A DNA stretch of 64,000 nt from Mobula hypostoma. Lineage: Eukaryota. The stretch is from NCBI RefSeq assembly GCF_963921235.1, contig NC_086107.1:99946001-100010000 (forward strand). Direction: 5' to 3'. Numbering within the stretch: the first letter of the stretch is position 1; each line of letters opens with the position of its first letter. The position numbers were made by a program, and so were the translations under genes. The notes under the pieces were generated by a model. The model was not told the origin of the DNA, searched no databases, and worked only from the letters and a program-made list of their open reading frames with translations. This document shows, in pieces, positions 1 to 64,000 of the stretch.

Positions 1-690
1 GAGAGAGTAGCAAAGAGAAGGCCACTGATGAAGAAAGCTCATATGAAATCTCTGCTAAAGTTTGTGAGAAGGCATATAGGAAAATCTGAAATCAGTGGGA
101 AGAAGGTTCTATGGTGTGATGAAGCCAAAACTGAGTTTTTGGCCATCAGACTAAATGCTGTGTCTGGCTCAAGCCAAACATATAATCAAAAACACTAAGC
201 ATGGTGGTGGCTGCATCATGCTGTGGGGATGGTTCACTGCAGCAGGCCCTGGAAGGCTTGTGAAGTTAGAGGGTAAAATGAATGCAGCAAAATACAGGGA
301 AATCCTGATGCAGTCTGCAAGAGAACTGCATCTTGGGAGAAGATATGTTTTCCCCAAGCATAAAGCCAAAGCTACACAGGAATGGCTTAAAAACAACAAA
401 GTTAATGTCTTGGAGTGGCCAGGTCAGAGTCCAGACCTCAATCCAATTGAGAATTTGTGGCTGGACATGAAAAGGACTGTTCACTTATGATCCCCATGCA
501 ATCTGACAGAGCTTGAGCAATTTGTAAAGAATGGGGGAAAATTGCAGGTGTCCAGATGTGCAAAGTTGATAGACACCTATCCACGCAGACCAACGCTGTA
601 ATTGCTGCCAAAGGTGCATCTACTAAATACTGACTTGAAGGGGGTGAATACTTATGCAATTAATTATTTTGTGTTTTACCATAAATAATC
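1..690 (+). mobile_element. Tc1/mariner DNA transposon remnant (3' half of a degenerate transposase)
   Basis: KHGGGCIMLWG and WPGQSPDLNPIENLW Tc1 DDE motifs in ORF 155..490; frame disruptions. Confidence 0.92.
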
Positions 691-698
691 ATATAACA

Positions 699-1100
699 AT
701 TACAGCACAGAAACAGGCCATCTCGGCCCTTCTAGTCCGTGCTGAACACTTACTCTCACCTAGTCCCACCGACCTGCACTCAGCCCATAACCCTCCATTC
801 CTTTCCTTCCATTTTGCCATCCAATTTACTTTAAATGACAATATCGAACCTACCTCTACCACTTCTGCTGGAAGCTCGTTCCACGCAGCTACCACTCTGA
901 GTAAAGAAGTTCCTCACATGTTACCCCTAAACTTTTGCCCCCTAACTTTCAACTCATGTCCTCTTGTTTGAATCTCCCCTACTCTCAATGGAAACAGCCT
1001 ATCCATGTCAACTCTATCTATCCCCCTCATAATTTTAAATACCTCTATTAAGTCCCCCCTCAACCTTCTATGCTCCAAAGAATAAAGACCCAACTTGCTT
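699..1100 (-). mobile_element. CR1-type LINE 3' fragment
   Basis: Minus-strand CR1 C-terminal residues (VAAWNELPAEVVE..SILSFK) and the typical 3' UTR. Confidence 0.8.
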
Positions 1101-1871
1101 GTCAGTCATTAAGTATGGGAGAGCAAGCCACACTTCTCCAGTAAAATGTTTGTACAACTATGGGGTAGCTCTACCCAATTTCCTCAATCACTGGTCAAGC
1201 TAAGCCTAGATATTTGCAGACCTTGCTTTGTTTACTTTCTGCTGAGCTCCAAATCTCACATTCATTCCTTTACAATTTTATTTCTATATAACTTCATCTT
1301 GGAAATGTTACCAGTCTCACCCCATACCTACCTGTACACATTTTCCAACTAAAGGTTGTGTGCACCCCTGCATATTTTCAGATCCTCTCCCAAAGTTTCA
1401 CTTTTCCATAGTATCTCACTCAGAACTCTTGCAACTCCTGACACAATCTTCATTTCTTCACTGGATACCAGTCCTCATGGTTCAAAGTAATCAAAATCTT
1501 CAACATTTACAAATCTTTACATTTTATTTCTCAGAACTTTCTTGCCTGTATTCTAGTTTGCATCCTCTGCGTTGGGGTGGTTGTACATGCCAGTGTCTTT
1601 GCTTCACCACTCTTGATGCCTTTACCTATAAGCTTATGTGTCTTTGAACACATCTCAGATTACTCCATCTACTGCTGCTGCTCCCACTCTAAGAAGCATT
1701 GGCTAACGATCTAAATAAATGTCCCTGCTGTCTGCTTCCTATTTTACTATTCCCCTATTCCTTTATAAGGAGGTCTTGTTTGATTCTAGCAGTCTCTGAT
1801 CAGGCTGTGGGTGAAAAGAATGGCTATTTTTTCTGTTGTTGGGGGTGGGTGGAATTTATTTCCTTTACTTA

Positions 1872-1950
1872 GAGCGGGGGTTCCCAACTTTTTTTTAATC
1901 CCATGGACCCCTACCATTAACCGCGAGGTCTGTGGACCCTAGGTTGGGAA
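1872..1950. mobile_element. ~80-bp hAT-type MITE (degraded copy)
   Basis: Ends gggggttcccaac...ggttgggaac; internal sequence shared with copies at 21968, 44009, 57143 and 60580. Confidence 0.75.
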
Positions 1951-2289
1951 CAGGTCCTTCGGCCCAATGAGATGGCACCTGCCCAATTGCAGATGTTCAG
2001 GCAGTGAAATATTTGGATTGATTACATGTACCCTGTAATGTTCTTTGTCTAGATGCCCACATCAATAAGGAATGCCAGTGTGAGTGAAGCCCTTTGTGGG
2101 AAGTTGGTGCTCACGGAACCAACCCCTTACGTGCTGGGAAGGCTGAAAACAATATGCATGTTCACACGCCATATGGAAGGTAATAACCCTTTGAGGGGTT
2201 TTTGTGAAGTGCCCACACTCTCTCTCAGTGTTATTATGTTGGAGAGGAAACAAGGAACATGGAAAAACAGAGCTTCATTTTCTTAGCCT

Positions 2290-5200
2290 CCTAGTAGTCA
2301 CATACCATCCCACCAGGCTCCGCGTCCAGCACCTAATTCTCTGTAACCTTTATGGCAAAGAGATCCCAGTGCCAAGCACATCTTTCCTTCCCCTCACTTT
2401 CTGCTTTCTGTAGGGATCACTCCCTACGTGACTGCCGTGTCCATTCCACACTTATCCTTGCGAGCGGAATAAGTGCTACACCTGCTTCCACACCTCTTCC
2501 CTCACTACCGTTCAGGGCCCCAAACAGTCCTTCCAGGTGAGGTGATACTTCACCTGTGAGTCTGTTGGGATCATCTACTGCAAGGATGGCCAATCTATGG
2601 TGTATGTGGCAAAAGTGGCGCAATGCACCCCAGTAATAATAATAAAAAAGTAAGCCTTACTATTACTGAAAGCAAGCAAAAAGTATTAACTGATTTGTAG
2701 GAAAAAAATCTATAACAGGAATTCAAGTGGCTTAGAGCTAGAAATGGGTTTTACTGAGAATAAATCTAAAACTTAGCAATTATTTTTAGTTATTTTATTA
2801 TTTCGTGCACATTTTTTGGCGAATGTTATCTTCTTTCACATTAATCTGTTTTCAATTTTAAAAAAAGTTCAATGGTCAAACTAGGAAAGAAGGACTTTTA
2901 TTCTGCATTTATTCCGTAACTGTTCAATACATGTTTGATACTTGTTTGATCCTGAGGCGCCAGGCGTCTGCACCAGCGGTGCATCGCAGGTTTTTGCCAG
3001 TCAGTTTACAATTGACACTCGTGCGCTACGGAGTTGTGCTTTGTTCGTCCTTTGTGAACATTTGCAGTTTTGTACTTTTTTGGAAATTAAGCCTTGTTTT
3101 TACATTCAGTTACCCATCACAGTGCAAAAGGAAATGAGCAAAAGAAAAGCAGAAAGTGGTAGTAAGCGTGAATTCAATGAACAGTGGGAAAATGAGTTCT
3201 TATTTATAGCGGGTCTGTCAGGAAAACCGTTGTGCATTGTTTGTGAAAACACTCTCACATAATGGAAGACATGATCTTAATAGACACTATAAAACACAAC
3301 ATCAGACTGAAATAGAAGGAAAACTAGTGCTTGGGTCTGAGTTACGGAAAGAATATGTGATTAAGGGAAAGGAAGAACTCAAAAGAAGACAAAATATATT
3401 TGTTAAAAGAAGTTGTGAAAGTTTGGCGATGACAAAAGCGTCCTACAAAATTGCTTTGACATTGGCCAAAAAATGGAAGTCTTTCTCTGATGGAGAAGAA
3501 ATTGTTAAGCCTTGTCTCCAAATATTTGCAAGATGTCTTGGTGATAAACATGCTTGTACTTTCTTTAGCTTTGGACAAATCTGCTGACATATGTGATGTA
3601 GCCCAGTTAAGCATTTTTGTAAGAGGAATTGATGATAATTTTAGCATCTTTGAAGAACTTATTGGTCTTCAGTCGCTTCATGGAAAAACAAGAGGATCAG
3701 CCACATTTGACAAAGTAAAATCATGCCTAGAAAATCTACAGATAGACTCTAGTAAACTCATCGGCGTTTGTACTGACGGAACGCCGTCAATGATAGGTAA
3801 AGCCGCTGGGACTACAACTTAGGTTGAAAACTTTTTAGGTTGTCCTCTACTAAAATATCACTGCATTATACACCAAGAGTCACTGTGTGGAAAAACTTTA
3901 AATTCACAGCATGTTATGTTACTGGTTGTGAAACGCATGAATAAAATTAGAGCAAGAGGATTAAACAGACGAGAATTCAGAGAATATTGTGGAATATGGC
4001 GATCTCGTCCTTCATTGTGAGGTGTGCTGGCTTTCTAGAAGACAGGTTCTGAGTAGATTTTGGAAACTGAAAAATACTGTTGGTAATTTTCTAATAGAGA
4101 AAAATGAGCTGCCTGAGAAAAGAGCCGTTTTATGTGATAACAATTGGCTATTTGATTTAGCATTTTTAGTTGATGTTACCAGCCATTTCAATGATCTAAA
4201 TTTGAAACTCCAAGCAAGAACAAATTGTTTCCTAGCTTAGTAAATTATATCAATGCATTCAAGATGAAGTTAAAACTGTTTACCTCTCAGTTAGAAAATG
4301 AGGATTTGAGCCAGTTTCCGCACTTAAAAGAGCAGAGTGAATGTGCTGAAGATAATGGCAATTTTACAAAATATATTGAAAAAAATCAGGTTATTGCAAG
4401 AGTCATTTGAAAGTTGTCTTCATGATTTTGCTAAAGAAGAAGACTGCATACTTGCATTTATAAACCCATTTTCACTTAGTGAACAAAAAATCATGAAGAT
4501 GCCTAGAAACATACAAATAGAACTTATTGACTTGAAAACAAATTCATTATTGAACATGAAATTTGATGTCCCAAATGCTTCCAACATGATTAATTTCTGG
4601 CGATCATTACCCTGTGAACATTTGCCCAGAGTTATATCTGTCGTTTTGGAACGATGTGCAGATGTGAACAAGCATTTTCAGCCATGAAATTGATTAAAAA
4701 CAAAATGAGGTCGCAATTGACTGATTCAAATTTGAAGAATTCTCTGCTGCTGTCAGTAACTAATTTAACTCCAAACATTAAAAACTTGGCAAGATCAAAA
4801 CAGACTCAAAAGTCTCATTAAGGTAAGTAATGTTTTGTCTTGTTTTTATATTAAATCAATATATCATGTAAAAATGCTAAATATGTCTATGTTAACATTT
4901 TTAAAAGAATTGAATGGAGGTACAAGAATTGTATGGTGCATCTGAACTCATGCGTGAAAAAATTGATGCATGGAATGTAAAAGGTTGGCCACCCCTGATC
5001 TACTGTATCTGGTGCTCCTGGTGTGGCCTCCTGTATATCGATGAGACCCGACTTAGATTGGGAGATTGCTTCACTGTGCACATGAGCTTCATCCGCCAAA
5101 AAAAATGGGATCTCCCAGTGGTCACCCATTTTAATTCTGTTTCCCATTCCCATTCCGACATGTCAGTCCCTGGTCACACTCAGGTTGGAGGAGCAACATC

Positions 5201-5662
5201 TTATATTCCTTCTGGGTAGCTTCTAACCTGATGGCATGAGCATCGATTTCTCGAACTTCAGGTAATACCCCCATCACCATTCCCTTTTCCCTCTCTCACC
5301 TTATCTCCTTGTCTGTCCATCACCTCCCTCTAGTATGCCTCCCCTTTTCTTTCTTCCATGGCCTTCTTTCCTCTCCTATCAGATTCCCCTTTCTCCAGCC
5401 CTGTATCTTTTTCACCAATCAACTTCCCAGCTCTTTACCTCACACAACCCAGTTTCCCCTATCTCCTTGTGTTTCTTCCTCCCCTCCCCCCCCCCGCACT
5501 TCTAACTCTGACTCCTCAGCTTTTTTTCTTCAGTCCTGCTGAAGGGTCTCGGCCTGAAACATTGATTATGCTCTTTTCCATTGATGCTGCCTGACCTGCT
5601 GATCTCCTCCGGCATTTTGTGTGTGTTGCTTGGATTTCCAGCATCTGCAGACTTTCTCTTGT
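2290..5662 (+). mobile_element. Penelope-like element fragment (GIY-YIG region plus terminal repeat), split by a hAT insertion at 2581-4997
   Basis: Joining 2580 to 5006 restores GIIYCIWCSWCGLLYIDETRLRLGDCF..H (GIY-YIG endonuclease). A pyrimidine-rich tract and a terminal repeat with a degenerate hammerhead follow at 5531-5570. Confidence 0.85.
2581..4997 (+). mobile_element. hAT DNA transposon (Charlie/SPIN/GTF2IRD2-like); both ends present, transposase pseudogenised
   Basis: TIRs CAAGGATGGCCAATCT / AGGTTGGCCACCCCTG; perfect 8-bp TSD ATCTACTG (2573-2580, 4998-5005); fragments KPLCIVC, SLALDKSADICDVAQLSIFVRG, CTDGTPSMIG, HCIIHQESLC, LAFLVDVTSH; several stops and frameshifts. Confidence 0.95.
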
Positions 5663-7120
5663 TCATGGTAATGGTGTGGTTGGTTATTCCAGAGTGACCA
5701 TTCTTTATGAGTGAGTCTGAAGAAGGTGGATCTGAATTGAGGAGATCTCCAGTGTTTGGGAATCAGAGGCTTCCAATGAACTTACAGGCCTGTTGTCTCA
5801 GGTAACCAAAACCTGATAATGACCTAGCTTGATTTCTAATACAATTTTGCCACTACAGCAAAAACAAACTAGTGGAGAGACCCTGAGTCAGACAGTATCT
5901 GTGGAGGGACAGTCAGTGTTTGGGGCAGAGACCCTTCATATGGATTGGAAAATAGCCAGTATAAAGAAGTAAGAGGAAGAGATGGACCAGGAGCTGGCAA
6001 GCAATAGGTGGATGTGGAAGAGAAGGGAAAAGTAGAAATAGGGCAGAAGCTGTGAGGTGCTCAGTGGAGGCAACAAAGGACTGCAGATGGTGGATGCTGA
6101 TAATGAGGAAGATGGAGCAGGGATCAAGGGAGGTGGGATGGCCGATGGGAACAGCGGAGGGAGGGGAGAATGGGAGAGGGTGGGTGACGAGCAGATAGCA
6201 CGGGAAGAGGAGGGGAAAGAATCACGGTGGTTGGAGGTGGAGGGGTGCTCAACTGTCAACTGCTGCTGGGCAGTTATCAACAGTGAAAGATGCACCCTGG
6301 ACTTCCCGAAACTCACTGGTGTTCCAGACCAAGGTATTGTCCAGGCTGAGGCTGTAAACTGCTCAATGGTCGAGGGTGCGTGCTAAGGGTTGTGTTGGAG
6401 CTGATTGCAATCACAGCAAGGGACTCTGAGGGGATGGGCTTCAGTTGAAGCCTCTTCCACCATTGCACATTGAGGGGCTGGAATCAGTGTCGGCATATAG
6501 AACAGTACAGCACAAGAACAGGCCTTTAGGCCAATTATGTAGTGCAGAATTAATTAAACACCTTACTAAATTAGTCCTTCTACCCACACAATTTCCATAT
6601 CCCTCCATTCTCTCCATATTTGTGTACTATCTAAAAGCCATCTGAACACCTCTATCGCAATTGCTTCTGCCATTACCACTGGCAGCCTATTCCTAGCACC
6701 CGCGTATGAAAAACCTGCACTGCACATCTCCCCGAATTCACTGGTCTCACCTTAAAAGCATGTCCTCCAGTATTAGATATATCAATCCTGGGAAAAAGAT
6801 ACCAGCTGTCCACCTATGCCTTTCAGCACCCCATAAACCTCCACCAGGTCTCCCCTCAGCTAAAACCACATGGACTATTTTTCAACAGTTGTGTGTCAAT
6901 GGTTACTAATGAAAACAGCCCCTTCAGCCCATCTGCACTAATCCTGTTTGCCTACAGTGTCTTGCCTGTTTAACTTTCTGCTAATGTTGTAATAATAGGG
7001 TGAACTAGACGTGATGAAAATGTGGACTTGAACTCACGTGATTGTGACTTAGTTGGAAGTGCCCCTGACCAATGGCTGACATTAAGTTTCAATGTGAATG
7101 TCTTTCTCTTTCATTTCCAG

Positions 7121-10100
7121 TTGGACGCTGATGGTGTGGGAGCAGCATGGCAGCATCATGGATAAGATGTACGCTTGGCACACTTGTGGCATCCATTGCC
7201 TTTGCCTCCCTGAGTAGAGCTGTACCATCAAACTATCTCCACCTTGACTACTGTGTGATAGGGGCAGGTCCTAGTGGCTTGCAGATTGGTTATTTTCTAC
7301 ATCAGTCCCAAAGGCAGTATCTGATTTTTGAACGTAGTAATATCTCTGGGAGCTTTTATATACGTTATCCTCGCCATCGGAAACTCATCAGTATCAACAA
7401 GCGTTACACTGGGAAACATAACAAAGAGTTTAACCTCCGCCATGACTGGAACTCACTGCTCAGTCATGATGACAATCTACTCTTCAAGCACTACACCAAA
7501 GATTTCTTCCCTCATGCTGACACCATGCTCCGATACTTGAATGATTTTACTAAAACACTGAAACTGAAGGTTCAGTACAATACAGAGATAAAGTGGATTG
7601 AAGCGGAAAGCGATCTCCAGGCCTGGAATGGGCATTATTTCTTTCTGACAGATCAGAATAACCATCATTACAGGTGCAGGTATGGTAGATCATCGTAACC
7701 TTTGTCAGTTTCATATTATGCTGAAGGTAATGGGTGGTTTTGCTTATTCTTAGTCAAGGGTGCATGTAGAAACATTGCTATTTCCTGCCAGAATGGTTGG
7801 GTGTTTCTTCAATTAGTCTCAATGGAGATATCAGTCCATATCTCTTACAACAGTGTAATCTGTACTCAATATGAGGTTTCTGTAGTTTTTATTCAGGGTT
7901 CTATTATCTTCATGGATATTTTTTGTAGAGAGGTTCCTGTAATGAAATGTAAAGAAAGCAAACTTGGAAATAATTAAGCAGTTTTTTTTTTGTTGTAATT
8001 TAATTTTCTTAGTGTGCTGTTTAACTCAATTCCTGAGTAAATAGACTTTAAAGAAACAAGGAGACCATTTGGACTGTTTACTTGTCAGACTCTAAGAAAG
8101 AGCAGTTTTACTGGGTTCCTAAACCAAAGTGTTTGTCCTAAACTCTAGTTCTTTATCTTCAAATGCCTGTCCAATTCTCTTTTAAAATTACTTCAAGGAG
8201 AGCGTGACAAGTTCCAAAACTTTAATTGAAATTTTGTCCCATTTAATCTTTTGCCAGTGATCTCAAATCCTTGACCTCTGGTTACTGATCCACACAGTCG
8301 ATGAAATATGTTTTTCCATTTTTTTCTTTTTAATAAGTAACTTCATCATTTGAAATCTGCTCACGACATAGCTTAACCTTTCTTTGTTCCGGTGAGAATA
8401 ATCCAAGTATTTTCAATTCATTTCTCAAGTCATGCATCTCTGGTAATGTCTTTCTAATTTCTTAGGATCTGAGTGTCACAGACAAATTGCCTACTCTTAA
8501 TTGCTCTTCAGAAGGCGGTGGTGACATGTTACCTTGAACCGCTGCATCCTACTGAAGGTGCTTCATAGTGAGGTTAGGGAGTGAGTTCAGGATTGAAAAG
8601 CAAGTGATGAAAGAAGGGGAATACATTATCAAAGTCAGGATGGAGCGCAGTTTGGAGAGGAACTTGATTAAGCTGATGTTCCCTTCTACCTCTCGTTTCC
8701 ATCCTTGGTGCTTGAGATCAGGTTTTGGAAGGTGCTGATGGAATAATCTAAATGAGTAACTAATGCATGTAGTAGATGGTGCGCACAGTACAGCCACTTT
8801 GCTGAAGGTCTTGAGAATAAATGCTTGGAGCATTAGGTAGAGTGTCAAACATGTGGGCTCTGCCTAGATAGTGTTGTGCTTCTTGAGAATCGTTGGTGGT
8901 ACAGTCTTTCAGGCATTTGGATAATATTCCATTGCACTTTGGACTTGTGCCTGAGAGACAGTGGAAAGGCATGGAGGTTGCAGGGGTGGGACATTGCTTG
9001 CTCTTGTAGCCATGTCAATTTATTTTGTAATGTCATTGAATGTCAGGGGTAGGCAGTTAGTTTTGCTCCCGTTGGAGATGGTAGTTGTCTGGCGTTTCTT
9101 TGGTCCAAATGTAAATTGTCACTTATTAGCCATGTCTGAATATTGGCTTGGGTTTAATGTATATAGGCATGAACTGATAAGTATTTGATAAGTAACAAAT
9201 GGGTTGGGGCATTGTAGAAACATTAACAAATATCTCCACTTCTGCTCTTATATTGGAAAGAAGGTAATTGATGAAGCACCGGACATTATCCTGAGGAACT
9301 TCTACAGTGATGTTCTGAGGCTGGGATGATTGGTCTCCTTTATATGGCTTACCTTTTTTGTATACTTACTCAATAAAAAGATTTAAAAAGAAAGAAAGAA
9401 AGATTGGTCTCCAAGAACTAGAGTCAGCATTGTTTGAGTGAGGTATGACTCGACTGGAGTGTTTTCTCCTTGTTGCCTGTCGATTTTCAGTTTTGTTTGG
9501 GCTTCTTGCTGCTGCCGTGGTCAAATGTCATCTTGGTGTCAAGGTCAGTCACTCTTATCTCACTCCTGGAACTCACCTCTTTGGTCCATGTTTGGGTCAG
9601 GGCTGTGGTGAAGGTTGGAGATGGTTTGTCCTTTTAAAATCCAAACGGATCACCATTGAGCAACTTATTAATGAGTAGATGCAGTTTGATATCACAAATG
9701 ATGCTACTTTTCATCAACTTGCTGATAGTTTATTGTTCTTTATGTGAACAGGATGCAATTAGACAATTTCCTTCCACGTATAATGTTTTAACTATGCTGG
9801 AACAGATTAACAGTACAGCTGGTTTTAGAACTTGTGTCTTCAGCGTGGTGTTATTTGGTCCTAAAGCCTTTCCTCTGTCCGGTTCGCTCAGCTTTTTGTT
9901 GACATCACCGTCTGGTATGGGGTGGGGGTGTGGGGTACTGCACAGGATCAAAGTAAGTTGCAGAAAGTTGTATAATTAGCTCCGTCATGGGTACTGGCAT
10001 CTTGAAGGAGCAGTGCCATCCATCATCAAGGACTCCCACCACCCAGTCATGCCCTCTTCTCATTATTACCAACGGGAAGGAGGTACAGGAGCTTGAAGCT

Positions 10101-13100
10101 ACACACTCAGTGATTCAGGAACAGCTTCTTCTCTGCCATCCGATTTCTATATAGATATTAAACCCATGAGCAATACCTTACTGCTTTTTAAAAATTTATT
10201 TCTGTTTTCACATTACTTATTTTAACTTAACTATTTTACATACATATATATATAGATATACACACAATTATAATTCAGTTTTTTTCTCAATTTATCATGC
10301 ATTGCATTGTACTGCTGCCACAAAGTTAACAAATTTCACAACGTTTCTGATTGTGAAGTACCACGTCCAAGTTGTATTATAAAGGTCGAATAGACTATTG
10401 AACCTTACAAATGACATCTGGGAAACTGCATATCATATCAGTCCATAAAACAGCTATCCAATATCACCCTCTATTTTCTACAGATTCTTTTCCTGTTACA
10501 GCATAAGTATCAATTTCCCTTATAAGTTAAAGAACATAAGTATTAACCAGGACATCAAAGAGGACTTAACTAATCATCTTATAAAATAGTCAGATTTGAT
10601 CTTTAATTCACCTGCGAGAACAGAGAGTGTTGCACAATTGGAGTGAGACAAGTCTCATTCAAAAGGCACCACCCAGTTGTGCATCTGTTGATTAGTATTG
10701 TACTGGAGTGTCAGTTTGGTTATATTCCCATCTTACGGCTTTCTGTTGCAAATAAAAGCTTTACCAGTGATCCATTGCTAGTAAATTGACAGAAGACTGC
10801 ACTTTTTAGGGTCCCAGTCGTGAATGCTTTGGTAATAGGGATGAGTGAGACTTAATTCCGTAACAGCGAGGACAGAAGAGGAGAGCTTGGATCTGGAGTT
10901 TAGAATAGGGGGTTCAAACTGAGCAAAGTTGCACAAGGGAATCTGAAATCTTAGAAAAGCATCAGTAATCAGCTAAGAAGTAATATCTGCTTCAAAGTTG
11001 CATGAGATATTACCCCCCCCCATGAGACATCTTTTTAAAATCATTTTGTTTACACCACACTGTTGAACTGAGACCTCATAAAGTTTATGTTGCACTGAAC
11101 AACTTCTACTGCTGCCACAGGTCACCGATGTGCTGGTCTTGGGCTTTAAACGCACTGTTGACCTGACAGCATCAGGAGCTTTCCTCCAGGTAGACAAGAG
11201 CTACGTGACACGTTGAAGTGTTCTGTCAAATTCTGGGAATTGGCAAGCGCACTCACGTCTCTTCTACTGCTACTAATGCCTTGTTGTTATCTTTCTTGTT
11301 TCCCCTTCTCCTTCCAGTGTCCTGTTGGTAGCAACCGGATTAGAGGTGCCCCATGAGCCCAATTTTCCAGGCTCTGAATACGCTGAGGGCTACGAGAGTG
11401 TTTCCATAGACCCAGCTGACTTCGTTGGGCAATCAGTCCTCATCCTAGGTCGCGGCAATTCGGCATTTGAGACGGCAGACAACATTGCTGGAGTAACTAA
11501 CTTTATCCACGGATTGAGTCGGTCCCGAATACGGCTCGCCTGGTCTACTCATTATGTTGGAGATCTCCGGTAAGTCAAACAGGGCACTTCATTCAGGGCC
11601 TTGCGTGGTGGGGAATGATCCGACTGAACTCTCCTGCAAACGCTTTCAGAATTTCAATGCTTTATGTTTTCATCATTACCATGAAGAACGGTTCATTTGA
11701 TTGAAGCTAGAACTTTCGCAAAGTAACAAATTGTATGAATGTTATTATATGTGTTACACTTAGTAGCCCTATGTCCCCTCTGCCTTCCAGTTTTGGCAAC
11801 TTGTGCATTCCTGCAACATGGATAAGAAGGCCTTCTGCTGCTTCATTCCCAAGACTTGGGATCTCTTCACTAAACTTTTTTGTAGTGTATTTACTGTATG
11901 AAAACTCAGAACTTTGAACATGGTTTTGGTCACTTGTCCTAATATCTGTTGAAGTGGTTTGGTGTTGGGTTGTCATTGATACAATTCTTGTGAAGTGCAT
12001 TGAAATGTTTTACTGTGTTTAAGGTCCTTTGAAAACAAGTGCTGAGACTGGAGGTGGGAGATGCTCTTCAATAGCATAATTTCTGCTAGACAAGCTTTAA
12101 GATTTTGAAAGGGGAGATAGCGAGAAGAAGAAGCTATTTGTGGAAAGTAAGGTTTATGTTAAGGTCACACACAGTGCTGGAGGGACTCAGCAGGCCAAGC
12201 AGCGACTGTGGGGAGGATACACAGTAGATGTTTTGGATATTAGAACCAGGCCAATTGGCCTGTCGAGTCTGCTCTGCCATTCCATCACGGCTGGTGGGGA
12301 GAGGGGGCATGACTTCAACCCTTCCCCTTCCTCCACACACGGCTTCACCAATCACCTGCCAGTTTGTACTCCTTCCCTACCCTTCTCTTTCTGGCATCTG
12401 CCCCTTTCCTTTTCAGTCTTGATGTCGGGTCTCGGCACAAAATGTCGATTGCTTAATCCCCTTCATAGATGCTGCCTGACTTGTTGAGCTCTTCTGGTGT
12501 TTTGTCTGTGTTGTTCAAGATTTCCTGCGTCTGCAGAATCTATTGTGTAAATGACAATTACTAATAAATCACACTGGGAATTCAGGGAGCAGTTGCAATG
12601 CAGCATTCACTATGTCGGAGAACAGTTGATCAGGAAGGCATAGGTGCATGTAAGAGGTAGCCAAATGCCCTATTATAGTGTTGTGTTTTTAATTTGACCC
12701 CACAAGGCTGTGCGATGCCTCAGTCTTAGGAGGGTGTTTTGTAATTCCATGTAAACTTCCCTACACCCAAACTGCACAGAGGATGAAAGGGATTTGACTG
12801 TCATATTGTGCTCAGCTGTGATGATCCTGGTGAGTTCCTGCTCACCTGACTTGGAATATCTGACAGTGAAGTGCCACCTATACTATATCTCACAGGAGGT
12901 TACTTTAGCTATCCTGACGTAGTCGACATCCCATCCCAGGCAGACGTGAAGCCTGCAATTGATAGTTCATCTCCTTGGTCAACAGCATTGAAATGGAGTA
13001 CGCTGAAGTCCCCGCTGTTAAAGCTGGTGACTTCATCCAGGCCAATTTCAAGAGTGTGTTGCCAAAATACTACCAACATATATGTTCTGTCCGTTTCTAC

Positions 13101-16100
13101 ATGGATTCTCCAGATGATCCAGTTTCCTCCTACATTCCAAAGATGTATGGTTAGGGCTACGGTTAGTAAACTGTGGGCATGCTATTTGGTGCTGGAATGT
13201 GACAACACTTCAGGCTCCCCTCAGCACATCCTTAATGCTTTGATTTGATGCAAATAATATGTTCCACTTATTTATTTGTTTGTTTATTTTCTTTTTTTTC
13301 TTTTGATATTATCGTGTATTGCATTGTACTGCTGCTGCTAAGTTAATAAATTTCACGACATATGCCAGTGATAATAAAGATGATTCTGATTCTGATTTCA
13401 CTGTATGGTTTGAGGTTTTGATCTACATATGACAAATAAAGCTAATCTTTCCTCAACCTCAATGCACTGCAATTTGCCAACCTCCCTGGCAGGCGCCATC
13501 TCCTTGGCCCTGCACTCAACTCTGGGGACCTGGGACTCAGCGCTTTCCTTTGCAACTAGATCCTTGACTTCCCCACTGACAGATTACAATCAGTAAGAAC
13601 AGGCAACAACACCTCTGCCATGTTATCCTCAATACTCGTGCTTCATAAGACAGTGTCCACAACCCTTTACTCCTTATACACTCAATGCTGCATGTCAGAT
13701 TCTGCACTAATTCCATCCATAAATTTGTAGATAACACCACCTTAGTGGGCCAATTCTCAAATAACAATGAGTCAGAGTACAGGAAGGAGATACAGAGCCT
13801 AGAAACTTGGTGTTTCACCTATCTCACCTGTCACCTGTCAGCTGTACTCCTACCCTATCCACCTCACCTTCTTGTTGTGTCTTCTGATCCCTTCCTTTCC
13901 AGTCCTGATGAATGATCTTGGTCCAAAACATCCATTGTTTATTGCCTTCTGTAGATGCTGCCTGACTTGCTGAGTTCCTCTAGCATTTTGTGCATTAATG
14001 TATATGTGCCATCATTTGTCTATCTTGTTCAGTCGTTAAGTCGAGCCCAACTCTTCGTGACCTCATGGACCATAGGGTGCATAGGGTTTTCATGGCAAGA
14101 TATGGAAGTAGATCGCCAGGCCTTTCTTCCGTGCTGTTGCCCAGGTTGGGACCCGGCTGGGTTTGAACTCAGGATCATCTGCCTTGTGCTGAATTCAAGT
14201 CCACTGCACCACCAGTCTATCTAGTTATCACTATTCCCTCTAAGCTGCATGATGCATGGTTGGGCAGTAACCGAAATGCTTCCGCGCACGTGGTCTTTGT
14301 TGCTGTGCAGCTGGAATTAGCTAATGGCACAGACTGTGATGTTGTGACATTTCAACCACGAAATGAAGTAAAATGGCTGTCAAGCTATTTTGTCTTTACA
14401 GACTTAATGGGGAATTATGAAGTTTTGATCCATTGTTGCATGAATGAATAGGCATCCGTTAGTCTCGTGAGACCATGGATTTGCACCTTGGAAGGTTTCC
14501 AGGGCACAGGCCTGGGCAAGGTTGTATGGAAGACAGGCAGTTACCCATGCTGCAAGTCTCCCCTCTCCACACCACCAATGTTGTCCAAGGGAAGGGCACG
14601 AGGGCCATTGCAGAGCAATGTGTGGTTAAGTGCCTTGCTCAAGGACACAACACACTGCCTCAGCTGAGGCTCGAACTAGTGACCTTCAGATCACTAGACT
14701 GACGCCTTAACCACTTGACCACGCACCAACATTGTTGCAAAGAGTAAGTTAATAAATGTAATGATCTTATCAGCAACTACTACCTGAAGATTTTGATCAA
14801 TTCATAATATCAAGTAGCATTAATTGTCCTTAATGATATTTTAGAAGATCTGGCATATCTTTCTAAATTTCTTAAGAAAAGCAGTGTGAATACAATTGAG
14901 GCACTGCAGTATGCAAGAGCAAAGATTAACAAGTTTCAGTCACAGTAGCTTGGCAATACTATTTATTAGAGTGACAAACCGAGAAAGATCTGCATGCATC
15001 TATAAGTTCTGACACCAGTACTGCGCCCTGTTAATGGATTCGTTCAACGTGTGTAATCACTTGGATAAGAGATTTCCTGGTGATGAGTTAAGAGAATGGC
15101 AAGCTTTTGACCCTGTTGCTATTGCAAATGCAACCAATTTTGAATTTGGAAAAGAGAATTGTCATATGACTGACAAAAAATACTCAGTTACTATTATGAA
15201 CTACGCCAAAAACATTGCCCCAGAAATGTTGCAGCAATACTGTGACTTCAAATTTGTTGTTTCTGAGAAATCAAAGACTGGTTCAATTAATATGTTCACT
15301 GATATATTGAACTACGTGCTTAGAAACAAAGAATTTGAAAAACTATCAATTCTTGTTTGACATCGTTGGAAAATTTCAAGCTTGTAAAAGTGGATTCAGT
15401 CTTATGAATTCAAACTATTGCACTAGAAGTGGAACATTTGGATGATCTGATGAGGATTGAGATCATATCTTTCATCTGGATGCAAAATTAATTACTTTAT
15501 TTATTGAGTTACAGCAACAGAGTAGGCCCTTCCAGGTCCTCAAACTGCATCACCCAGCAACTAGTAATTTAACCCAGCCTAATCACAGGACAATTTACAA
15601 TGACTAATTAACCTACCAACCACAGATCTTGGACTGTGGGAGGAAACCAGAGCACCTGGAGGAAACCTACATAGTCAAGGGGAAAATGTACAAACTCCAT
15701 ACAGACAGTGATGGGATTTGAACCCAGGTTGCTGGTACTGTAAAACGTTGTGCTAACCACTACACTATCATGCCACCCCCTTAATCCGGACAGTGTTTAT
15801 AGACAATGGATTTGTAATAAAGACAGACAAGGAAATGTTAACGAAACATGAAAGATTTTCTTAATTGTTTTGTATTTCATTATATCCTTTAATTAATAGA
15901 TAAAATCAGAAGCATGTGATTTTTCAATTTTTATCCTAAATAGTCATTGTACGCATATTACAAAATAAATGTAAATTGCTGCACAGTTTTCAGGCTGTGT
16001 AAAAGTTTCCTGCTCAGAGCAATGATCGGTCTGTGCAGCCAAAAAAAATAGAGGAAATGTTGGTACTTCCGTATGCAATCAAATAAAGGGTCAAATCAAG

Positions 16101-19100
16101 TAAACACTAAAAGTTTTACAGAAACAAAAACAACAGGAATTCTGCAGATGCTGGAAATTCAAGCAACACACATCAAGGTTGCTGGTGAACGCAGCAGGCC
16201 GGGCAGCATCTGTAGGAAGAGGTGCAGTCGACGTTTCAGGCCGAGACCCTTCGTCAGGACTCATCAGGATGAAGGGTCTCGGCCTGAAACGTCGACTGCA
16301 CCTCTTCCCGCAGATGCTGCCTGGCCATTCACCAGCAACTTTGATGTGTGTTGCTTAAAAGTTTTACAGATCTTGTTTACTCCAGATTTACTTTAAGTTG
16401 CACACTACACTTATTTTTTGATCCTTCCTGCATACTTTTCATTCTCCCCCTTGATTTCCTCTGCTACTGCTCTATATTTCTTTCTAATTCATTAAACTTC
16501 CCATCACTTGAACCTACCCCTCGTAGATATTTTAAAGCCTTTTTACAAGCCTGTTTATGTGATTCGCCAGTAATATCGAAAGCCCATCCCAGTAGAACAA
16601 CTCTCCCTTTCCTCAGTACTGGTACCATCTACCCCATGAAGCAGTGCCCATTTCTCCTACCCCAGATTTTGAGCTATGTGCTCGGCTTTTCATTTTTTTC
16701 CAAGCTACTCCTAATCCTTTAATAAAACCACCTTTCTGGTTCTACCTATATTGTTGGTGCCTATGTGGACCAGGACCACTGAAGCTTCTCCTTTTTCCAC
16801 TTCAAGTTCTCTCCAATTCAGGAGTGATCTTTCTAACTCTGGTACCAGTAACACGCATCAAAGTTGCTGGTGAACGCAGCAGGCCAGGCAGCATCTCTAG
16901 GAAGAGGTCCTGACAAAGGGTCTCGGCCTGAAACGTCGACTGTACCTCTTCCTGGAGATGCTGCCTGGCCTGCTGTGTTCACCAGCAACTTTGATGTGTG
17001 TTGCTTGAATTTCCAGCATCTGCAGGATTCCTGTTGTTTGTTGTCTGGTACCAGTACTCTGTCTTTGCTGCCAAGAATAGTGCCTGTTAACTTACCGATG
17101 CTATCCATTATAACTACTACATGTGTTTTGGCTTCCTCCTTCCTCCCACTTCAAGGGACATGTCTGCCTTGGACATCGACTTCTCTGCGTTCCTCATCCA
17201 AACAGGGAGCAAGAACCTTGTAACTCTTGGATAAAAGGAAGGACTAAGATGCCTCCAGGACTACTCTCTGAATCCTTCTGGCTGTCTCTTAAGCAGTCAA
17301 GTCATCACGTCCCTGATCAAACTTGTAATTAATCTAAGGGATATAACTGCCTCTGGAACACAGTGTGCACATATGATCTAAGAGATGAAAATGCTTTCTA
17401 GGGGAGGCCAGATGACATTGGAATCTCATTTGGGTGTTATCTGTAAAAAAATGGAAGCCTTAAGCTTCCTGAGAGTTTGAATTCCATCTATCTGACTGAG
17501 CACCAGCTCACATTCCTGCTGAATTTATGCCAGTTAGATAGTTTCAGTGGGGAGTGAACAGCTTTGAGTGTGGGAAGTAAGTTTCAAGAAATTCAGACTT
17601 TTCTCAATTAATTTAAAAGACTTTCATTGTTATCTTGCATGCAAAAATGATCTTATTGTTTAAAATGGGAAGGAGAGAATAGAACCTTAGTCAGAGGAGG
17701 AGAGGGTGGGGAAGGGATATGTCTGATAAGGTAAACAATGGATTGCCATAGTTCAATAACGAGATTATCTGGTCAGCGAGGGGTATAGCTAGGGTGACAT
17801 GCAGATTTCGTTACCCTGAGTTTGGGTGAGACTAGACTAGGTTTAGAGTGAAAGGTGAAATATTGAAGGGGGAACTGAGGGAGAACTCCTTCGCTCAGAG
17901 GGCCGTGCAATTGTGGAAGGAACTGCCGGTGGAAGTGGTGGATGCGGGTCCAATTGCAACATTTAGGAGAAATTTGGATAGCTGCATGGATGGAGGGCTG
18001 TAGTCTGGGTGCAGGTGAATAGGACTTGGCATAAAAACAGGCTGGCATTGACTAGATGGGCTGAGGGGCCTGTTTCTATGCTGTAGTGCTCTATGAGTGA
18101 GTGGGAGCAGTGGGAGCAGTTAGAGACTGAGAACATAGACAAAAGAATGTAAGTGTTGTGGAATGTAGAGCATGGACATCTCTACCACTCCCAAAGAAAA
18201 AAAGGAGGGTTGAGTTTAAAAAAAACTATCAAATGACTGCTACAGATGGAGAAATCAAGTTATCTGTGACAGTGGAATTCAATATCAAGTCCAGAAGGCT
18301 GCAGTGTTTTCAAAGTTCAATGTAAATTTATTATCAAAGTGCATATATAACCCTGAAATTCACCATGTACAACCTTGAAATTCATTTTCTTGTGGGTATA
18401 CTCAATAAATCTATAGATGGATGAGGTTTGCATTGGGCCTCATTGAAACAGTACTAGAGGCCAGGATGGAGTATTAAAGTGACAGGCAACAAGAAGCTCG
18501 GAGATGCTTCTCTAGACTGAATGCTGGTGCTCCACAAGACACTCATCCAATCGACATTTGGTTTCTTCGATGTAGAGGAGGCCGCGTTGTGAACATTAAC
18601 TCTCGTCTCTCTTCCCTTAGATGTGGCTTGGCCAGCTTGAACATTTGCAGCATTTTTTGGATTTAATTTTAGACACAGCATCAGCATTTTTCTTGAAATT
18701 ACACTTAGTTATTTTATGTGTTTACTGATGTTTAAGCGTTTTAATATGTGATTAACTTTAAATAGATAGATAGATATACTTTATTGATCCCGAGGGAAAT
18801 TGGGTTTAGTTACAGCCGCACCAACCAAGAATAGAGCATAAATATAGCAATACAAAAACCACAAACAATCAAACAACAAAATGCAAACTACGCCAGATGG
18901 AAAATAAGTCCAGGACCAGTCTTTTGGCTCAGGGTGTCTGACCCTCCACGGGAGGAGCTGCAAGTTCGATTGCCACAGGCAGGAACGACCTCCAGTGTTG
19001 TATCTCGGTGGAATATGGCCAAAGTCCAACAGTAAAAAGTTCAATATCGGGTATACAAACACGTTCCTCGATCGTAATATGACCTGGATTGCACCATCTG

Positions 19101-22100
19101 TTGTTAACCAGAACAGTAAGCACCCAACTCCTTTACGCTTACCGCTCTCGGTGCACTTCCGGTCAGTCCGAACGGTCTGGAAGCCGTCCATGGAAAAGTT
19201 TTGATCGGGTATGTCCTCGTGCAGCTCCGTTCCAGTGAAACACATAACACTGCACTCCCGAAATGTTCTCTGACACCTGGCTAGCGCCGTGAACTCATCC
19301 ATTTTATTACCCACCGAACTCCTCTTCTCCATAAGTCTCTGTTGTCTCGACCCCGTCCTCTTTCCTCGACTTTATGATCCCCCTCTACATCCTCTGGGTG
19401 TTTTCCTCTAGATTTCAGCAGGGGTGTCCGCCGCGCTGCACGCTAAACCGGCCAGCATAAGCGCAAGCAGCTGGTCCCTGGAATACACAATGCGACCATG
19501 CTTCTGTCCCGCTAATGAGACGTGTCGGAATGTAATTATTTCCAGCGCTAAAAACCTAAATAAAACTCTCTCTTCCAGCATGTTAGAAAGGGTGCAGCTT
19601 CGACGTGTTACCGTGAGAAAAAAAATACAAAAATAACGTAAGTTAAAAAGTAAGAATACTGATCGGAACAGCTATAACAGGCTGCATGCACGTCTGGTGC
19701 ATGCGCACTTAATATTATGATTTGTGTTAATAACCTTTGAATACTTCTGTCAAAAATGTTCAACGGTGATATTTTTGGAAGGTAATTCTGTAAGTATGGT
19801 TTAAACTGCAATCAACATATCTCTGGAAGTAGGGCTTGCATTGCCAATCAGTACTGGGTTTGGGATACAAATTGCTGCTGTGGTTCAACACAATTCAGGG
19901 AGTGAGAAGGTAGGATGGTTTGCTGCACTCTGAGACATTCAGAGCAGACTGAACTGTATCACTGACGAAGGGTCTCAGCCTGAAACGTCGACTGCACCTC
20001 TTCCTACAGATGCTGCCTGGCCTGCTGCGTTCACCAGCAACTTTGATGTGCGTTGCTTGAACTGTATCGCTTGCTGGGTCTAGCCACAAGGCAACGTACA
20101 GTGAAACAGCCTGCTCATATTATAGCAACACACATCAAATTTGCTGGTGAATGTGGCAGGCCAGGCAGCATCTCTAGGAAGAGGTACAGTCGACGTTTCA
20201 GGCCGAGACCCTTCATATTATATCCTTCATATCTCTCACTGCTCATATTATATATGGATTTAAAAATAGTTTGACCTCAGTGACATAACGTTTGTTCAGC
20301 TCTCAGGCATTTTCTCCAGGTTGGGCAACCTTTGATACGGATTCTAACACCCTGATCAAAATTGGAAGAGCACAGCAGCAAGCCAGCTTCTGTTGCACGG
20401 ATAGAACTGACTTGGCCTTGCTCGCAGGGTACTACTTTTCCATGGAATCACAGAAACAGTCCTTCTACCTCTAATGTCCTTCCCAACCATCAAGTACCTT
20501 TCTGTATTGATTCCATTTACCAGCTCTGGTCTATAGCCTTCTATGCCTTGGTGATTCAAGTACAGTACTTGTGAAAATGCTTAAATGTTGTGAGAGTGCC
20601 TGCCTCCACCACCTTTTTGGGCAGAGTGTTCCCCGCTAAACTTAAACTTATACCCTCTGGTCTAAAAGATCCCTGCCAGGGGGAAAAGTATCTACTTTAT
20701 TCAGGCCACTCATAATCTTATGTACTTCTATCAATACTCTTGTCAATTTCCTCTGATCTATGGAGAACAAATGCTTAACAATTAGCCTAGTAGACTAATC
20801 CCTTCTCTGAAAAATTTCCATCCCATGCAATCTCTCAGTGAATCTGCTCTGAGTAGGGTAGAAACCAGACTGTACAAAATATCACTGTCTGCCCATTTGA
20901 GTTCCTCAGGCTGATGCATGTAAAATTGTGTTGGTTAGTCAGCTGTTAAATGGTGGTAGGTGAAAGAACCCTAATGTTTTCACTACCTAACAGCTACTTA
21001 GAATGGAGCCACCTCTTTCTCCCTTATTAGGAGAGAGAGAGCCTGCAGCATGTCGAACTATCAGGTGAACAACGAAGGCTTTGGGGTAACTGCAAGTCTG
21101 TGTCTTTGCTATTACTTTGCTCATGCCTGAGTGCTGGTAGCAGGTGCACTTTATTTTTGCCGGTAGGGGGAAGGGGGATTGTTGCTCGCTGCCACTTACG
21201 CGCGGGAGGGAGGGGAGCTGGGGGGGGGAATCTTTGGGGTTCTAACATTCAACTCTCATCCATTCTTTGGGGCACTCCTCTGTTTTCGTAGATGGTCGTG
21301 AAGAAAAAGCATTTCAGGATGTATATTGTATACATTTCTCTGACATTAAATGTACCTTTGAACCTTTATAATTCTTGTGCTCTTCAGGGCAGTGAACAAT
21401 GCTCTATTGGACACCTATCAACTGAAGTCGCTGGATGGCTTGCTGGAGGGAGACCTGGAAAATATTATGATAATCCAAGACAAAAAGGGAAAGTTCCACT
21501 TACAGCGAAGACGTGACTTTGTCCAGAAAAACACCTCGCAAGATATACCCTCCGACGGCAGTGAGCCATGCTTCCTGACTGAAGAATGGGCAGATAACCT
21601 GGCAGTGCGTCTGCCTTATGATCGTGTTATCCGCTGCTTGGGTTGGAAGTTCAACTTCTCCATTTTCAACAAGTAAGTGAATAGTCGGAGAACCATTCAC
21701 TGGTGTCAAGTAGCAGCTACAGAAGATTCCCTCTCACTATTACCTATTATTTATGCAGTGCTCTGGTGCACTATTCCATTCATGAAATTCCATGTCTCCT
21801 TTCCCACACTTGTATCCAACAGGATTGTCTCAATTTATTTCAAAGTTGTCCTGGTCCACACAGTAAAGCAGTTCTGTGTACCACATTTTCAGGAGGATTT
21901 ATTGGCCTTGGAGGAAGCATAGTTTTGATCTAGCAAAAGTTACCTTCTGAAACTGCACTAACTAGAGCAGGGGTTCCCAGCCTTTGTTATGCCATGGACC
22001 AATACCATTAAGCAAGAGGTCTGTAGAGCCCAGGTTGGGAACCCCTGAACTAGAGGTACATTCTGTGTGATTCAGACATCTGAGGTTTGATTTGACTGAA

Positions 22101-25100
22101 GCTGTCAACATTTTCGGGGAGTAAGATAGATATTTCTCTTGGTTGGAAAGTCTAGGAGAAGCATTGGACCAAGCCATTTTGGAAATTAAGTTATGAAATA
22201 AGCCACAAAGGATCATAGAATTTTAGGAGTAATTTACTCAAATGACTGTGTCGGATGTTAATTCAAACTCTGACATTCTAGTTAATCAAGTGTACACTGG
22301 AAAGTGGAGCAAAAACAGGTGCATGGAGTTTGGTCACAGATCTGCCATGATCTCACTGAAGTATACCCAGTAGCCACGGGAGTTTGATACCAAGTCCTTC
22401 AGCTACACACAGACTTGCTTTTATCATTTTTTGTCAGTATGATGTCTCATTCCCCATTGAAGAACCTTTAGGGCCTTTTACTGACATTTGTTCAGGTTCT
22501 TCTCTCCTTGTTCTGTTCCTTTTTTTCATGTTTTTCTGAAACAGTTCTTTACTTCTGAAGAAACATTTGAAAAGCAAACAACAGCAGGTACTGGAAATCT
22601 GAATCAGAAACATAAACTGACGTTTGTCCTGACGAAGGGTCTCGGCCTGAAACGTCGACTGCGCCTCTTCCTATAGATGCTGCCTGGCCTGCTGCGTTCA
22701 CCAGCAACTTTGATGTATGTTGCTTGAATTTCCAGCATCTGCAGAATTCCTGTTGTTTGCAGAAACATAAACTACTAGAAAGCATTTGCAGAGAGAGAAA
22801 TGGACTTGGTTTTAGGCCAGTGATATTTCTTCGGAACTTGGAAAGTTAGAAAGTGTATTTCTACTGTATTTCAATCTGCAGATTGAAGCTTTGCATGATA
22901 GAGTGAAGAACAAAGATACCGAATGACATGGACGTTCATAGTGCCTGCTGAGAGAGGGCGGTGAAAGCTTGTTAATTGTAGCTGATTTGTCTAAAGGTGT
23001 TATCAGAAGGAAATGAAAGAAGACAAAGAGAGGAAATGGAAGGGATGCTGGGGCTGAGAGATACAGTACTGTGCAAAGCCTTAGGCACACATATTTAGCT
23101 GGGGTCCCTAAGACCTTTGCACAATACTGTAGTAATTTTATGCATTGCACTGTGCTACTGCCTGAAAAAAAATCATGACATCTGTGAGTGATGATAAACC
23201 TGATTCTGATTTGGGTCTCTATTGCAGACTGAGAGTGGGAAGGGGGCAGGGAGAGGGGAATCATGGTTGGGAAAAGGGGAAGGGAGAGTGGAGGGAGTGA
23301 AAAGCACTAGAGAGACATTTTGTAATAATCAATAAATCAGTTGTTTGGAATCAAATGACCTTGTCTGGCATCTTGGGGCTGGGTGTGTCTGTACCCACAC
23401 TACCCCTGCCACTTCTGCTGTGCCACTTGTCCCACAGCCTTCCCGCGGTGCTCCAGCCTCACATCCTTTGCTCCGGCTAGATTTACAAACTTGCTGTCCG
23501 CTCCATATTGACAAATACAGTACTGCAGTGGTCCCCAGCCTCCGGGCCGCGGAGCATGCAAGGGTGCAGCGGTAACCGGAACGCACCCAGCACATCTTTA
23601 AGAAAAAAGCAGAAATAAACAAGCTAATTAATTAGGTGCCGCCCAGGTCAGAGGCGATTGCCGAGAAGATCGCTGCCCGGTATCAGTCCGCGGCCTGGAG
23701 GTTGGGGACCACTGCAGTACTGTACAAAACACTGAAGCTGCTGCAAATCTGAAATAAAAGAGAGTGCTGGAAATGCCCTATAGGTCGGGCAATGTCTGTA
23801 GAAGGAGATAATTTTGAGTTGCAGGTAGATGACAAACTGGAAAGACTACTTGTCTGAAATTTCTTGTTAAATGCTGACAGTTGTAAAGTGATGAGTTAAA
23901 GGATGAAGTGACGATTGTTGAACTTGCACTGAGCTGTTGTGATATAGTGCAAGAGGTCAGAGTGAGAATGAATGTAGAATTAAAGGTCTCAGTGACAGGG
24001 ACCAAGGGATACCTAGCTTGACTACTATGAAGATAGAAGGGACCTAAAATTCATTAAGTCATAGAGAGGTACAGCATAGATACAGACCCTTGGTCCCACC
24101 AAGTCGATGCAAACCATCAATCATCCATACACTGTAATCACGTGTTAATTAATTTTTTTATTCTCCCCGCATTTTCATCAACTACCCCCAGATTCCACCA
24201 CTCGCAGTCTTGGGCCAATTAATCTATTAACCTGCACGTGTCTGGGATGTGGGAGGGAAATGGAGCACCATGAGCTCCATACAGCTAGCACCTGAGGCAG
24301 AAATAAACTTGTTTGTGGCAATGAGAGGCAGTGGCTTTATTTACTTCACCACCCTAAATTGTTGAAGCACTCATTTTGCTTTCCCAATGCTGTTGTCTTC
24401 CCAACAGTCTTACGAAGCTTCAGAGGGGTCAAGGTCGCATGAATAAGTATCCACTGATCAAAGCCTCTTACGAAGCAGTAAATCTTCCAGGAATGTATGT
24501 TGTAGGGACAGCCAGTCATTCCATTGATTTTAGGAAGGCAGCTGGCGGCTTCATCCATGGGTTCCGCTACACAGGTATGTATCAGAACCAAATGCAGTTT
24601 GTTTGTTATGTGCTGTGTTGAATGACATAGGCAGTCATGGTCTTTGACCATGATTGTTCCTGGCAAATTTCTCTACAGAATTGGTTTGCTATTGCCTTCT
24701 TCTGGCCGGTGACTTTACATGAATGATAACCCCAGCCATTATCAATACTCTTCAGAGATCGTCTGCCTGGCGTCAGTGTCACATACCCAGACTTGTAATG
24801 TGCAAAGCTACTCATACGACCATCCATCACCTGCTCCCATAGCTTCACGTGATCCCGATCGGGGGCTAAGCAGGTGCTACACCTTACCCAAGGGTGACCT
24901 GCAGGCTAGCAGAGAGAAGGAGCGCCTTACACCTCCTTTGGTAGAGACGTACCTCCACCCTGCCACCCTCAGTTGCAGTACCTGAACTGAAAACACACAT
25001 TAAGTTTGCAGCATAGATACAGAAATTCCACCTTACAAGTCTGTATCTGTGCTTCCACTTCTCATCACCATCACACCCATTCAACACATCACTCTATTCC

Positions 25101-28100
25101 TTTCTCTCCCTCCCGCTTGTCTAACCGTCCGCCTCTCCCCCCTCACCCCGGAAGCATGTTTGTGCACTCTCTGCTTCGGCTATGGTGTGGCAATGAGTTA
25201 CAAATTCTCTCACACACTCTGGGTAAAGATATTTCTTCTGAACTCCCTGTTGAATTTATTAATTTCCTAGTTTAGGTAACTCCATATGTTTAGGATGGTG
25301 GTGAATATTGGAGGCTCGGGTAGAGGTGTTTGATGTTGCGGTGTTTACCGAGCTTGGCAGACGTTTCATTACGAGTCAGGACTGATGAAGAGTCTCGGCC
25401 TGAAACATTAACTACTTTCTGTTTTCCATCGATGCTGCCTGGCCTGCTGCATTCCTCCAGATTAAAGGGGCCTATTCTGATTGGCTGCCGGCGCCTAGTG
25501 GTGTTCTGCAGGGGTCAGTGTTGAGACCGCTTCTTTTCATGTTATATGTTAATGATTTGGATGACTGAATTGATAGCTTTGTGGCCAAATTTGCAGCTAC
25601 AAAGATAAGTACATGGGGCCGGTAGTGTTGAGAAGCAGGGAGTCTGCAAAAGAGCTTAGATTGGGAGAATGGGCAAAGAAGTGGCTGATGGAATATAGTG
25701 TAGGGAAGTGTATGGTCATGCACTTTGGTAGAAGGAAAAAAGGTGTAGACTATTTTCTAAATGGGGAGAAAATTCAAAAATCCGAGGTGCAAAGGAACTT
25801 TGGAGTCCTCATGCAGGATTCCCTCAAAGTTAATTTGCAGGTTGAGTCAGTGGTGAGGAAGGCAAATACATCTCATATTCCTTCTGGGTAGCCTCCAACC
25901 TGGTGACATGAGTATCAATTTCTCTAACTTCCAGCAATTACTTCCCTCTTATCTCTATTTTCCATTCCCCACTCCGGTTACCCTCACCTGTCCATCACTT
26001 CCCTTTGGCTCCTTTTCTTTCATGGTCCACTGCCCTTTCCTATAAGATCCCTTCTTCAGCCATCAGATCTCCCATCCATCTGCTCCTAACTTCTTGCATT
26101 ATCTCTACTCCCCCACCCACCAATCTTCCCCCTCACCTGCTCTCACCTATCACCTGCCAGCTTGTACACCTGCCCCTCCCCCCACTTTATTCTGGCGTCT
26201 GTCCCCTTCCTTTTCAGTCCTGGTGAATCTCAGCCCAAACATCAACTCCTCATTTCCCTCCATAGATGCTGCCTGACTTGCCGGCTCAGCCAGCATTTTG
26301 TATGTGTTGCTCGAGATTTCCAGCAACTGCAGAATCTCTTGTATTTAAGGAATGAAAATACCCAACAGGTCAGGCAACATCTGTGGAAAGAGAAACACAG
26401 TTAACGTTTGAGGTTAATGCTGAGCATTTCTAGCATTTTGGATTTACAGCATCTGCAGTTTACCATTTTCAACATGAGTAATAACAAGATTTAGGGTAGA
26501 CTGTCCATAACTTCCATGGGTCCTTTTCCGAATCTGTTTAATATTAAAGATTCTACTGAGCCTGTCCGTAAGACTGGTGTTCGTGCAGTGATCTCCTAAC
26601 TGTAGTAAAGCTTGGTGCTTTTCTAAGATACTTTTCTAATGAAGGTCAATGGTATGTGGAGACATAACTCACTAACTTACAATCCTGCTTGATATAAATC
26701 ATCTATGTTTGTGTTGTGTTGTAACACCCACTGCACTCAAAAAAACTTAATCTGATCTGGCTGTGAGATTTTTTCAGGTTGGCTGGAGGGTTTTCTCTTG
26801 AATAGCATTGAACCTGTGGGTTAACTCTTCTGCTGAAGTGTATTAATGCTGCAATTCCTCCTGCAGTTATTACAGCTGTTCTTACTTCAGAAACTGTCCT
26901 GTTGATCATGAAATGAACCTGAAGTTGACGGGCTGCGGTCTGGGCCAATCTGCCACCTTGCACGCTTGGTATATTCGGCTCCTTTGAAGCTCTGCTAGTC
27001 CTAACATGATGCAAGCTAATCCTAACTTGCATCGTGTTCTGTTCACTCAGTGCTCTTCCATGTTTGGTAACCTACTGTTAAGATTTTGAATGACTTATGT
27101 GCAGCAGCTCAGCCAAAGAAATAGTAGGGAGGCAGAAACATGGCAAGAGAACTAGGGGCTAGCTAGACTGACCCAACCAGACCATCAGTACCATCACTTT
27201 TCCTGGCCAGTGTCCACTCACTAGATAATAAAATGGAATCACTGAGAATGAACACACAGAAAGAGATGAGAAACTTCTGCATTCTAGTTTTCACTGAAAC
27301 ATGGCTAAACAAGAACATGCCTGACTCATTGTTTCGACGGGATGTGATGACTCTGTTCTCCTCAGACAGGGAGTCCCTGTTGGCCAAATCAAAAGGAGGT
27401 GGAAATCTGAGTGCACATTAACAAAGTACACTAATTCGTCTGTACTTAGTCACTGGTCTGGGGAAATTGAGTATCTTAAAATTAAGTTCCAGCTACATAC
27501 CTGCTCAGGGAGTTTATTGTTATGTTCATCACTGTTGTCTCCATTCCCCTGAGTGTGAATGCCAAGGTCGCACAGGGAGAGCTTTACAGTATCATCAGCT
27601 CTCTATAAAACAAACATTTGGGTAGTCTCTTCATAATAGCAGGAGACTCCAATCACGTTAACCTGCAGGACATTTTACCCAAATTCCACCAACACATCAC
27701 CATGTCCACTAGGGGAGCAAACAGACTTGATAAGGTTCATACAAACAGACGCAGTACTTATAAAGCCATTCCACACCTTCATCTTGGCCTCTCTGACCAC
27801 ATCTCCACAATGTTAATTCAGCATACCGACCACTGTTGAAATTGGAGAAACCAGTCAAGAGGACCATCACTGCATGTCCTAAAGAGCCACTCTTTGTACT
27901 CCAGGACTGTTTTGAACAGACCAACTAGCAATTGTTCAAGGAAGCTCCAACAAATGGAGAAGTTTCAGACCTCAAGGACTATGCCTCATCTGTCGTCGAC
28001 TACAGTAAATGTGTAGACAATGTTGGTACCTCACAAGTGACCATCTCTTGGCCCAACCAAAAGTACTGGCTGAACACAGAGATGCACACCCTACTAAATT

Positions 28101-31100
28101 GTCCCATATACCTTAGTGAACAAACTCCTATTCCTCGTTCTAAAGACACCACTGTGCAAGTTGGTGTTGGACTTCCTAACGAATACACCTCGGATAGTCA
28201 GGATCCACAACTGCTCCTCGCTCCCCAACATCCTCAACAAGGGCCCCCCCCCCCCCAGGGCTGTGGCTGAGCTCATTGTCGTACACTCTGCCCACCCGTC
28301 ACCTGTGACTGCAGGGCCAAACACCAGAGCAATCACAGCGCCAAGTTTAACAGTGGTGGGGCTCATCGCCAACAATTAGGTGGTCTACAGAGAGGAGATG
28401 GCAGACGTCTGGTGCCAGGCAAATAGCCTCTTCCTTCACATCAAAAGACAAATGAGATGTTTTCGACTCATACCACTCACACCCCCCTTTACATCAGCGG
28501 CACAGCAGTGGAGACTGCTGGGAGTGCAAATCACACACAACCTCGCATGGTCCCAGAACGCAACCTATACAGTCAGGAAAGCTCACCAATGCCTCTACTT
28601 TCTGCGAAGTCTGAAAAGAGCTGGACTTTGCACATCCATAGTCACTTCATTCTACGAGTGCATGGTGGAGAGCTTCCTGCCAAGCTGCAGTACTGCTTGG
28701 AACAGAAGCTGCACTGCAGCAGATGGAAAGACTCTGCAACAGGTAGTTAAAACTGCCCAACGCACCACCAGCACCAGCCCACCCGAAGTCAAGGGCATAT
28801 GGACAGAAAGGTGCCAGAAGAGGGCCAGGAAGATCATGAACGACCCCACCCAACCTGCTCATGGACTGTTTGTCCCACTCCCATCAGGGAGGAGGCTACG
28901 TAGCATCCACCACCAGGACCACCAGACTCAAAAACAGTTACTTTCTCCAGCAGTAAGGCTGATCAATACCTCCACCCACTAACTCCTCTTTTACTTTTAC
29001 TATTTTCTGTCAGTCGGCTTACGTGCAGCATAACATCACTTTATGTATGTATGTATTTGTATTTATTGTTTTTTATCTTTTGTGTGTTGCATCAGATTTG
29101 GAGCAACAATCTCGTTCTCCTTTACACTTGTGTACAGGAAATGACTTTCCAGCAACTTCCATCAAGTGGATTTGGTTTCACTTTATAAGGAGATGACCTG
29201 TAACATTGAGTAAACGAAGCGGAAAAGTGACTCATAATAATCAAATGGCCTACTGGTCTGAAACAGGCAGGAAAGATGAGGACAATTTATCTTCTCCACT
29301 AATAGCTTTTTGACATCTTGGTCAAGGTCTGATGTTACATCAGATCAGTGAGAAACATAAAACAAAGAATACTTCCCTGTCCAGCGGAGACAAGACCTTG
29401 GGCTGATTATATGTACCCTTTAAAGTAAGAGTCATGTGTATAAGCTGTCCCGGATGACGCATCTATTCCTTGACTTTTGGTTACGCTGCATTGGATATGA
29501 GTGCTGAGAACCAGAATTCTCCAAGGTCCTTCAGTTCATGCCAGGCTGCTCAAGCAATTAGTTATCTTCCTAGGCCGAGGAGACCATGGAGTAATTTGGT
29601 ACCAGTTTTCTCCCGAGGATGACAGATTGGGCTTGGGAAGGGTAGTTCTGTTAATGGCCAGCAAAGCAATTTGCAATTGCTCTATAATTCTGCTCTAGTT
29701 AGAGGATATGACCTGCTTTGCAGCTCCTTCAGTTTCTTTGAAACCAGAGCTGGAACTGGATCAGCAAATTTGCTGATGACACCAAGACTGGGGGTATAGC
29801 AGATGGCGAGGAAAGCTATCATGGCTTGCAGTGGATCACCACGAGCTGGAAAAATGGGCTGAAAAATGGCAGATGGGATTTAATGCAGGCAAGTGCGAAG
29901 TGTTGCGCTTTGGTAGGAGCAGTGAAGGTAGGTCTTACTGAGGGGTGTGGTAGAACAAAGGGATCTGGGGAATACAGGGCCATAATTAATTGAAAATAGT
30001 GTCACAGGTAGATAGGTCATAAAAAAATGCTTTTGGCACATTGGCTTTCATAAATCAAAGCTTTGAGTATAGGAGGTGGGATGTTATGTTGAAGTTGTAT
30101 AAGACATTAAGAGTATTGTGTGCAGTTTTGGTCTCCTATGTGCAGGAAAGATGTAAATAAGGTCAAAAGAGTGCAGAGAAAATTAACAAGGATGTTGCTG
30201 GGTCTGGAGGACCTGACTTATAAGGAAAGGTTGAATAGGTTAGAACTTTATTCCTTGGAACATAGAAGATTGAGAGAAGTATACAAAATTATGAGGAGTA
30301 TAGTTAGGGTAAATGCAAGCAGGCTTTTTCCACTGATGTTGGGTGGGACTACAACCAGAAGTCGTGGGTTAAGGGTGAGAGGTGAAAAGTTTAAGGGGAA
30401 TATAAAGGGAAACTTCACTCTGAGGATCGTGAACATGTGGAACAAGCTGCCAGCACAAGTGGTGTTTGCAAGCTTAATTTCAGGGTTCAAGAGAAGTTTG
30501 GATAAGTACATGGGTGGAGGGCTATGGTTCCGGTGCAGGTAACGGTAGTAGGCTGTTTAAGTGGTTTGGCATGGACTAGATGGACAGAAGGGCCTGGTTC
30601 TGTTCTGTAGTTTTCTATGATTCTGCGACTCCATAACTTGTGAAAGTTGGTCAATAATTGCAAGTTCTTACATTACGACATCGGATACTCTGGCACATGC
30701 AGCGTGAACCATGACTGAGTTTGAATGGATGCCCTCACCAAATCAAAGTCAGATTTGTCATAGCTGCCAATATCATTCTCTTCAACATTTAAAAAAATAT
30801 CTTGAACATGCCTGATCACGCATGAAGCTTGGCTGCCACTTGTGGGTTATGCTTGTAAAAAACTTGTGCTTTTTGGTCACTTCCACCAGCTCGTGTAGTC
30901 CACCGTCTGATGGAGTATCGATACCACGGTGTCCACTGGCCATCTACTGTCCAGCCCATCACCCAGCTGACTAATGCCATCATCAGGCGCATCAACGAGG
31001 CCTCTGGTACTTACCAAATGTTCAGTGTCCTTGCTGACATTGTGCTGCTGCAAAAGTGAGTAAACTGCCACTTTAATGTCACTAATTAGAAGGGTTCAGT

Positions 31101-34100
31101 ATTAGTGACCTCTCATCCTCGTTGTTGAATAAAAGCTCCCATCTCTATAGTTAAGATCACATTGTCCAGTGTACATAAGAACGTAATAACATAAGGAACA
31201 GGAGTAGACCATCTGGCCCATTGAGCCTGCATTCAATAAGATCATGGCTGATCTGACCATGGACTCATCTCCACCTACCTGCCTTTTCCTCATACCTTTA
31301 ATTCCCCTGCTGTGCAAAAATCTATCCAACCTTGTCTTAAATATATTTACTGAGGTAGCCTCCACTGCTTTATTGGGCAGAGAATTCCACAGATTCACCT
31401 CTTCTCTTCTCTCTTCGGTTGTCCACCGAAATCTGATGACGATGTCCACTCCTTTAACGGTGAGATCTTTGATGACTATACAGTCCCATCCTGGACCCAC
31501 AAGCTCTGTTGCAGGTGGGACATGTATATGTGGTAGTGGTGGCAACCATGGCTGCATTTCTCCTGGCTCTCTTCTGCTGTCTTCTGGTTGTTCTTTCCAT
31601 CTCCAGAATACAAACCCCGTCCGTACACAGCTGTCGCCACATGGTGCGGTCAGCAGCAACCTCCTCCAGATTCACCACTTTTTGGGAAAAGCAGTTCCTT
31701 CTCATCTCCGTCCTAAGCTTCCTCCCCTGAATATTGAGACCATGTCCCCAGTTCTAGTCTTACCTACCAGTGGAAACAACTTTCCTGCCTCTATCTTATC
31801 TATCCCTTTCATAATTTTATATGTGTACATATGGGTGATGATGCGATACAGTTGTGTTTCTTATAGACAAATCTAACCCCAAATCTCAGTGTTCTGTCTA
31901 CCTCATGAATTTTCCAGCACAAGATCCTGATTAAAACTCCGGGATGGAACCCTGACTTCAGCAGGGCCTGACCCTGTAGAACGCAGCTCCTTAAACTAAG
32001 CATTGTTTTTTTTTTGTCTGTAGGATCCAGTTCTCTTCTCCTGGATTTCCTGGTTCTACCAGAGACTGCCTTTTTTCCCCAAAAATAACATTTTTTTTTT
32101 TAAAATTTTATTTTTATTTGGATAAGGAGTTCACAATTATCATGTACTTTTTTCACACATATAACCTTTTCCATTTTTTTATATGTATAAAACTACAATT
32201 ATTTATACATTCTTAAGTACACATTGAGATGATATAAAAGCAAAATAAACATTTAAATAGATAATTATGTACTGTGGTAAATCTAACCTATTAGGCTAAG
32301 TAATGAAATTAGTTGTTAAGAAAAATGGTAATAATAGTTTCCATACAACCCTTCTGGACCATTTCCACTGGTCCAAAATGTTGCATACAAGCCTATATAC
32401 CAACCATTGTAGGTGTTTATATCCCAATTTGTTCGTGCTTGTTCCTGCCCGCAGACATAATTATCCAATCCCTATGTACTTATTTACTTAATTTTTTCAT
32501 TTTTTTTTATCCCTTTCCCAAATCTTTCCCTTTACTTGTGTTAATTCTCTATTTTCCAAAAAAAAACAACAAACATTTAGACTAGGGGTGTTTACATTAG
32601 CAATATTACTGTGTTGATGAGAAGAGCAATATAAATCATTAGGAGAGTCATCTAAAGTCTGCTCGCATTGGGGTTATATATTCAATCCAATTATTCCAGA
32701 TTTGATAAAATGTTTCTTTTTGAGTTCTCAGGGAGTAGGTCAACTTTTCCATTTTAAATATTTCCAAGATAATTTCGTACCAATCTTCTAATGTAGGTGG
32801 TATTGGATTTAGCCATTTTCTAGTGATTGATTTCTTACTTGCCGCTAAGAGGGCCTGCAGCAACTTTATATCTTCCTTCTGTTCAAAGAACAATACATGC
32901 CCCAAATAGAGCGTCTCAAAGTTCAGAGGTATCTGGGACCTAAGTACCTTAACTAATGTTCTATGAATACCTTCCCAAAATAGACTTAATTTAGGGCAAT
33001 CCCAGAAAATATGAAAATGATTTGCCTCCTTAGAGCCGCACCTTCTCCAACACATCACATTTGTATCTTTATATTTTTCCTGATATGGGGTCTTGAAGTA
33101 TCTTATAATGTTTTTCCAACAATGTTCTCTCCAAGTCAAAGAATTAGTCGAGGACCATTGAAAGCTGCAGATTTTCCCCCAAGCCTCCTCTGAAAGTACC
33201 AACCCCGCTTCTTTCTCCCACTTCTCTTTAATATACAGTGTATTTACATTTTTAGCATGGGAGAGTGCATTATATAGGCGAGAAACTGATTTACTAGGTA
33301 TTGAACTGCAAGCCGAATTCAGAATCTTGAAAAATTCTAATTCTACTGTTGATAGGTCTGTATATCTACAACTCTGGTTAACATAGTTTCGTATTTGAAG
33401 GTACCTAAAAAAGTCATTATGTTCTAGGCCATGTTTGTCCTGCAGGATTTGGAAACTTTGTAATACTCTTTTATCTATAAATGAGAGGTAGGTTGTAAGA
33501 CCTTTCTTTATCCATAGCTCAAATCTTTTATCTCCTCTGTTGGGAAGGAATTCGGTATCATATGCACACCATCTAAAGAGTTTTAGCATGTTATTAATTC
33601 CACATGAATTAACCACCTTCTGCCATACTTTTAATGTAAGATTTATCCAAGCATTATTTAATTTTTCCAACTGGGCCATCAATCCTTTGTCAGCTATTGA
33701 GGCCTGAAGAGGAAAACTGTCAACTAATCCAAATTCTATTTCCTTCCATCTAGCCTTATATTCCCTATTACACCAATATAACAGAGGGGTTATCTGTGAG
33801 GCATAAAAATAATTTCTCAGGCAAGGAAGAACCATACCTCCTCTTTCCTTCCCTAACTGTAAAGTGTTATATCGAATTCTAGGTTTCCTTCCTTGCCAAA
33901 TGAAGTGGGAAATCCATTTGTCCCATTCCCTGAATTGATTATCATCCACCTCCACTGGTTAAAGTACGGAAAAGATATAATAACCGAGGAAGAATATTCA
34001 TTTTTATAGTATTTATCCTTGAATTTAAACTTAAAAAGGGGATAAGATTCCATCTATGCATATCTGCTTTTATCTCTGAGATTAATGGCCCATAATTTAC

Positions 34101-37100
34101 CTGTGACAGTGTTGAAAGATCCTTCGGCAGGGTTATTCCTAAATATTTTAATGATTTAGCTTCCCACTTAAGATGGTATGTATCCTGCAATTTTTTGGAT
34201 GGTGTATAATTTAGGGACATAACCTGCGTTTTCTTTACATTTATTTTATAACCTGATATTTTCCCAAAGTCATCCAACAGTGTAAACAATCCTATAAATG
34301 ATTTTTCTGGTTCACTCAGATAGACCAAAACATCATCTGCGAATAACGCCACTTTCTGTTCAATCCCTGCCACCTTGATACCTTTTACGATTTCGCTCTG
34401 TCTTATTAGTTGGGCAAGTGGTTCAATATATAGCGCAAAAAGGAGAGGAGAAATTGGGCATCCCTGTCTAGTGCCTCTCTCTAAAATGAAGGAGTCAGAG
34501 AGGTCCCCATTTATCTTAATTCGGGCTGTTGGGCTGTCATACAGAGTCTGAATTACTTTAATAAACCTTTCTTGAAAGCCGAATCTTCCTAACACTCTGT
34601 ATAGGAATGCCCAACTAACCGAATCAAAAGCTTTCTCAGCGTCCAATCCTACTACCATTGTCTCTGTCTCGTTCTTATTAACCTGTTCTAATATGTGCAG
34701 AGTTCTCCTTATGTTGTCCTGTGTTTGTCTTTGTTGAATAAATCCAGTCTGGTCTAAATGGATTAGGCCAGGTAAAAGCTTTTCCAATCTGCGCGCTAAT
34801 ATAGATGTAAATAGTTTGTAATCTAAATTAAGAACACTAATTGGCCGATAATTGCCACATTCTAGTTTATCTTTACCCTCTTTAGGAATAACTGAAATAA
34901 TCGCTTCTCTCCAGGAAGGTGGAGTTTCTCCTCTCTGCAAGATCCAATTAAAGGTGTTAAGTAGTAATGGGGCTAACTGTGTCTTCAGGGACTTGTACCA
35001 CTCTGAGGTAAACCCATCAGAACCCGGGGACTTTCCAGCCTTTAACCTAGAGATGGCCACGTTCAGTTCTTTGACAGTTACTGGTTCTAATAAACTTTCA
35101 TTTTGTAAATCTGTAAGTTTAGGTAGATCTAAAAAATTCAATACACTGTCTATATAGGGCTCATTGGGGGCCCGGGGTTGGGAGTACAGCTCTCGATAAT
35201 ACGTTTCAAAACTCTCTTGAATTTTCCCTATTGTACTCTCCACAAGCTTTGTCTTTGGATTCTTTATTTTATGAATTGTATTGTCTGCTTGTTGTTTTCA
35301 TAATTTATATGCTAATAATCTAGCTGATTTACCTCCTACTTCATAATTCTTTTGTCTCAGGTAAAGAAAATTTCTTTGAGTTTCCAACGTATAAATATCA
35401 TCAATTTCACTTTGCAGTTTCCTAATTTCCTGTTTTCGATTTGAATTACTTTTGTTGCTATCTCCAACTTGAAGTTGTTTTAATTTTCCTTGAAGGTCTG
35501 CTAATTTTTGTGCATTGATTTTTTTCATGTGAGTAGTAATGGAAATAATTTTCCCTCTCAGTACAGCTTTCAATGTATCCCATAAAATCACTGGTGATGT
35601 TTCTCCCATGTCATTAAGGTCTAGATATTCTTTGATTTCTCCCCTTAATCTCTCCATTACTTTTAGGTTATTAAGTATATGTGAGTTTAGCCTCCATAGT
35701 GTTTTCCTCATTTTCCTTTCCAGGATTAGAGACATAGAGACTGGGCTATGATCCGACAGATCAATTGTTGCAATATTACAGTTTTTTATCCTGAGTCTAT
35801 CTGTATTTAAGATAAAGAAATAGTCTATCCTTGAATAGGCTGAATGAGGGAAAGAGTAATATGTATAATCTTTACTAGTAGGGTGTAATTCCCTCCAGAC
35901 ATCTATAATTCCCAACTCCTCCATCAATGAATTCACTTTCCGAGTCAGAGGTTTATTCTGAGTAACTATTCTTGAAGAATCTAATATAGGATTTAATCTA
36001 ATATTAAAATCCCCTCCACAAATTACTACCCCTCGAGCACTGACCATTAGGTCAAAAATGTGTCTATAAAATGACCATTCACTACCTGGAGGAGCATAAA
36101 CATTCAGCAATGTTATTTCTGTACCTTCTATTCTTCCTGTGATTTTTACAAACCGTCCTTCTTTGTCTCTAGTCTCTGAAATATGTTCATAATTAAGAGT
36201 ACTTGATATTAAAGTAGCTACCCCTCTTTTGTGACTCAATTTATATGATGAATAAAATACATGCTTAAAGCCCATTCTTTTTAATTTTCCATGTTCAGAT
36301 TGGCTCATATGTGTTTCCTGGAGGAAAGCTATTTGTGCCCTCTCTTTTTTCAATTTAGACATAATCTTATTTCTTTTAATTGGATTCAAAACCCCATTAA
36401 CATTATAGGAAATTATTTTTACCAATTCAGTTTGCATTTTTCTCTAGTAGAAAAAAAGCACTCTCCTTTTCTAACCAAACAGTAAGCAATCCCTTCTCAA
36501 CAGTAAACCAAGACATATAACCACACCCTAGACACTTCTGAACGTATAACATTTGAAAATTTTCCCCGACTTCCCACAGTGAGGCCTGAGCACCGACCCG
36601 CCTCAGTTCAGAGGGATAACCTCTATCTTCACCCTGTGTTAGAGGGCCCTCAGCAATTTGAATAATCATAGAGAATTTTCTCCTATTTATGTCTCGACCA
36701 TATTGCTATCATTCAAGTTATTCCGCCTAGATTATTTTCAATTACCAGTTTTCATTTTACTTTTAAGTCCGATTTACTCTTTTCAGTCATTTCTCTTAAT
36801 TAATCTGTATTCTCTGTACATTTGCGTCTGAATATTTGCAGCTTTTCCTTGTAGTTTGACACTCTGTTTCGAGTGGAGCGTCCTCGCCCCACTAACTGCC
36901 ACGACTTCTGCCGAATCCTCTCCAGTAGCGACTCCGGTTGGGTGATAACTTTAATAGGTAGTCCCCGGTCCGCCAGGTCCGACGTTGCCTCCTCCACCGT
37001 AGCGTAAGTTTTTGTCCCTTCGTCGTAAAAGACTCTCAGCCGAGCTGGATACAGGGTCTGGAATCTGATGTTGTTTTCCTTCAGGACTCTCCGTGTTTCC

Positions 37101-40100
37101 GTATATTCCTTCCGTCTGGCAAGAATCCCCAGTGCGTAGTCGTGGTCTAAACTGATTTTACAGTTGTTCCACATGAAACCTTCCTTTTGCCATGCTCTTT
37201 TAAGCACCTCTTCCTTCGTTCTGTAACTGAGAAATCTGATCAGAATCGATCTGGGCTGGGCGCCTGCCGGAGGCTGTGGTGCCAACGCGCGGTGAGCCCT
37301 TTCTATCTTTAGGTCTTTTGCGGCCGGTATATCAAGGTTTTCTCTAAGCAGCTTCTCCACGAAGGGAATCATCAATCCGGGTTTTCCTTCGGGAACTCCG
37401 TAGATCCTCACATTTTCCCTTCTCGAGTGGCCTTCTTGATCTATTAGTTTCCACTGGAGTTGGTCTTGTAGCTTCAGCATTTCTGCTATCACTTCCTCGG
37501 CATTTTGTAGCTTCTCTTCAATTCCAACAATCCTCGCTTCGGCTTCATCTATCCGCGAGTTAGTTTTTACTATTTCTCCTTTAATATCTTCCAGCTGTTT
37601 GCTGTTATCTTGTCGGAACTCGCGAATCTCTCCGAGAATCAAAGACAGAGTCACCGATTCCCCCTCATTATCTCCGTCCTGGCTTGCCGTGGGAGAGCTA
37701 GGCCCTTCGCCTTGCTGCATCTCTTTATATTTATCAGCCTTCGAAGCGGACATTTTATTCTTGTTCTTAGACATCATCCTTGCCCCTTTTATTAATATAG
37801 TTATGCAATATTAAGTATTTGTCTAAATTCGATTTTGGGGCAGTTTACCTTCTTTTTTGTCGAGAGACCTTTTCCTTACGCCGCCATTCCCTTGATGACC
37901 CGGAAGTCCCCCCCAAAAATAACATTTATTCATAATATACAGTGTATAAAAAAAAGATCAGTGCAAATATTTTACATTCATGGTCTTTGCATTCAGTAGA
38001 GTTAACAATTTTTAAATGTAATTAGTAGTGTTGCCACTCATATGGCCCCCTTGGGTGATCCACCATTTCAACATTTGAGAAGTTCCCCACCTGACTCAGC
38101 CTTTCCATGTGAGATGCCAGAAGGAACCTAGGTTGTGCTCCTTCCCCACAGAGTCTTAAGGTTTCTGTCCTGTCCTTTATGGACCCTTGTGTCTGCAGAA
38201 CTCATTGTCTTCCAGAGTGAGGCTCACCTTCAATATGAACATACTTTAGACCCTGAGGATGTTGTGCTGCAGCTCTGAATATTTAAATAGAACACCATAT
38301 AATTATTGCCCCAGGACCTTTAATGTAATGAGATTCAGCAGCATAGCAGTGTGGGGGGAGGGGGGTTTGGGGTTGATGTTCTTGTTCTGTTTTGCTAGTC
38401 TTTTTGTGCAAAGGGGGGATTTGGGGGGGGGTCAGTGTTCCTGTTGCATTTTGTGTGGGTGAAGGGGTTGCCATTCTTTTTTGTGTGGGGAGGAGTGGGG
38501 TTGACGTTTCTCTGTGAACCACATCCATGGTTTTCCCTGCCTCGTGGCTATCTGGTGAAGATGGGTCTCAGCGTTGTACACAGTTGCATACTTAGATAAT
38601 AAATGAACCTTTGAACCTTTTGAGTCTGCACCAAATGTTAATGTACAGTAGCTGATTGTGCCTCTGAAACTGTGGGTTTGCAAAGACCAATCTTTGGGAA
38701 GACCTGCTGAAGCCAAGCTTTGAGTGAACCTAGTCTCTTCACTTTGCAGCTGCTTTGAGGCTGGTAACCCTGGAAAAATAGCATGAAATTAGCTGAAGGA
38801 AAACCAGTCAATTACAAACCAACGTGATCGATTGATTGGATTAAAGAGTAACCTTCAAAGCTCTGCTCTTGTCCGCTTATGATGAGGCATAATGCAGAAT
38901 AACCTCAGAGAAGCTGCAGTTAATTTTATTTGGACCTAATGTCCTATGTAGTTTCCTCAGCATATAATTCTAATGCTGTTGTTGGCTCGATGGCCATGCA
39001 CCATTTAAGGGGTGAACTCAGATAATGCATCCCAGGAGACTCGGTCTTGTTCTTGTCCTGATTCTGTCCTGAGCATTAGTGATCCTCAGCAATGGGGGTG
39101 TAAACTTGCTTTCTCCTTCCTAACCCACGTTAGTGAAGGCAGGACTGTGGACTGGTTGAGACTGCCAAATCCGCACTGTTTGGGGAAATAAAGTGCCAAT
39201 GTCACTTTGTTTCTTGGGGCTGTTACTACATGAGTCAAGAAGAACTCGTTGCCTGTTTTGTTCAAATGTGTGTATGTTGTTCAATGTTATCTGGGTTAAT
39301 ACCCCACAGATCTAATCTGGGCTATTCTGGTTAACAGAGTCCCCACAGAATGGAGTGCAGGAAAGTGTTGCAGTTTGGTCCCCATGGATTTGCAACCTCT
39401 TGAGCACAGCCAGTGATTAACATTTGTAGAAATTTCCAACTTGTGCTCTCATTGTGGCATGTGCTTCTTCAAACCCATTCCAGGACTTGTTATCTTGCCC
39501 CCTAATAACGTGGCACAGGCCTTTATCCATCCATGGTCTGTCTACAATCACAGCCCTTCCTGGAGAATAATCAAGTCTTTCCCAAAAGAACCAAAAAGGA
39601 ACAGTGACACCAGTTGCTGGGTATACGTCGACGTGCTTGGCTTATCTACCCTGAATGATGTTTAAAATATGTAGCCTCCCTGGCCACCCTCAGGGTCGCT
39701 CGGCTCGCTGTCGTCTAGAGAAACAGCCCTCAGCCCTGCCAAACTGGGTAATAGTTTGTTTGGATGCTGTATGAGGTACCCCACCCCGCCCAAATAACAG
39801 ACAATACACCAGATACGATTAAATGATTTACAGTTTATAGATATTACTGGATCTATATAATTAATAGAGAATAAAATATAAAAGGAAAATAAAAGGCGCC
39901 ACACTTATCAAAGTTCAATCTCTTCGTGCATAAAAAAGTTGGAGCTCGGGACCCTTCTTCTTCACCCTGCGACCCCTTGGACCACCTCGACCGGCCGCCT
40001 GGGACCAACAACGGTGGTCGACCAGACGCTCCACACGAGTCCGTCTCCGTCTCCCCTCCTCGCCGAACGCCCAGCTCAGGGTCCAACCCCGTTAGTGGAC

Positions 40101-43100
40101 TCACGGCACCTGGTCCATTCTCTGTCTCTCTCTCCCGCCTTCTCCCTCAAAACCCCAAGCATACAAATCTTCCAGATACACCAAAGTCATAACAACTATC
40201 CCAATTGATTCGTAACATCCTCTTATCACCCTCTAACCCACAACAAGCTGCTGGCACAAAGCTTTCTCAACGTTTAACATAACAAAGAAGCATTCCGGAG
40301 TATAACGTAACAAAGTAGCCATTTTAATTAGCCTCCGCAGTAACATAAAAGACGAAACCCCCTTACAAATAGAAACATAGAAAATAGGTGCAGGAGTAGG
40401 CCATTCGGCCCTTTGAGCCTGCACTGCCATTCAGTATGATCATGGCTGATCATCCAACTCACAACCCTGTACCTGCCTTCCCTCCATACCCCCTGATTCC
40501 TTTAACGCCACAAGGGCCATATCTAACTCCCTCTTAAATATAGCCAATGAACTGGCCTCAACTGTTTCCAGTGGCAGAGAATTCCACAGATTCACCACTC
40601 TCTGTGTGAAGAAGTTTTTCCTCATCTCGGTCCTAAAAAGCTTCCCCTTTATCCTTAAACTGTGACCCCTCGTTCTGGACTTCCCCAAGATCGGGAACAA
40701 TCTTCCTGCATCTAGCCTGTCCAATCCCTTTAGAATTTTATACATTTCAATAAGATCCCCCCTCAATCTTCTAAATTCCAGCGAGTATAAGCCTAATCAA
40801 TCCAGTCTTTCTTCATATGAAAGTCCTGCCATCCCAGGAATCAATCTGGTGAACCTTCTTCGTACTCCCTCTATAGCAAGAATGTCTAGAATCGAGTCGA
40901 GAGCTGGTGGGGTGGGGAACATGCTTGTAAGAAGGAAGTGGGTTTGAAAGCATTTTTTAAAAAAGTTTTCTGGCAAGGGTCTTGGATCGCCCAATTGTTA
41001 TCAGTGCACAGCAACTGGAAGTTGTGTGTTAGTGGAGATTATTGAAGATGAGGCTGGGTTGAGGTGTAACCCAGGGGAGGGGGAGTTTTCTGTACTCACT
41101 GGCTGTTAATGTTACTCCTGCTTTGGAATATTTAGGAATGCCACCGAGTTTGAATATTTGGAAGAGTATCCAATTGGAGTACTTCCGTATCTTTGGGAAA
41201 ACACTGGGAAGAATGTTGAAAACGGATTGTTCGTTATTAATTTGGAATATGGGAGCAACTTCTCCAAACCAGAGGCAGACGTTTTTCATCCTAGCCGTTC
41301 AGTGGGAGAGCCAAAGGATGCATGGCTCTCAAACTTCCTCCACCCTGTCATCTACTTCTACAGATGCCTCCCAACAGGTCAGTATTTCATTCTTTCCACC
41401 CTCTTTTGCTTCTTCAAAGACCCCTGAATGCCATGGCCTGTTTGCTGGCTCTCATGTTGACAATAGGTGTGTCAACTTTAGCAAGAGAACTACAGCTGTG
41501 GTTCCAGACACCACAGCACATGATTGACTGGAGCTCCAGGATATTGCCTGGGATTGAATGCTTCAGTTACTTGAAGAAATGGAATAGGCTAGATTTGTTT
41601 TCCTAGGAGCAAAGAAGGCTGAGGAAGGACCTGGTAGAGGTGTACAAAATTATATGAACAAACATGCTCTATGTAGTTTGAATTCTTTTCCAATAGCACT
41701 GGGATGCCTAAGACCGGAGGGAAAGAAGTTTTTCACCCAAAGGGTGGTTTCAATCTGGAAACATATTGCCTGAGGGGGAGTTGGAAGCAGGGACCATTAA
41801 AATGTTTAAGCATCTGGACAAGCACTTGAATTGTAAAGACAGCAGAATATGGAGCAAGTGTGGTCAGTGGGATTAGTACTTAATGATTGACATAAATGTG
41901 GTGGGTCCCAGGTGCCTGATCTGTGCAGTATGACTTTGTGAATCTTTGTGAGTGTTCAAGTTTCAAGAGGTCAGCTGGATCTTGTCTTGTTCTTCATGGC
42001 ATTAGAACTGATGGTGAAAGCCAACATGTTTACCCTGGACAGATCATTTAGCACAGAAACAGACCCTTCAGTCCAACACATCCATACTAACTAAGGTGCT
42101 CACAAAAGTGAGTCCCATTTTCCTCCATTTGGCTCATATACCATTGCTATCCATATACTTAATCAAATGTCTTTTAAACATCCATTATTGTACCCACTCC
42201 AACTACCTTTCTCTGGCAATTCATTCCACATACGCACTACACGCTGCATGAACAATTTGCTCCTCAGGTCCCTTTAAAATGTTTCCCTTCTTACCATAAA
42301 CCCCTGTCCTCTAGTCTTTGATTCCCTTTTCCTGGTAAAAATCTGTGTGCTTTCACCCCCATGTCCTTCCTGATTCTATACACCTCTATAAGGTCACCTC
42401 TCAATCTCCCCCGTTCCAAGGAATAAAGTCCTAGTCTGCCCAGCCTCTCCCTAACAACTCAGGCTCTTGAGCCCTGGCAATGTTCCTGTGAATCTCCTTT
42501 ACTCCTGTATCTTTCCAATTTAGTGTTGAAAGAACAAGGTGGCTAAAACTAAACACACTACTCCAAATGTGGCTTCACAAAATGTCTGCAGCGTAACATC
42601 CCAATGCCAGTACTCAGTGCACTGACTGTTGAAGGCCAGTGTGTCAAAAGCTTCCTTCACCACCATTTTCAGCAAATTATGTACCTGTATTCCTTAGTCC
42701 CTCTGTTACACAACACTGCCAGGGCCCTGCCATTCTCTATGTAAATCCTATCCTGGTTTGACTTCCCAAAGTACAATTCCTTGTACTTAACTGGATTGAT
42801 AGTCATTTGCTGATTCTGGACCCACTTGCCCAGCCAGTTGATCAAGATCTCCCTTATAATTTTTTGATAGCCTTCTTAACTGTCTACGATGCCCCCTAGT
42901 TTAGCATTATCAGCGAGCATATCAACCATGTCTCGTGCATTCATGTACAAATGATTTACAGTATATAAATAACAGGGAGTTCTGGGTGCAATGAGCTGGA
43001 GGTCCCAGGTATAGAGTCTCGCGCGGCATATGCAGTCTGCCCATGTGCCGGAAGTGCTGCCGGTCTGTGTTCGGAGAGCCCTCAGTGTGGTCTATGGCCA

Positions 43101-45395
43101 TGCAGTAACCCAGGAACATGGCTGATAGTGCGATCGTGCAGTGGGAGCTGATTCTAAACAGGCAGAGTAGATGCAGCTTGTCTTTTTTTTTGTTCACTTC
43201 CAGAGACAGAGATGATGCAAAGACCGAAGTTCTGGCCGCTGCCACGGCCGAGCTACATCCATCACATTGTAGAAGACTTCCTGACAGACTGGACAGCTGC
43301 CAAAGCTCACATTCTGCCCCTGCGACGCTTCCTGGAGACCTGCCTGGGCACTGACCTCAGAAACTTCTTTGCAGGTGTGACATCCTTTTGGAACAAAGGC
43401 ATTTCCTTACAAATAAATGCCTTTAACTCCAGGTGTTTGCCCCAGGCTGGGGACGATTCCTGTTTCTGTGAATGCATGCACTCTCGGAATCTGTAGCAAT
43501 AAGGAAACACAGGATGGGATGATGCGCCATCACAGCCAGGAGTCTTTGTGTCCTTGACTCCAGCTGTCCTCTACCTTCTGCTACCATCCTGCACCTTCTC
43601 AGGTGAGCTATCAGCATAGAACCTGGGCTGCAGGGTAGTCAAATGGGCTAGACTACGAAGTTCATTGTCTGGTCGACAGTGCTGAGGTAAGTTGGCAGGA
43701 CAATGCCCCTGTAGCAGAGCTTGTGAGGTTTGTGGGGGGGGGGTCACAGGGTGGGGTGCTTGTTAGGGTGGATGGGTCACATTGCTTCATGGAGTTCCAT
43801 GCTGTACCAGAGATCTTGACTTTGGCCACGTGGTTCGCAGTCACATCTTTATTCGCTGTGCCTTGGACGCAGTCTCAGTTGCCAGTATCTCAGCTGGTTC
43901 TCATTTACCAGTCCAGATGTGCCAGTATCTAATCTGCATCAGAACCATAATGCTGTACGATTTATTCCCCTGCTCACTGTTGCTTACCCTGATTAGTTTC
44001 CAAAAGTGCAGGGGTTCCCAACCTTGTTTATGCCATGGACCAATTACCATTAAGCAAGCGGTCTGTGGAAGCCCCTGCATTGGGAGGGTCTAGGACCAGA
44101 GGGCACAACCTCAGAACATAAGGACGCTCCTTTACAACAGAGATGAGGAGAAATTTCTTTAGCCATAGAGTGTGGGATTTATTGCCACTGATGGCTGTGG
44201 AGGTCGTCATTGGGTATACCTAAAGGAGTGGTCGATTAGTTCTGATTAATAAAAGTGTCAAAGGTTACAAGAAGAAGGCAGGAGAAAGGGGTTGAGAGAG
44301 AAAGTCAATCAGCCGTGATCGAATGGTGGAACAGGCTCATTGGGTTGAATGTCCTAATTCTGTTCCTATGTCTTATGGACTCTGGGCCCAGGTCAGATTG
44401 GGTAGTAAGCTGTGCAGTTTGCAGCTTTCATGATTTTTCTTCCATCAGCTTGCAGTTAGCAACATCTTCAGAGACTGGGTTGAGGGTTAAATGTTTCTGT
44501 GGATTGAGGATGTTGACAATGCATCTGGTGACATCTGCAAAGAGACTCCCTGGCAGAATCTGCTGGTGGTATAGAGGCTTACAATACTGGGGGAGGCCAT
44601 TCTGTCAGTCATGTCTTTGCTGAGGTTTTTCCTGTCCACCTCACATTTGGCCCATACCCATTGTGATATAAAGGAACAGGTGAAGAAGGTTCATTGCAAC
44701 AGACCTGTGCAGTAGTGGTAGAGCAAGTTGTTTAGTGTGCACTTGATTGGCAGAATCTGGTACAACCGAGCACGCATTCGCCGTTTTCCAGTTTCCTCCA
44801 CTCTGGCAATCGAGCTGTTCTGAGGTTTGCCAATTCCACACAGGTTAAGGATAAACTGTGTGGCTAAGCTGTGGTGTCTTTGTTGACTGTCAGCAATGAC
44901 CTAGAGGGAACTCTTCCCCCTCTGTCAGGTAAAGAGTTGACTCTTTATGTGCAGTCCTGAAAGAGTAGAGGTACTTCCTTGAGTTGAGATATTTAAAATC
45001 AATAAAGCCTTGGGCACAATTTTGAGCAACAGATTAGGATCCCTCTATGCCCTGACCAATATTTATTGATTGGTCAACATCATTAAAACCGATTTCCATG
45101 CCATTAATTACATAACTTTTGAGAGCTTGTAATTAATGTTTGCTACACTTCAGAAGTACTCAATTCATTGTAAATGGAGCATCTTGAGGTCGTAAAGAAC
45201 CCTTTGATAACACTGGGAAAGTCTCTTATTTGAAGAATGGATAGTTTTTGGATAAGAATGTGTGGTAACATTTCATTCCAACGAGTTTCCATTCTCCCTG
45301 CAGAATCCTGCTTCAAGTTTGCTTTAACCAGCCAGCATCTGCCACCCAGCTGTCACCATGGTTACTTAAACATGCAAGGGTTACTGGTCAACTAG
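7121..45395 (+). CDS. FOXRED2: FAD-dependent oxidoreductase domain-containing protein 2 (ERFAD), spliced gene. CDS join(7147..7679,11318..11569,21388..21672,24408..24574,30890..31055,41136..41377,43204..43374,45304..45395), 635 aa
   Basis: Eight exons with GT/AG boundaries and matching phases (2,2,2,1,2,1,1), totalling 1908 nt = 636 codons including TAG. The product has a signal peptide, the FAD motif VIGAGPSG, a second dinucleotide motif [10 protein letters not shown], and blocks recognisable as FOXRED2 ([43 protein letters not shown]). A splice acceptor at 7119-7120 implies an upstream non-coding exon, which I did not locate. Confidence 0.96.
7147..7679 (+). CDS. FOXRED2: FOXRED2 coding exon 1 (exon starts at 7121): signal peptide and FAD-binding Rossmann motif
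   Basis: Acceptor tctttctctttcatttccag at 7101-7120; ATG in agcATGg context; MAASWIRC...[11 protein letters not shown]...HHYRC; donor AG|gtatgg at 7680. Confidence 0.96.
8465..9900 (-). mobile_element. Old degraded LINE (CR1/L2 group)
   Basis: Decayed RT-like ORF remnants on the minus strand; boundaries approximate. Confidence 0.5.
9339..9401 (+). mobile_element. Very short 5'-truncated retroposed 3' end (L1-type)
   Basis: AATAAA followed by an A-rich (AAAG)n tail; 11-bp TSD GATTGGTCTCC at 9328-9338 and 9402-9412. Confidence 0.8.
9930..10350 (+). mobile_element. Rex1/L2-group LINE 3' fragment
   Basis: C-terminal [25 protein letters not shown] motif followed by the shared AT-rich 3' UTR. 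Confidence 0.7.
11318..11569 (+). CDS. FOXRED2: FOXRED2 coding exon 2
   Basis: Long pyrimidine tract ending in ccag; (S)[27 protein letters not shown]...[10 protein letters not shown]...THYVGDL(R); donor gtaagt at 11570. Confidence 0.97.
14017..14215 (-). mobile_element. SINE with an RTE/BovB-like 3' tail
   Basis: gttcagtcgttaagtcgagcccaactcttcgtgacctcatggac resembles the BovB/Bov-A 3' end; B-box-like gagttcaaacc on the minus strand near 14160-14170. Confidence 0.6.
14441..14729 (-). mobile_element. tRNA-derived SINE with an RTE-type tail
   Basis: Minus-strand head with A box TGGTCAAGTGG and B box GTTCGAGCC; 10-bp TSD CATTGTTGCA (14431-14440, 14730-14739). Confidence 0.88.
15495..15780 (-). 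mobile_element. tRNA-derived V/HE1-like SINE
   Basis: Minus-strand head ggtggcatgatagtgtagtggttagc...gggttcaaatccc; central ggtgctctggtttcctcccacagtcc domain. Confidence 0.82.
16123..16355. mobile_element. Young Penelope-derived mini-insertion, palindromic, with an intact minus-strand minimal hammerhead motif (16226-16261)
   Basis: 15-bp TSD TAAAAGTTTTACAGA (16108-16122, 16356-16370); two ~90-bp inverted arms. Confidence 0.88.
16226..16261 (-). ncRNA. Minimal type I hammerhead ribozyme motif
   Basis: Minus strand reads AGUC-CUGACGA-AGGGUCUCGGCCU-GAAAC-GUC^GACU. Confidence 0.75.
16851..17043 (+). mobile_element. Young Penelope-derived mini-insertion with a partial 5' inversion; hammerhead motif at 16907-16940 has core CUGACAA (G8 changed)
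   Basis: 13-bp TSD TCTGGTACCAGTA (16838-16850, 17044-17056). Confidence 0.88.
18763..19710 (-). mobile_element. Non-autonomous, internally deleted Rex1/Babar-like LINE derivative with a (CTAT)n tail
   Basis: 5' region plus APE N-terminus ([39 protein letters not shown]) joined directly to the last ORF codons ([15 protein letters not shown]) and a microsatellite tail. Confidence 0.82.
19961..20057 (+). mobile_element. Young Penelope-derived mini-insertion; hammerhead core intact but the 5' stem-I strand is missing
   Basis: CTGACGA AGGGTCTCAGCCT GAAACGTC GACTG; 11-bp TSD TGAACTGTATC (19950-19960, 20058-20068). Confidence 0.87.
20125..20238 (-). mobile_element. Young Penelope-derived mini-insertion with filler DNA at one junction
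   Basis: 14-bp TSD CTGCTCATATTATA (20111-20124, 20239-20252); truncated inside the hammerhead core. Confidence 0.85.
21029..21367 (+). mobile_element. Non-coding retroposon 3' portion with a (TGAACCTT)-type tail, ending ~20 nt upstream of FOXRED2 coding exon 3
   Basis: Ends attaaatgtacctttgaaccttt; a related end (aataaatgaacctttgaaccttt) lies at ~38600-38620. Confidence 0.7.
21388..21672 (+). CDS. FOXRED2: FOXRED2 coding exon 3
   Basis: Acceptor tcttcag; [20 protein letters not shown]...[19 protein letters not shown]; donor gtaagt at 21673. Confidence 0.96.
21968..22047. mobile_element. 80-bp hAT-type MITE
   Basis: TIRs CAGGGGTTCCCAGCC / GGTTGGGAACCCCTG; 8-bp TSD AACTAGAG. Confidence 0.92.
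22619..22759 (+). mobile_element. Young Penelope-derived mini-insertion carrying an intact sense-strand minimal hammerhead motif
   Basis: 14-bp TSD CAGAAACATAAACT (22605-22618, 22760-22773). Confidence 0.9.
22626..22659 (+). ncRNA. Minimal type I hammerhead ribozyme motif (Penelope-associated, predicted dimer-dependent)
   Basis: GUC-CUGACGA-AGG(GUCUCGG)CCU-GAAAC-GUC^GAC: complete catalytic core, stem I GUC/GAC, short stem II, and a loopless stem III containing the ACGU palindrome. Confidence 0.75.
23063..23129. mobile_element. Tiny Tc1-like MITE / inverted repeat heading a composite repeat
   Basis: ta|cagtactgtgcaaagccttaggcac...gtccctaagacctttgcacaatactg|ta. Confidence 0.7.
23526..23714. 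mobile_element. 189-bp hAT-type MITE (CpG-rich, young)
   Basis: TIRs CAGTGGTCCCCAGCCTCCGGGCCGCGGA / TCCGCGGCCTGGAGGTTGGGGACCACTG; 8-bp TSD CAGTACTG. Confidence 0.92.
24408..24574 (+). CDS. FOXRED2: FOXRED2 coding exon 4
   Basis: Acceptor cccaacag; LTKLQRG...[10 protein letters not shown]...[23 protein letters not shown]; donor gtatgt at 24575. Confidence 0.95.
24628..24970 (-). mobile_element. SINE-like element with RTE/BovB-related segments
   Basis: Segment ttcctggcaaatttctctacagaattggtttgctattgccttcttc resembles Sauria-SINE/BovB-derived sequence. Confidence 0.55.
25470..25868 (+). mobile_element. CR1 LINE RT fragment
   Basis: [45 protein letters not shown]. Confidence 0.85.
25869..26345 (+). 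mobile_element. Penelope-like element 3' fragment
   Basis: Same sequence family as 5190-5660, including a degenerate hammerhead-bearing terminal repeat. Confidence 0.75.
27130..29140 (+). mobile_element. Rex1/Babar-like LINE, internally deleted and degenerate
   Basis: APE motifs [36 protein letters not shown] remnant PPQGC; C-terminal [15 protein letters not shown]...[16 protein letters not shown]. Confidence 0.85.
29760..30630 (+). mobile_element. CR1 LINE 3' fragment
   Basis: [38 protein letters not shown]. Confidence 0.9.
30890..31055 (+). CDS. FOXRED2: FOXRED2 coding exon 5 (absent from the ORF track)
   Basis: Manual translation after ttccaccag gives [55 protein letters not shown](K); donor gtgagt at 31056. 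Confidence 0.96.
31175..31825 (-). mobile_element. CR1 LINE 3' fragment split by an RTE insertion
   Basis: [11 protein letters not shown] / [14 protein letters not shown] is contiguous across the insertion. Confidence 0.85.
31400..31666 (-). mobile_element. 5'-truncated RTE-clade LINE 3' end
   Basis: AADRTMWRQ...[23 protein letters not shown] zinc finger; GA-rich tail; 10-bp TSD CAGATTCACC (31390-31399, 31667-31676). Confidence 0.85.
32648..36437 (-). pseudogene. L1 ORF2 (APE endonuclease + RT + CCHC) with one nonsense codon and one +1 frameshift
   Basis: [61 protein letters not shown] at 35298-35300 is in frame with the downstream ORF, and an extra A lies at ~33960. Confidence 0.95.
36800..37777 (-). 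CDS. L1 ORF1p (coiled coil + RRM + CTD), open, 325 aa
   Basis: Heptad region followed by [32 protein letters not shown] and LYPARLRV motifs. Confidence 0.93.
   Translation of the reverse strand: MMSKNKNKMSASKADKYKEMQQGEGPSSPTASQDGDNEGESVTLSLILGEIREFRQDNSKQLEDIKGEIVKTNSRIDEAEARIVGIEEKLQNAEEVIAEMLKLQDQLQWKLIDQEGHSRRENVRIYGVPEGKPGLMIPFVEKLLRENLDIPAAKDLKIERAHRALAPQPPAGAQPRSILIRFLSYRTKEEVLKRAWQKEGFMWNNCKISLDHDYALGILARRKEYTETRRVLKENNIRFQTLYPARLRVFYDEGTKTYATVEEATSDLADRGLPIKVITQPESLLERIRQKSWQLVGRGRSTRNRVSNYKEKLQIFRRKCTENTD
39670..40367. mobile_element. Solo LTR (698 bp)
   Basis: TGTA...TACA termini; 4-bp TSD AATA (39666-39669, 40368-40371); no internal coding sequence. Confidence 0.82.
40370..40886 (-). 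mobile_element. CR1 LINE 3' fragment
   Basis: [47 protein letters not shown]; (TTCTATG)-type tail. Confidence 0.9.
41136..41377 (+). CDS. FOXRED2: FOXRED2 coding exon 6
   Basis: Acceptor atttag; [12 protein letters not shown]...LFVINLEYG...[16 protein letters not shown]; donor gtcagt at 41378. Confidence 0.95.
41540..42960. mobile_element. Two degraded CR1 3' fragments (41540-41940 on +, 42045-42960 on -)
   Basis: Decayed RLDLFSLEQRRLR and FFTQRVV..WN motifs in opposite orientations. Confidence 0.7.
43204..43374 (+). CDS. FOXRED2: FOXRED2 coding exon 7
   Basis: Poly-T tract ending in ccag; [32 protein letters not shown]...[22 protein letters not shown]; donor gtgtga at 43375. Confidence 0.96.
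44009..44380 (+). mobile_element. 80-bp-family MITE (44009-44078) followed by a CR1 3' fragment
   Basis: caggggttcccaacc...cccctg, then [21 protein letters not shown]. Confidence 0.75.
45304..45395 (+). CDS. FOXRED2: FOXRED2 last coding exon (absent from the ORF track), ending at an early TAG
   Basis: Acceptor tctccctgcag; [33 protein letters not shown] at 45393-45395. Confidence 0.92.
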
Positions 45396-48300
45396 AACGT
45401 GCGGCACACTCACAGGGTTGAGGAAATGGACTGTCCTTCTCACGACACCGTCTCTGTCGAGGAACACTCACACCAGAGCTTGTCCAACGAGCAGAGGGAG
45501 AAGCCCTTAGCCACAGTGATTACCTGAGCAACAGAATGATTCGAGGAGTTGCGACGTAGTGGTCTATCCACCAGTGTACCTCAGCCAGGTGAGGCCCAAG
45601 TGCACTCACAGTTTCTCCAGTACCTTACAGCTCTACTCTTTAAAGCTAAACTTCTGTATAGTAAAGCATTATGCTGCAAGTAAGGGAACTTCAAAGCAAA
45701 AGCAGATCATGCTGGAATCACTCAGCAGGTCTGGCGACATCAGCAGAACCCAACCCAGCTACTATACTCTCCCTAGACAGCTTGCTAGACCTGTTTAGAT
45801 TTTATGCAATGTAATGTAACATTTATACATGAATTATCAAGCCAAAAAAATATTTATTCATTTAACAGGGAGACTGTTTTTACATTATTGGATTCGCTAC
45901 TCACTGGGGCTTTCCTGAAACATTTTTTAAAGAAGTTTTTTATTGTAGGTGTGATAGATTTTTGTTTGCATGATAGACTTTTGTATTCAAGTCACTCCTG
46001 GTATTAAAAAATTTTTTAACGTAGGACTTGCGTGACATATGGCTGATCCGTTAGTGTTGCTAGTTGGTGTATAGTGATGATCTGGCTTTAACCTAAAGTC
46101 ACTAAAGGAACTTGGGCATTATCGCAGTTCTGTGTGGGCATGCCTGTTCGGTATTTTCTGCATTCCATCAGGGACTGTACTTCATGTGGTTTTGGAAGGC
46201 ACAAATGAATGCAAGTCATTTCTTGTTTCTGAGTTGGGGCTTGTTTTTATTCGTGACTGGAGGCCTTGTACGACAGGCTTGCTGGAACCGTGGCTGAGTT
46301 CAGCTCAGACTGGTGCTTGTAAACAACATGCAGAGCAAAGGAGCAGTCAGACAGACCTGGACTTGCCACCTCTCCTTCGCTGTATCTCATCCAAAGAAAA
46401 AGAACTGTAATGCCACGAGATTCCTGCAGAGGGTGCAACTGAGCTATTGTCATTAGTGGACATGGGTAAATTCTGAGCCACATGCCAAATAATCTACTGG
46501 CAGGAATGAATCAGTGGAGACTTGGCAAATAGAACGGGGTGTAAAAGGCCTCAGGAAGTCACGTCAGTCAGAGGAAAAGGTAGCAGGACAGCAAAAGCAA
46601 CTGAATAAATGTGTTTTGGACCAAAAGAAACCAAAGAGTCAGTATACAGGCAGTGGGAAGATGTTGCAGTGTGCATGAATCAAAAGGCCAAGGGACTGAA
46701 ATATATAATCCCCAAAGGTGAGAGTGTGGATGACCAACAGAATCGGAAGCTCTACTCCAAGTAAAAACTGGGCAGAATGCTCCTTGTATTGCTTGCAAAG
46801 TCAGCAACTGTGTAAATCACAGAGACTTGAGAGAGATTCATTCAGACAGAGGCCCTCCCTGATCTGTAATTTCTGTCAACCCAACCTACAAAGAGGTGTT
46901 GTCATCCTGGGGGCGGGGGGGGCAGACGGAGGTTTTTTTTCCTCACCTTGGGCTTAGTTTCCAAACTTATCAGCACAGTGGAATCCTGGGCTGCAATCAA
47001 TCACCTCCTGGGCATCTTTCCCAGTACAGGCACCGTGCCCTTCCTTACATTCTCAGACCCTGCTGGCCTCGTGGTTTTCAACATGTTTGGATTTGTTTTC
47101 CCCTATTTTCCTTGTCTGCTCGCTTTTCCTGTGGCTCACATTGTTCCAGGCTCTGCGTGTATGATTCATTGCCTTTAAGTCATTCACAGTCAGGTCAGAC
47201 TGTTTCTTTTGTTCCATTATGATCTTATACACTCCATTTAATCAGTACAATCCTCAGTAAGGGTATGAAGTCTCGCTGGATTCTGCAAAAAGGAAGTCCA
47301 CCTGTTTGCTCCCCACTGCCTGCAGACGGTGTAAATGTGATTGCAGGTTGAATCTTGTGACAAAAGGAGGACGAGCTGCATCCTGACATGGTGCTGGACG
47401 ATGCTCAGTGCTGTGTCACTGGGTAAACGTCAGGGAACTGATGCTGGATGACATCCCAGCCACATGGTGTGCTTCACTAGCGCAGTGTTCCTTACAGGAT
47501 ATGTCTACACCGTTCTCCTGTCTAGTACGTTTTCCTCTCCAGTCCCCCTGCCCCACCCTATTACTTTCATTTTCTGCTCTCCGCTCGAGGGCCTTTCACC
47601 AATGCTCCTTTACCAATGTTCCCTCTAATGGCAACAGTGCGCAAAAAATCTTGCGCTGTGCAATTTTTTGCCCAGTGACAACAACATGTGCGCACTGAAT
47701 TTTTAAGTGGAAGTAAACCTAAAGCTAATCCAAGGATAATAAACTACAAATTCCAGTTTGTTTAAAAGAAATGAAATAACTGTCAATAAGAACTTTGATC
47801 AGGATTCAACCCAAGTCTCTGTTGCTGTGAGTTTATACCAAGAGAGCTCACACTAAGTTTGGTTAATGTTTTCCAGTAACCAAACTTGAATCAGCTGACT
47901 CCAGCCGCTGCAAGCTGGGCCCCGTGGCAGTGGGGAACGCCTTCACCTTCAGAGTGTGATTGTTTACACTGTCATGGGCTCCGTGAGATAGCAGAACAAA
48001 CACTCTCTAACTTCCTGATCTGCTGAGAGTTAAGCAAAAGATTACTTGTTGCATACACCTGTTAGGGTGCATTCTCCAGTTACCTTATAAGGTAACTGCA
48101 ACAATGCATGTTAATCTCAAAAGCTAAATCTTGGCGCGGACCCAATATAATGACTGTAGCAATGGAGGGCTGCGCCCACCTGTCTTCCACTGCTGCTCGT
48201 CCCTGTGGCTTCATGGGATACAGCTTGCCTTGGAGAAGACAAAGCTGAGAGTGATTTAGTATTAATATTCAGAATCCTGCAAGGTTTTGCCCCCTCACAA

Positions 48301-49029
48301 CAACTCTCCAGTAAGTCTTTCAGTATTTCCACGAAAATAATTTAACTCTCATTTGGAAGTTGCTGTTGAATCATCTTTGATAACTCCTCCAGGCAGCACA
48401 ATCCAGATCATAACCTGTTATGAGAAAGTATTCTCAATTGCACAGCGAGTAGAGCTGCTGCCTGACAACATTAGAGACCTGATCTCCAGTCTGTGAGTTT
48501 CCTCTGGTGCTCCAGTATCATCCCACGTCCCAAAGGCGTGCAGGCTGCTCACTCTAAATTGTCCTTAGTGTGTCAGTGCTGGTAACTAGATGTGATGAGA
48601 ATAAAAACTGGGATTAACGTAGAATTAGCATATTAGTAATATAGATGGTTGGCATAGATTTGAAGGGCCTGCTTCTCTACTGTAAATCTCTGTCTCTGTC
48701 TGATAATTAATACAATCTACTGGCCACACTGTGGGTCATCAGTGCCCTGACTACAAGTCAGTGGCCCACATGAAGCTTGTTGCTGTCAGCCACAACAGTG
48801 AGAACGTTTCAGAATTCGGGGGGTGGGTGGACAATCTGGCACAAAGTCCCCACCTCTGGCCACCCACTGACTCCTGCTGCCAAGTGCACGCGGCAGGCAA
48901 GGGCTGCATTCGGGTCTCAATGTAAAAATGCCTCCATTGTCCCTGCCACCATGGCTTCCCTCCCCCTCCCCACATCCCAAAGATAATGCAGGTTGGTAGG
49001 TTAATTGGCCTCTGTAAAATTCCCCTGGG

Positions 49030-49062
49030 GTGTGTGTGTGGGTGTGTGTGCGTGTGTGTGTG
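49030..49062. repeat. (GT)n microsatellite within a SINE 3' region
   Basis: Imperfect GT run. Confidence 0.85.
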
Positions 49063-49309
49063 TCTGGGGTAGAACCTGAGAAATGAGAAAATACAAATGG
49101 GGTTAAACTCGGATCAGGGTAAAAGTGTTGATTGTCAACGTGGACTCGATGGGGGTCTAAATCGTGCTGGGGTGGCCTGCCCGCTAGCTTGATCTTTTGA
49201 GTCTTGGTTGTTGACCATCCTGTCATACCCTTAATGGGGGTTCTGGATATCATAGGGAAATTTCCCCTTTTCCCTGCTGCAGAAGCCTAGCTCTTGGAGT
49301 AAAAAAAAC

Positions 49310-49650
49310 TTGTTTCCCTCTCACACCTTCTCTTCTTACATGCTCATCACCCCCCTCTGGTGCTCCTCTGCCTTCCCTTTCTTCCATTGTATAGTGTCCT
49401 CTCCTATCAGATCCCCCCTTCTCCAGCCCTGTATCTCATCCACCACTCAACTTCCCAGCTCATTACTTCAATCCCCTCCCCCTCCCCTAGTTTCACTATC
49501 ACCTGCCACCTTGTACTTCTTCCTCCCCTCACCACCTTCTTCCCTTCCTTTTCCAGTCCTGAGGAAGGGTCTCGGCCTGAACCATCCAGTGTTTACTCTT
49601 TTCCATAGGTGCTGCCTGGCCTGCTGAGTTCCTCCAGCATTGTGTGTGTG
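49310..49650 (+). mobile_element. Penelope-like element 3' fragment
   Basis: Pyrimidine-rich tract plus a terminal repeat with a degenerate hammerhead (cagtcctgaggaagggtctcggcctgaacc). Confidence 0.78.
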
Positions 49651-50259
49651 TATGTTTGGTATAATTGTGAGACAATCAGAAAGCTGGAAACACCCAGCGG
49701 GTCGAGCAGCTTCCTCGGGGAGAGGTTGTTGATGGTTCAGGTTTGTGGTCCACAGTAGCCTACTGCCTCATGCATCTCCACGTAACTGAGAAGGCTAAAT
49801 GCAGGATCGATTTCAATTTTCCCTCTTCTCTTTTGAATAATTCCTCGGACCTGTGTCCAGTGGCGATCCCTGCATCTAGTGAGTTACTGATTCTGGCGTT
49901 TGCCAACGAAACGGAGTAAGGTGGAGAAATCCTTGCTGGGTATGTCTGTGTGGACGTTATCAAGATGGCTGCAACGTGCTGCCCTGTAGTTCAACAGCCT
50001 GAGGGCAGACCGAAGAGAAGACTGGTTCCTCAGGCATGGTGGCAAAGAGGGTGGGTGTGTGGAAACAAAACCCAGCGTGGGACATTATGGGAATGGGAAT
50101 GGAAGTAAAGAGAAGAATCCTGCTATCTTGATCATGGGCTGATTGCTTGGCATGTAATTGTGTTTTCTCATATGTTTACAGATATGCATGTATTATTGAG
50201 TTAATAAATGATTGTTCATTTTAAATTGCTGAAGTTTTTTTGGTTCAGAGTTCTTGCAT

Positions 50260-51005
50260 ACAAGGTAAATGGTAAGGCACTGAAGAGTGCAGTAGAACAG
50301 AGGGATCTGGGAATACAGATACAAAATTCCCTAAAAGTGGCGTCACAGGTAGATAGGGTCGTAAAGAGAGCTTTTGATACATTGGCCTTTATAAATCAAA
50401 GTATTGAGTATGAGCTGGAATGTTATGGTGAGGTTGTATAAGGCATTGATGAGGCCGAATTTGGAGTATTGTGTGTAGTTTTGGTCACCAAATTACAGGA
50501 AGGATATTAACAAGGTTGAAAGAGTGCAGAGAAGGTTTACAAGGATGTTGCTGGGACTTGAGAAACTCAGTTACAGAGAAAGGTTGAATAGGTTAGGACT
50601 TTATTCCCTGGAGCGTAGAAGAATGAGGGGAGATTTGATAGAGGTATATAAAATTATGATGGGTATAGATAGAGTGAATGCAAGCAGGCTTTTTCCACTG
50701 AGGCAAGGGGAGAAAAAAACCAGAGGACATGGGTTAAGGGTGAGGGGGGAAAAGTTTAAAGGGAACATTGTGGGGGGGGGGCTTCTTCACACAGAGAGTG
50801 GTGGGAGTATGGAATGAGCTGCCAGATGAAGTGGTAAATGAGGGCTCACTTTTAACATTTAAGAAAAACTTGGACAGGTACATGGATGGGAGGTGTATGG
50901 AGGGATATGGTCCAGGTGCAGGTCAGTGGGACTAGGCAGAAAAATGGTTCGGCACAGCCAAGGGCCAAAAGGCCTGTTTCTGTGCTGTATGTTCCATGGT
51001 TCTAT
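50260..51005 (+). mobile_element. CR1 LINE 3' fragment (fairly young)
   Basis: [43 protein letters not shown]; tail ttccatggttctat. Confidence 0.92.
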
Positions 51006-51139
51006 CTCATTTTTTTGAAATTATAGAATCATAGAGTCACACACGGAGTCTGAAACAGGCCCTTCAGCCCATATGTCCAGCAGCCTTATTTCATTAGGAG
51101 TCTGAAGAGATTTGGTATATCACAAAAGACTCTTGCAAA

Positions 51140-51752
51140 TTGGACGCAGCGCGCGCGGCCATCCCGAATGAATACGTATGTGTTAACTGGGGGGCTGTGC
51201 ACAATCCGGATTTGATGGAGACAGCCGTGAGAAGCACGAAGGAACACCTGGAGAAACTTCTGAAAATGCCTGCTTCGCTGCTGCTGCTACTGTGCGATCG
51301 AGAATTTCCGGAGAGAAGGCCCCAAATCCTTGGCTTTGCCTGTTGCCGGGGCCAGGGTCGAAGCGCTCGGCAGAGATGGTGCTCGGTGCTCGGTATCGGA
51401 GCTGGTTGGAGGCTTGGAGTTTTTCAGACGGACTCGGAGTCGGACTGTGGTCAGATGCTTCCGGTATGCTGCATAGGCAAGTTTGCGGCGCTGGAGGTTC
51501 ACTGTCTGCATGAGATGATGGGACTTTCGAGAGACTTTGAGACTTTTTACCGTGCCATGGTCTGTTCTTACCAAATTACGGTATTGCTTTGCACTGTTGT
51601 AACTATATGTTATAATTATGTGGTTTTTGTTAGTTTTTAAGTCGGTTTGTCATGTGTTTCTGTGATATCATTCTGGAAAAACATTGTATCATTTCTTAAT
51701 GCATGCATTACTAAATGACGATAAAAGAGGACTGTGTGTCCTTATAATCTAA
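51140..51752 (+). mobile_element. CpG-rich non-coding retroposon, sister subfamily of the copies at 52609 and 60790
   Basis: Shares blocks gcagcgcgcgcggcc and gatttgatggagacag, and the 3' end taaatgacgataaaagaggac...taatctaa. Confidence 0.8.
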
Positions 51753-52289
51753 TGTAAAAGTTTCTGTAGATGTAAGTTGGAGAGCTTTCTGTCTGGTTGC
51801 ACCGCAGCCTGGTGTGAAGCCCCTCCAAGACACAGGATCACAAGATACTGTAGAGGGTTGGAAACTCACCCAAATCCAACATGGACATTCAAAGTACATT
51901 TATTATCGAAGTATGTATACAGAACATAGTCCTGTTGAAGAATCTCGGCCTGGAACATGGACTGTACTCTTTTCCATAGATGCTGCCTTGCCCGTTGGGT
52001 TCCTTCAACATGTGTGTATGGCTTGGACTTCCAGCACCTGCAGATTTTTCTCTTCCTTGCGATTCGGAATACAGTTCTGAGACTCGTCTTCCCGCAGGCA
52101 GCCACGAAACAGGGAAACACCACGGAACCCGTTCAGAAAAATCACCAAACACCCAATGCACGAGAAAAAAACAAATTGCACAAACGGCAAAATGCGAGCG
52201 AAGAACACTTAGAATATCAACATCAAACCAGGAGTCCAGGAGTAGTCGACTTAGTTCAGTTCAGCACCTCTAGCTGACTACAGGCCCTC

Positions 52290-53634
52290 TGGGTCATTGA
52301 GGCCTTTTCCACAGTGAAATGTATTTGTTTAAGAGCTCGCTTTCATAACCTGGCTCTGTGCACTGAGTATCAGTTGTATATGTTTGTATTTTAAAAAAAC
52401 AGTGATTTTTGTCACAGATAGTTGGTAAGAAATAAGCAGTAAGACATTTCGGAACTGTTTTGATCACTGCGGTTTCAAGCATTCAGGCTTGGAGATGCCA
52501 GAAACAGAGGGTAGCGAAGATGAAGCAATTTCACTAATTCAACAAATTAGGAACTACAAAGAATTTGAAGGTATCGACAATCATCTTGAATGTTACAATG
52601 AAAATGAAGGAGAAGATGGCGATGCGATGGCAGCGCGCGCGGCCTCTCCGGTGGTGAATATCTGTCATCTGTCAAGTAGGGGACCGTGCACAATTCTGAT
52701 TTGATGGAGACAGATGTGAGAGTACAGAGGAACATCTGGAAAACTTCTGACATGCCCGCTTTGCTGCCGCTGCTACTATGTGGTAACCGGAATCTCCAGA
52801 GCAGAAGGCCCCAAATCCTCGGCTTTGCGTGTTTCAGCGGCCGGGGAGAGGTCGAAGGCGCTCGGGAGGCTGTATCGGAGAGGCTGCTCGGAAGCTCGGA
52901 GTTTTCGGTCGCATGGACTCAGTGTCGGCTGTGGTCGGCTGCTTCCAAGGTATCGGCAAGTTGACGGTGCCTGGAGGTTTATGGCAGGGAGTTTCGCCCT
53001 TTTGCCGCCTGCTATCAGGGACTCAGGAGTCGATCGACTCGGGACTTTGAGACTTTATTTTTACTGTGCCCATGGTCTGTTTTTCATCAAATTATGGTAT
53101 TGCTTTGCACTGCTGTAACTATATGTTATAATTATGTGGTTCTGTCAGTGTTAGTCTTTGGTTTGTCCTGTTTTCTGTGATATCACTCTGGAGAAACATT
53201 GTATCATTTCTTAATGCATGTATGCATTTCTAAATGACAATAAAAGAGGACCGAGTGTTCTCATAATCTAAAAATCTAAAAAAAAGATTTGGAAGATGCA
53301 ATTGTCGATAGCATTGTAAGAAGGCAATTCATTATCTGCACTGGTACGTTAACAGTCAATCAAAAGAACACTGTAGCATACACTGGATGAATTTCTCTGC
53401 CGATAACAATTAGGAACCGATGCAGTTTCATGATACTGTAGTTGTATTGGTAATGTTCTAATTTGCTCTGTATTTCATTTAAATACACAACTTGTTACTC
53501 AGTTAAAGGGTAGTTAGTCTTTATATACTTTTTTAAAAAAACTATTTCCATAAAACTTTGGCTAATTGGAGCAGCTGCTTAATTGGGCCAAAACCTGCTG
53601 GTCCCGATGTGTCCCAGTTAACTGGAATCCGCTG
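52290..53634 (+). mobile_element. pogo/Tigger-like DNA transposon remnant hosting a retroposon
   Basis: Right-end motif gtcccgatgtgtcccagttaactggaatccgctg; the acidic C-terminal frame (NHLECYNENE|DLEDAIVDSI) is contiguous across the 52609-53285 insertion. Confidence 0.65.
52609..53285 (+). mobile_element. ~675-bp non-coding retroposon starting GGAGAAGATGGCG, with an (ATCTAAA)-type tail
   Basis: Clean interruption of the host element; near-identical inverted copy at 60790-61443. Confidence 0.85.
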
Positions 53635-54249
53635 ATCATTGCAGAGGGACAGTGGTGGGTCGTCATGGTAAGTCAACAACCACAAAGGTGCCTCCTCATG
53701 GGCAGGCAGCGTGATAAGCCCAGGGTTGATTGATGTCCCTTAGGCACAGGCTTCTATTGAAAAGCAGAAGATGAACAATATTGATTGGGAAAAAAATTGT
53801 GTCTACACGATACATTGATTCTAAAATACGTGGCTGCCAGTTCTGAGATCTGCAACGATCCACCTCTTCAAACCTTCCGTGTGATCCAGCCAAGTGTTGG
53901 TCTGTTATTGCTACTGAGAGTCAGTGATCTGACGGCCAGCTGACTGAGCCCCGAATGCGGGAGAAAGGTAGCGGGGTAAGTATGTGAGAGCAGGTCATTT
54001 GAAATTTCAAAGGAAATGATTTAAATTGTGGATTAATGGGAAGGAATGGAGACCCCAAACTTCAAAAATCTTCCTCTGTGATCCTCCCCTGAGCGGGACA
54101 GTTACCTGAGGGGTCTGTGGATACTCGAGGTGTGTGGAAATCACAAGGCTGCCCCTCACTCTCAGCTCAGCTTTCCTTGTCAAGCAACACTTGCAGCAAA
54201 CTTTGTTCTTAAAAACACCAGCTTAAATGTTTAATATTCAATACTTTAA

Positions 54250-54808
54250 CAGACATCCCACCTCTCCCGGAAGTCTCCCGCATATGTATAGTGGCTCCCA
54301 TGTGCCCACAAATTATGTACAATATCACAGAAATCAATTTTTTTGAGAGCGAGCAAGCGAGAGTGACCACGAGAGAGAGAGCACGCGAGAGAAAGCAAGC
54401 AAGAGCACGAGAGAGCGCGCGAGCAAGAGAGAGCGAGAACGCGAGAGCGTGCCATGGCAGAGTGTTCCAAAAAAAAAGAAAATATAAAACGTACGTCACC
54501 CCAGACTACCCTAAAGTGTACCCCTGCCTAATAGGGGTCAAAAATAATGACAGTGTTGCTCGCTGCACTGTTTGCAACAGTGACTTTTCTATTGCCCATG
54601 GTGGGTTAAGACTGTAAAAGACATGTTGAGGTGAGTTTAACAGGTGTCATTCGTTCATTAGCATAGCTAATGTTATTAAAACTAGCTGGCTAGCTGCTAA
54701 GGAGCTACTCTATTGCAGACATCCCACCTCTCCCGGAAGTTCCGGGAGTCTCCTGCAAATTGATGGTGCCACCTCCCTGAACTGAGTTTTTGCAGGGTGG
54801 GATGTCTG
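54250..54808 (+). mobile_element. Non-autonomous DNA transposon with a BED-finger fragment (hAT-like), 6-bp TSD
   Basis: TIRs CAGACATCCCACC / GGTGGGATGTCTG; CTTTAA on both flanks; MAECSKKKRK...ARCTVCNSDFSIAHGG. Confidence 0.82.
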
Positions 54809-56926
54809 CTTTAAGGGGTTAATTTCAAGGCCACAGACTAATGACTCTCATTTTAAATTGTGGCAATCGTGCTCTTGCTGCTTAGCAACGAGAGGTCGAA
54901 GTGCAGACAAAGGCAGCTGTAAATTCCAAACTTTTGTTGCATTCCTGAAGGCTTTTTTAAATGGTCAGTTAATTCAGGACAAAAGTCACCCAGGGTCTGG
55001 CCCAGCTGTTTTGCAGGGTCAGAGAACAGCAGCTGGTTTTATTACGCTCTTTCCAATGAGATTTGAACCAAGGCTTCAAGGTGGGTGTAGATCAGGGAAG
55101 TTGAACTGTGAACTGCAGATACCTCAAAACAATTGGCCCGTTAACTGATTGAAGCCGTACACCATCTCCTTGTTCTCAGTGGCTGTAAATTTTGGACTAG
55201 GGGCTTGGGCAGAGTAAATAAGGGGCAACTGATTCTGACTGATGATTAGAGAAGTTTTATTTGACAACAGAACCAGGGCAGATGAGAATTATTTTTAAAA
55301 GGCGTTGGTCATTATAATCTTAAACAGGAATGGATTTGTGATTCACAATAGTTTGCATTTTTCCCACTCCTCTCTGTCACATTCATAATGGGCTGTAAAT
55401 AGTTTTGGATTTAGCCAAGGGTTGTAAAAGCCGCCACAGAAATGCAAATTAAAGATAATAGTATTCCAAAGTTCTTCACGGGAGCATGATCAAAGATGTA
55501 GGACTAGGTGCTGTGGGGTGCACTGAAGCTTGGTGTAATCACCACAACAGGCTCTGGGGGTGGGGGGGAAGGATCGCAGTCTAGGGTCCTGTTGTCATTG
55601 GCACTAAGGGACTGGGCCTTGGGTATCCTGTCTCTCAGACATGGATGCAGAGTTTAATGAGGAAGCATCATGCGTTAACAGCACTGTTAGTACGGTGAAT
55701 GTAGAGAAAGATTGATTGTGTTTACTGCATACAATCTAAAGCATGTTTTTGAAATTAAAAAGAAGCATGATGTGATACCAAGCCCTACTGAGAGATCAAA
55801 TATTAGGTCAGATGGCTTTTAATGGGGGTTCAGAGGGGGGAAAAAAGAGATAAGAGGATTTGGAAAACGCATTCCAGAGCCTAGCACCAAGGCAGCTTAA
55901 GTTACTGGTGCTGCAGCAATGAAGGTCGGGAATGGAAAGATTCAAGATTGTTTAGTATAATTTCCTGCACACAAGTGTAAAGCAGAACAAGATAACAGTT
56001 ACTCCTGATCTGATGAAGCACAAAAAAAAAAGACTAAGAAACAAAACACAGGAGATTCTGCAGATGCAGGAAATCCAGAGCAGCACGCACACACAAAATA
56101 CTGGCGAAGTTCAGCAGGTCAGGCAGCACCTATTGAAATGAATAAACAGTTGACGTTTCAGGCTGAGATCCTTCATCCGGCCTGTTTTGGATTCTGCTGT
56201 CAAAACCTCAGGGTAGGGTGTTCGAATCCCACCACAAAACGAAAGCAAATTTAAGAAATCTGATCTTTTCAGGGCAAACCCAGAGGAAGCTGCAGGTACT
56301 ATGGAAACATAATTGGGTCACTTATGTTCTTCGGGACAAGAAACCTCTCTAGTGTATTTAGGCGTGACTCCTGTGGCACACACTGTGTGATAAAGCAAGC
56401 AGGGATGGGCTGTTAGCCAGCCAGGCTAATATTGACACACCCTAACACTAACACAACTACAATTAAATTGGATTCAGATCAACGTTTGCTGCTCACCATG
56501 TCAATACAACACCACACTGATGGCTGCTACTCTATGTTTGAAGCTGCTTGAGTCTGGCGTGGCATTGTGTTATTTGTTTTTTTTTGCGGTGAGGGGAGTG
56601 GATTGAGTTAGGTAGTTGGGTGGGGAGGGTTGGTCAGTCCGAGCTGCTGGGCTCAACCAGGTGGCGGATTGCCTGAAAAAGTTTAGATCTGCGTCAACAG
56701 GTCTTGCTATCACAAGGAGTGGAGAAAGTTGGAACAGGAGTAGCCCACACAGTAACCCCATTACTTAATGTGGTTACAGTTCTGGTTGTCAGCATTCATC
56801 CACCTGTATCTTGCACAGCAGTGACAGAAGTTGGGCCAACAAACCACAAACCTTGCCCGTTTCAACGTAGTCAGTGATATAGGGGTCTCCATGGCTGTCT
56901 GCAGGACCTATTCTCCAGGATAATGA

Positions 56927-57360
56927 GGTGACACACTGGCGCAGTTAGCAGAACTCCTGCCTCTCAGCACCAGAGACCCAGGTTCAATCTCGACTGCTGG
57001 GGCACTGTCTGTGTGGAGTTTGTTGCTCTTTCTGTGACTGTGTATGTTTCCCCTGCGTGCTTATTTCCTCCCGCATCCCAAAGTTGTGTAAATTGGCAAC
57101 CCTAAATTGTCCTTAGAGGGGAGGTATGTGGTAAATTTGGGGCAGGGGTTCCCATCTTGGGGTCCACAGACCCCTTGCTTAATGGTATTGGTCCCTGGCA
57201 TTAAAGATTGGGAACCCCTGATCTGGGACAGAGGGGGAAGTTGATAAACATGTGGTGAGAATTAAGAAGTGGGATTAACACCATTTTAATGGAAATAGGT
57301 GCCAGAGATACAACAGGCTGAAAGGCCTGTTTCTGTCTTGCATCCGTCTATGATTCTCTG
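56927..57360 (+). mobile_element. HE1/V-type tRNA SINE with a nested 78-bp MITE (57143-57220)
   Basis: A/B-box-like head tggcgcagttag..ggttcaatctc; V-domain-like centre; CR1-like tail; MITE TIRs caggggttccca / tgggaacccctg. Confidence 0.8.
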
Positions 57361-57459
57361 AAAGTTAGTCAAATTAGTCAAATGATTCTCTGAAAAGTAG
57401 GCAAAACTGCTAGCCGCAGTCTGGGTGACCACTTCCTGTCTCTAGACTTTCTTAGAAGT

Positions 57460-58060
57460 TTCTGTAAATTTGAGCTTGTCATCTAAAACTTTCACAAACT
57501 TCTGTAGATGTGTGGTGGAGAGTATAATGACCGGCTGCATCACAGCCTGGTATGGAGACACCAATGTCCTGGAATGGAAAATGCTACAAAAAGTGGTGGA
57601 TATGGCCCAGTCCATCACAGGTAAAGCCCTCTCCACCACTGAGCGCATCTTTTAGGAGCGTTGTCACAGGAAATCCATCATAAAAGAACCCTCACCATCT
57701 AGCCCATGCTCCCTTTTGCCTGCTGCCACCAGGAGGGAGATACAGGAGCCTCAGGGCTCACACCACCAAGTTCAGGAATAGTTATTACCCCTCAACTATC
57801 AGGCTCATGAACCAAACTTCATTCACCCTGACACTGAACTTCAACAACTTGTAGACTCCACAACTCGTTCTCAATATCTATTATTTATTTATTTTTCTTT
57901 GTGTGTCTGCATATCTTGCCTCTTGCACATTGGTTGTTTTTTCATCTTTGTTACGAGCAGATTTTCATTTATTCTATTGCAAATTTGTATTTACTGCGAT
58001 AGCAAGAGAGTGAATCTCGGGTAGTACATGGTGACATACGTACAATACACTTTGGACTTT
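57460..58060 (+). mobile_element. Rex1/L2-group LINE 3' fragment
   Basis: NFCRCVVESIMTGCITAWYG..LQKVVDMAQSITG. Confidence 0.8.
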
Positions 58061-58144
58061 GCCTGCCAGTCAATGACTCATGTGAAGCATACTGCTGTCA
58101 GCCACAGCAAAAGTGTTTCAGAATTCAAGGAGAGACTTCCTTAA

Positions 58145-58735
58145 GCACAAGAGAGTCTGCAGATGCGGGGAATCCAAAGCAACACACGCACAAAATGCTG
58201 AAGGAACTCAGCAGGTCTGGCAGCATCTATGGAAAAGAGTAAATAGTTGATGTTTCAGGCTGAGACCCTTCTTCAGGACTGAGAAGGAAGGAGGGAAGAT
58301 GCCAGAATAAAAAGGTGGGGGAGAGGGGAAAGAGGCTAGCTGGAAGGTGATAGGTGAAGCCAGGTGGGTAGGAAAGGTAAAGGGCTGGAGAAGAAAGAAT
58401 CTGATAGAGGAGAGTGGACCATAGGAGAAAGGGAAGGAGAAGGGGACCCAGGGGGAAGTAATAGGCAGGTGAGAAGGTCAGAGTGGAGAATAGAGGAGGG
58501 AGGGGTGGAATTGTTTACCGGAAGGAGAAATTGACATTCACGCCATCAGGTTGGAGGCTACCCAGGCTGAATTCAAGGTGTTGCTCCTCCTCCCTAGGGT
58601 GGCCTCATCTTGGCACAAGAGGAGGCCATGGATCGGCACATCGGGATGGGGATGGGAATGGGAATTTAAATTCTTGGCCCTCCAGGAAGTCCCGCTTGTG
58701 GCAGATGATGCGGAGGTGCTTGACGAAGCGACTAT
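58145..58735 (-). mobile_element. Penelope-like element 3' fragment
   Basis: Terminal repeat with a near-complete hammerhead on the minus strand (58245-58280); purine-rich tract; GIY-YIG C-terminal remnants. Confidence 0.82.
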
Positions 58736-59961
58736 TTTATGAGTTTCCCACTACTGGTCTCTTACTGACAAGTGGATGTGGCAAGTAAGGAGATATTGGG
58801 CTGGAACGTGATGTCTCCATAATTAAACTAACCTAATTGCACAAGGTGGAAATAAAATGTTGGAATGCTGGTGGTGGAACAGGATCCCAGCCAGTCTCAG
58901 CTCCTGTGGGGGTGTGTCAGAGCCCAGAGGTCTTGTTCAGTTATGAATCGATGTCAAGGGGCAGGAGGACATAAAACAGAAATTCCCTGTCTTTGTCTTT
59001 GTATGCCCATCCTCAGCTGTAGGTTATAAACTCATCACTGCAAGAATCGATGTCAAATGCCATAGAGGTCACTGGGAACGCAGGTGATAAGGACGAGTAT
59101 CCCATTCAGCACTGACATATTATGGTGCCTGCTCTGTAGGACATCCAGCCTGAAGGTCCTGAGACTTGATCCTGCGGGCTCCGAGCAGAGGTTTTGCTGT
59201 AGATTGGTCGATAGAGGTGAGGAGCGAACGGTGGACTGGATGAAAGGAGGTGTTGGGGAGAAGAATGCAGAAGGGTACGGTGTACAAACACACAGGGAAT
59301 GTGTTACTGGTCGACATGAAGCCCCTTCTCATTCATTCAATCAATACGATCTGCCATTGTAAGGTCACGCCACATGGTCTGAATGGTACTTGCTCTGCAG
59401 CTCACAATACATGTATATATATATATAGTCAGTCTCAATACCACACCTATGAATTAGTTAAAGACATTGAGTGTGTTGGCCCAAACCCCCACTATGTAGG
59501 AAGGGGCTTGGTCCAGCCCATGTCTGGGCTTCTGACTGATGTCACTCTTAAGCTAAGAAGCTGAAAAAAGATCAGCTACTCTTGGAAGCTGAGGTCTGTA
59601 CACTGATCTGGGATTTTTAAAAAAATGGACTGCTATGTTGCTCATTACAGCTGACACAGCTCAAGGACATCTGCTTAGCCCACTGCTCTAATCTGTCTAC
59701 ACTCCTGACTGTGACTCAGCACAGCTTCAGTGACTTGGCATCTATAAAGTTGCTGATGACACCTCTGCTGATGGCAATGAGAAGGTGTACGGGAGCAAGA
59801 GAGATCGGCTGGTTGAATGGTGTTGCAGTAACAACCTTCCACTCATCATCAGCAAGACCAAGGAAAAGATTGTGGAGGTCAGGAAGGGGAAGTTGGGAGA
59901 ACACACCAATCCTCAGTGACAGGTCAGTGGTGGAAAGGGTGAGCAGCTCTGGGCATCAATA

Positions 59962-60322
59962 TAGATAGATAGATAGATATACTTTATTGATCCCAAGGGA
60001 AATTTGGTTTCGTTACAGCCGCACCAACCAAGAATAGAGCATAGATATAGCAATACAAAAACCATAAACAATCAAACAACAAAATGCAAACTATGCCAGA
60101 TGGAAAATAAGTCCAGGACCAGTCTATTGGCTCAGGGAGTCTGACCCTCCATGGGAGGAGCTGCAAGTTCGATGGCCACAGGCAGGGACGACCTCCCGTG
60201 CCGCTCAGTGTTGTATCTCGGTGGAATATGGCCGAAGTCCAACAGCAAAAAGTTCAATATCCGGTCTACAAACACGTTCCTCGGTCGTAATATGTCCCAG
60301 ATTGCACCACCGTTGTTAACCT
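59962..60322 (-). mobile_element. 5'-truncated second copy of the non-autonomous Rex1-like family at 18763
   Basis: Highly similar to 18763-19110, with the same internal junction and (CTAT)n tail. Confidence 0.88.
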
Positions 60323-60579
60323 CATATCTCAGAGTATCTATCTTGGGCCCAACATAACGATGCAATCATGAACAAAGCACACCAGTGGTTCTACTTCACA
60401 AGGAGCTTGAGGTGATTTGGTACGTCACCAAAAACTTGCAAATCTCTACAGAGAGCATTCCGACTGGTTGCATCATATGGAGGCTCCAATGCACAGGATC
60501 GTAAGACACTGCAGAAGGTTGAAGGCTCAGATAGCTCCATCAGAGGCATAACCCTCCCTACCATCAGGACATTCAAAAG

Positions 60580-60659
60580 CAGGGGTTCCAAACCTGGGGT
60601 CCACAAACCCCTTGGTTACAGGTGGGGGTCCATGGCATAAAAAAGGCTGGGAACCCTTG
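60580..60659. mobile_element. 80-bp hAT-type MITE
   Basis: TIRs caggggttccaaacc / ggctgggaacccttg; 8-bp TSD TTCAAAAG. Confidence 0.9.
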
Positions 60660-60789
60660 TTCAAAAGTCAGTGCCTCAAGAAGGCGAAAGCTATCATTAA
60701 GGATCTGGACCATCCAGAACATGGTCCCTCTGCGTTACCACCATCGGTGAGGAGTACAGGAGCCTGAAGACCCAGGCTCAACAATTTAG

Positions 60790-61443
60790 ATTATGAGAAC
60801 ACTCAGTCCTCATTCATTGTCATTTAGAAATGCATACATGCATTAAGAAATGATACAATGTTCCTCCAGAGTGATATCACAGAAAAACAGGACAAACCAA
60901 AGACTAACACTGACAGAACCACATAATTATAACATATAGTTACAACAGTGCAAAACAATACCATAATTTGATGAAGGACAGACCATGGGCACGGTAAAAA
61001 AAAGTCTCAAAGTCCCGAGTCGATCGACTCCCGAGTCCCCGATAGCAGGCGGCAAAAGGGAGAAACTCCCTGCCATAAACCTCCAGGCACTGACAACTTG
61101 CCGATACCTTGGAAGCAGCCGACCACAGCCGACACTGAATCCATCCGAAAACTTCAAACATCTGACCAGCCTCTCCGATACAGCCTCCTGAGCGCCTTCG
61201 ACCTCTCCCCGGCCACCGAAACACACAAAGCCAAGGATTCAGGACCTTCTCCTCCAGAGATTCCGGACCACACAGTAACAGTGGCAGCGAAGCGGGCCTT
61301 TCAGAAGTTTCTCCAGATGTTCCTCCGTATTCTCACGTCTGTCTCCATCAAATCAGAATTGTGCACGGTCCCCTACTTGACAAATAACAGACATCACCAC
61401 CGAGGTGGCCGTGCGCGCTGCGTTGTGCCGCCATCTTCTCCTC
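60790..61443 (-). mobile_element. ~655-bp non-coding retroposon (same family as 52609)
   Basis: 5' GAGGAGAAGATGGCGG on the minus strand; 8-bp TSD CAATTTAG (60782-60789, 61444-61451). Confidence 0.88.
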
Positions 61444-62539
61444 CAATTTAGGAAGAGTTTTCTCAAATTTCTGAACAGTCCATGAACCAATAAACACAAG
61501 ATCATTATTCCTCTTTTGCACGATTTATTCTTGTAACATAGTTTATTTTTGTCTTGCTTGGTACTGCTGCTGCTAAGCAACAAATTCCATAACTTATGTC
61601 AGTGATGATAAACGTGATTCTGAGTAGACATAACATGTAGGGTTTGCACTACACGGGCTATAATCAGGGGCAGAAACAGGGACTGCAGTTGAATAGCTGA
61701 GGCTGCCTACACAACATTGGAAAATCATCCAGCTGTTCGTGGTCTCTCAGATCGGATTCCAGCCAAGTCTCTTCAGCCCTGAGCTGCGCGTCTGATTTAG
61801 GTGTTCAGACGCCCCTGCCTGAGTTGCTCCGTGCAAACCCATGAGCATTTGCTCTCTGGAAGCAGGAGGGAGCTGTCCCGCATCCAACTTCTTCAGCAGC
61901 CTTACATGTTTGAACTTTCAATCTCGTCAGCCTGAAGCAGTTTTAAGGCCTCCTTTGTCTGGAAGCAGAGGTTTATCCTACTGCAGAGATGACTTCCTGT
62001 ATTGATTTGGTGATGGGATTCAGCGGGGAAAGGAGCGTGATAAGTGTGTGTTAATTGTGAACGTGAAGATGTTATTTTGACATTCCGGTTGGCAGAGGAG
62101 TCACTTCTTCCTCGTTTATGGAGGTCAAAGGTTGGAAGGTCATTGCACTGGCCAGATGCCAACATATATTAAAACGCGTCAGTGCGTTTAATCAAGTGGG
62201 ACTGCTCAGCCCTGCTTGAAGTGTGAGCAAACCTGATGGCAGATTATTCAGCTGCGGCAGATGTGAGGAATGATTTCAGACGCAGTCGGTACTCCCGGAC
62301 ACAGTCTGACTCGATAATTAGGCAGTGATTGGGGGGAATTTTCCCACATAAATCCAGCTCACACTGCTATCTTGCTCAGTGGCAACGCTGCATTAGTAAA
62401 GAAAAATCTGCTTGGGTTTGTTCCAAAATTTATTTGGATCATGGCTGATTTTTCATGTTCCTACCCTAGTTTTGTAATCCTAAAAAGCACAGGGTTGTCA
62501 CTTCACCCCGAGAGGAAATAATTCTTCATTCTACTCGAA

Positions 62540-63565
62540 GACAAGACACACACAATGCTGAAAGAACTCAGCAGGTCAGGCAGCATCTACGGAAATGAAC
62601 AAATTGTTGATGTTTCAGGCTGAGATTCTTCTACCAGGGGTAGACACCAGGATAAGAAGGTTAGGGGGGGAGGGGAAGGAGGATAGCGAGAGGATGATGG
62701 TTGGGTGGTTGGGAAAGGTAAAGGGCTGGAGAGGAAGGAACCGGATAGGAGAGTGGACCATAGGAGAAAGAGAAGGAGGAGGGGTGCTAAGGGAGGCGAT
62801 AGGCAGGTGTGAAGAGGTAAGGGGCCTGAGAGGGGAATATTAGAAGGGGGAGAGGAGAAATCGATATTCATGCCATCAGGTGGGAGTCTACCCACACGGA
62901 ATATAAGGTGTTGCTCCTCCATCCCGAGGGTGACCTCATTGTGGCACAAGAGGAAGGAGAATAGGAATTGAAATTAAAATGCTGAACCAGCAGAAAGTTG
63001 CCTTGCCTTGCCCGACGCCGGCCCCCTAGGCCTGAGTCGACATAGTAGTAGTAGCGGAAAGTTCTGCTTTTGGCGAATGCAGCAGAGGTGATTGATGAAG
63101 CAGTCCTCCAATTTACGAGGGGGCTCACCGGTGTAGAGGAGGCCATGTTGGGAGCACCAGACACAGTAGACGATCTCAGCAGAGTCACGGCTGAAGTGTT
63201 GCCTCACCTGGAAGGACTGCTTGGGGCCTCTGAATGGAGGTGAATGGGCAGACGTAGCACTTTGGCCATTTGCAGGGATAAGTGCCGGGAGGGACGAATG
63301 GAAACAGGAACCATGGAGGGAGCGACCCCTGCAGGAAATGGGGTGGGGAGGTAAAGATATGCTTAGCGGTAGGAGCCCTTTGGAGATGACGGAAATTGCA
63401 GAGGATGATGTGTTGGATGCAGCGGTTCATGGGGTGAAAGGTGAGGACAAGAGCAACTCTATCACCATTGAGGCAGCGAGAAATTGGGTGACACGGATGT
63501 TTGGGAAAAGGAGGAGATGCGGGTGAGGGCTGCGTCAGTGGTGGAGGAAGGGAAACCCCATTATT
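62540..63565 (-). mobile_element. Penelope-like element fragment with GIY-YIG region; contains a ~55-bp LINE 3'-end insertion (63000-63054, (TAG)n tail)
   Basis: VRQHFSRDSAEIVYCVWCSQHGLLYTGE..RKLEDCFINHL; GMEEQHLIFRVGRLPPDGMNIDFS; the insert is flanked by C(A/G)GAAAGTT. Confidence 0.85.
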
Positions 63566-63636
63566 CTACTCTTCCAAATAGGGTGTCAAAATCTCTCCAT
63601 CTAAATTCAAGTGATCAGAGCAGCACCTAAAGTAGC

Positions 63637-63800
63637 TGGCAGCACAGTGCTGCACTGGTAGGGTCCAGTGGCCTTGGGTTCGACCTTTGTGGAAGTTTGC
63701 ACGTTCTCCCTGTGGCCACGGTGGTTTCTTTCGGGTGCTCTGGTTGCCTCCTACACTCCCAGATCCAGGCTGGTAGATTACTTGGCCGCTGTAAACTGCT
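63637..63800 (+). mobile_element. V-type SINE fragment
   Basis: gggttcgacc B box; gtttgcacgttctccctgtg..gggtgctctggttgcctcc. Confidence 0.65.
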
Positions 63801-64000
63801 AAAGGACTTTTCCAGCTGCAGCAATGGAGGAGCCCGGCTTTTGTACACAAAGGGCACAGCTGAAGGTTTTTCAGATATGTTCAACCAGAAGTGATAAATA
63901 AATGATCCATTTTGGTTTCTTCCTGCAATTGCCACACTCTCACACACACACATCTTCAGTCCATTCTGTTAACCCCACAAGACATCAAGGAGTAGCAGAG

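Follow-up and report, generated by a model that had tools for sequence, protein, structure and literature searches.

The product of FOXRED2 is a flavoprotein of quality control in the endoplasmic reticulum (ER), and human FOXRED2/ERFAD (Q8IWF2), the ortholog of the ray protein described here, is a soluble ER-luminal ERAD flavoprotein with a KEEL end. In peroxisomal LDHB and MDH1 of mammals, a cryptic C-terminal targeting signal is exposed by stop-codon readthrough; the ray locus resembles them in having a candidate sorting motif in frame shortly past the annotated stop, and differs in that FOXRED2 gives no sign of readthrough, three stops intervene and the context is not a known leaky one. HA-tagged human FOXRED2 (KEEL) was ER-localised and, according to Table I of Raykhel et al. 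2007, was still found in the ER when a stop preceded the motif. Published work names OS-9, ERdj5, SEL1L and ERp90 as partners of ERFAD and gives KDEL-like ends for non-human ERp90 orthologs. Human ERp90/TXNDC16 is, according to PMC3040216, also a soluble ER protein that has lost a KDEL-like C-terminus and is yet ER-resident, but in this case an extension of six residues, confined to humans, masks the motif, with no upstream stop, and the protein belongs to another family. The nearest full-length relatives of the ray protein, from Hypanus sabinus (P0002), Hemitrygon akajei (P0301) and Pristis pectinata (P0003; 676–677 aa), have no KDEL-like end either; they run on for about 41 further residues (K636 to T676), with K or E where the window (the whole stretch of 64,000 nucleotides that was analysed) has TAG. 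Skates and orectolobiform sharks have the same outcome as Mobula through independent early stops 5–8 residues past QG (635–638 aa), but with another stop position and by an event in another lineage.

The features of the locus are as follows:

7147..7679, + strand: exon 1, with the start codon, a signal-peptide-like hydrophobic N-terminus and the beginning of the FAD-binding fold
11318..11569, + strand: exon 2 (Hypanus tblastn, spliced model)
21388..21672, + strand: exon 3 (Hypanus tblastn, spliced model)
24408..24574, + strand: exon 4 (Hypanus tblastn, spliced model)
30890..31055, + strand: exon 5 (Hypanus tblastn, spliced model)
41136..41377, + strand: exon 6 (Hypanus tblastn, spliced model)
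43204..43374, + strand: exon 7 (Hypanus tblastn, spliced model, RNA-like contig junction)
45304..45392, + strand: coding part of the terminal exon 8 (translation, spliced model)
45393..45395, + strand: TAG, the stop codon in use in this lineage, at the alignment position of K636 in Hypanus, E in Pristis and G in Heptranchias
45396..47100, + strand: 3'UTR, collinear with RNA-like contigs and continuing about 0.58 kb past 47100
45396..45524, + strand: former coding tail, now 3'UTR (43 codons, no stop, no frameshift; aligns with the Hypanus and Pristis tails)
45525..45527, + strand: older stop TGA, used by Hypanus, Hemitrygon, Pristis and Heptranchias
45528..45554, + strand: A-T-E-stop-F-E-E-L-R (GCA ACA GAA TGA TTC GAG GAG TTG CGA), a putative xEEL relic

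The eight exons have canonical GT/AG splice sites, and the spliced model is translated into 635 aa identical to RefSeq protein P0302 (635/635). An earlier, sequence-only reading of this DNA had placed the end of the protein at TAG 45393, with 635 aa and without a KDEL-like signal, and the gene model and P0302 agree with it. P0299, the RefSeq FOXRED2 of a congener, is also 635 aa long, has the C-terminus GLLVN and is identical to P0302 at 627/635 positions. Exon 1 showed 91% identity to Hypanus P0002 (tblastn) and about 58–65% to primate entries. A Pfam Pyr_redox_3 match covers residues 37–300, hydropathy peaks at residues 8–22 with no other TM-like stretch in the protein, and six N-x-S/T sites are present; from the N-terminal hydrophobic stretch and these sites, the ray protein is predicted to enter the secretory route with its signal peptide still present. 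The Pyr_redox_3 FAD/NAD(P) fold region, the signal-peptide-like N-terminus, the cysteines up to C622 and the GYLxxQG motif are shared with the human ortholog, the tail of which, however, runs 60 residues on to KEEL, whereas the ray protein ends five residues past G631. The 3.48-Gb assembly gave protein matches only at the eight exons of this locus, in a stricter first look from which weak paralog matches could escape. The gene is very probably the FOXRED2 (ERFAD) ortholog of a mobulid ray, present in one copy and expressed.

Read evidence was taken from Logan contigs, not from raw reads, and rare variants get dropped in such contigs; that these runs are "RNA" is a guess, but the contigs do skip the intron. 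The junction 43374>45304, with GT..AG ends, was present in RNA-like contigs of three organisms. Record 23 spans 45301–47100 gap-free, and records 24 and 9 (4233 and 4292 nt) reach 576–587 nt further. An RNA-like contig of run X5, from another sample of organism A (the organism of the window), connects 43374 to 45304 and covers 45301–47100 gap-free with one difference (46011) and the same TAG. In the RNA contig of organism B, none of the substitutions listed (36/38) lies at 45393–45395; for organism C, 19/60 substitutions were listed, too few to place codon 636. TAG in FOXRED2 is genuine, because the contig of the other sample agrees and P0302 and P0299 both terminate at the residue preceding it, and FOXRED2 is cut short by about 44 codons. 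An error in base calling or assembly, disfavoured already in the sequence-only reading, is of negligible probability, and nothing was found in its favour: the contig of the independent sample is identical at the site, and the independent assembly of a second species ends at the same residue (P0299).

Translation beyond TAG was reproduced as previously described and gives NVRHTHRVEEMDCPSHDTVSVEEHSHQSLSNEQREKPLATVIT (...ATVIT), followed by TGA 45525–45527, ATE, TGA 45537–45539, FEEL 45540–45551 and CGA 45552–45554, the L of FEEL lying 57 codons past the G of QG. Exon 8 plus the 45396..45524 stretch aligns codon for codon with Hypanus (83% identity), and Pristis also aligns through 45524. Full-length proteins end at 45525 with ...LATVTT (Hypanus, Hemitrygon), ...PLPITTT (Pristis) and ...PLVTPTT (the hexanchiform shark Heptranchias), and a KDEL-like FOXRED2 end was found in 0/19 named cartilaginous-fish species. 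It had been proposed that TAG 45393 itself removed a KEEL-type tail, the other stops and the lost original stop being later decay. The frame past TAG is indeed a clear coding remnant that runs to FEEL, and that part of the proposal holds as far as the Hypanus alignment extends; but relatives without TAG stop at 45525 with ends -TVTT, -ITTT or -TPTT and no retrieval motif, and TGA 45525, counted as decay, is where related rays and the hexanchiform shark normally stop. Since the 43 codons are free of stops and frameshifts and the A-lineage changes polarised by Hypanus number only two, TAG appears recent and TGA 45525 old, which makes the proposed sequence of losses very improbable. In all likelihood the old TGA 45525 came first and the Mobula-lineage TAG second. 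Because relatives with the longer tail also have no KDEL-like motif, TAG probably took away no ER signal, the trimmed tail being already without one.

Stops of cartilaginous-fish FOXRED2 occupy seven distinct positions (19 species); the skates Leucoraja, Amblyraja and Rhinoraja end in ...GLLGNESL, and the orectolobiforms Chiloscyllium, Hemiscyllium, Stegostoma and Rhincodon in ...GLLDVEIF. Tail conservation ceases at G631 (the last well-conserved residues among 44 orthologs are C622, Y626, Q630 and G631), the proximal tail motif, HAVEAGL[LM] in bony vertebrates, is degenerate throughout the aligned cartilaginous fishes, and residues 624–676 of the AlphaFold model of Hypanus FOXRED2 have pLDDT <50. 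Owing to the absence of a KDEL-like end, the seven cut positions and the degenerate proximal motif, the tail seems to have been long dispensable in this class; the Mobula TAG adds a further truncation to a tail that is poorly conserved and modelled with low confidence. The best explanation as a whole, to which a probability of about 0.8 is assigned, is that the Mobula TAG is the latest trimming of a signal-free FOXRED2 tail. A single-base nonsense change at codon 636, turning an AAG- or GAG-like triplet into TAG, would have been fixed before the two Mobula species split and would have shortened the protein from about 676–679 aa to 635 aa, with the loss limited to the distal tail and the cut five residues past the last conserved residue, G631. 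Under the exon-junction rule, an mRNA with its stop in the last exon escapes nonsense-mediated decay; because TAG lies in the last exon, FOXRED2 mRNA should evade it, and spliced RNA-like contigs exist.

Among tetrapod/lungfish/coelacanth-list proteins of at least 640 aa, 91/103 end in [KR]x[DE][LF] (mostly KEEL, KDEL and KDEF), and 94/119 teleost clusters end in xx[DE][LF] (mostly KLDF, KLDL and NFDL), so that bony vertebrate FOXRED2 ends in K[DE]EL or [KN][LF]D[LF]. Ape entries end in ...QHRVES...NKEEL, 60 residues past QG, in agreement with the primate tail as described in the sequence-only reading. None of the lamprey and invertebrate FOXRED2 examined has a KDEL-like end. It is conceivable, if doubtful, that an elasmobranch or jawed-vertebrate ancestor ended in xEEL and that a nonsense change at what is now TGA 45525 cut the last 7–9 residues including the signal; FEEL (TEEL in the sister organism) would then be an untranslated remnant, and the tail, dispensable from then on, would have been cut repeatedly, with the Mobula TAG as the latest case. 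Such a history would account for why bony vertebrates keep the long tail and cartilaginous fishes have it cut at seven positions, and KDEL-like ends in both bony vertebrate branches make the signal at least as old as their common ancestor; a single gain in the bony-vertebrate stem is, given the lamprey and invertebrate ends, nevertheless one step shorter than a gain plus a loss. The older stop is moreover common to batoids and a hexanchiform shark, so the remnant must have lasted untranslated since before their split.

The tail to FEEL is close in length to that of apes (57 codons against 60 residues), and FEEL sits eight codons beyond TGA 45525. In-frame [DE]EL occurs at 2.3e-4 per codon in the six frames of the window and is rare after a stop there: 17/6173 nine-codon stretches (0.28%) and 81/6161 53-codon stretches (1.3%) contain it. 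FEEL would also be a competent signal by a human reporter assay, in which F at -4 equals K, -3 accepts all but P, and positions -2 and -1 favour E and L respectively. Organism B has six bases absent between 45532 and 45542, 45540 T>C and 45552 C>T, which by our reading would give A-S-T-E-E-L directly followed by TGA; 3'UTR branch lengths (A 17, B 19, C about 42 substitutions) put the root on the branch of C and would make TEEL-TGA of B derived, not ancestral. MAFFT places tetrapod KDEL on elasmobranch ...EQRE, not on FEEL. When elasmobranch tails were slid along C-terminal profiles (80 tetrapod, 81 teleost proteins), the best offset was 3–6 in 8/10 tests and 12 in one, as against the 7–9 predicted for a relic; the window against the tetrapod profile (-5.6 at offset 5, -9.9 at offset 8) was the only test nearly as good near the predicted offsets, and no score in the sliding tests was significant (shuffle p 0.09–0.90). 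Homology of FEEL to KEEL is thus unproven, and chance is judged roughly twice as probable as a relic. The low chance figure (0.3–1.3%), together with F being competent at -4, is uncomfortable for the chance reading. The CGA>TGA change of organism B is a common CpG transition.

Species lacking TAG might still make a retrieval signal by reading through TGA 45525, or the signal might come from a different terminal exon or reading frame. Of the stop codons, UGA leaks most, and in organism B, if the upstream TAG is set aside, one stop separates ...VIT from ASTEEL-TGA. In the present organism, however, ribosomes would need to pass three stops, CGA comes directly after FEEL, and TGA 45525 precedes a G, whereas the known leaky context UGA-CUAG has C there. 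Rfam elements at threshold were absent from 43000–48500, where two chance-level hits were obtained. An alternative last exon, which had been suggested as a check, did not appear: the RNA-like contigs of the three organisms show no junction other than 43374>45304 and run collinearly across the stops, and the alternative isoforms annotated for relatives have non-KDEL-like ends (AAPFI, ATMTLS or PPEAR). Continued production of the signal is therefore most unlikely.

For the 635-aa protein of the preferred reading, the earlier suggestion of retention through partners is plausible. Because human FOXRED2 without KEEL remains in the ER, partner-based retention is the likely mechanism, by analogy with human overexpression data; the ray protein would be held in the ER by KDEL-independent binding to SEL1L, OS-9, ERdj5 and ERp90. 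Secretion is possible. P0302 and P0299 differ at 8/635 amino acids, 3'UTR divergence between the coded organisms is 2.1–3.3%, and the rough dN/neutral ratio is about 0.2 if the species of P0299 is assumed to be about as distant as organism B or C.

The exon structure of FOXRED2 (ERFAD, an ER quality-control flavoprotein) was established by tblastn with the 676-residue protein of Hypanus sabinus (P0002), which matched all eight coding exons in order on the plus strand with 78–92% identity. Exon boundaries were fixed by a search over nearby splice sites, in which one model was identical to the annotated protein; GT/AG was found at every splice site. The exons, as located by tblastn and the spliced model, are the following:

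7147–7679, plus strand, FOXRED2 exon 1
11318–11569, plus strand, FOXRED2 exon 2
21388–21672, plus strand, FOXRED2 exon 3
24408–24574, plus strand, FOXRED2 exon 4
30890–31055, plus strand, FOXRED2 exon 5
41136–41377, plus strand, FOXRED2 exon 6
43204–43374, plus strand, FOXRED2 exon 7
45304–45395, plus strand, FOXRED2 exon 8 including the TAG stop codon

The spliced model was translated into 635 amino acids, identical at 635 of 635 positions to the RefSeq protein of Mobula hypostoma (P0302). The search with exon 1 gave 1931 matches at E ≤ 0.001; nearly all of the best 120 of these carried the names FOXRED2 or FXRD2, apart from Logan entries lacking a name and a few entries labelled as hypothetical, unnamed-product or L-amino-acid-oxidase. 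Pfam placed PF13738 (Pyr_redox_3, E 7.5e-29) at residues 37–300, with PF07992 likewise above its cut-off, and the FAD/NAD(P)-binding pyridine nucleotide-disulphide oxidoreductase fold of FOXRED2 orthologs is present. Binding of FAD and participation in ERAD are known solely for the human protein (PMC3040216). FOXRED2 is single-copy: nothing but these eight exons matched in the 3.48-Gb assembly, with the caveat of a stricter filter in the protein search. Against a unitary pseudogene, or a gene otherwise in decay, stand the eight open exons, the canonical splice sites, the spliced RNA-like contigs in three organisms (A, the source of the window, and its relatives B and C) and the location of the stop beyond the last conserved residue. 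A rough measure of constraint (dN/neutral ~0.2) was obtained from the 8 amino-acid differences per 635 between the two Mobula proteins (P0302 and P0299, the latter from Mobula birostris) and the 2.1–3.3% divergence of the 3'UTR between organisms A, B and C, a ratio that presumes the P0302–P0299 distance to be comparable to the distances between these organisms. The shortened Mobula gene looks functional.

The terminal exon stops at TAG 45393–45395 and the protein ends in L-L-V-N; the sequence-only reading had reported this stop, the length of 635 residues and the lack of a KDEL-like end, all of which were reproduced by translation and by the spliced model. In the same frame, the TAG is followed by 43 open codons (NVRHTHRVEEMD...KPLATVIT), TGA 45525–45527, A-T-E, TGA 45537–45539, F-E-E-L and CGA 45552–45554, so that the described run-on to FEEL, with its L 57 codons past QG, was found as well. 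Read evidence was taken from assembled contigs, not raw reads, with the run types (RNA or DNA) being guessed. In X5, a run from a different sample of organism A, one contig skips intron 7 exactly (43374 joined to 45304, GT..AG), and a second spans 45301–47100 with one difference (46011) and no gap. Organism B, represented by one RNA-like and one DNA run, provided an RNA contig over 45299–47098, for which 36 of the 38 substitutions are listed, none of those at 45393–45395; 19 of 60 substitutions are listed for organism C. The RefSeq protein P0299 also comprises 635 residues, ends in GLLVN and is identical to the window protein at 627 of 635 positions. Because the X5 contigs, the organism B contig and P0299 agree, the TAG is genuine, and a base-call error, already argued against from the sequence, is excluded by the unchanged codon in the second sample. 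The intron-skipping contigs (4.2–4.3 kb) look like full-length mRNA. Contigs run collinear past the stops and FEEL over 1.8 kb or more, reaching ~2.3 kb in organisms B and C, and exon 8 is the sole junction listed out of exon 7. Under the exon-junction rule, nonsense-mediated decay is not set off by a last-exon stop; the presence of the transcript thus fits the last-exon position of the TAG. The 635-residue product itself is not new, the protein and its early TAG being already annotated in RefSeq. Position 46011, in the 3'UTR, is A in the window and in organism B and T in the other sample of organism A and in organism C, likely a shared polymorphism or a recurrent change. An Rfam scan of 43000–48500 (E ≤ 1) returned two chance-level matches, SOX2OT_exon2 (20 bits) and Bacilli-1 (19 bits), both far under their gathering scores.

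C-termini were compared by means of the PROSITE pattern [KRHQSA]-[DENQ]-E-L, supplemented by the broader range of motifs in Raykhel et al. 2007. The translated window protein, ending in L-L-V-N, carries no such tetrapeptide, the FEEL being untranslated, and a KDEL-like end was found in none of 19 named cartilaginous-fish species (9 batoids, 9 sharks and Callorhinchus; one entry is N-terminally incomplete and one species name is incomplete). The terminal tetrapeptides of the relatives are TVTT, ITTT, TPTT, NESL, VEIF, TEER, SEEC, IEVH, LSND and LHEQ, none of them KDEL-like; alternative isoforms in three species end in AAPFI, ATMTLS and PPEAR. The proteins terminate at seven distinct alignment positions:

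Ends of FOXRED2 in cartilaginous fishes
Callorhinchus: ...DLHEQ
Skates: ...GLLGN[ED]SL
Orectolobiform sharks: ...GLLDVEIF
Mobula: ...GLLVN
Lamniform, heterodontid and Mustelus sharks (one common column): ...EER / EEC / EVH
Narcine: ...HLSND
Hypanus, Hemitrygon, Pristis and Heptranchias: at the window's TGA 45525

In the tetrapod, lungfish and coelacanth lists (at least 640 residues), [KR]x[DE][LF] closes 91 of 103 proteins (KEEL 41, KDEL 25, KDEF 11, others), and seven further records are partial, ending in AKDE. Ape entries finish ...QHRVES...NKEEL, 60 residues past QG, in agreement with the primate ending given in the sequence-only reading. An xx[DE][LF] end was present in 94 of 119 teleost clusters (KLDF 27, KLDL 22, NFDL 15, NLDF 7, others). 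Galliform birds have KDEF in place of KDEL (11 clusters, among them P0062, P0063, P0067, P0069, P0074, P0077, P0078, P0093, P0096 and P0099). The teleost list (P0304–P0422) consists mostly of KLDF, KLDL and NFDL, that is, with D at −2, a residue that gave only partial ER localisation in the human reporter assay of Raykhel et al. 2007 (PMC2140024). No KDEL-like end was found in lamprey (...AADDLV) or in the molluscan, hemichordate, echinoderm and chelicerate proteins among the matches listed. Nine of 148 distant family representatives end in [DE]EL, [DE][DE]L or [KRH]xEL (KDEL, HDEL, xSEL and one KEEL fragment), and KDEL-like ends therefore arise repeatedly in the family. Taken together, the class-wide absence of the signal and the repeated truncation make a modest but clear comparative finding. 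In a search of the open-access literature, no paper dealt with the tail of cartilaginous-fish FOXRED2; the best-ranked one uses Foxred2 merely as a synteny marker, and the papers listed for FOXRED2/ERFAD and its KEEL end concern the human protein or unrelated subjects.

Opposite the TAG codon stand K636 in Hypanus and Hemitrygon, E in Pristis and G in Heptranchias. The proteins of these four relatives stop exactly at the window's TGA 45525 (...ELATVTT, ...KPLPITTT, ...GPLVTPTT). It had been proposed that a nonsense TAG stripped FOXRED2 of its ER-retrieval tail and that the stops further downstream reflect later decay. The protein is indeed real, truncated and devoid of a signal, but the TAG did not remove one: relatives without the TAG end in -TVTT, -ITTT or -TPTT, with no motif. 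The order of events has to be reversed, the first of the supposed decay stops, TGA 45525, being the ordinary stop of stingrays, sawfish and a hexanchiform shark; therefore, the TAG is the younger event. Between TAG and TGA 45525, the 43 codons contain zero stops and zero frameshifts, and this intact stretch fits a recent TAG placed upstream of an old TGA. Two amino-acid differences from organisms B and C lie within it (45411 and 45433), and these changes belong to the window's own branch, because both sites read Y in organism B, in organism C and in Hypanus.

An alignment of 44 sequences has its last invariant or near-invariant residues at C622, Y626, Q630 and G631, and conservation collapses past G634. 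The motif L-R-R-H-A-V-E-A-G-L-[LM], located right after QGL, is kept in bony vertebrates, mammals and teleosts included, and even in molluscs; it is degenerate (RVEEMDYP, EAEMDHP) or deleted in all 13 cartilaginous-fish sequences aligned. In the AlphaFold2 model of Hypanus FOXRED2 (mean pLDDT 70.5), residues 624–676 score below 50. Because of this collapse, the degenerate motif and the low pLDDT, the tail clipped by the TAG is taken to be a poorly conserved appendage, and probably a disordered one. Among the 41 residues missing from the Mobula tail, E, T, S and H are abundant. The Mobula TAG removed no part of known function. The site of the degenerate proximal motif (Hypanus positions 638–650, window 45399–45440) lies inside the untranslated remnant, and decay of this motif may mark a class-wide change in whatever the motif does.

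For the FEEL itself, an older loss may be envisaged: an early-elasmobranch nonsense mutation 7–9 codons before the end would have cost the KDEL-type signal and left an xEEL remnant in the 3'UTR, the tail then being cut independently in at least six lineages. The remnant, FEEL here and TEEL followed by a stop in organism B, would be readable still owing to slow genome evolution, and cartilaginous fishes as a class would run FOXRED2 without a signal that bony vertebrates keep. In-frame [DE]EL is scarce in the window (2.3e-4 per codon; 0.28% of nine-codon and 1.3% of 53-codon stretches past stops), the total tail length to FEEL matches that of the tetrapod tail, and KDEL-like ends occur in both bony-vertebrate branches. 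FEEL would, moreover, be a competent signal by the human reporter assay, in which F at −4 equals K (Raykhel et al. 2007, PMC2140024), and a relic would explain why the tail is expendable only in cartilaginous fishes. The outgroups, however, have no motif, so that the history with the fewest steps is one gain in the stem of the bony vertebrates; and the older stop, common to batoids and the hexanchiform shark, predates their split and therefore demands a very old relic. In organism B, six bases are missing between 45532 and 45542, with 45540 T>C and 45552 C>T; from these listed changes, the second TGA is gone and a stop stands right after EEL (A-S-T-E-E-L-TGA). Judged by substitutions along the 3'UTR branches (A 17, B 19, C ~42), the root nevertheless falls on the branch of C, and the TEEL-stop of B is therefore derived, its CGA>TGA change being a CpG transition.

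Two comparisons of the tails also leaned slightly against a relic. When the read-through tail (X at stops) was aligned with 25 tails by MAFFT, KDEL paired with ...EQRE and not with FEEL, the distal tail being too divergent for reliable alignment. In the second comparison, ungapped profiles were built from the final 22 residues of 80 tetrapod-type and 81 teleost sequences, and the window tail and those of Hypanus, Hemitrygon, Pristis and Heptranchias were slid along them. Offsets of 3–6 were favoured in 8 of 10 tests against the predicted 7–9 (Heptranchias/teleost 4, Pristis/teleost 12), a result that is not significant, with all scores negative, shuffle p values of 0.09–0.90 and one test nearly as good at 8. 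Since the low chance probability must be weighed against a low prior, FEEL as a relic is regarded as possible but somewhat doubtful. Its confirmation in other elasmobranch 3'UTRs would date the loss of the sorting signal and provide a textbook-style molecular fossil.

The window protein has a hydrophobic, signal-peptide-like stretch at residues 8–22 (hydropathy), no second candidate for a membrane span and six N-x-S/T sites. In Table I of Raykhel et al. 2007 (PMC2140024), HA-tagged human FOXRED2 (KEEL) in transfected cells is located in the ER and is still found there with a stop before the motif; the authors ascribe such cases to binding of other ER residents. According to PMC3040216, ERFAD has OS-9, ERdj5 and SEL1L as binding partners and is stably complexed with ERp90, whose non-human orthologs have KDEL-like ends. 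By analogy, ray FOXRED2 would probably be held in the ER by such partner proteins; alternatively, it may be secreted. Signal-free FOXRED2 in cartilaginous fishes agrees with the cell-culture result that KEEL-less human FOXRED2 stays in the ER. ERFAD is a little-understood luminal ERAD flavoprotein whose retention bears on models of the reductive arm of ERAD, and the split between bony and cartilaginous vertebrates is a natural experiment suggesting that the enzyme may do without the signal, still working or at least being kept under apparent purifying selection.

Further observations concern annotation and repeats. Hypanus isoform X2 (P0001, 592 residues) lacks exactly exon 2, that is, 84 residues of the nucleotide-binding region, as checked residue by residue against P0002. 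Annotations for alligator, ratites, lizards, cats and bats likewise include isoforms shorter by ~84 residues, and isoforms of ~600 residues are found in many tetrapods; this suggests that an exon-2-skipping form is widely annotated, with Hypanus as its residue-level basis. Database entries in which FOXRED2 is joined to ANKRD54 (osteoglossiform fishes; teleosts P0305 and P0274) or to EIF3D (aardvark P0443) are probably annotation read-throughs; exons of these two genes, sought as neighbours, were not found within the 64-kb window. The repeats and mobile elements are the following:

155–487, plus strand, DDE_3 (Tc1/mariner-like) transposase fragment (PF13358, E 1.8e-12)
32648–37810, minus strand, L1-type LINE in FOXRED2 intron 5 (at least four stop-separated ORFs, GC 0.34–0.36)
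33942–35297, minus strand, LINE reverse transcriptase (Pfam PF00078)
35298–36443, minus strand, LINE endonuclease domain (Pfam PF03372)
~43904–44439, very high-copy interspersed repeat in FOXRED2 intron 7

The two flanking ORFs of the LINE gave no Pfam match. At the intron 7 repeat, hundreds of contig ends hang loose, and the summed contig depth reaches ~2.3e5 in a DNA run and 4.4e4 in an RNA-like run, versus ~10 in the flanks. ORFs of at least 110 residues in 47500–64000 are repeat-derived in appearance.
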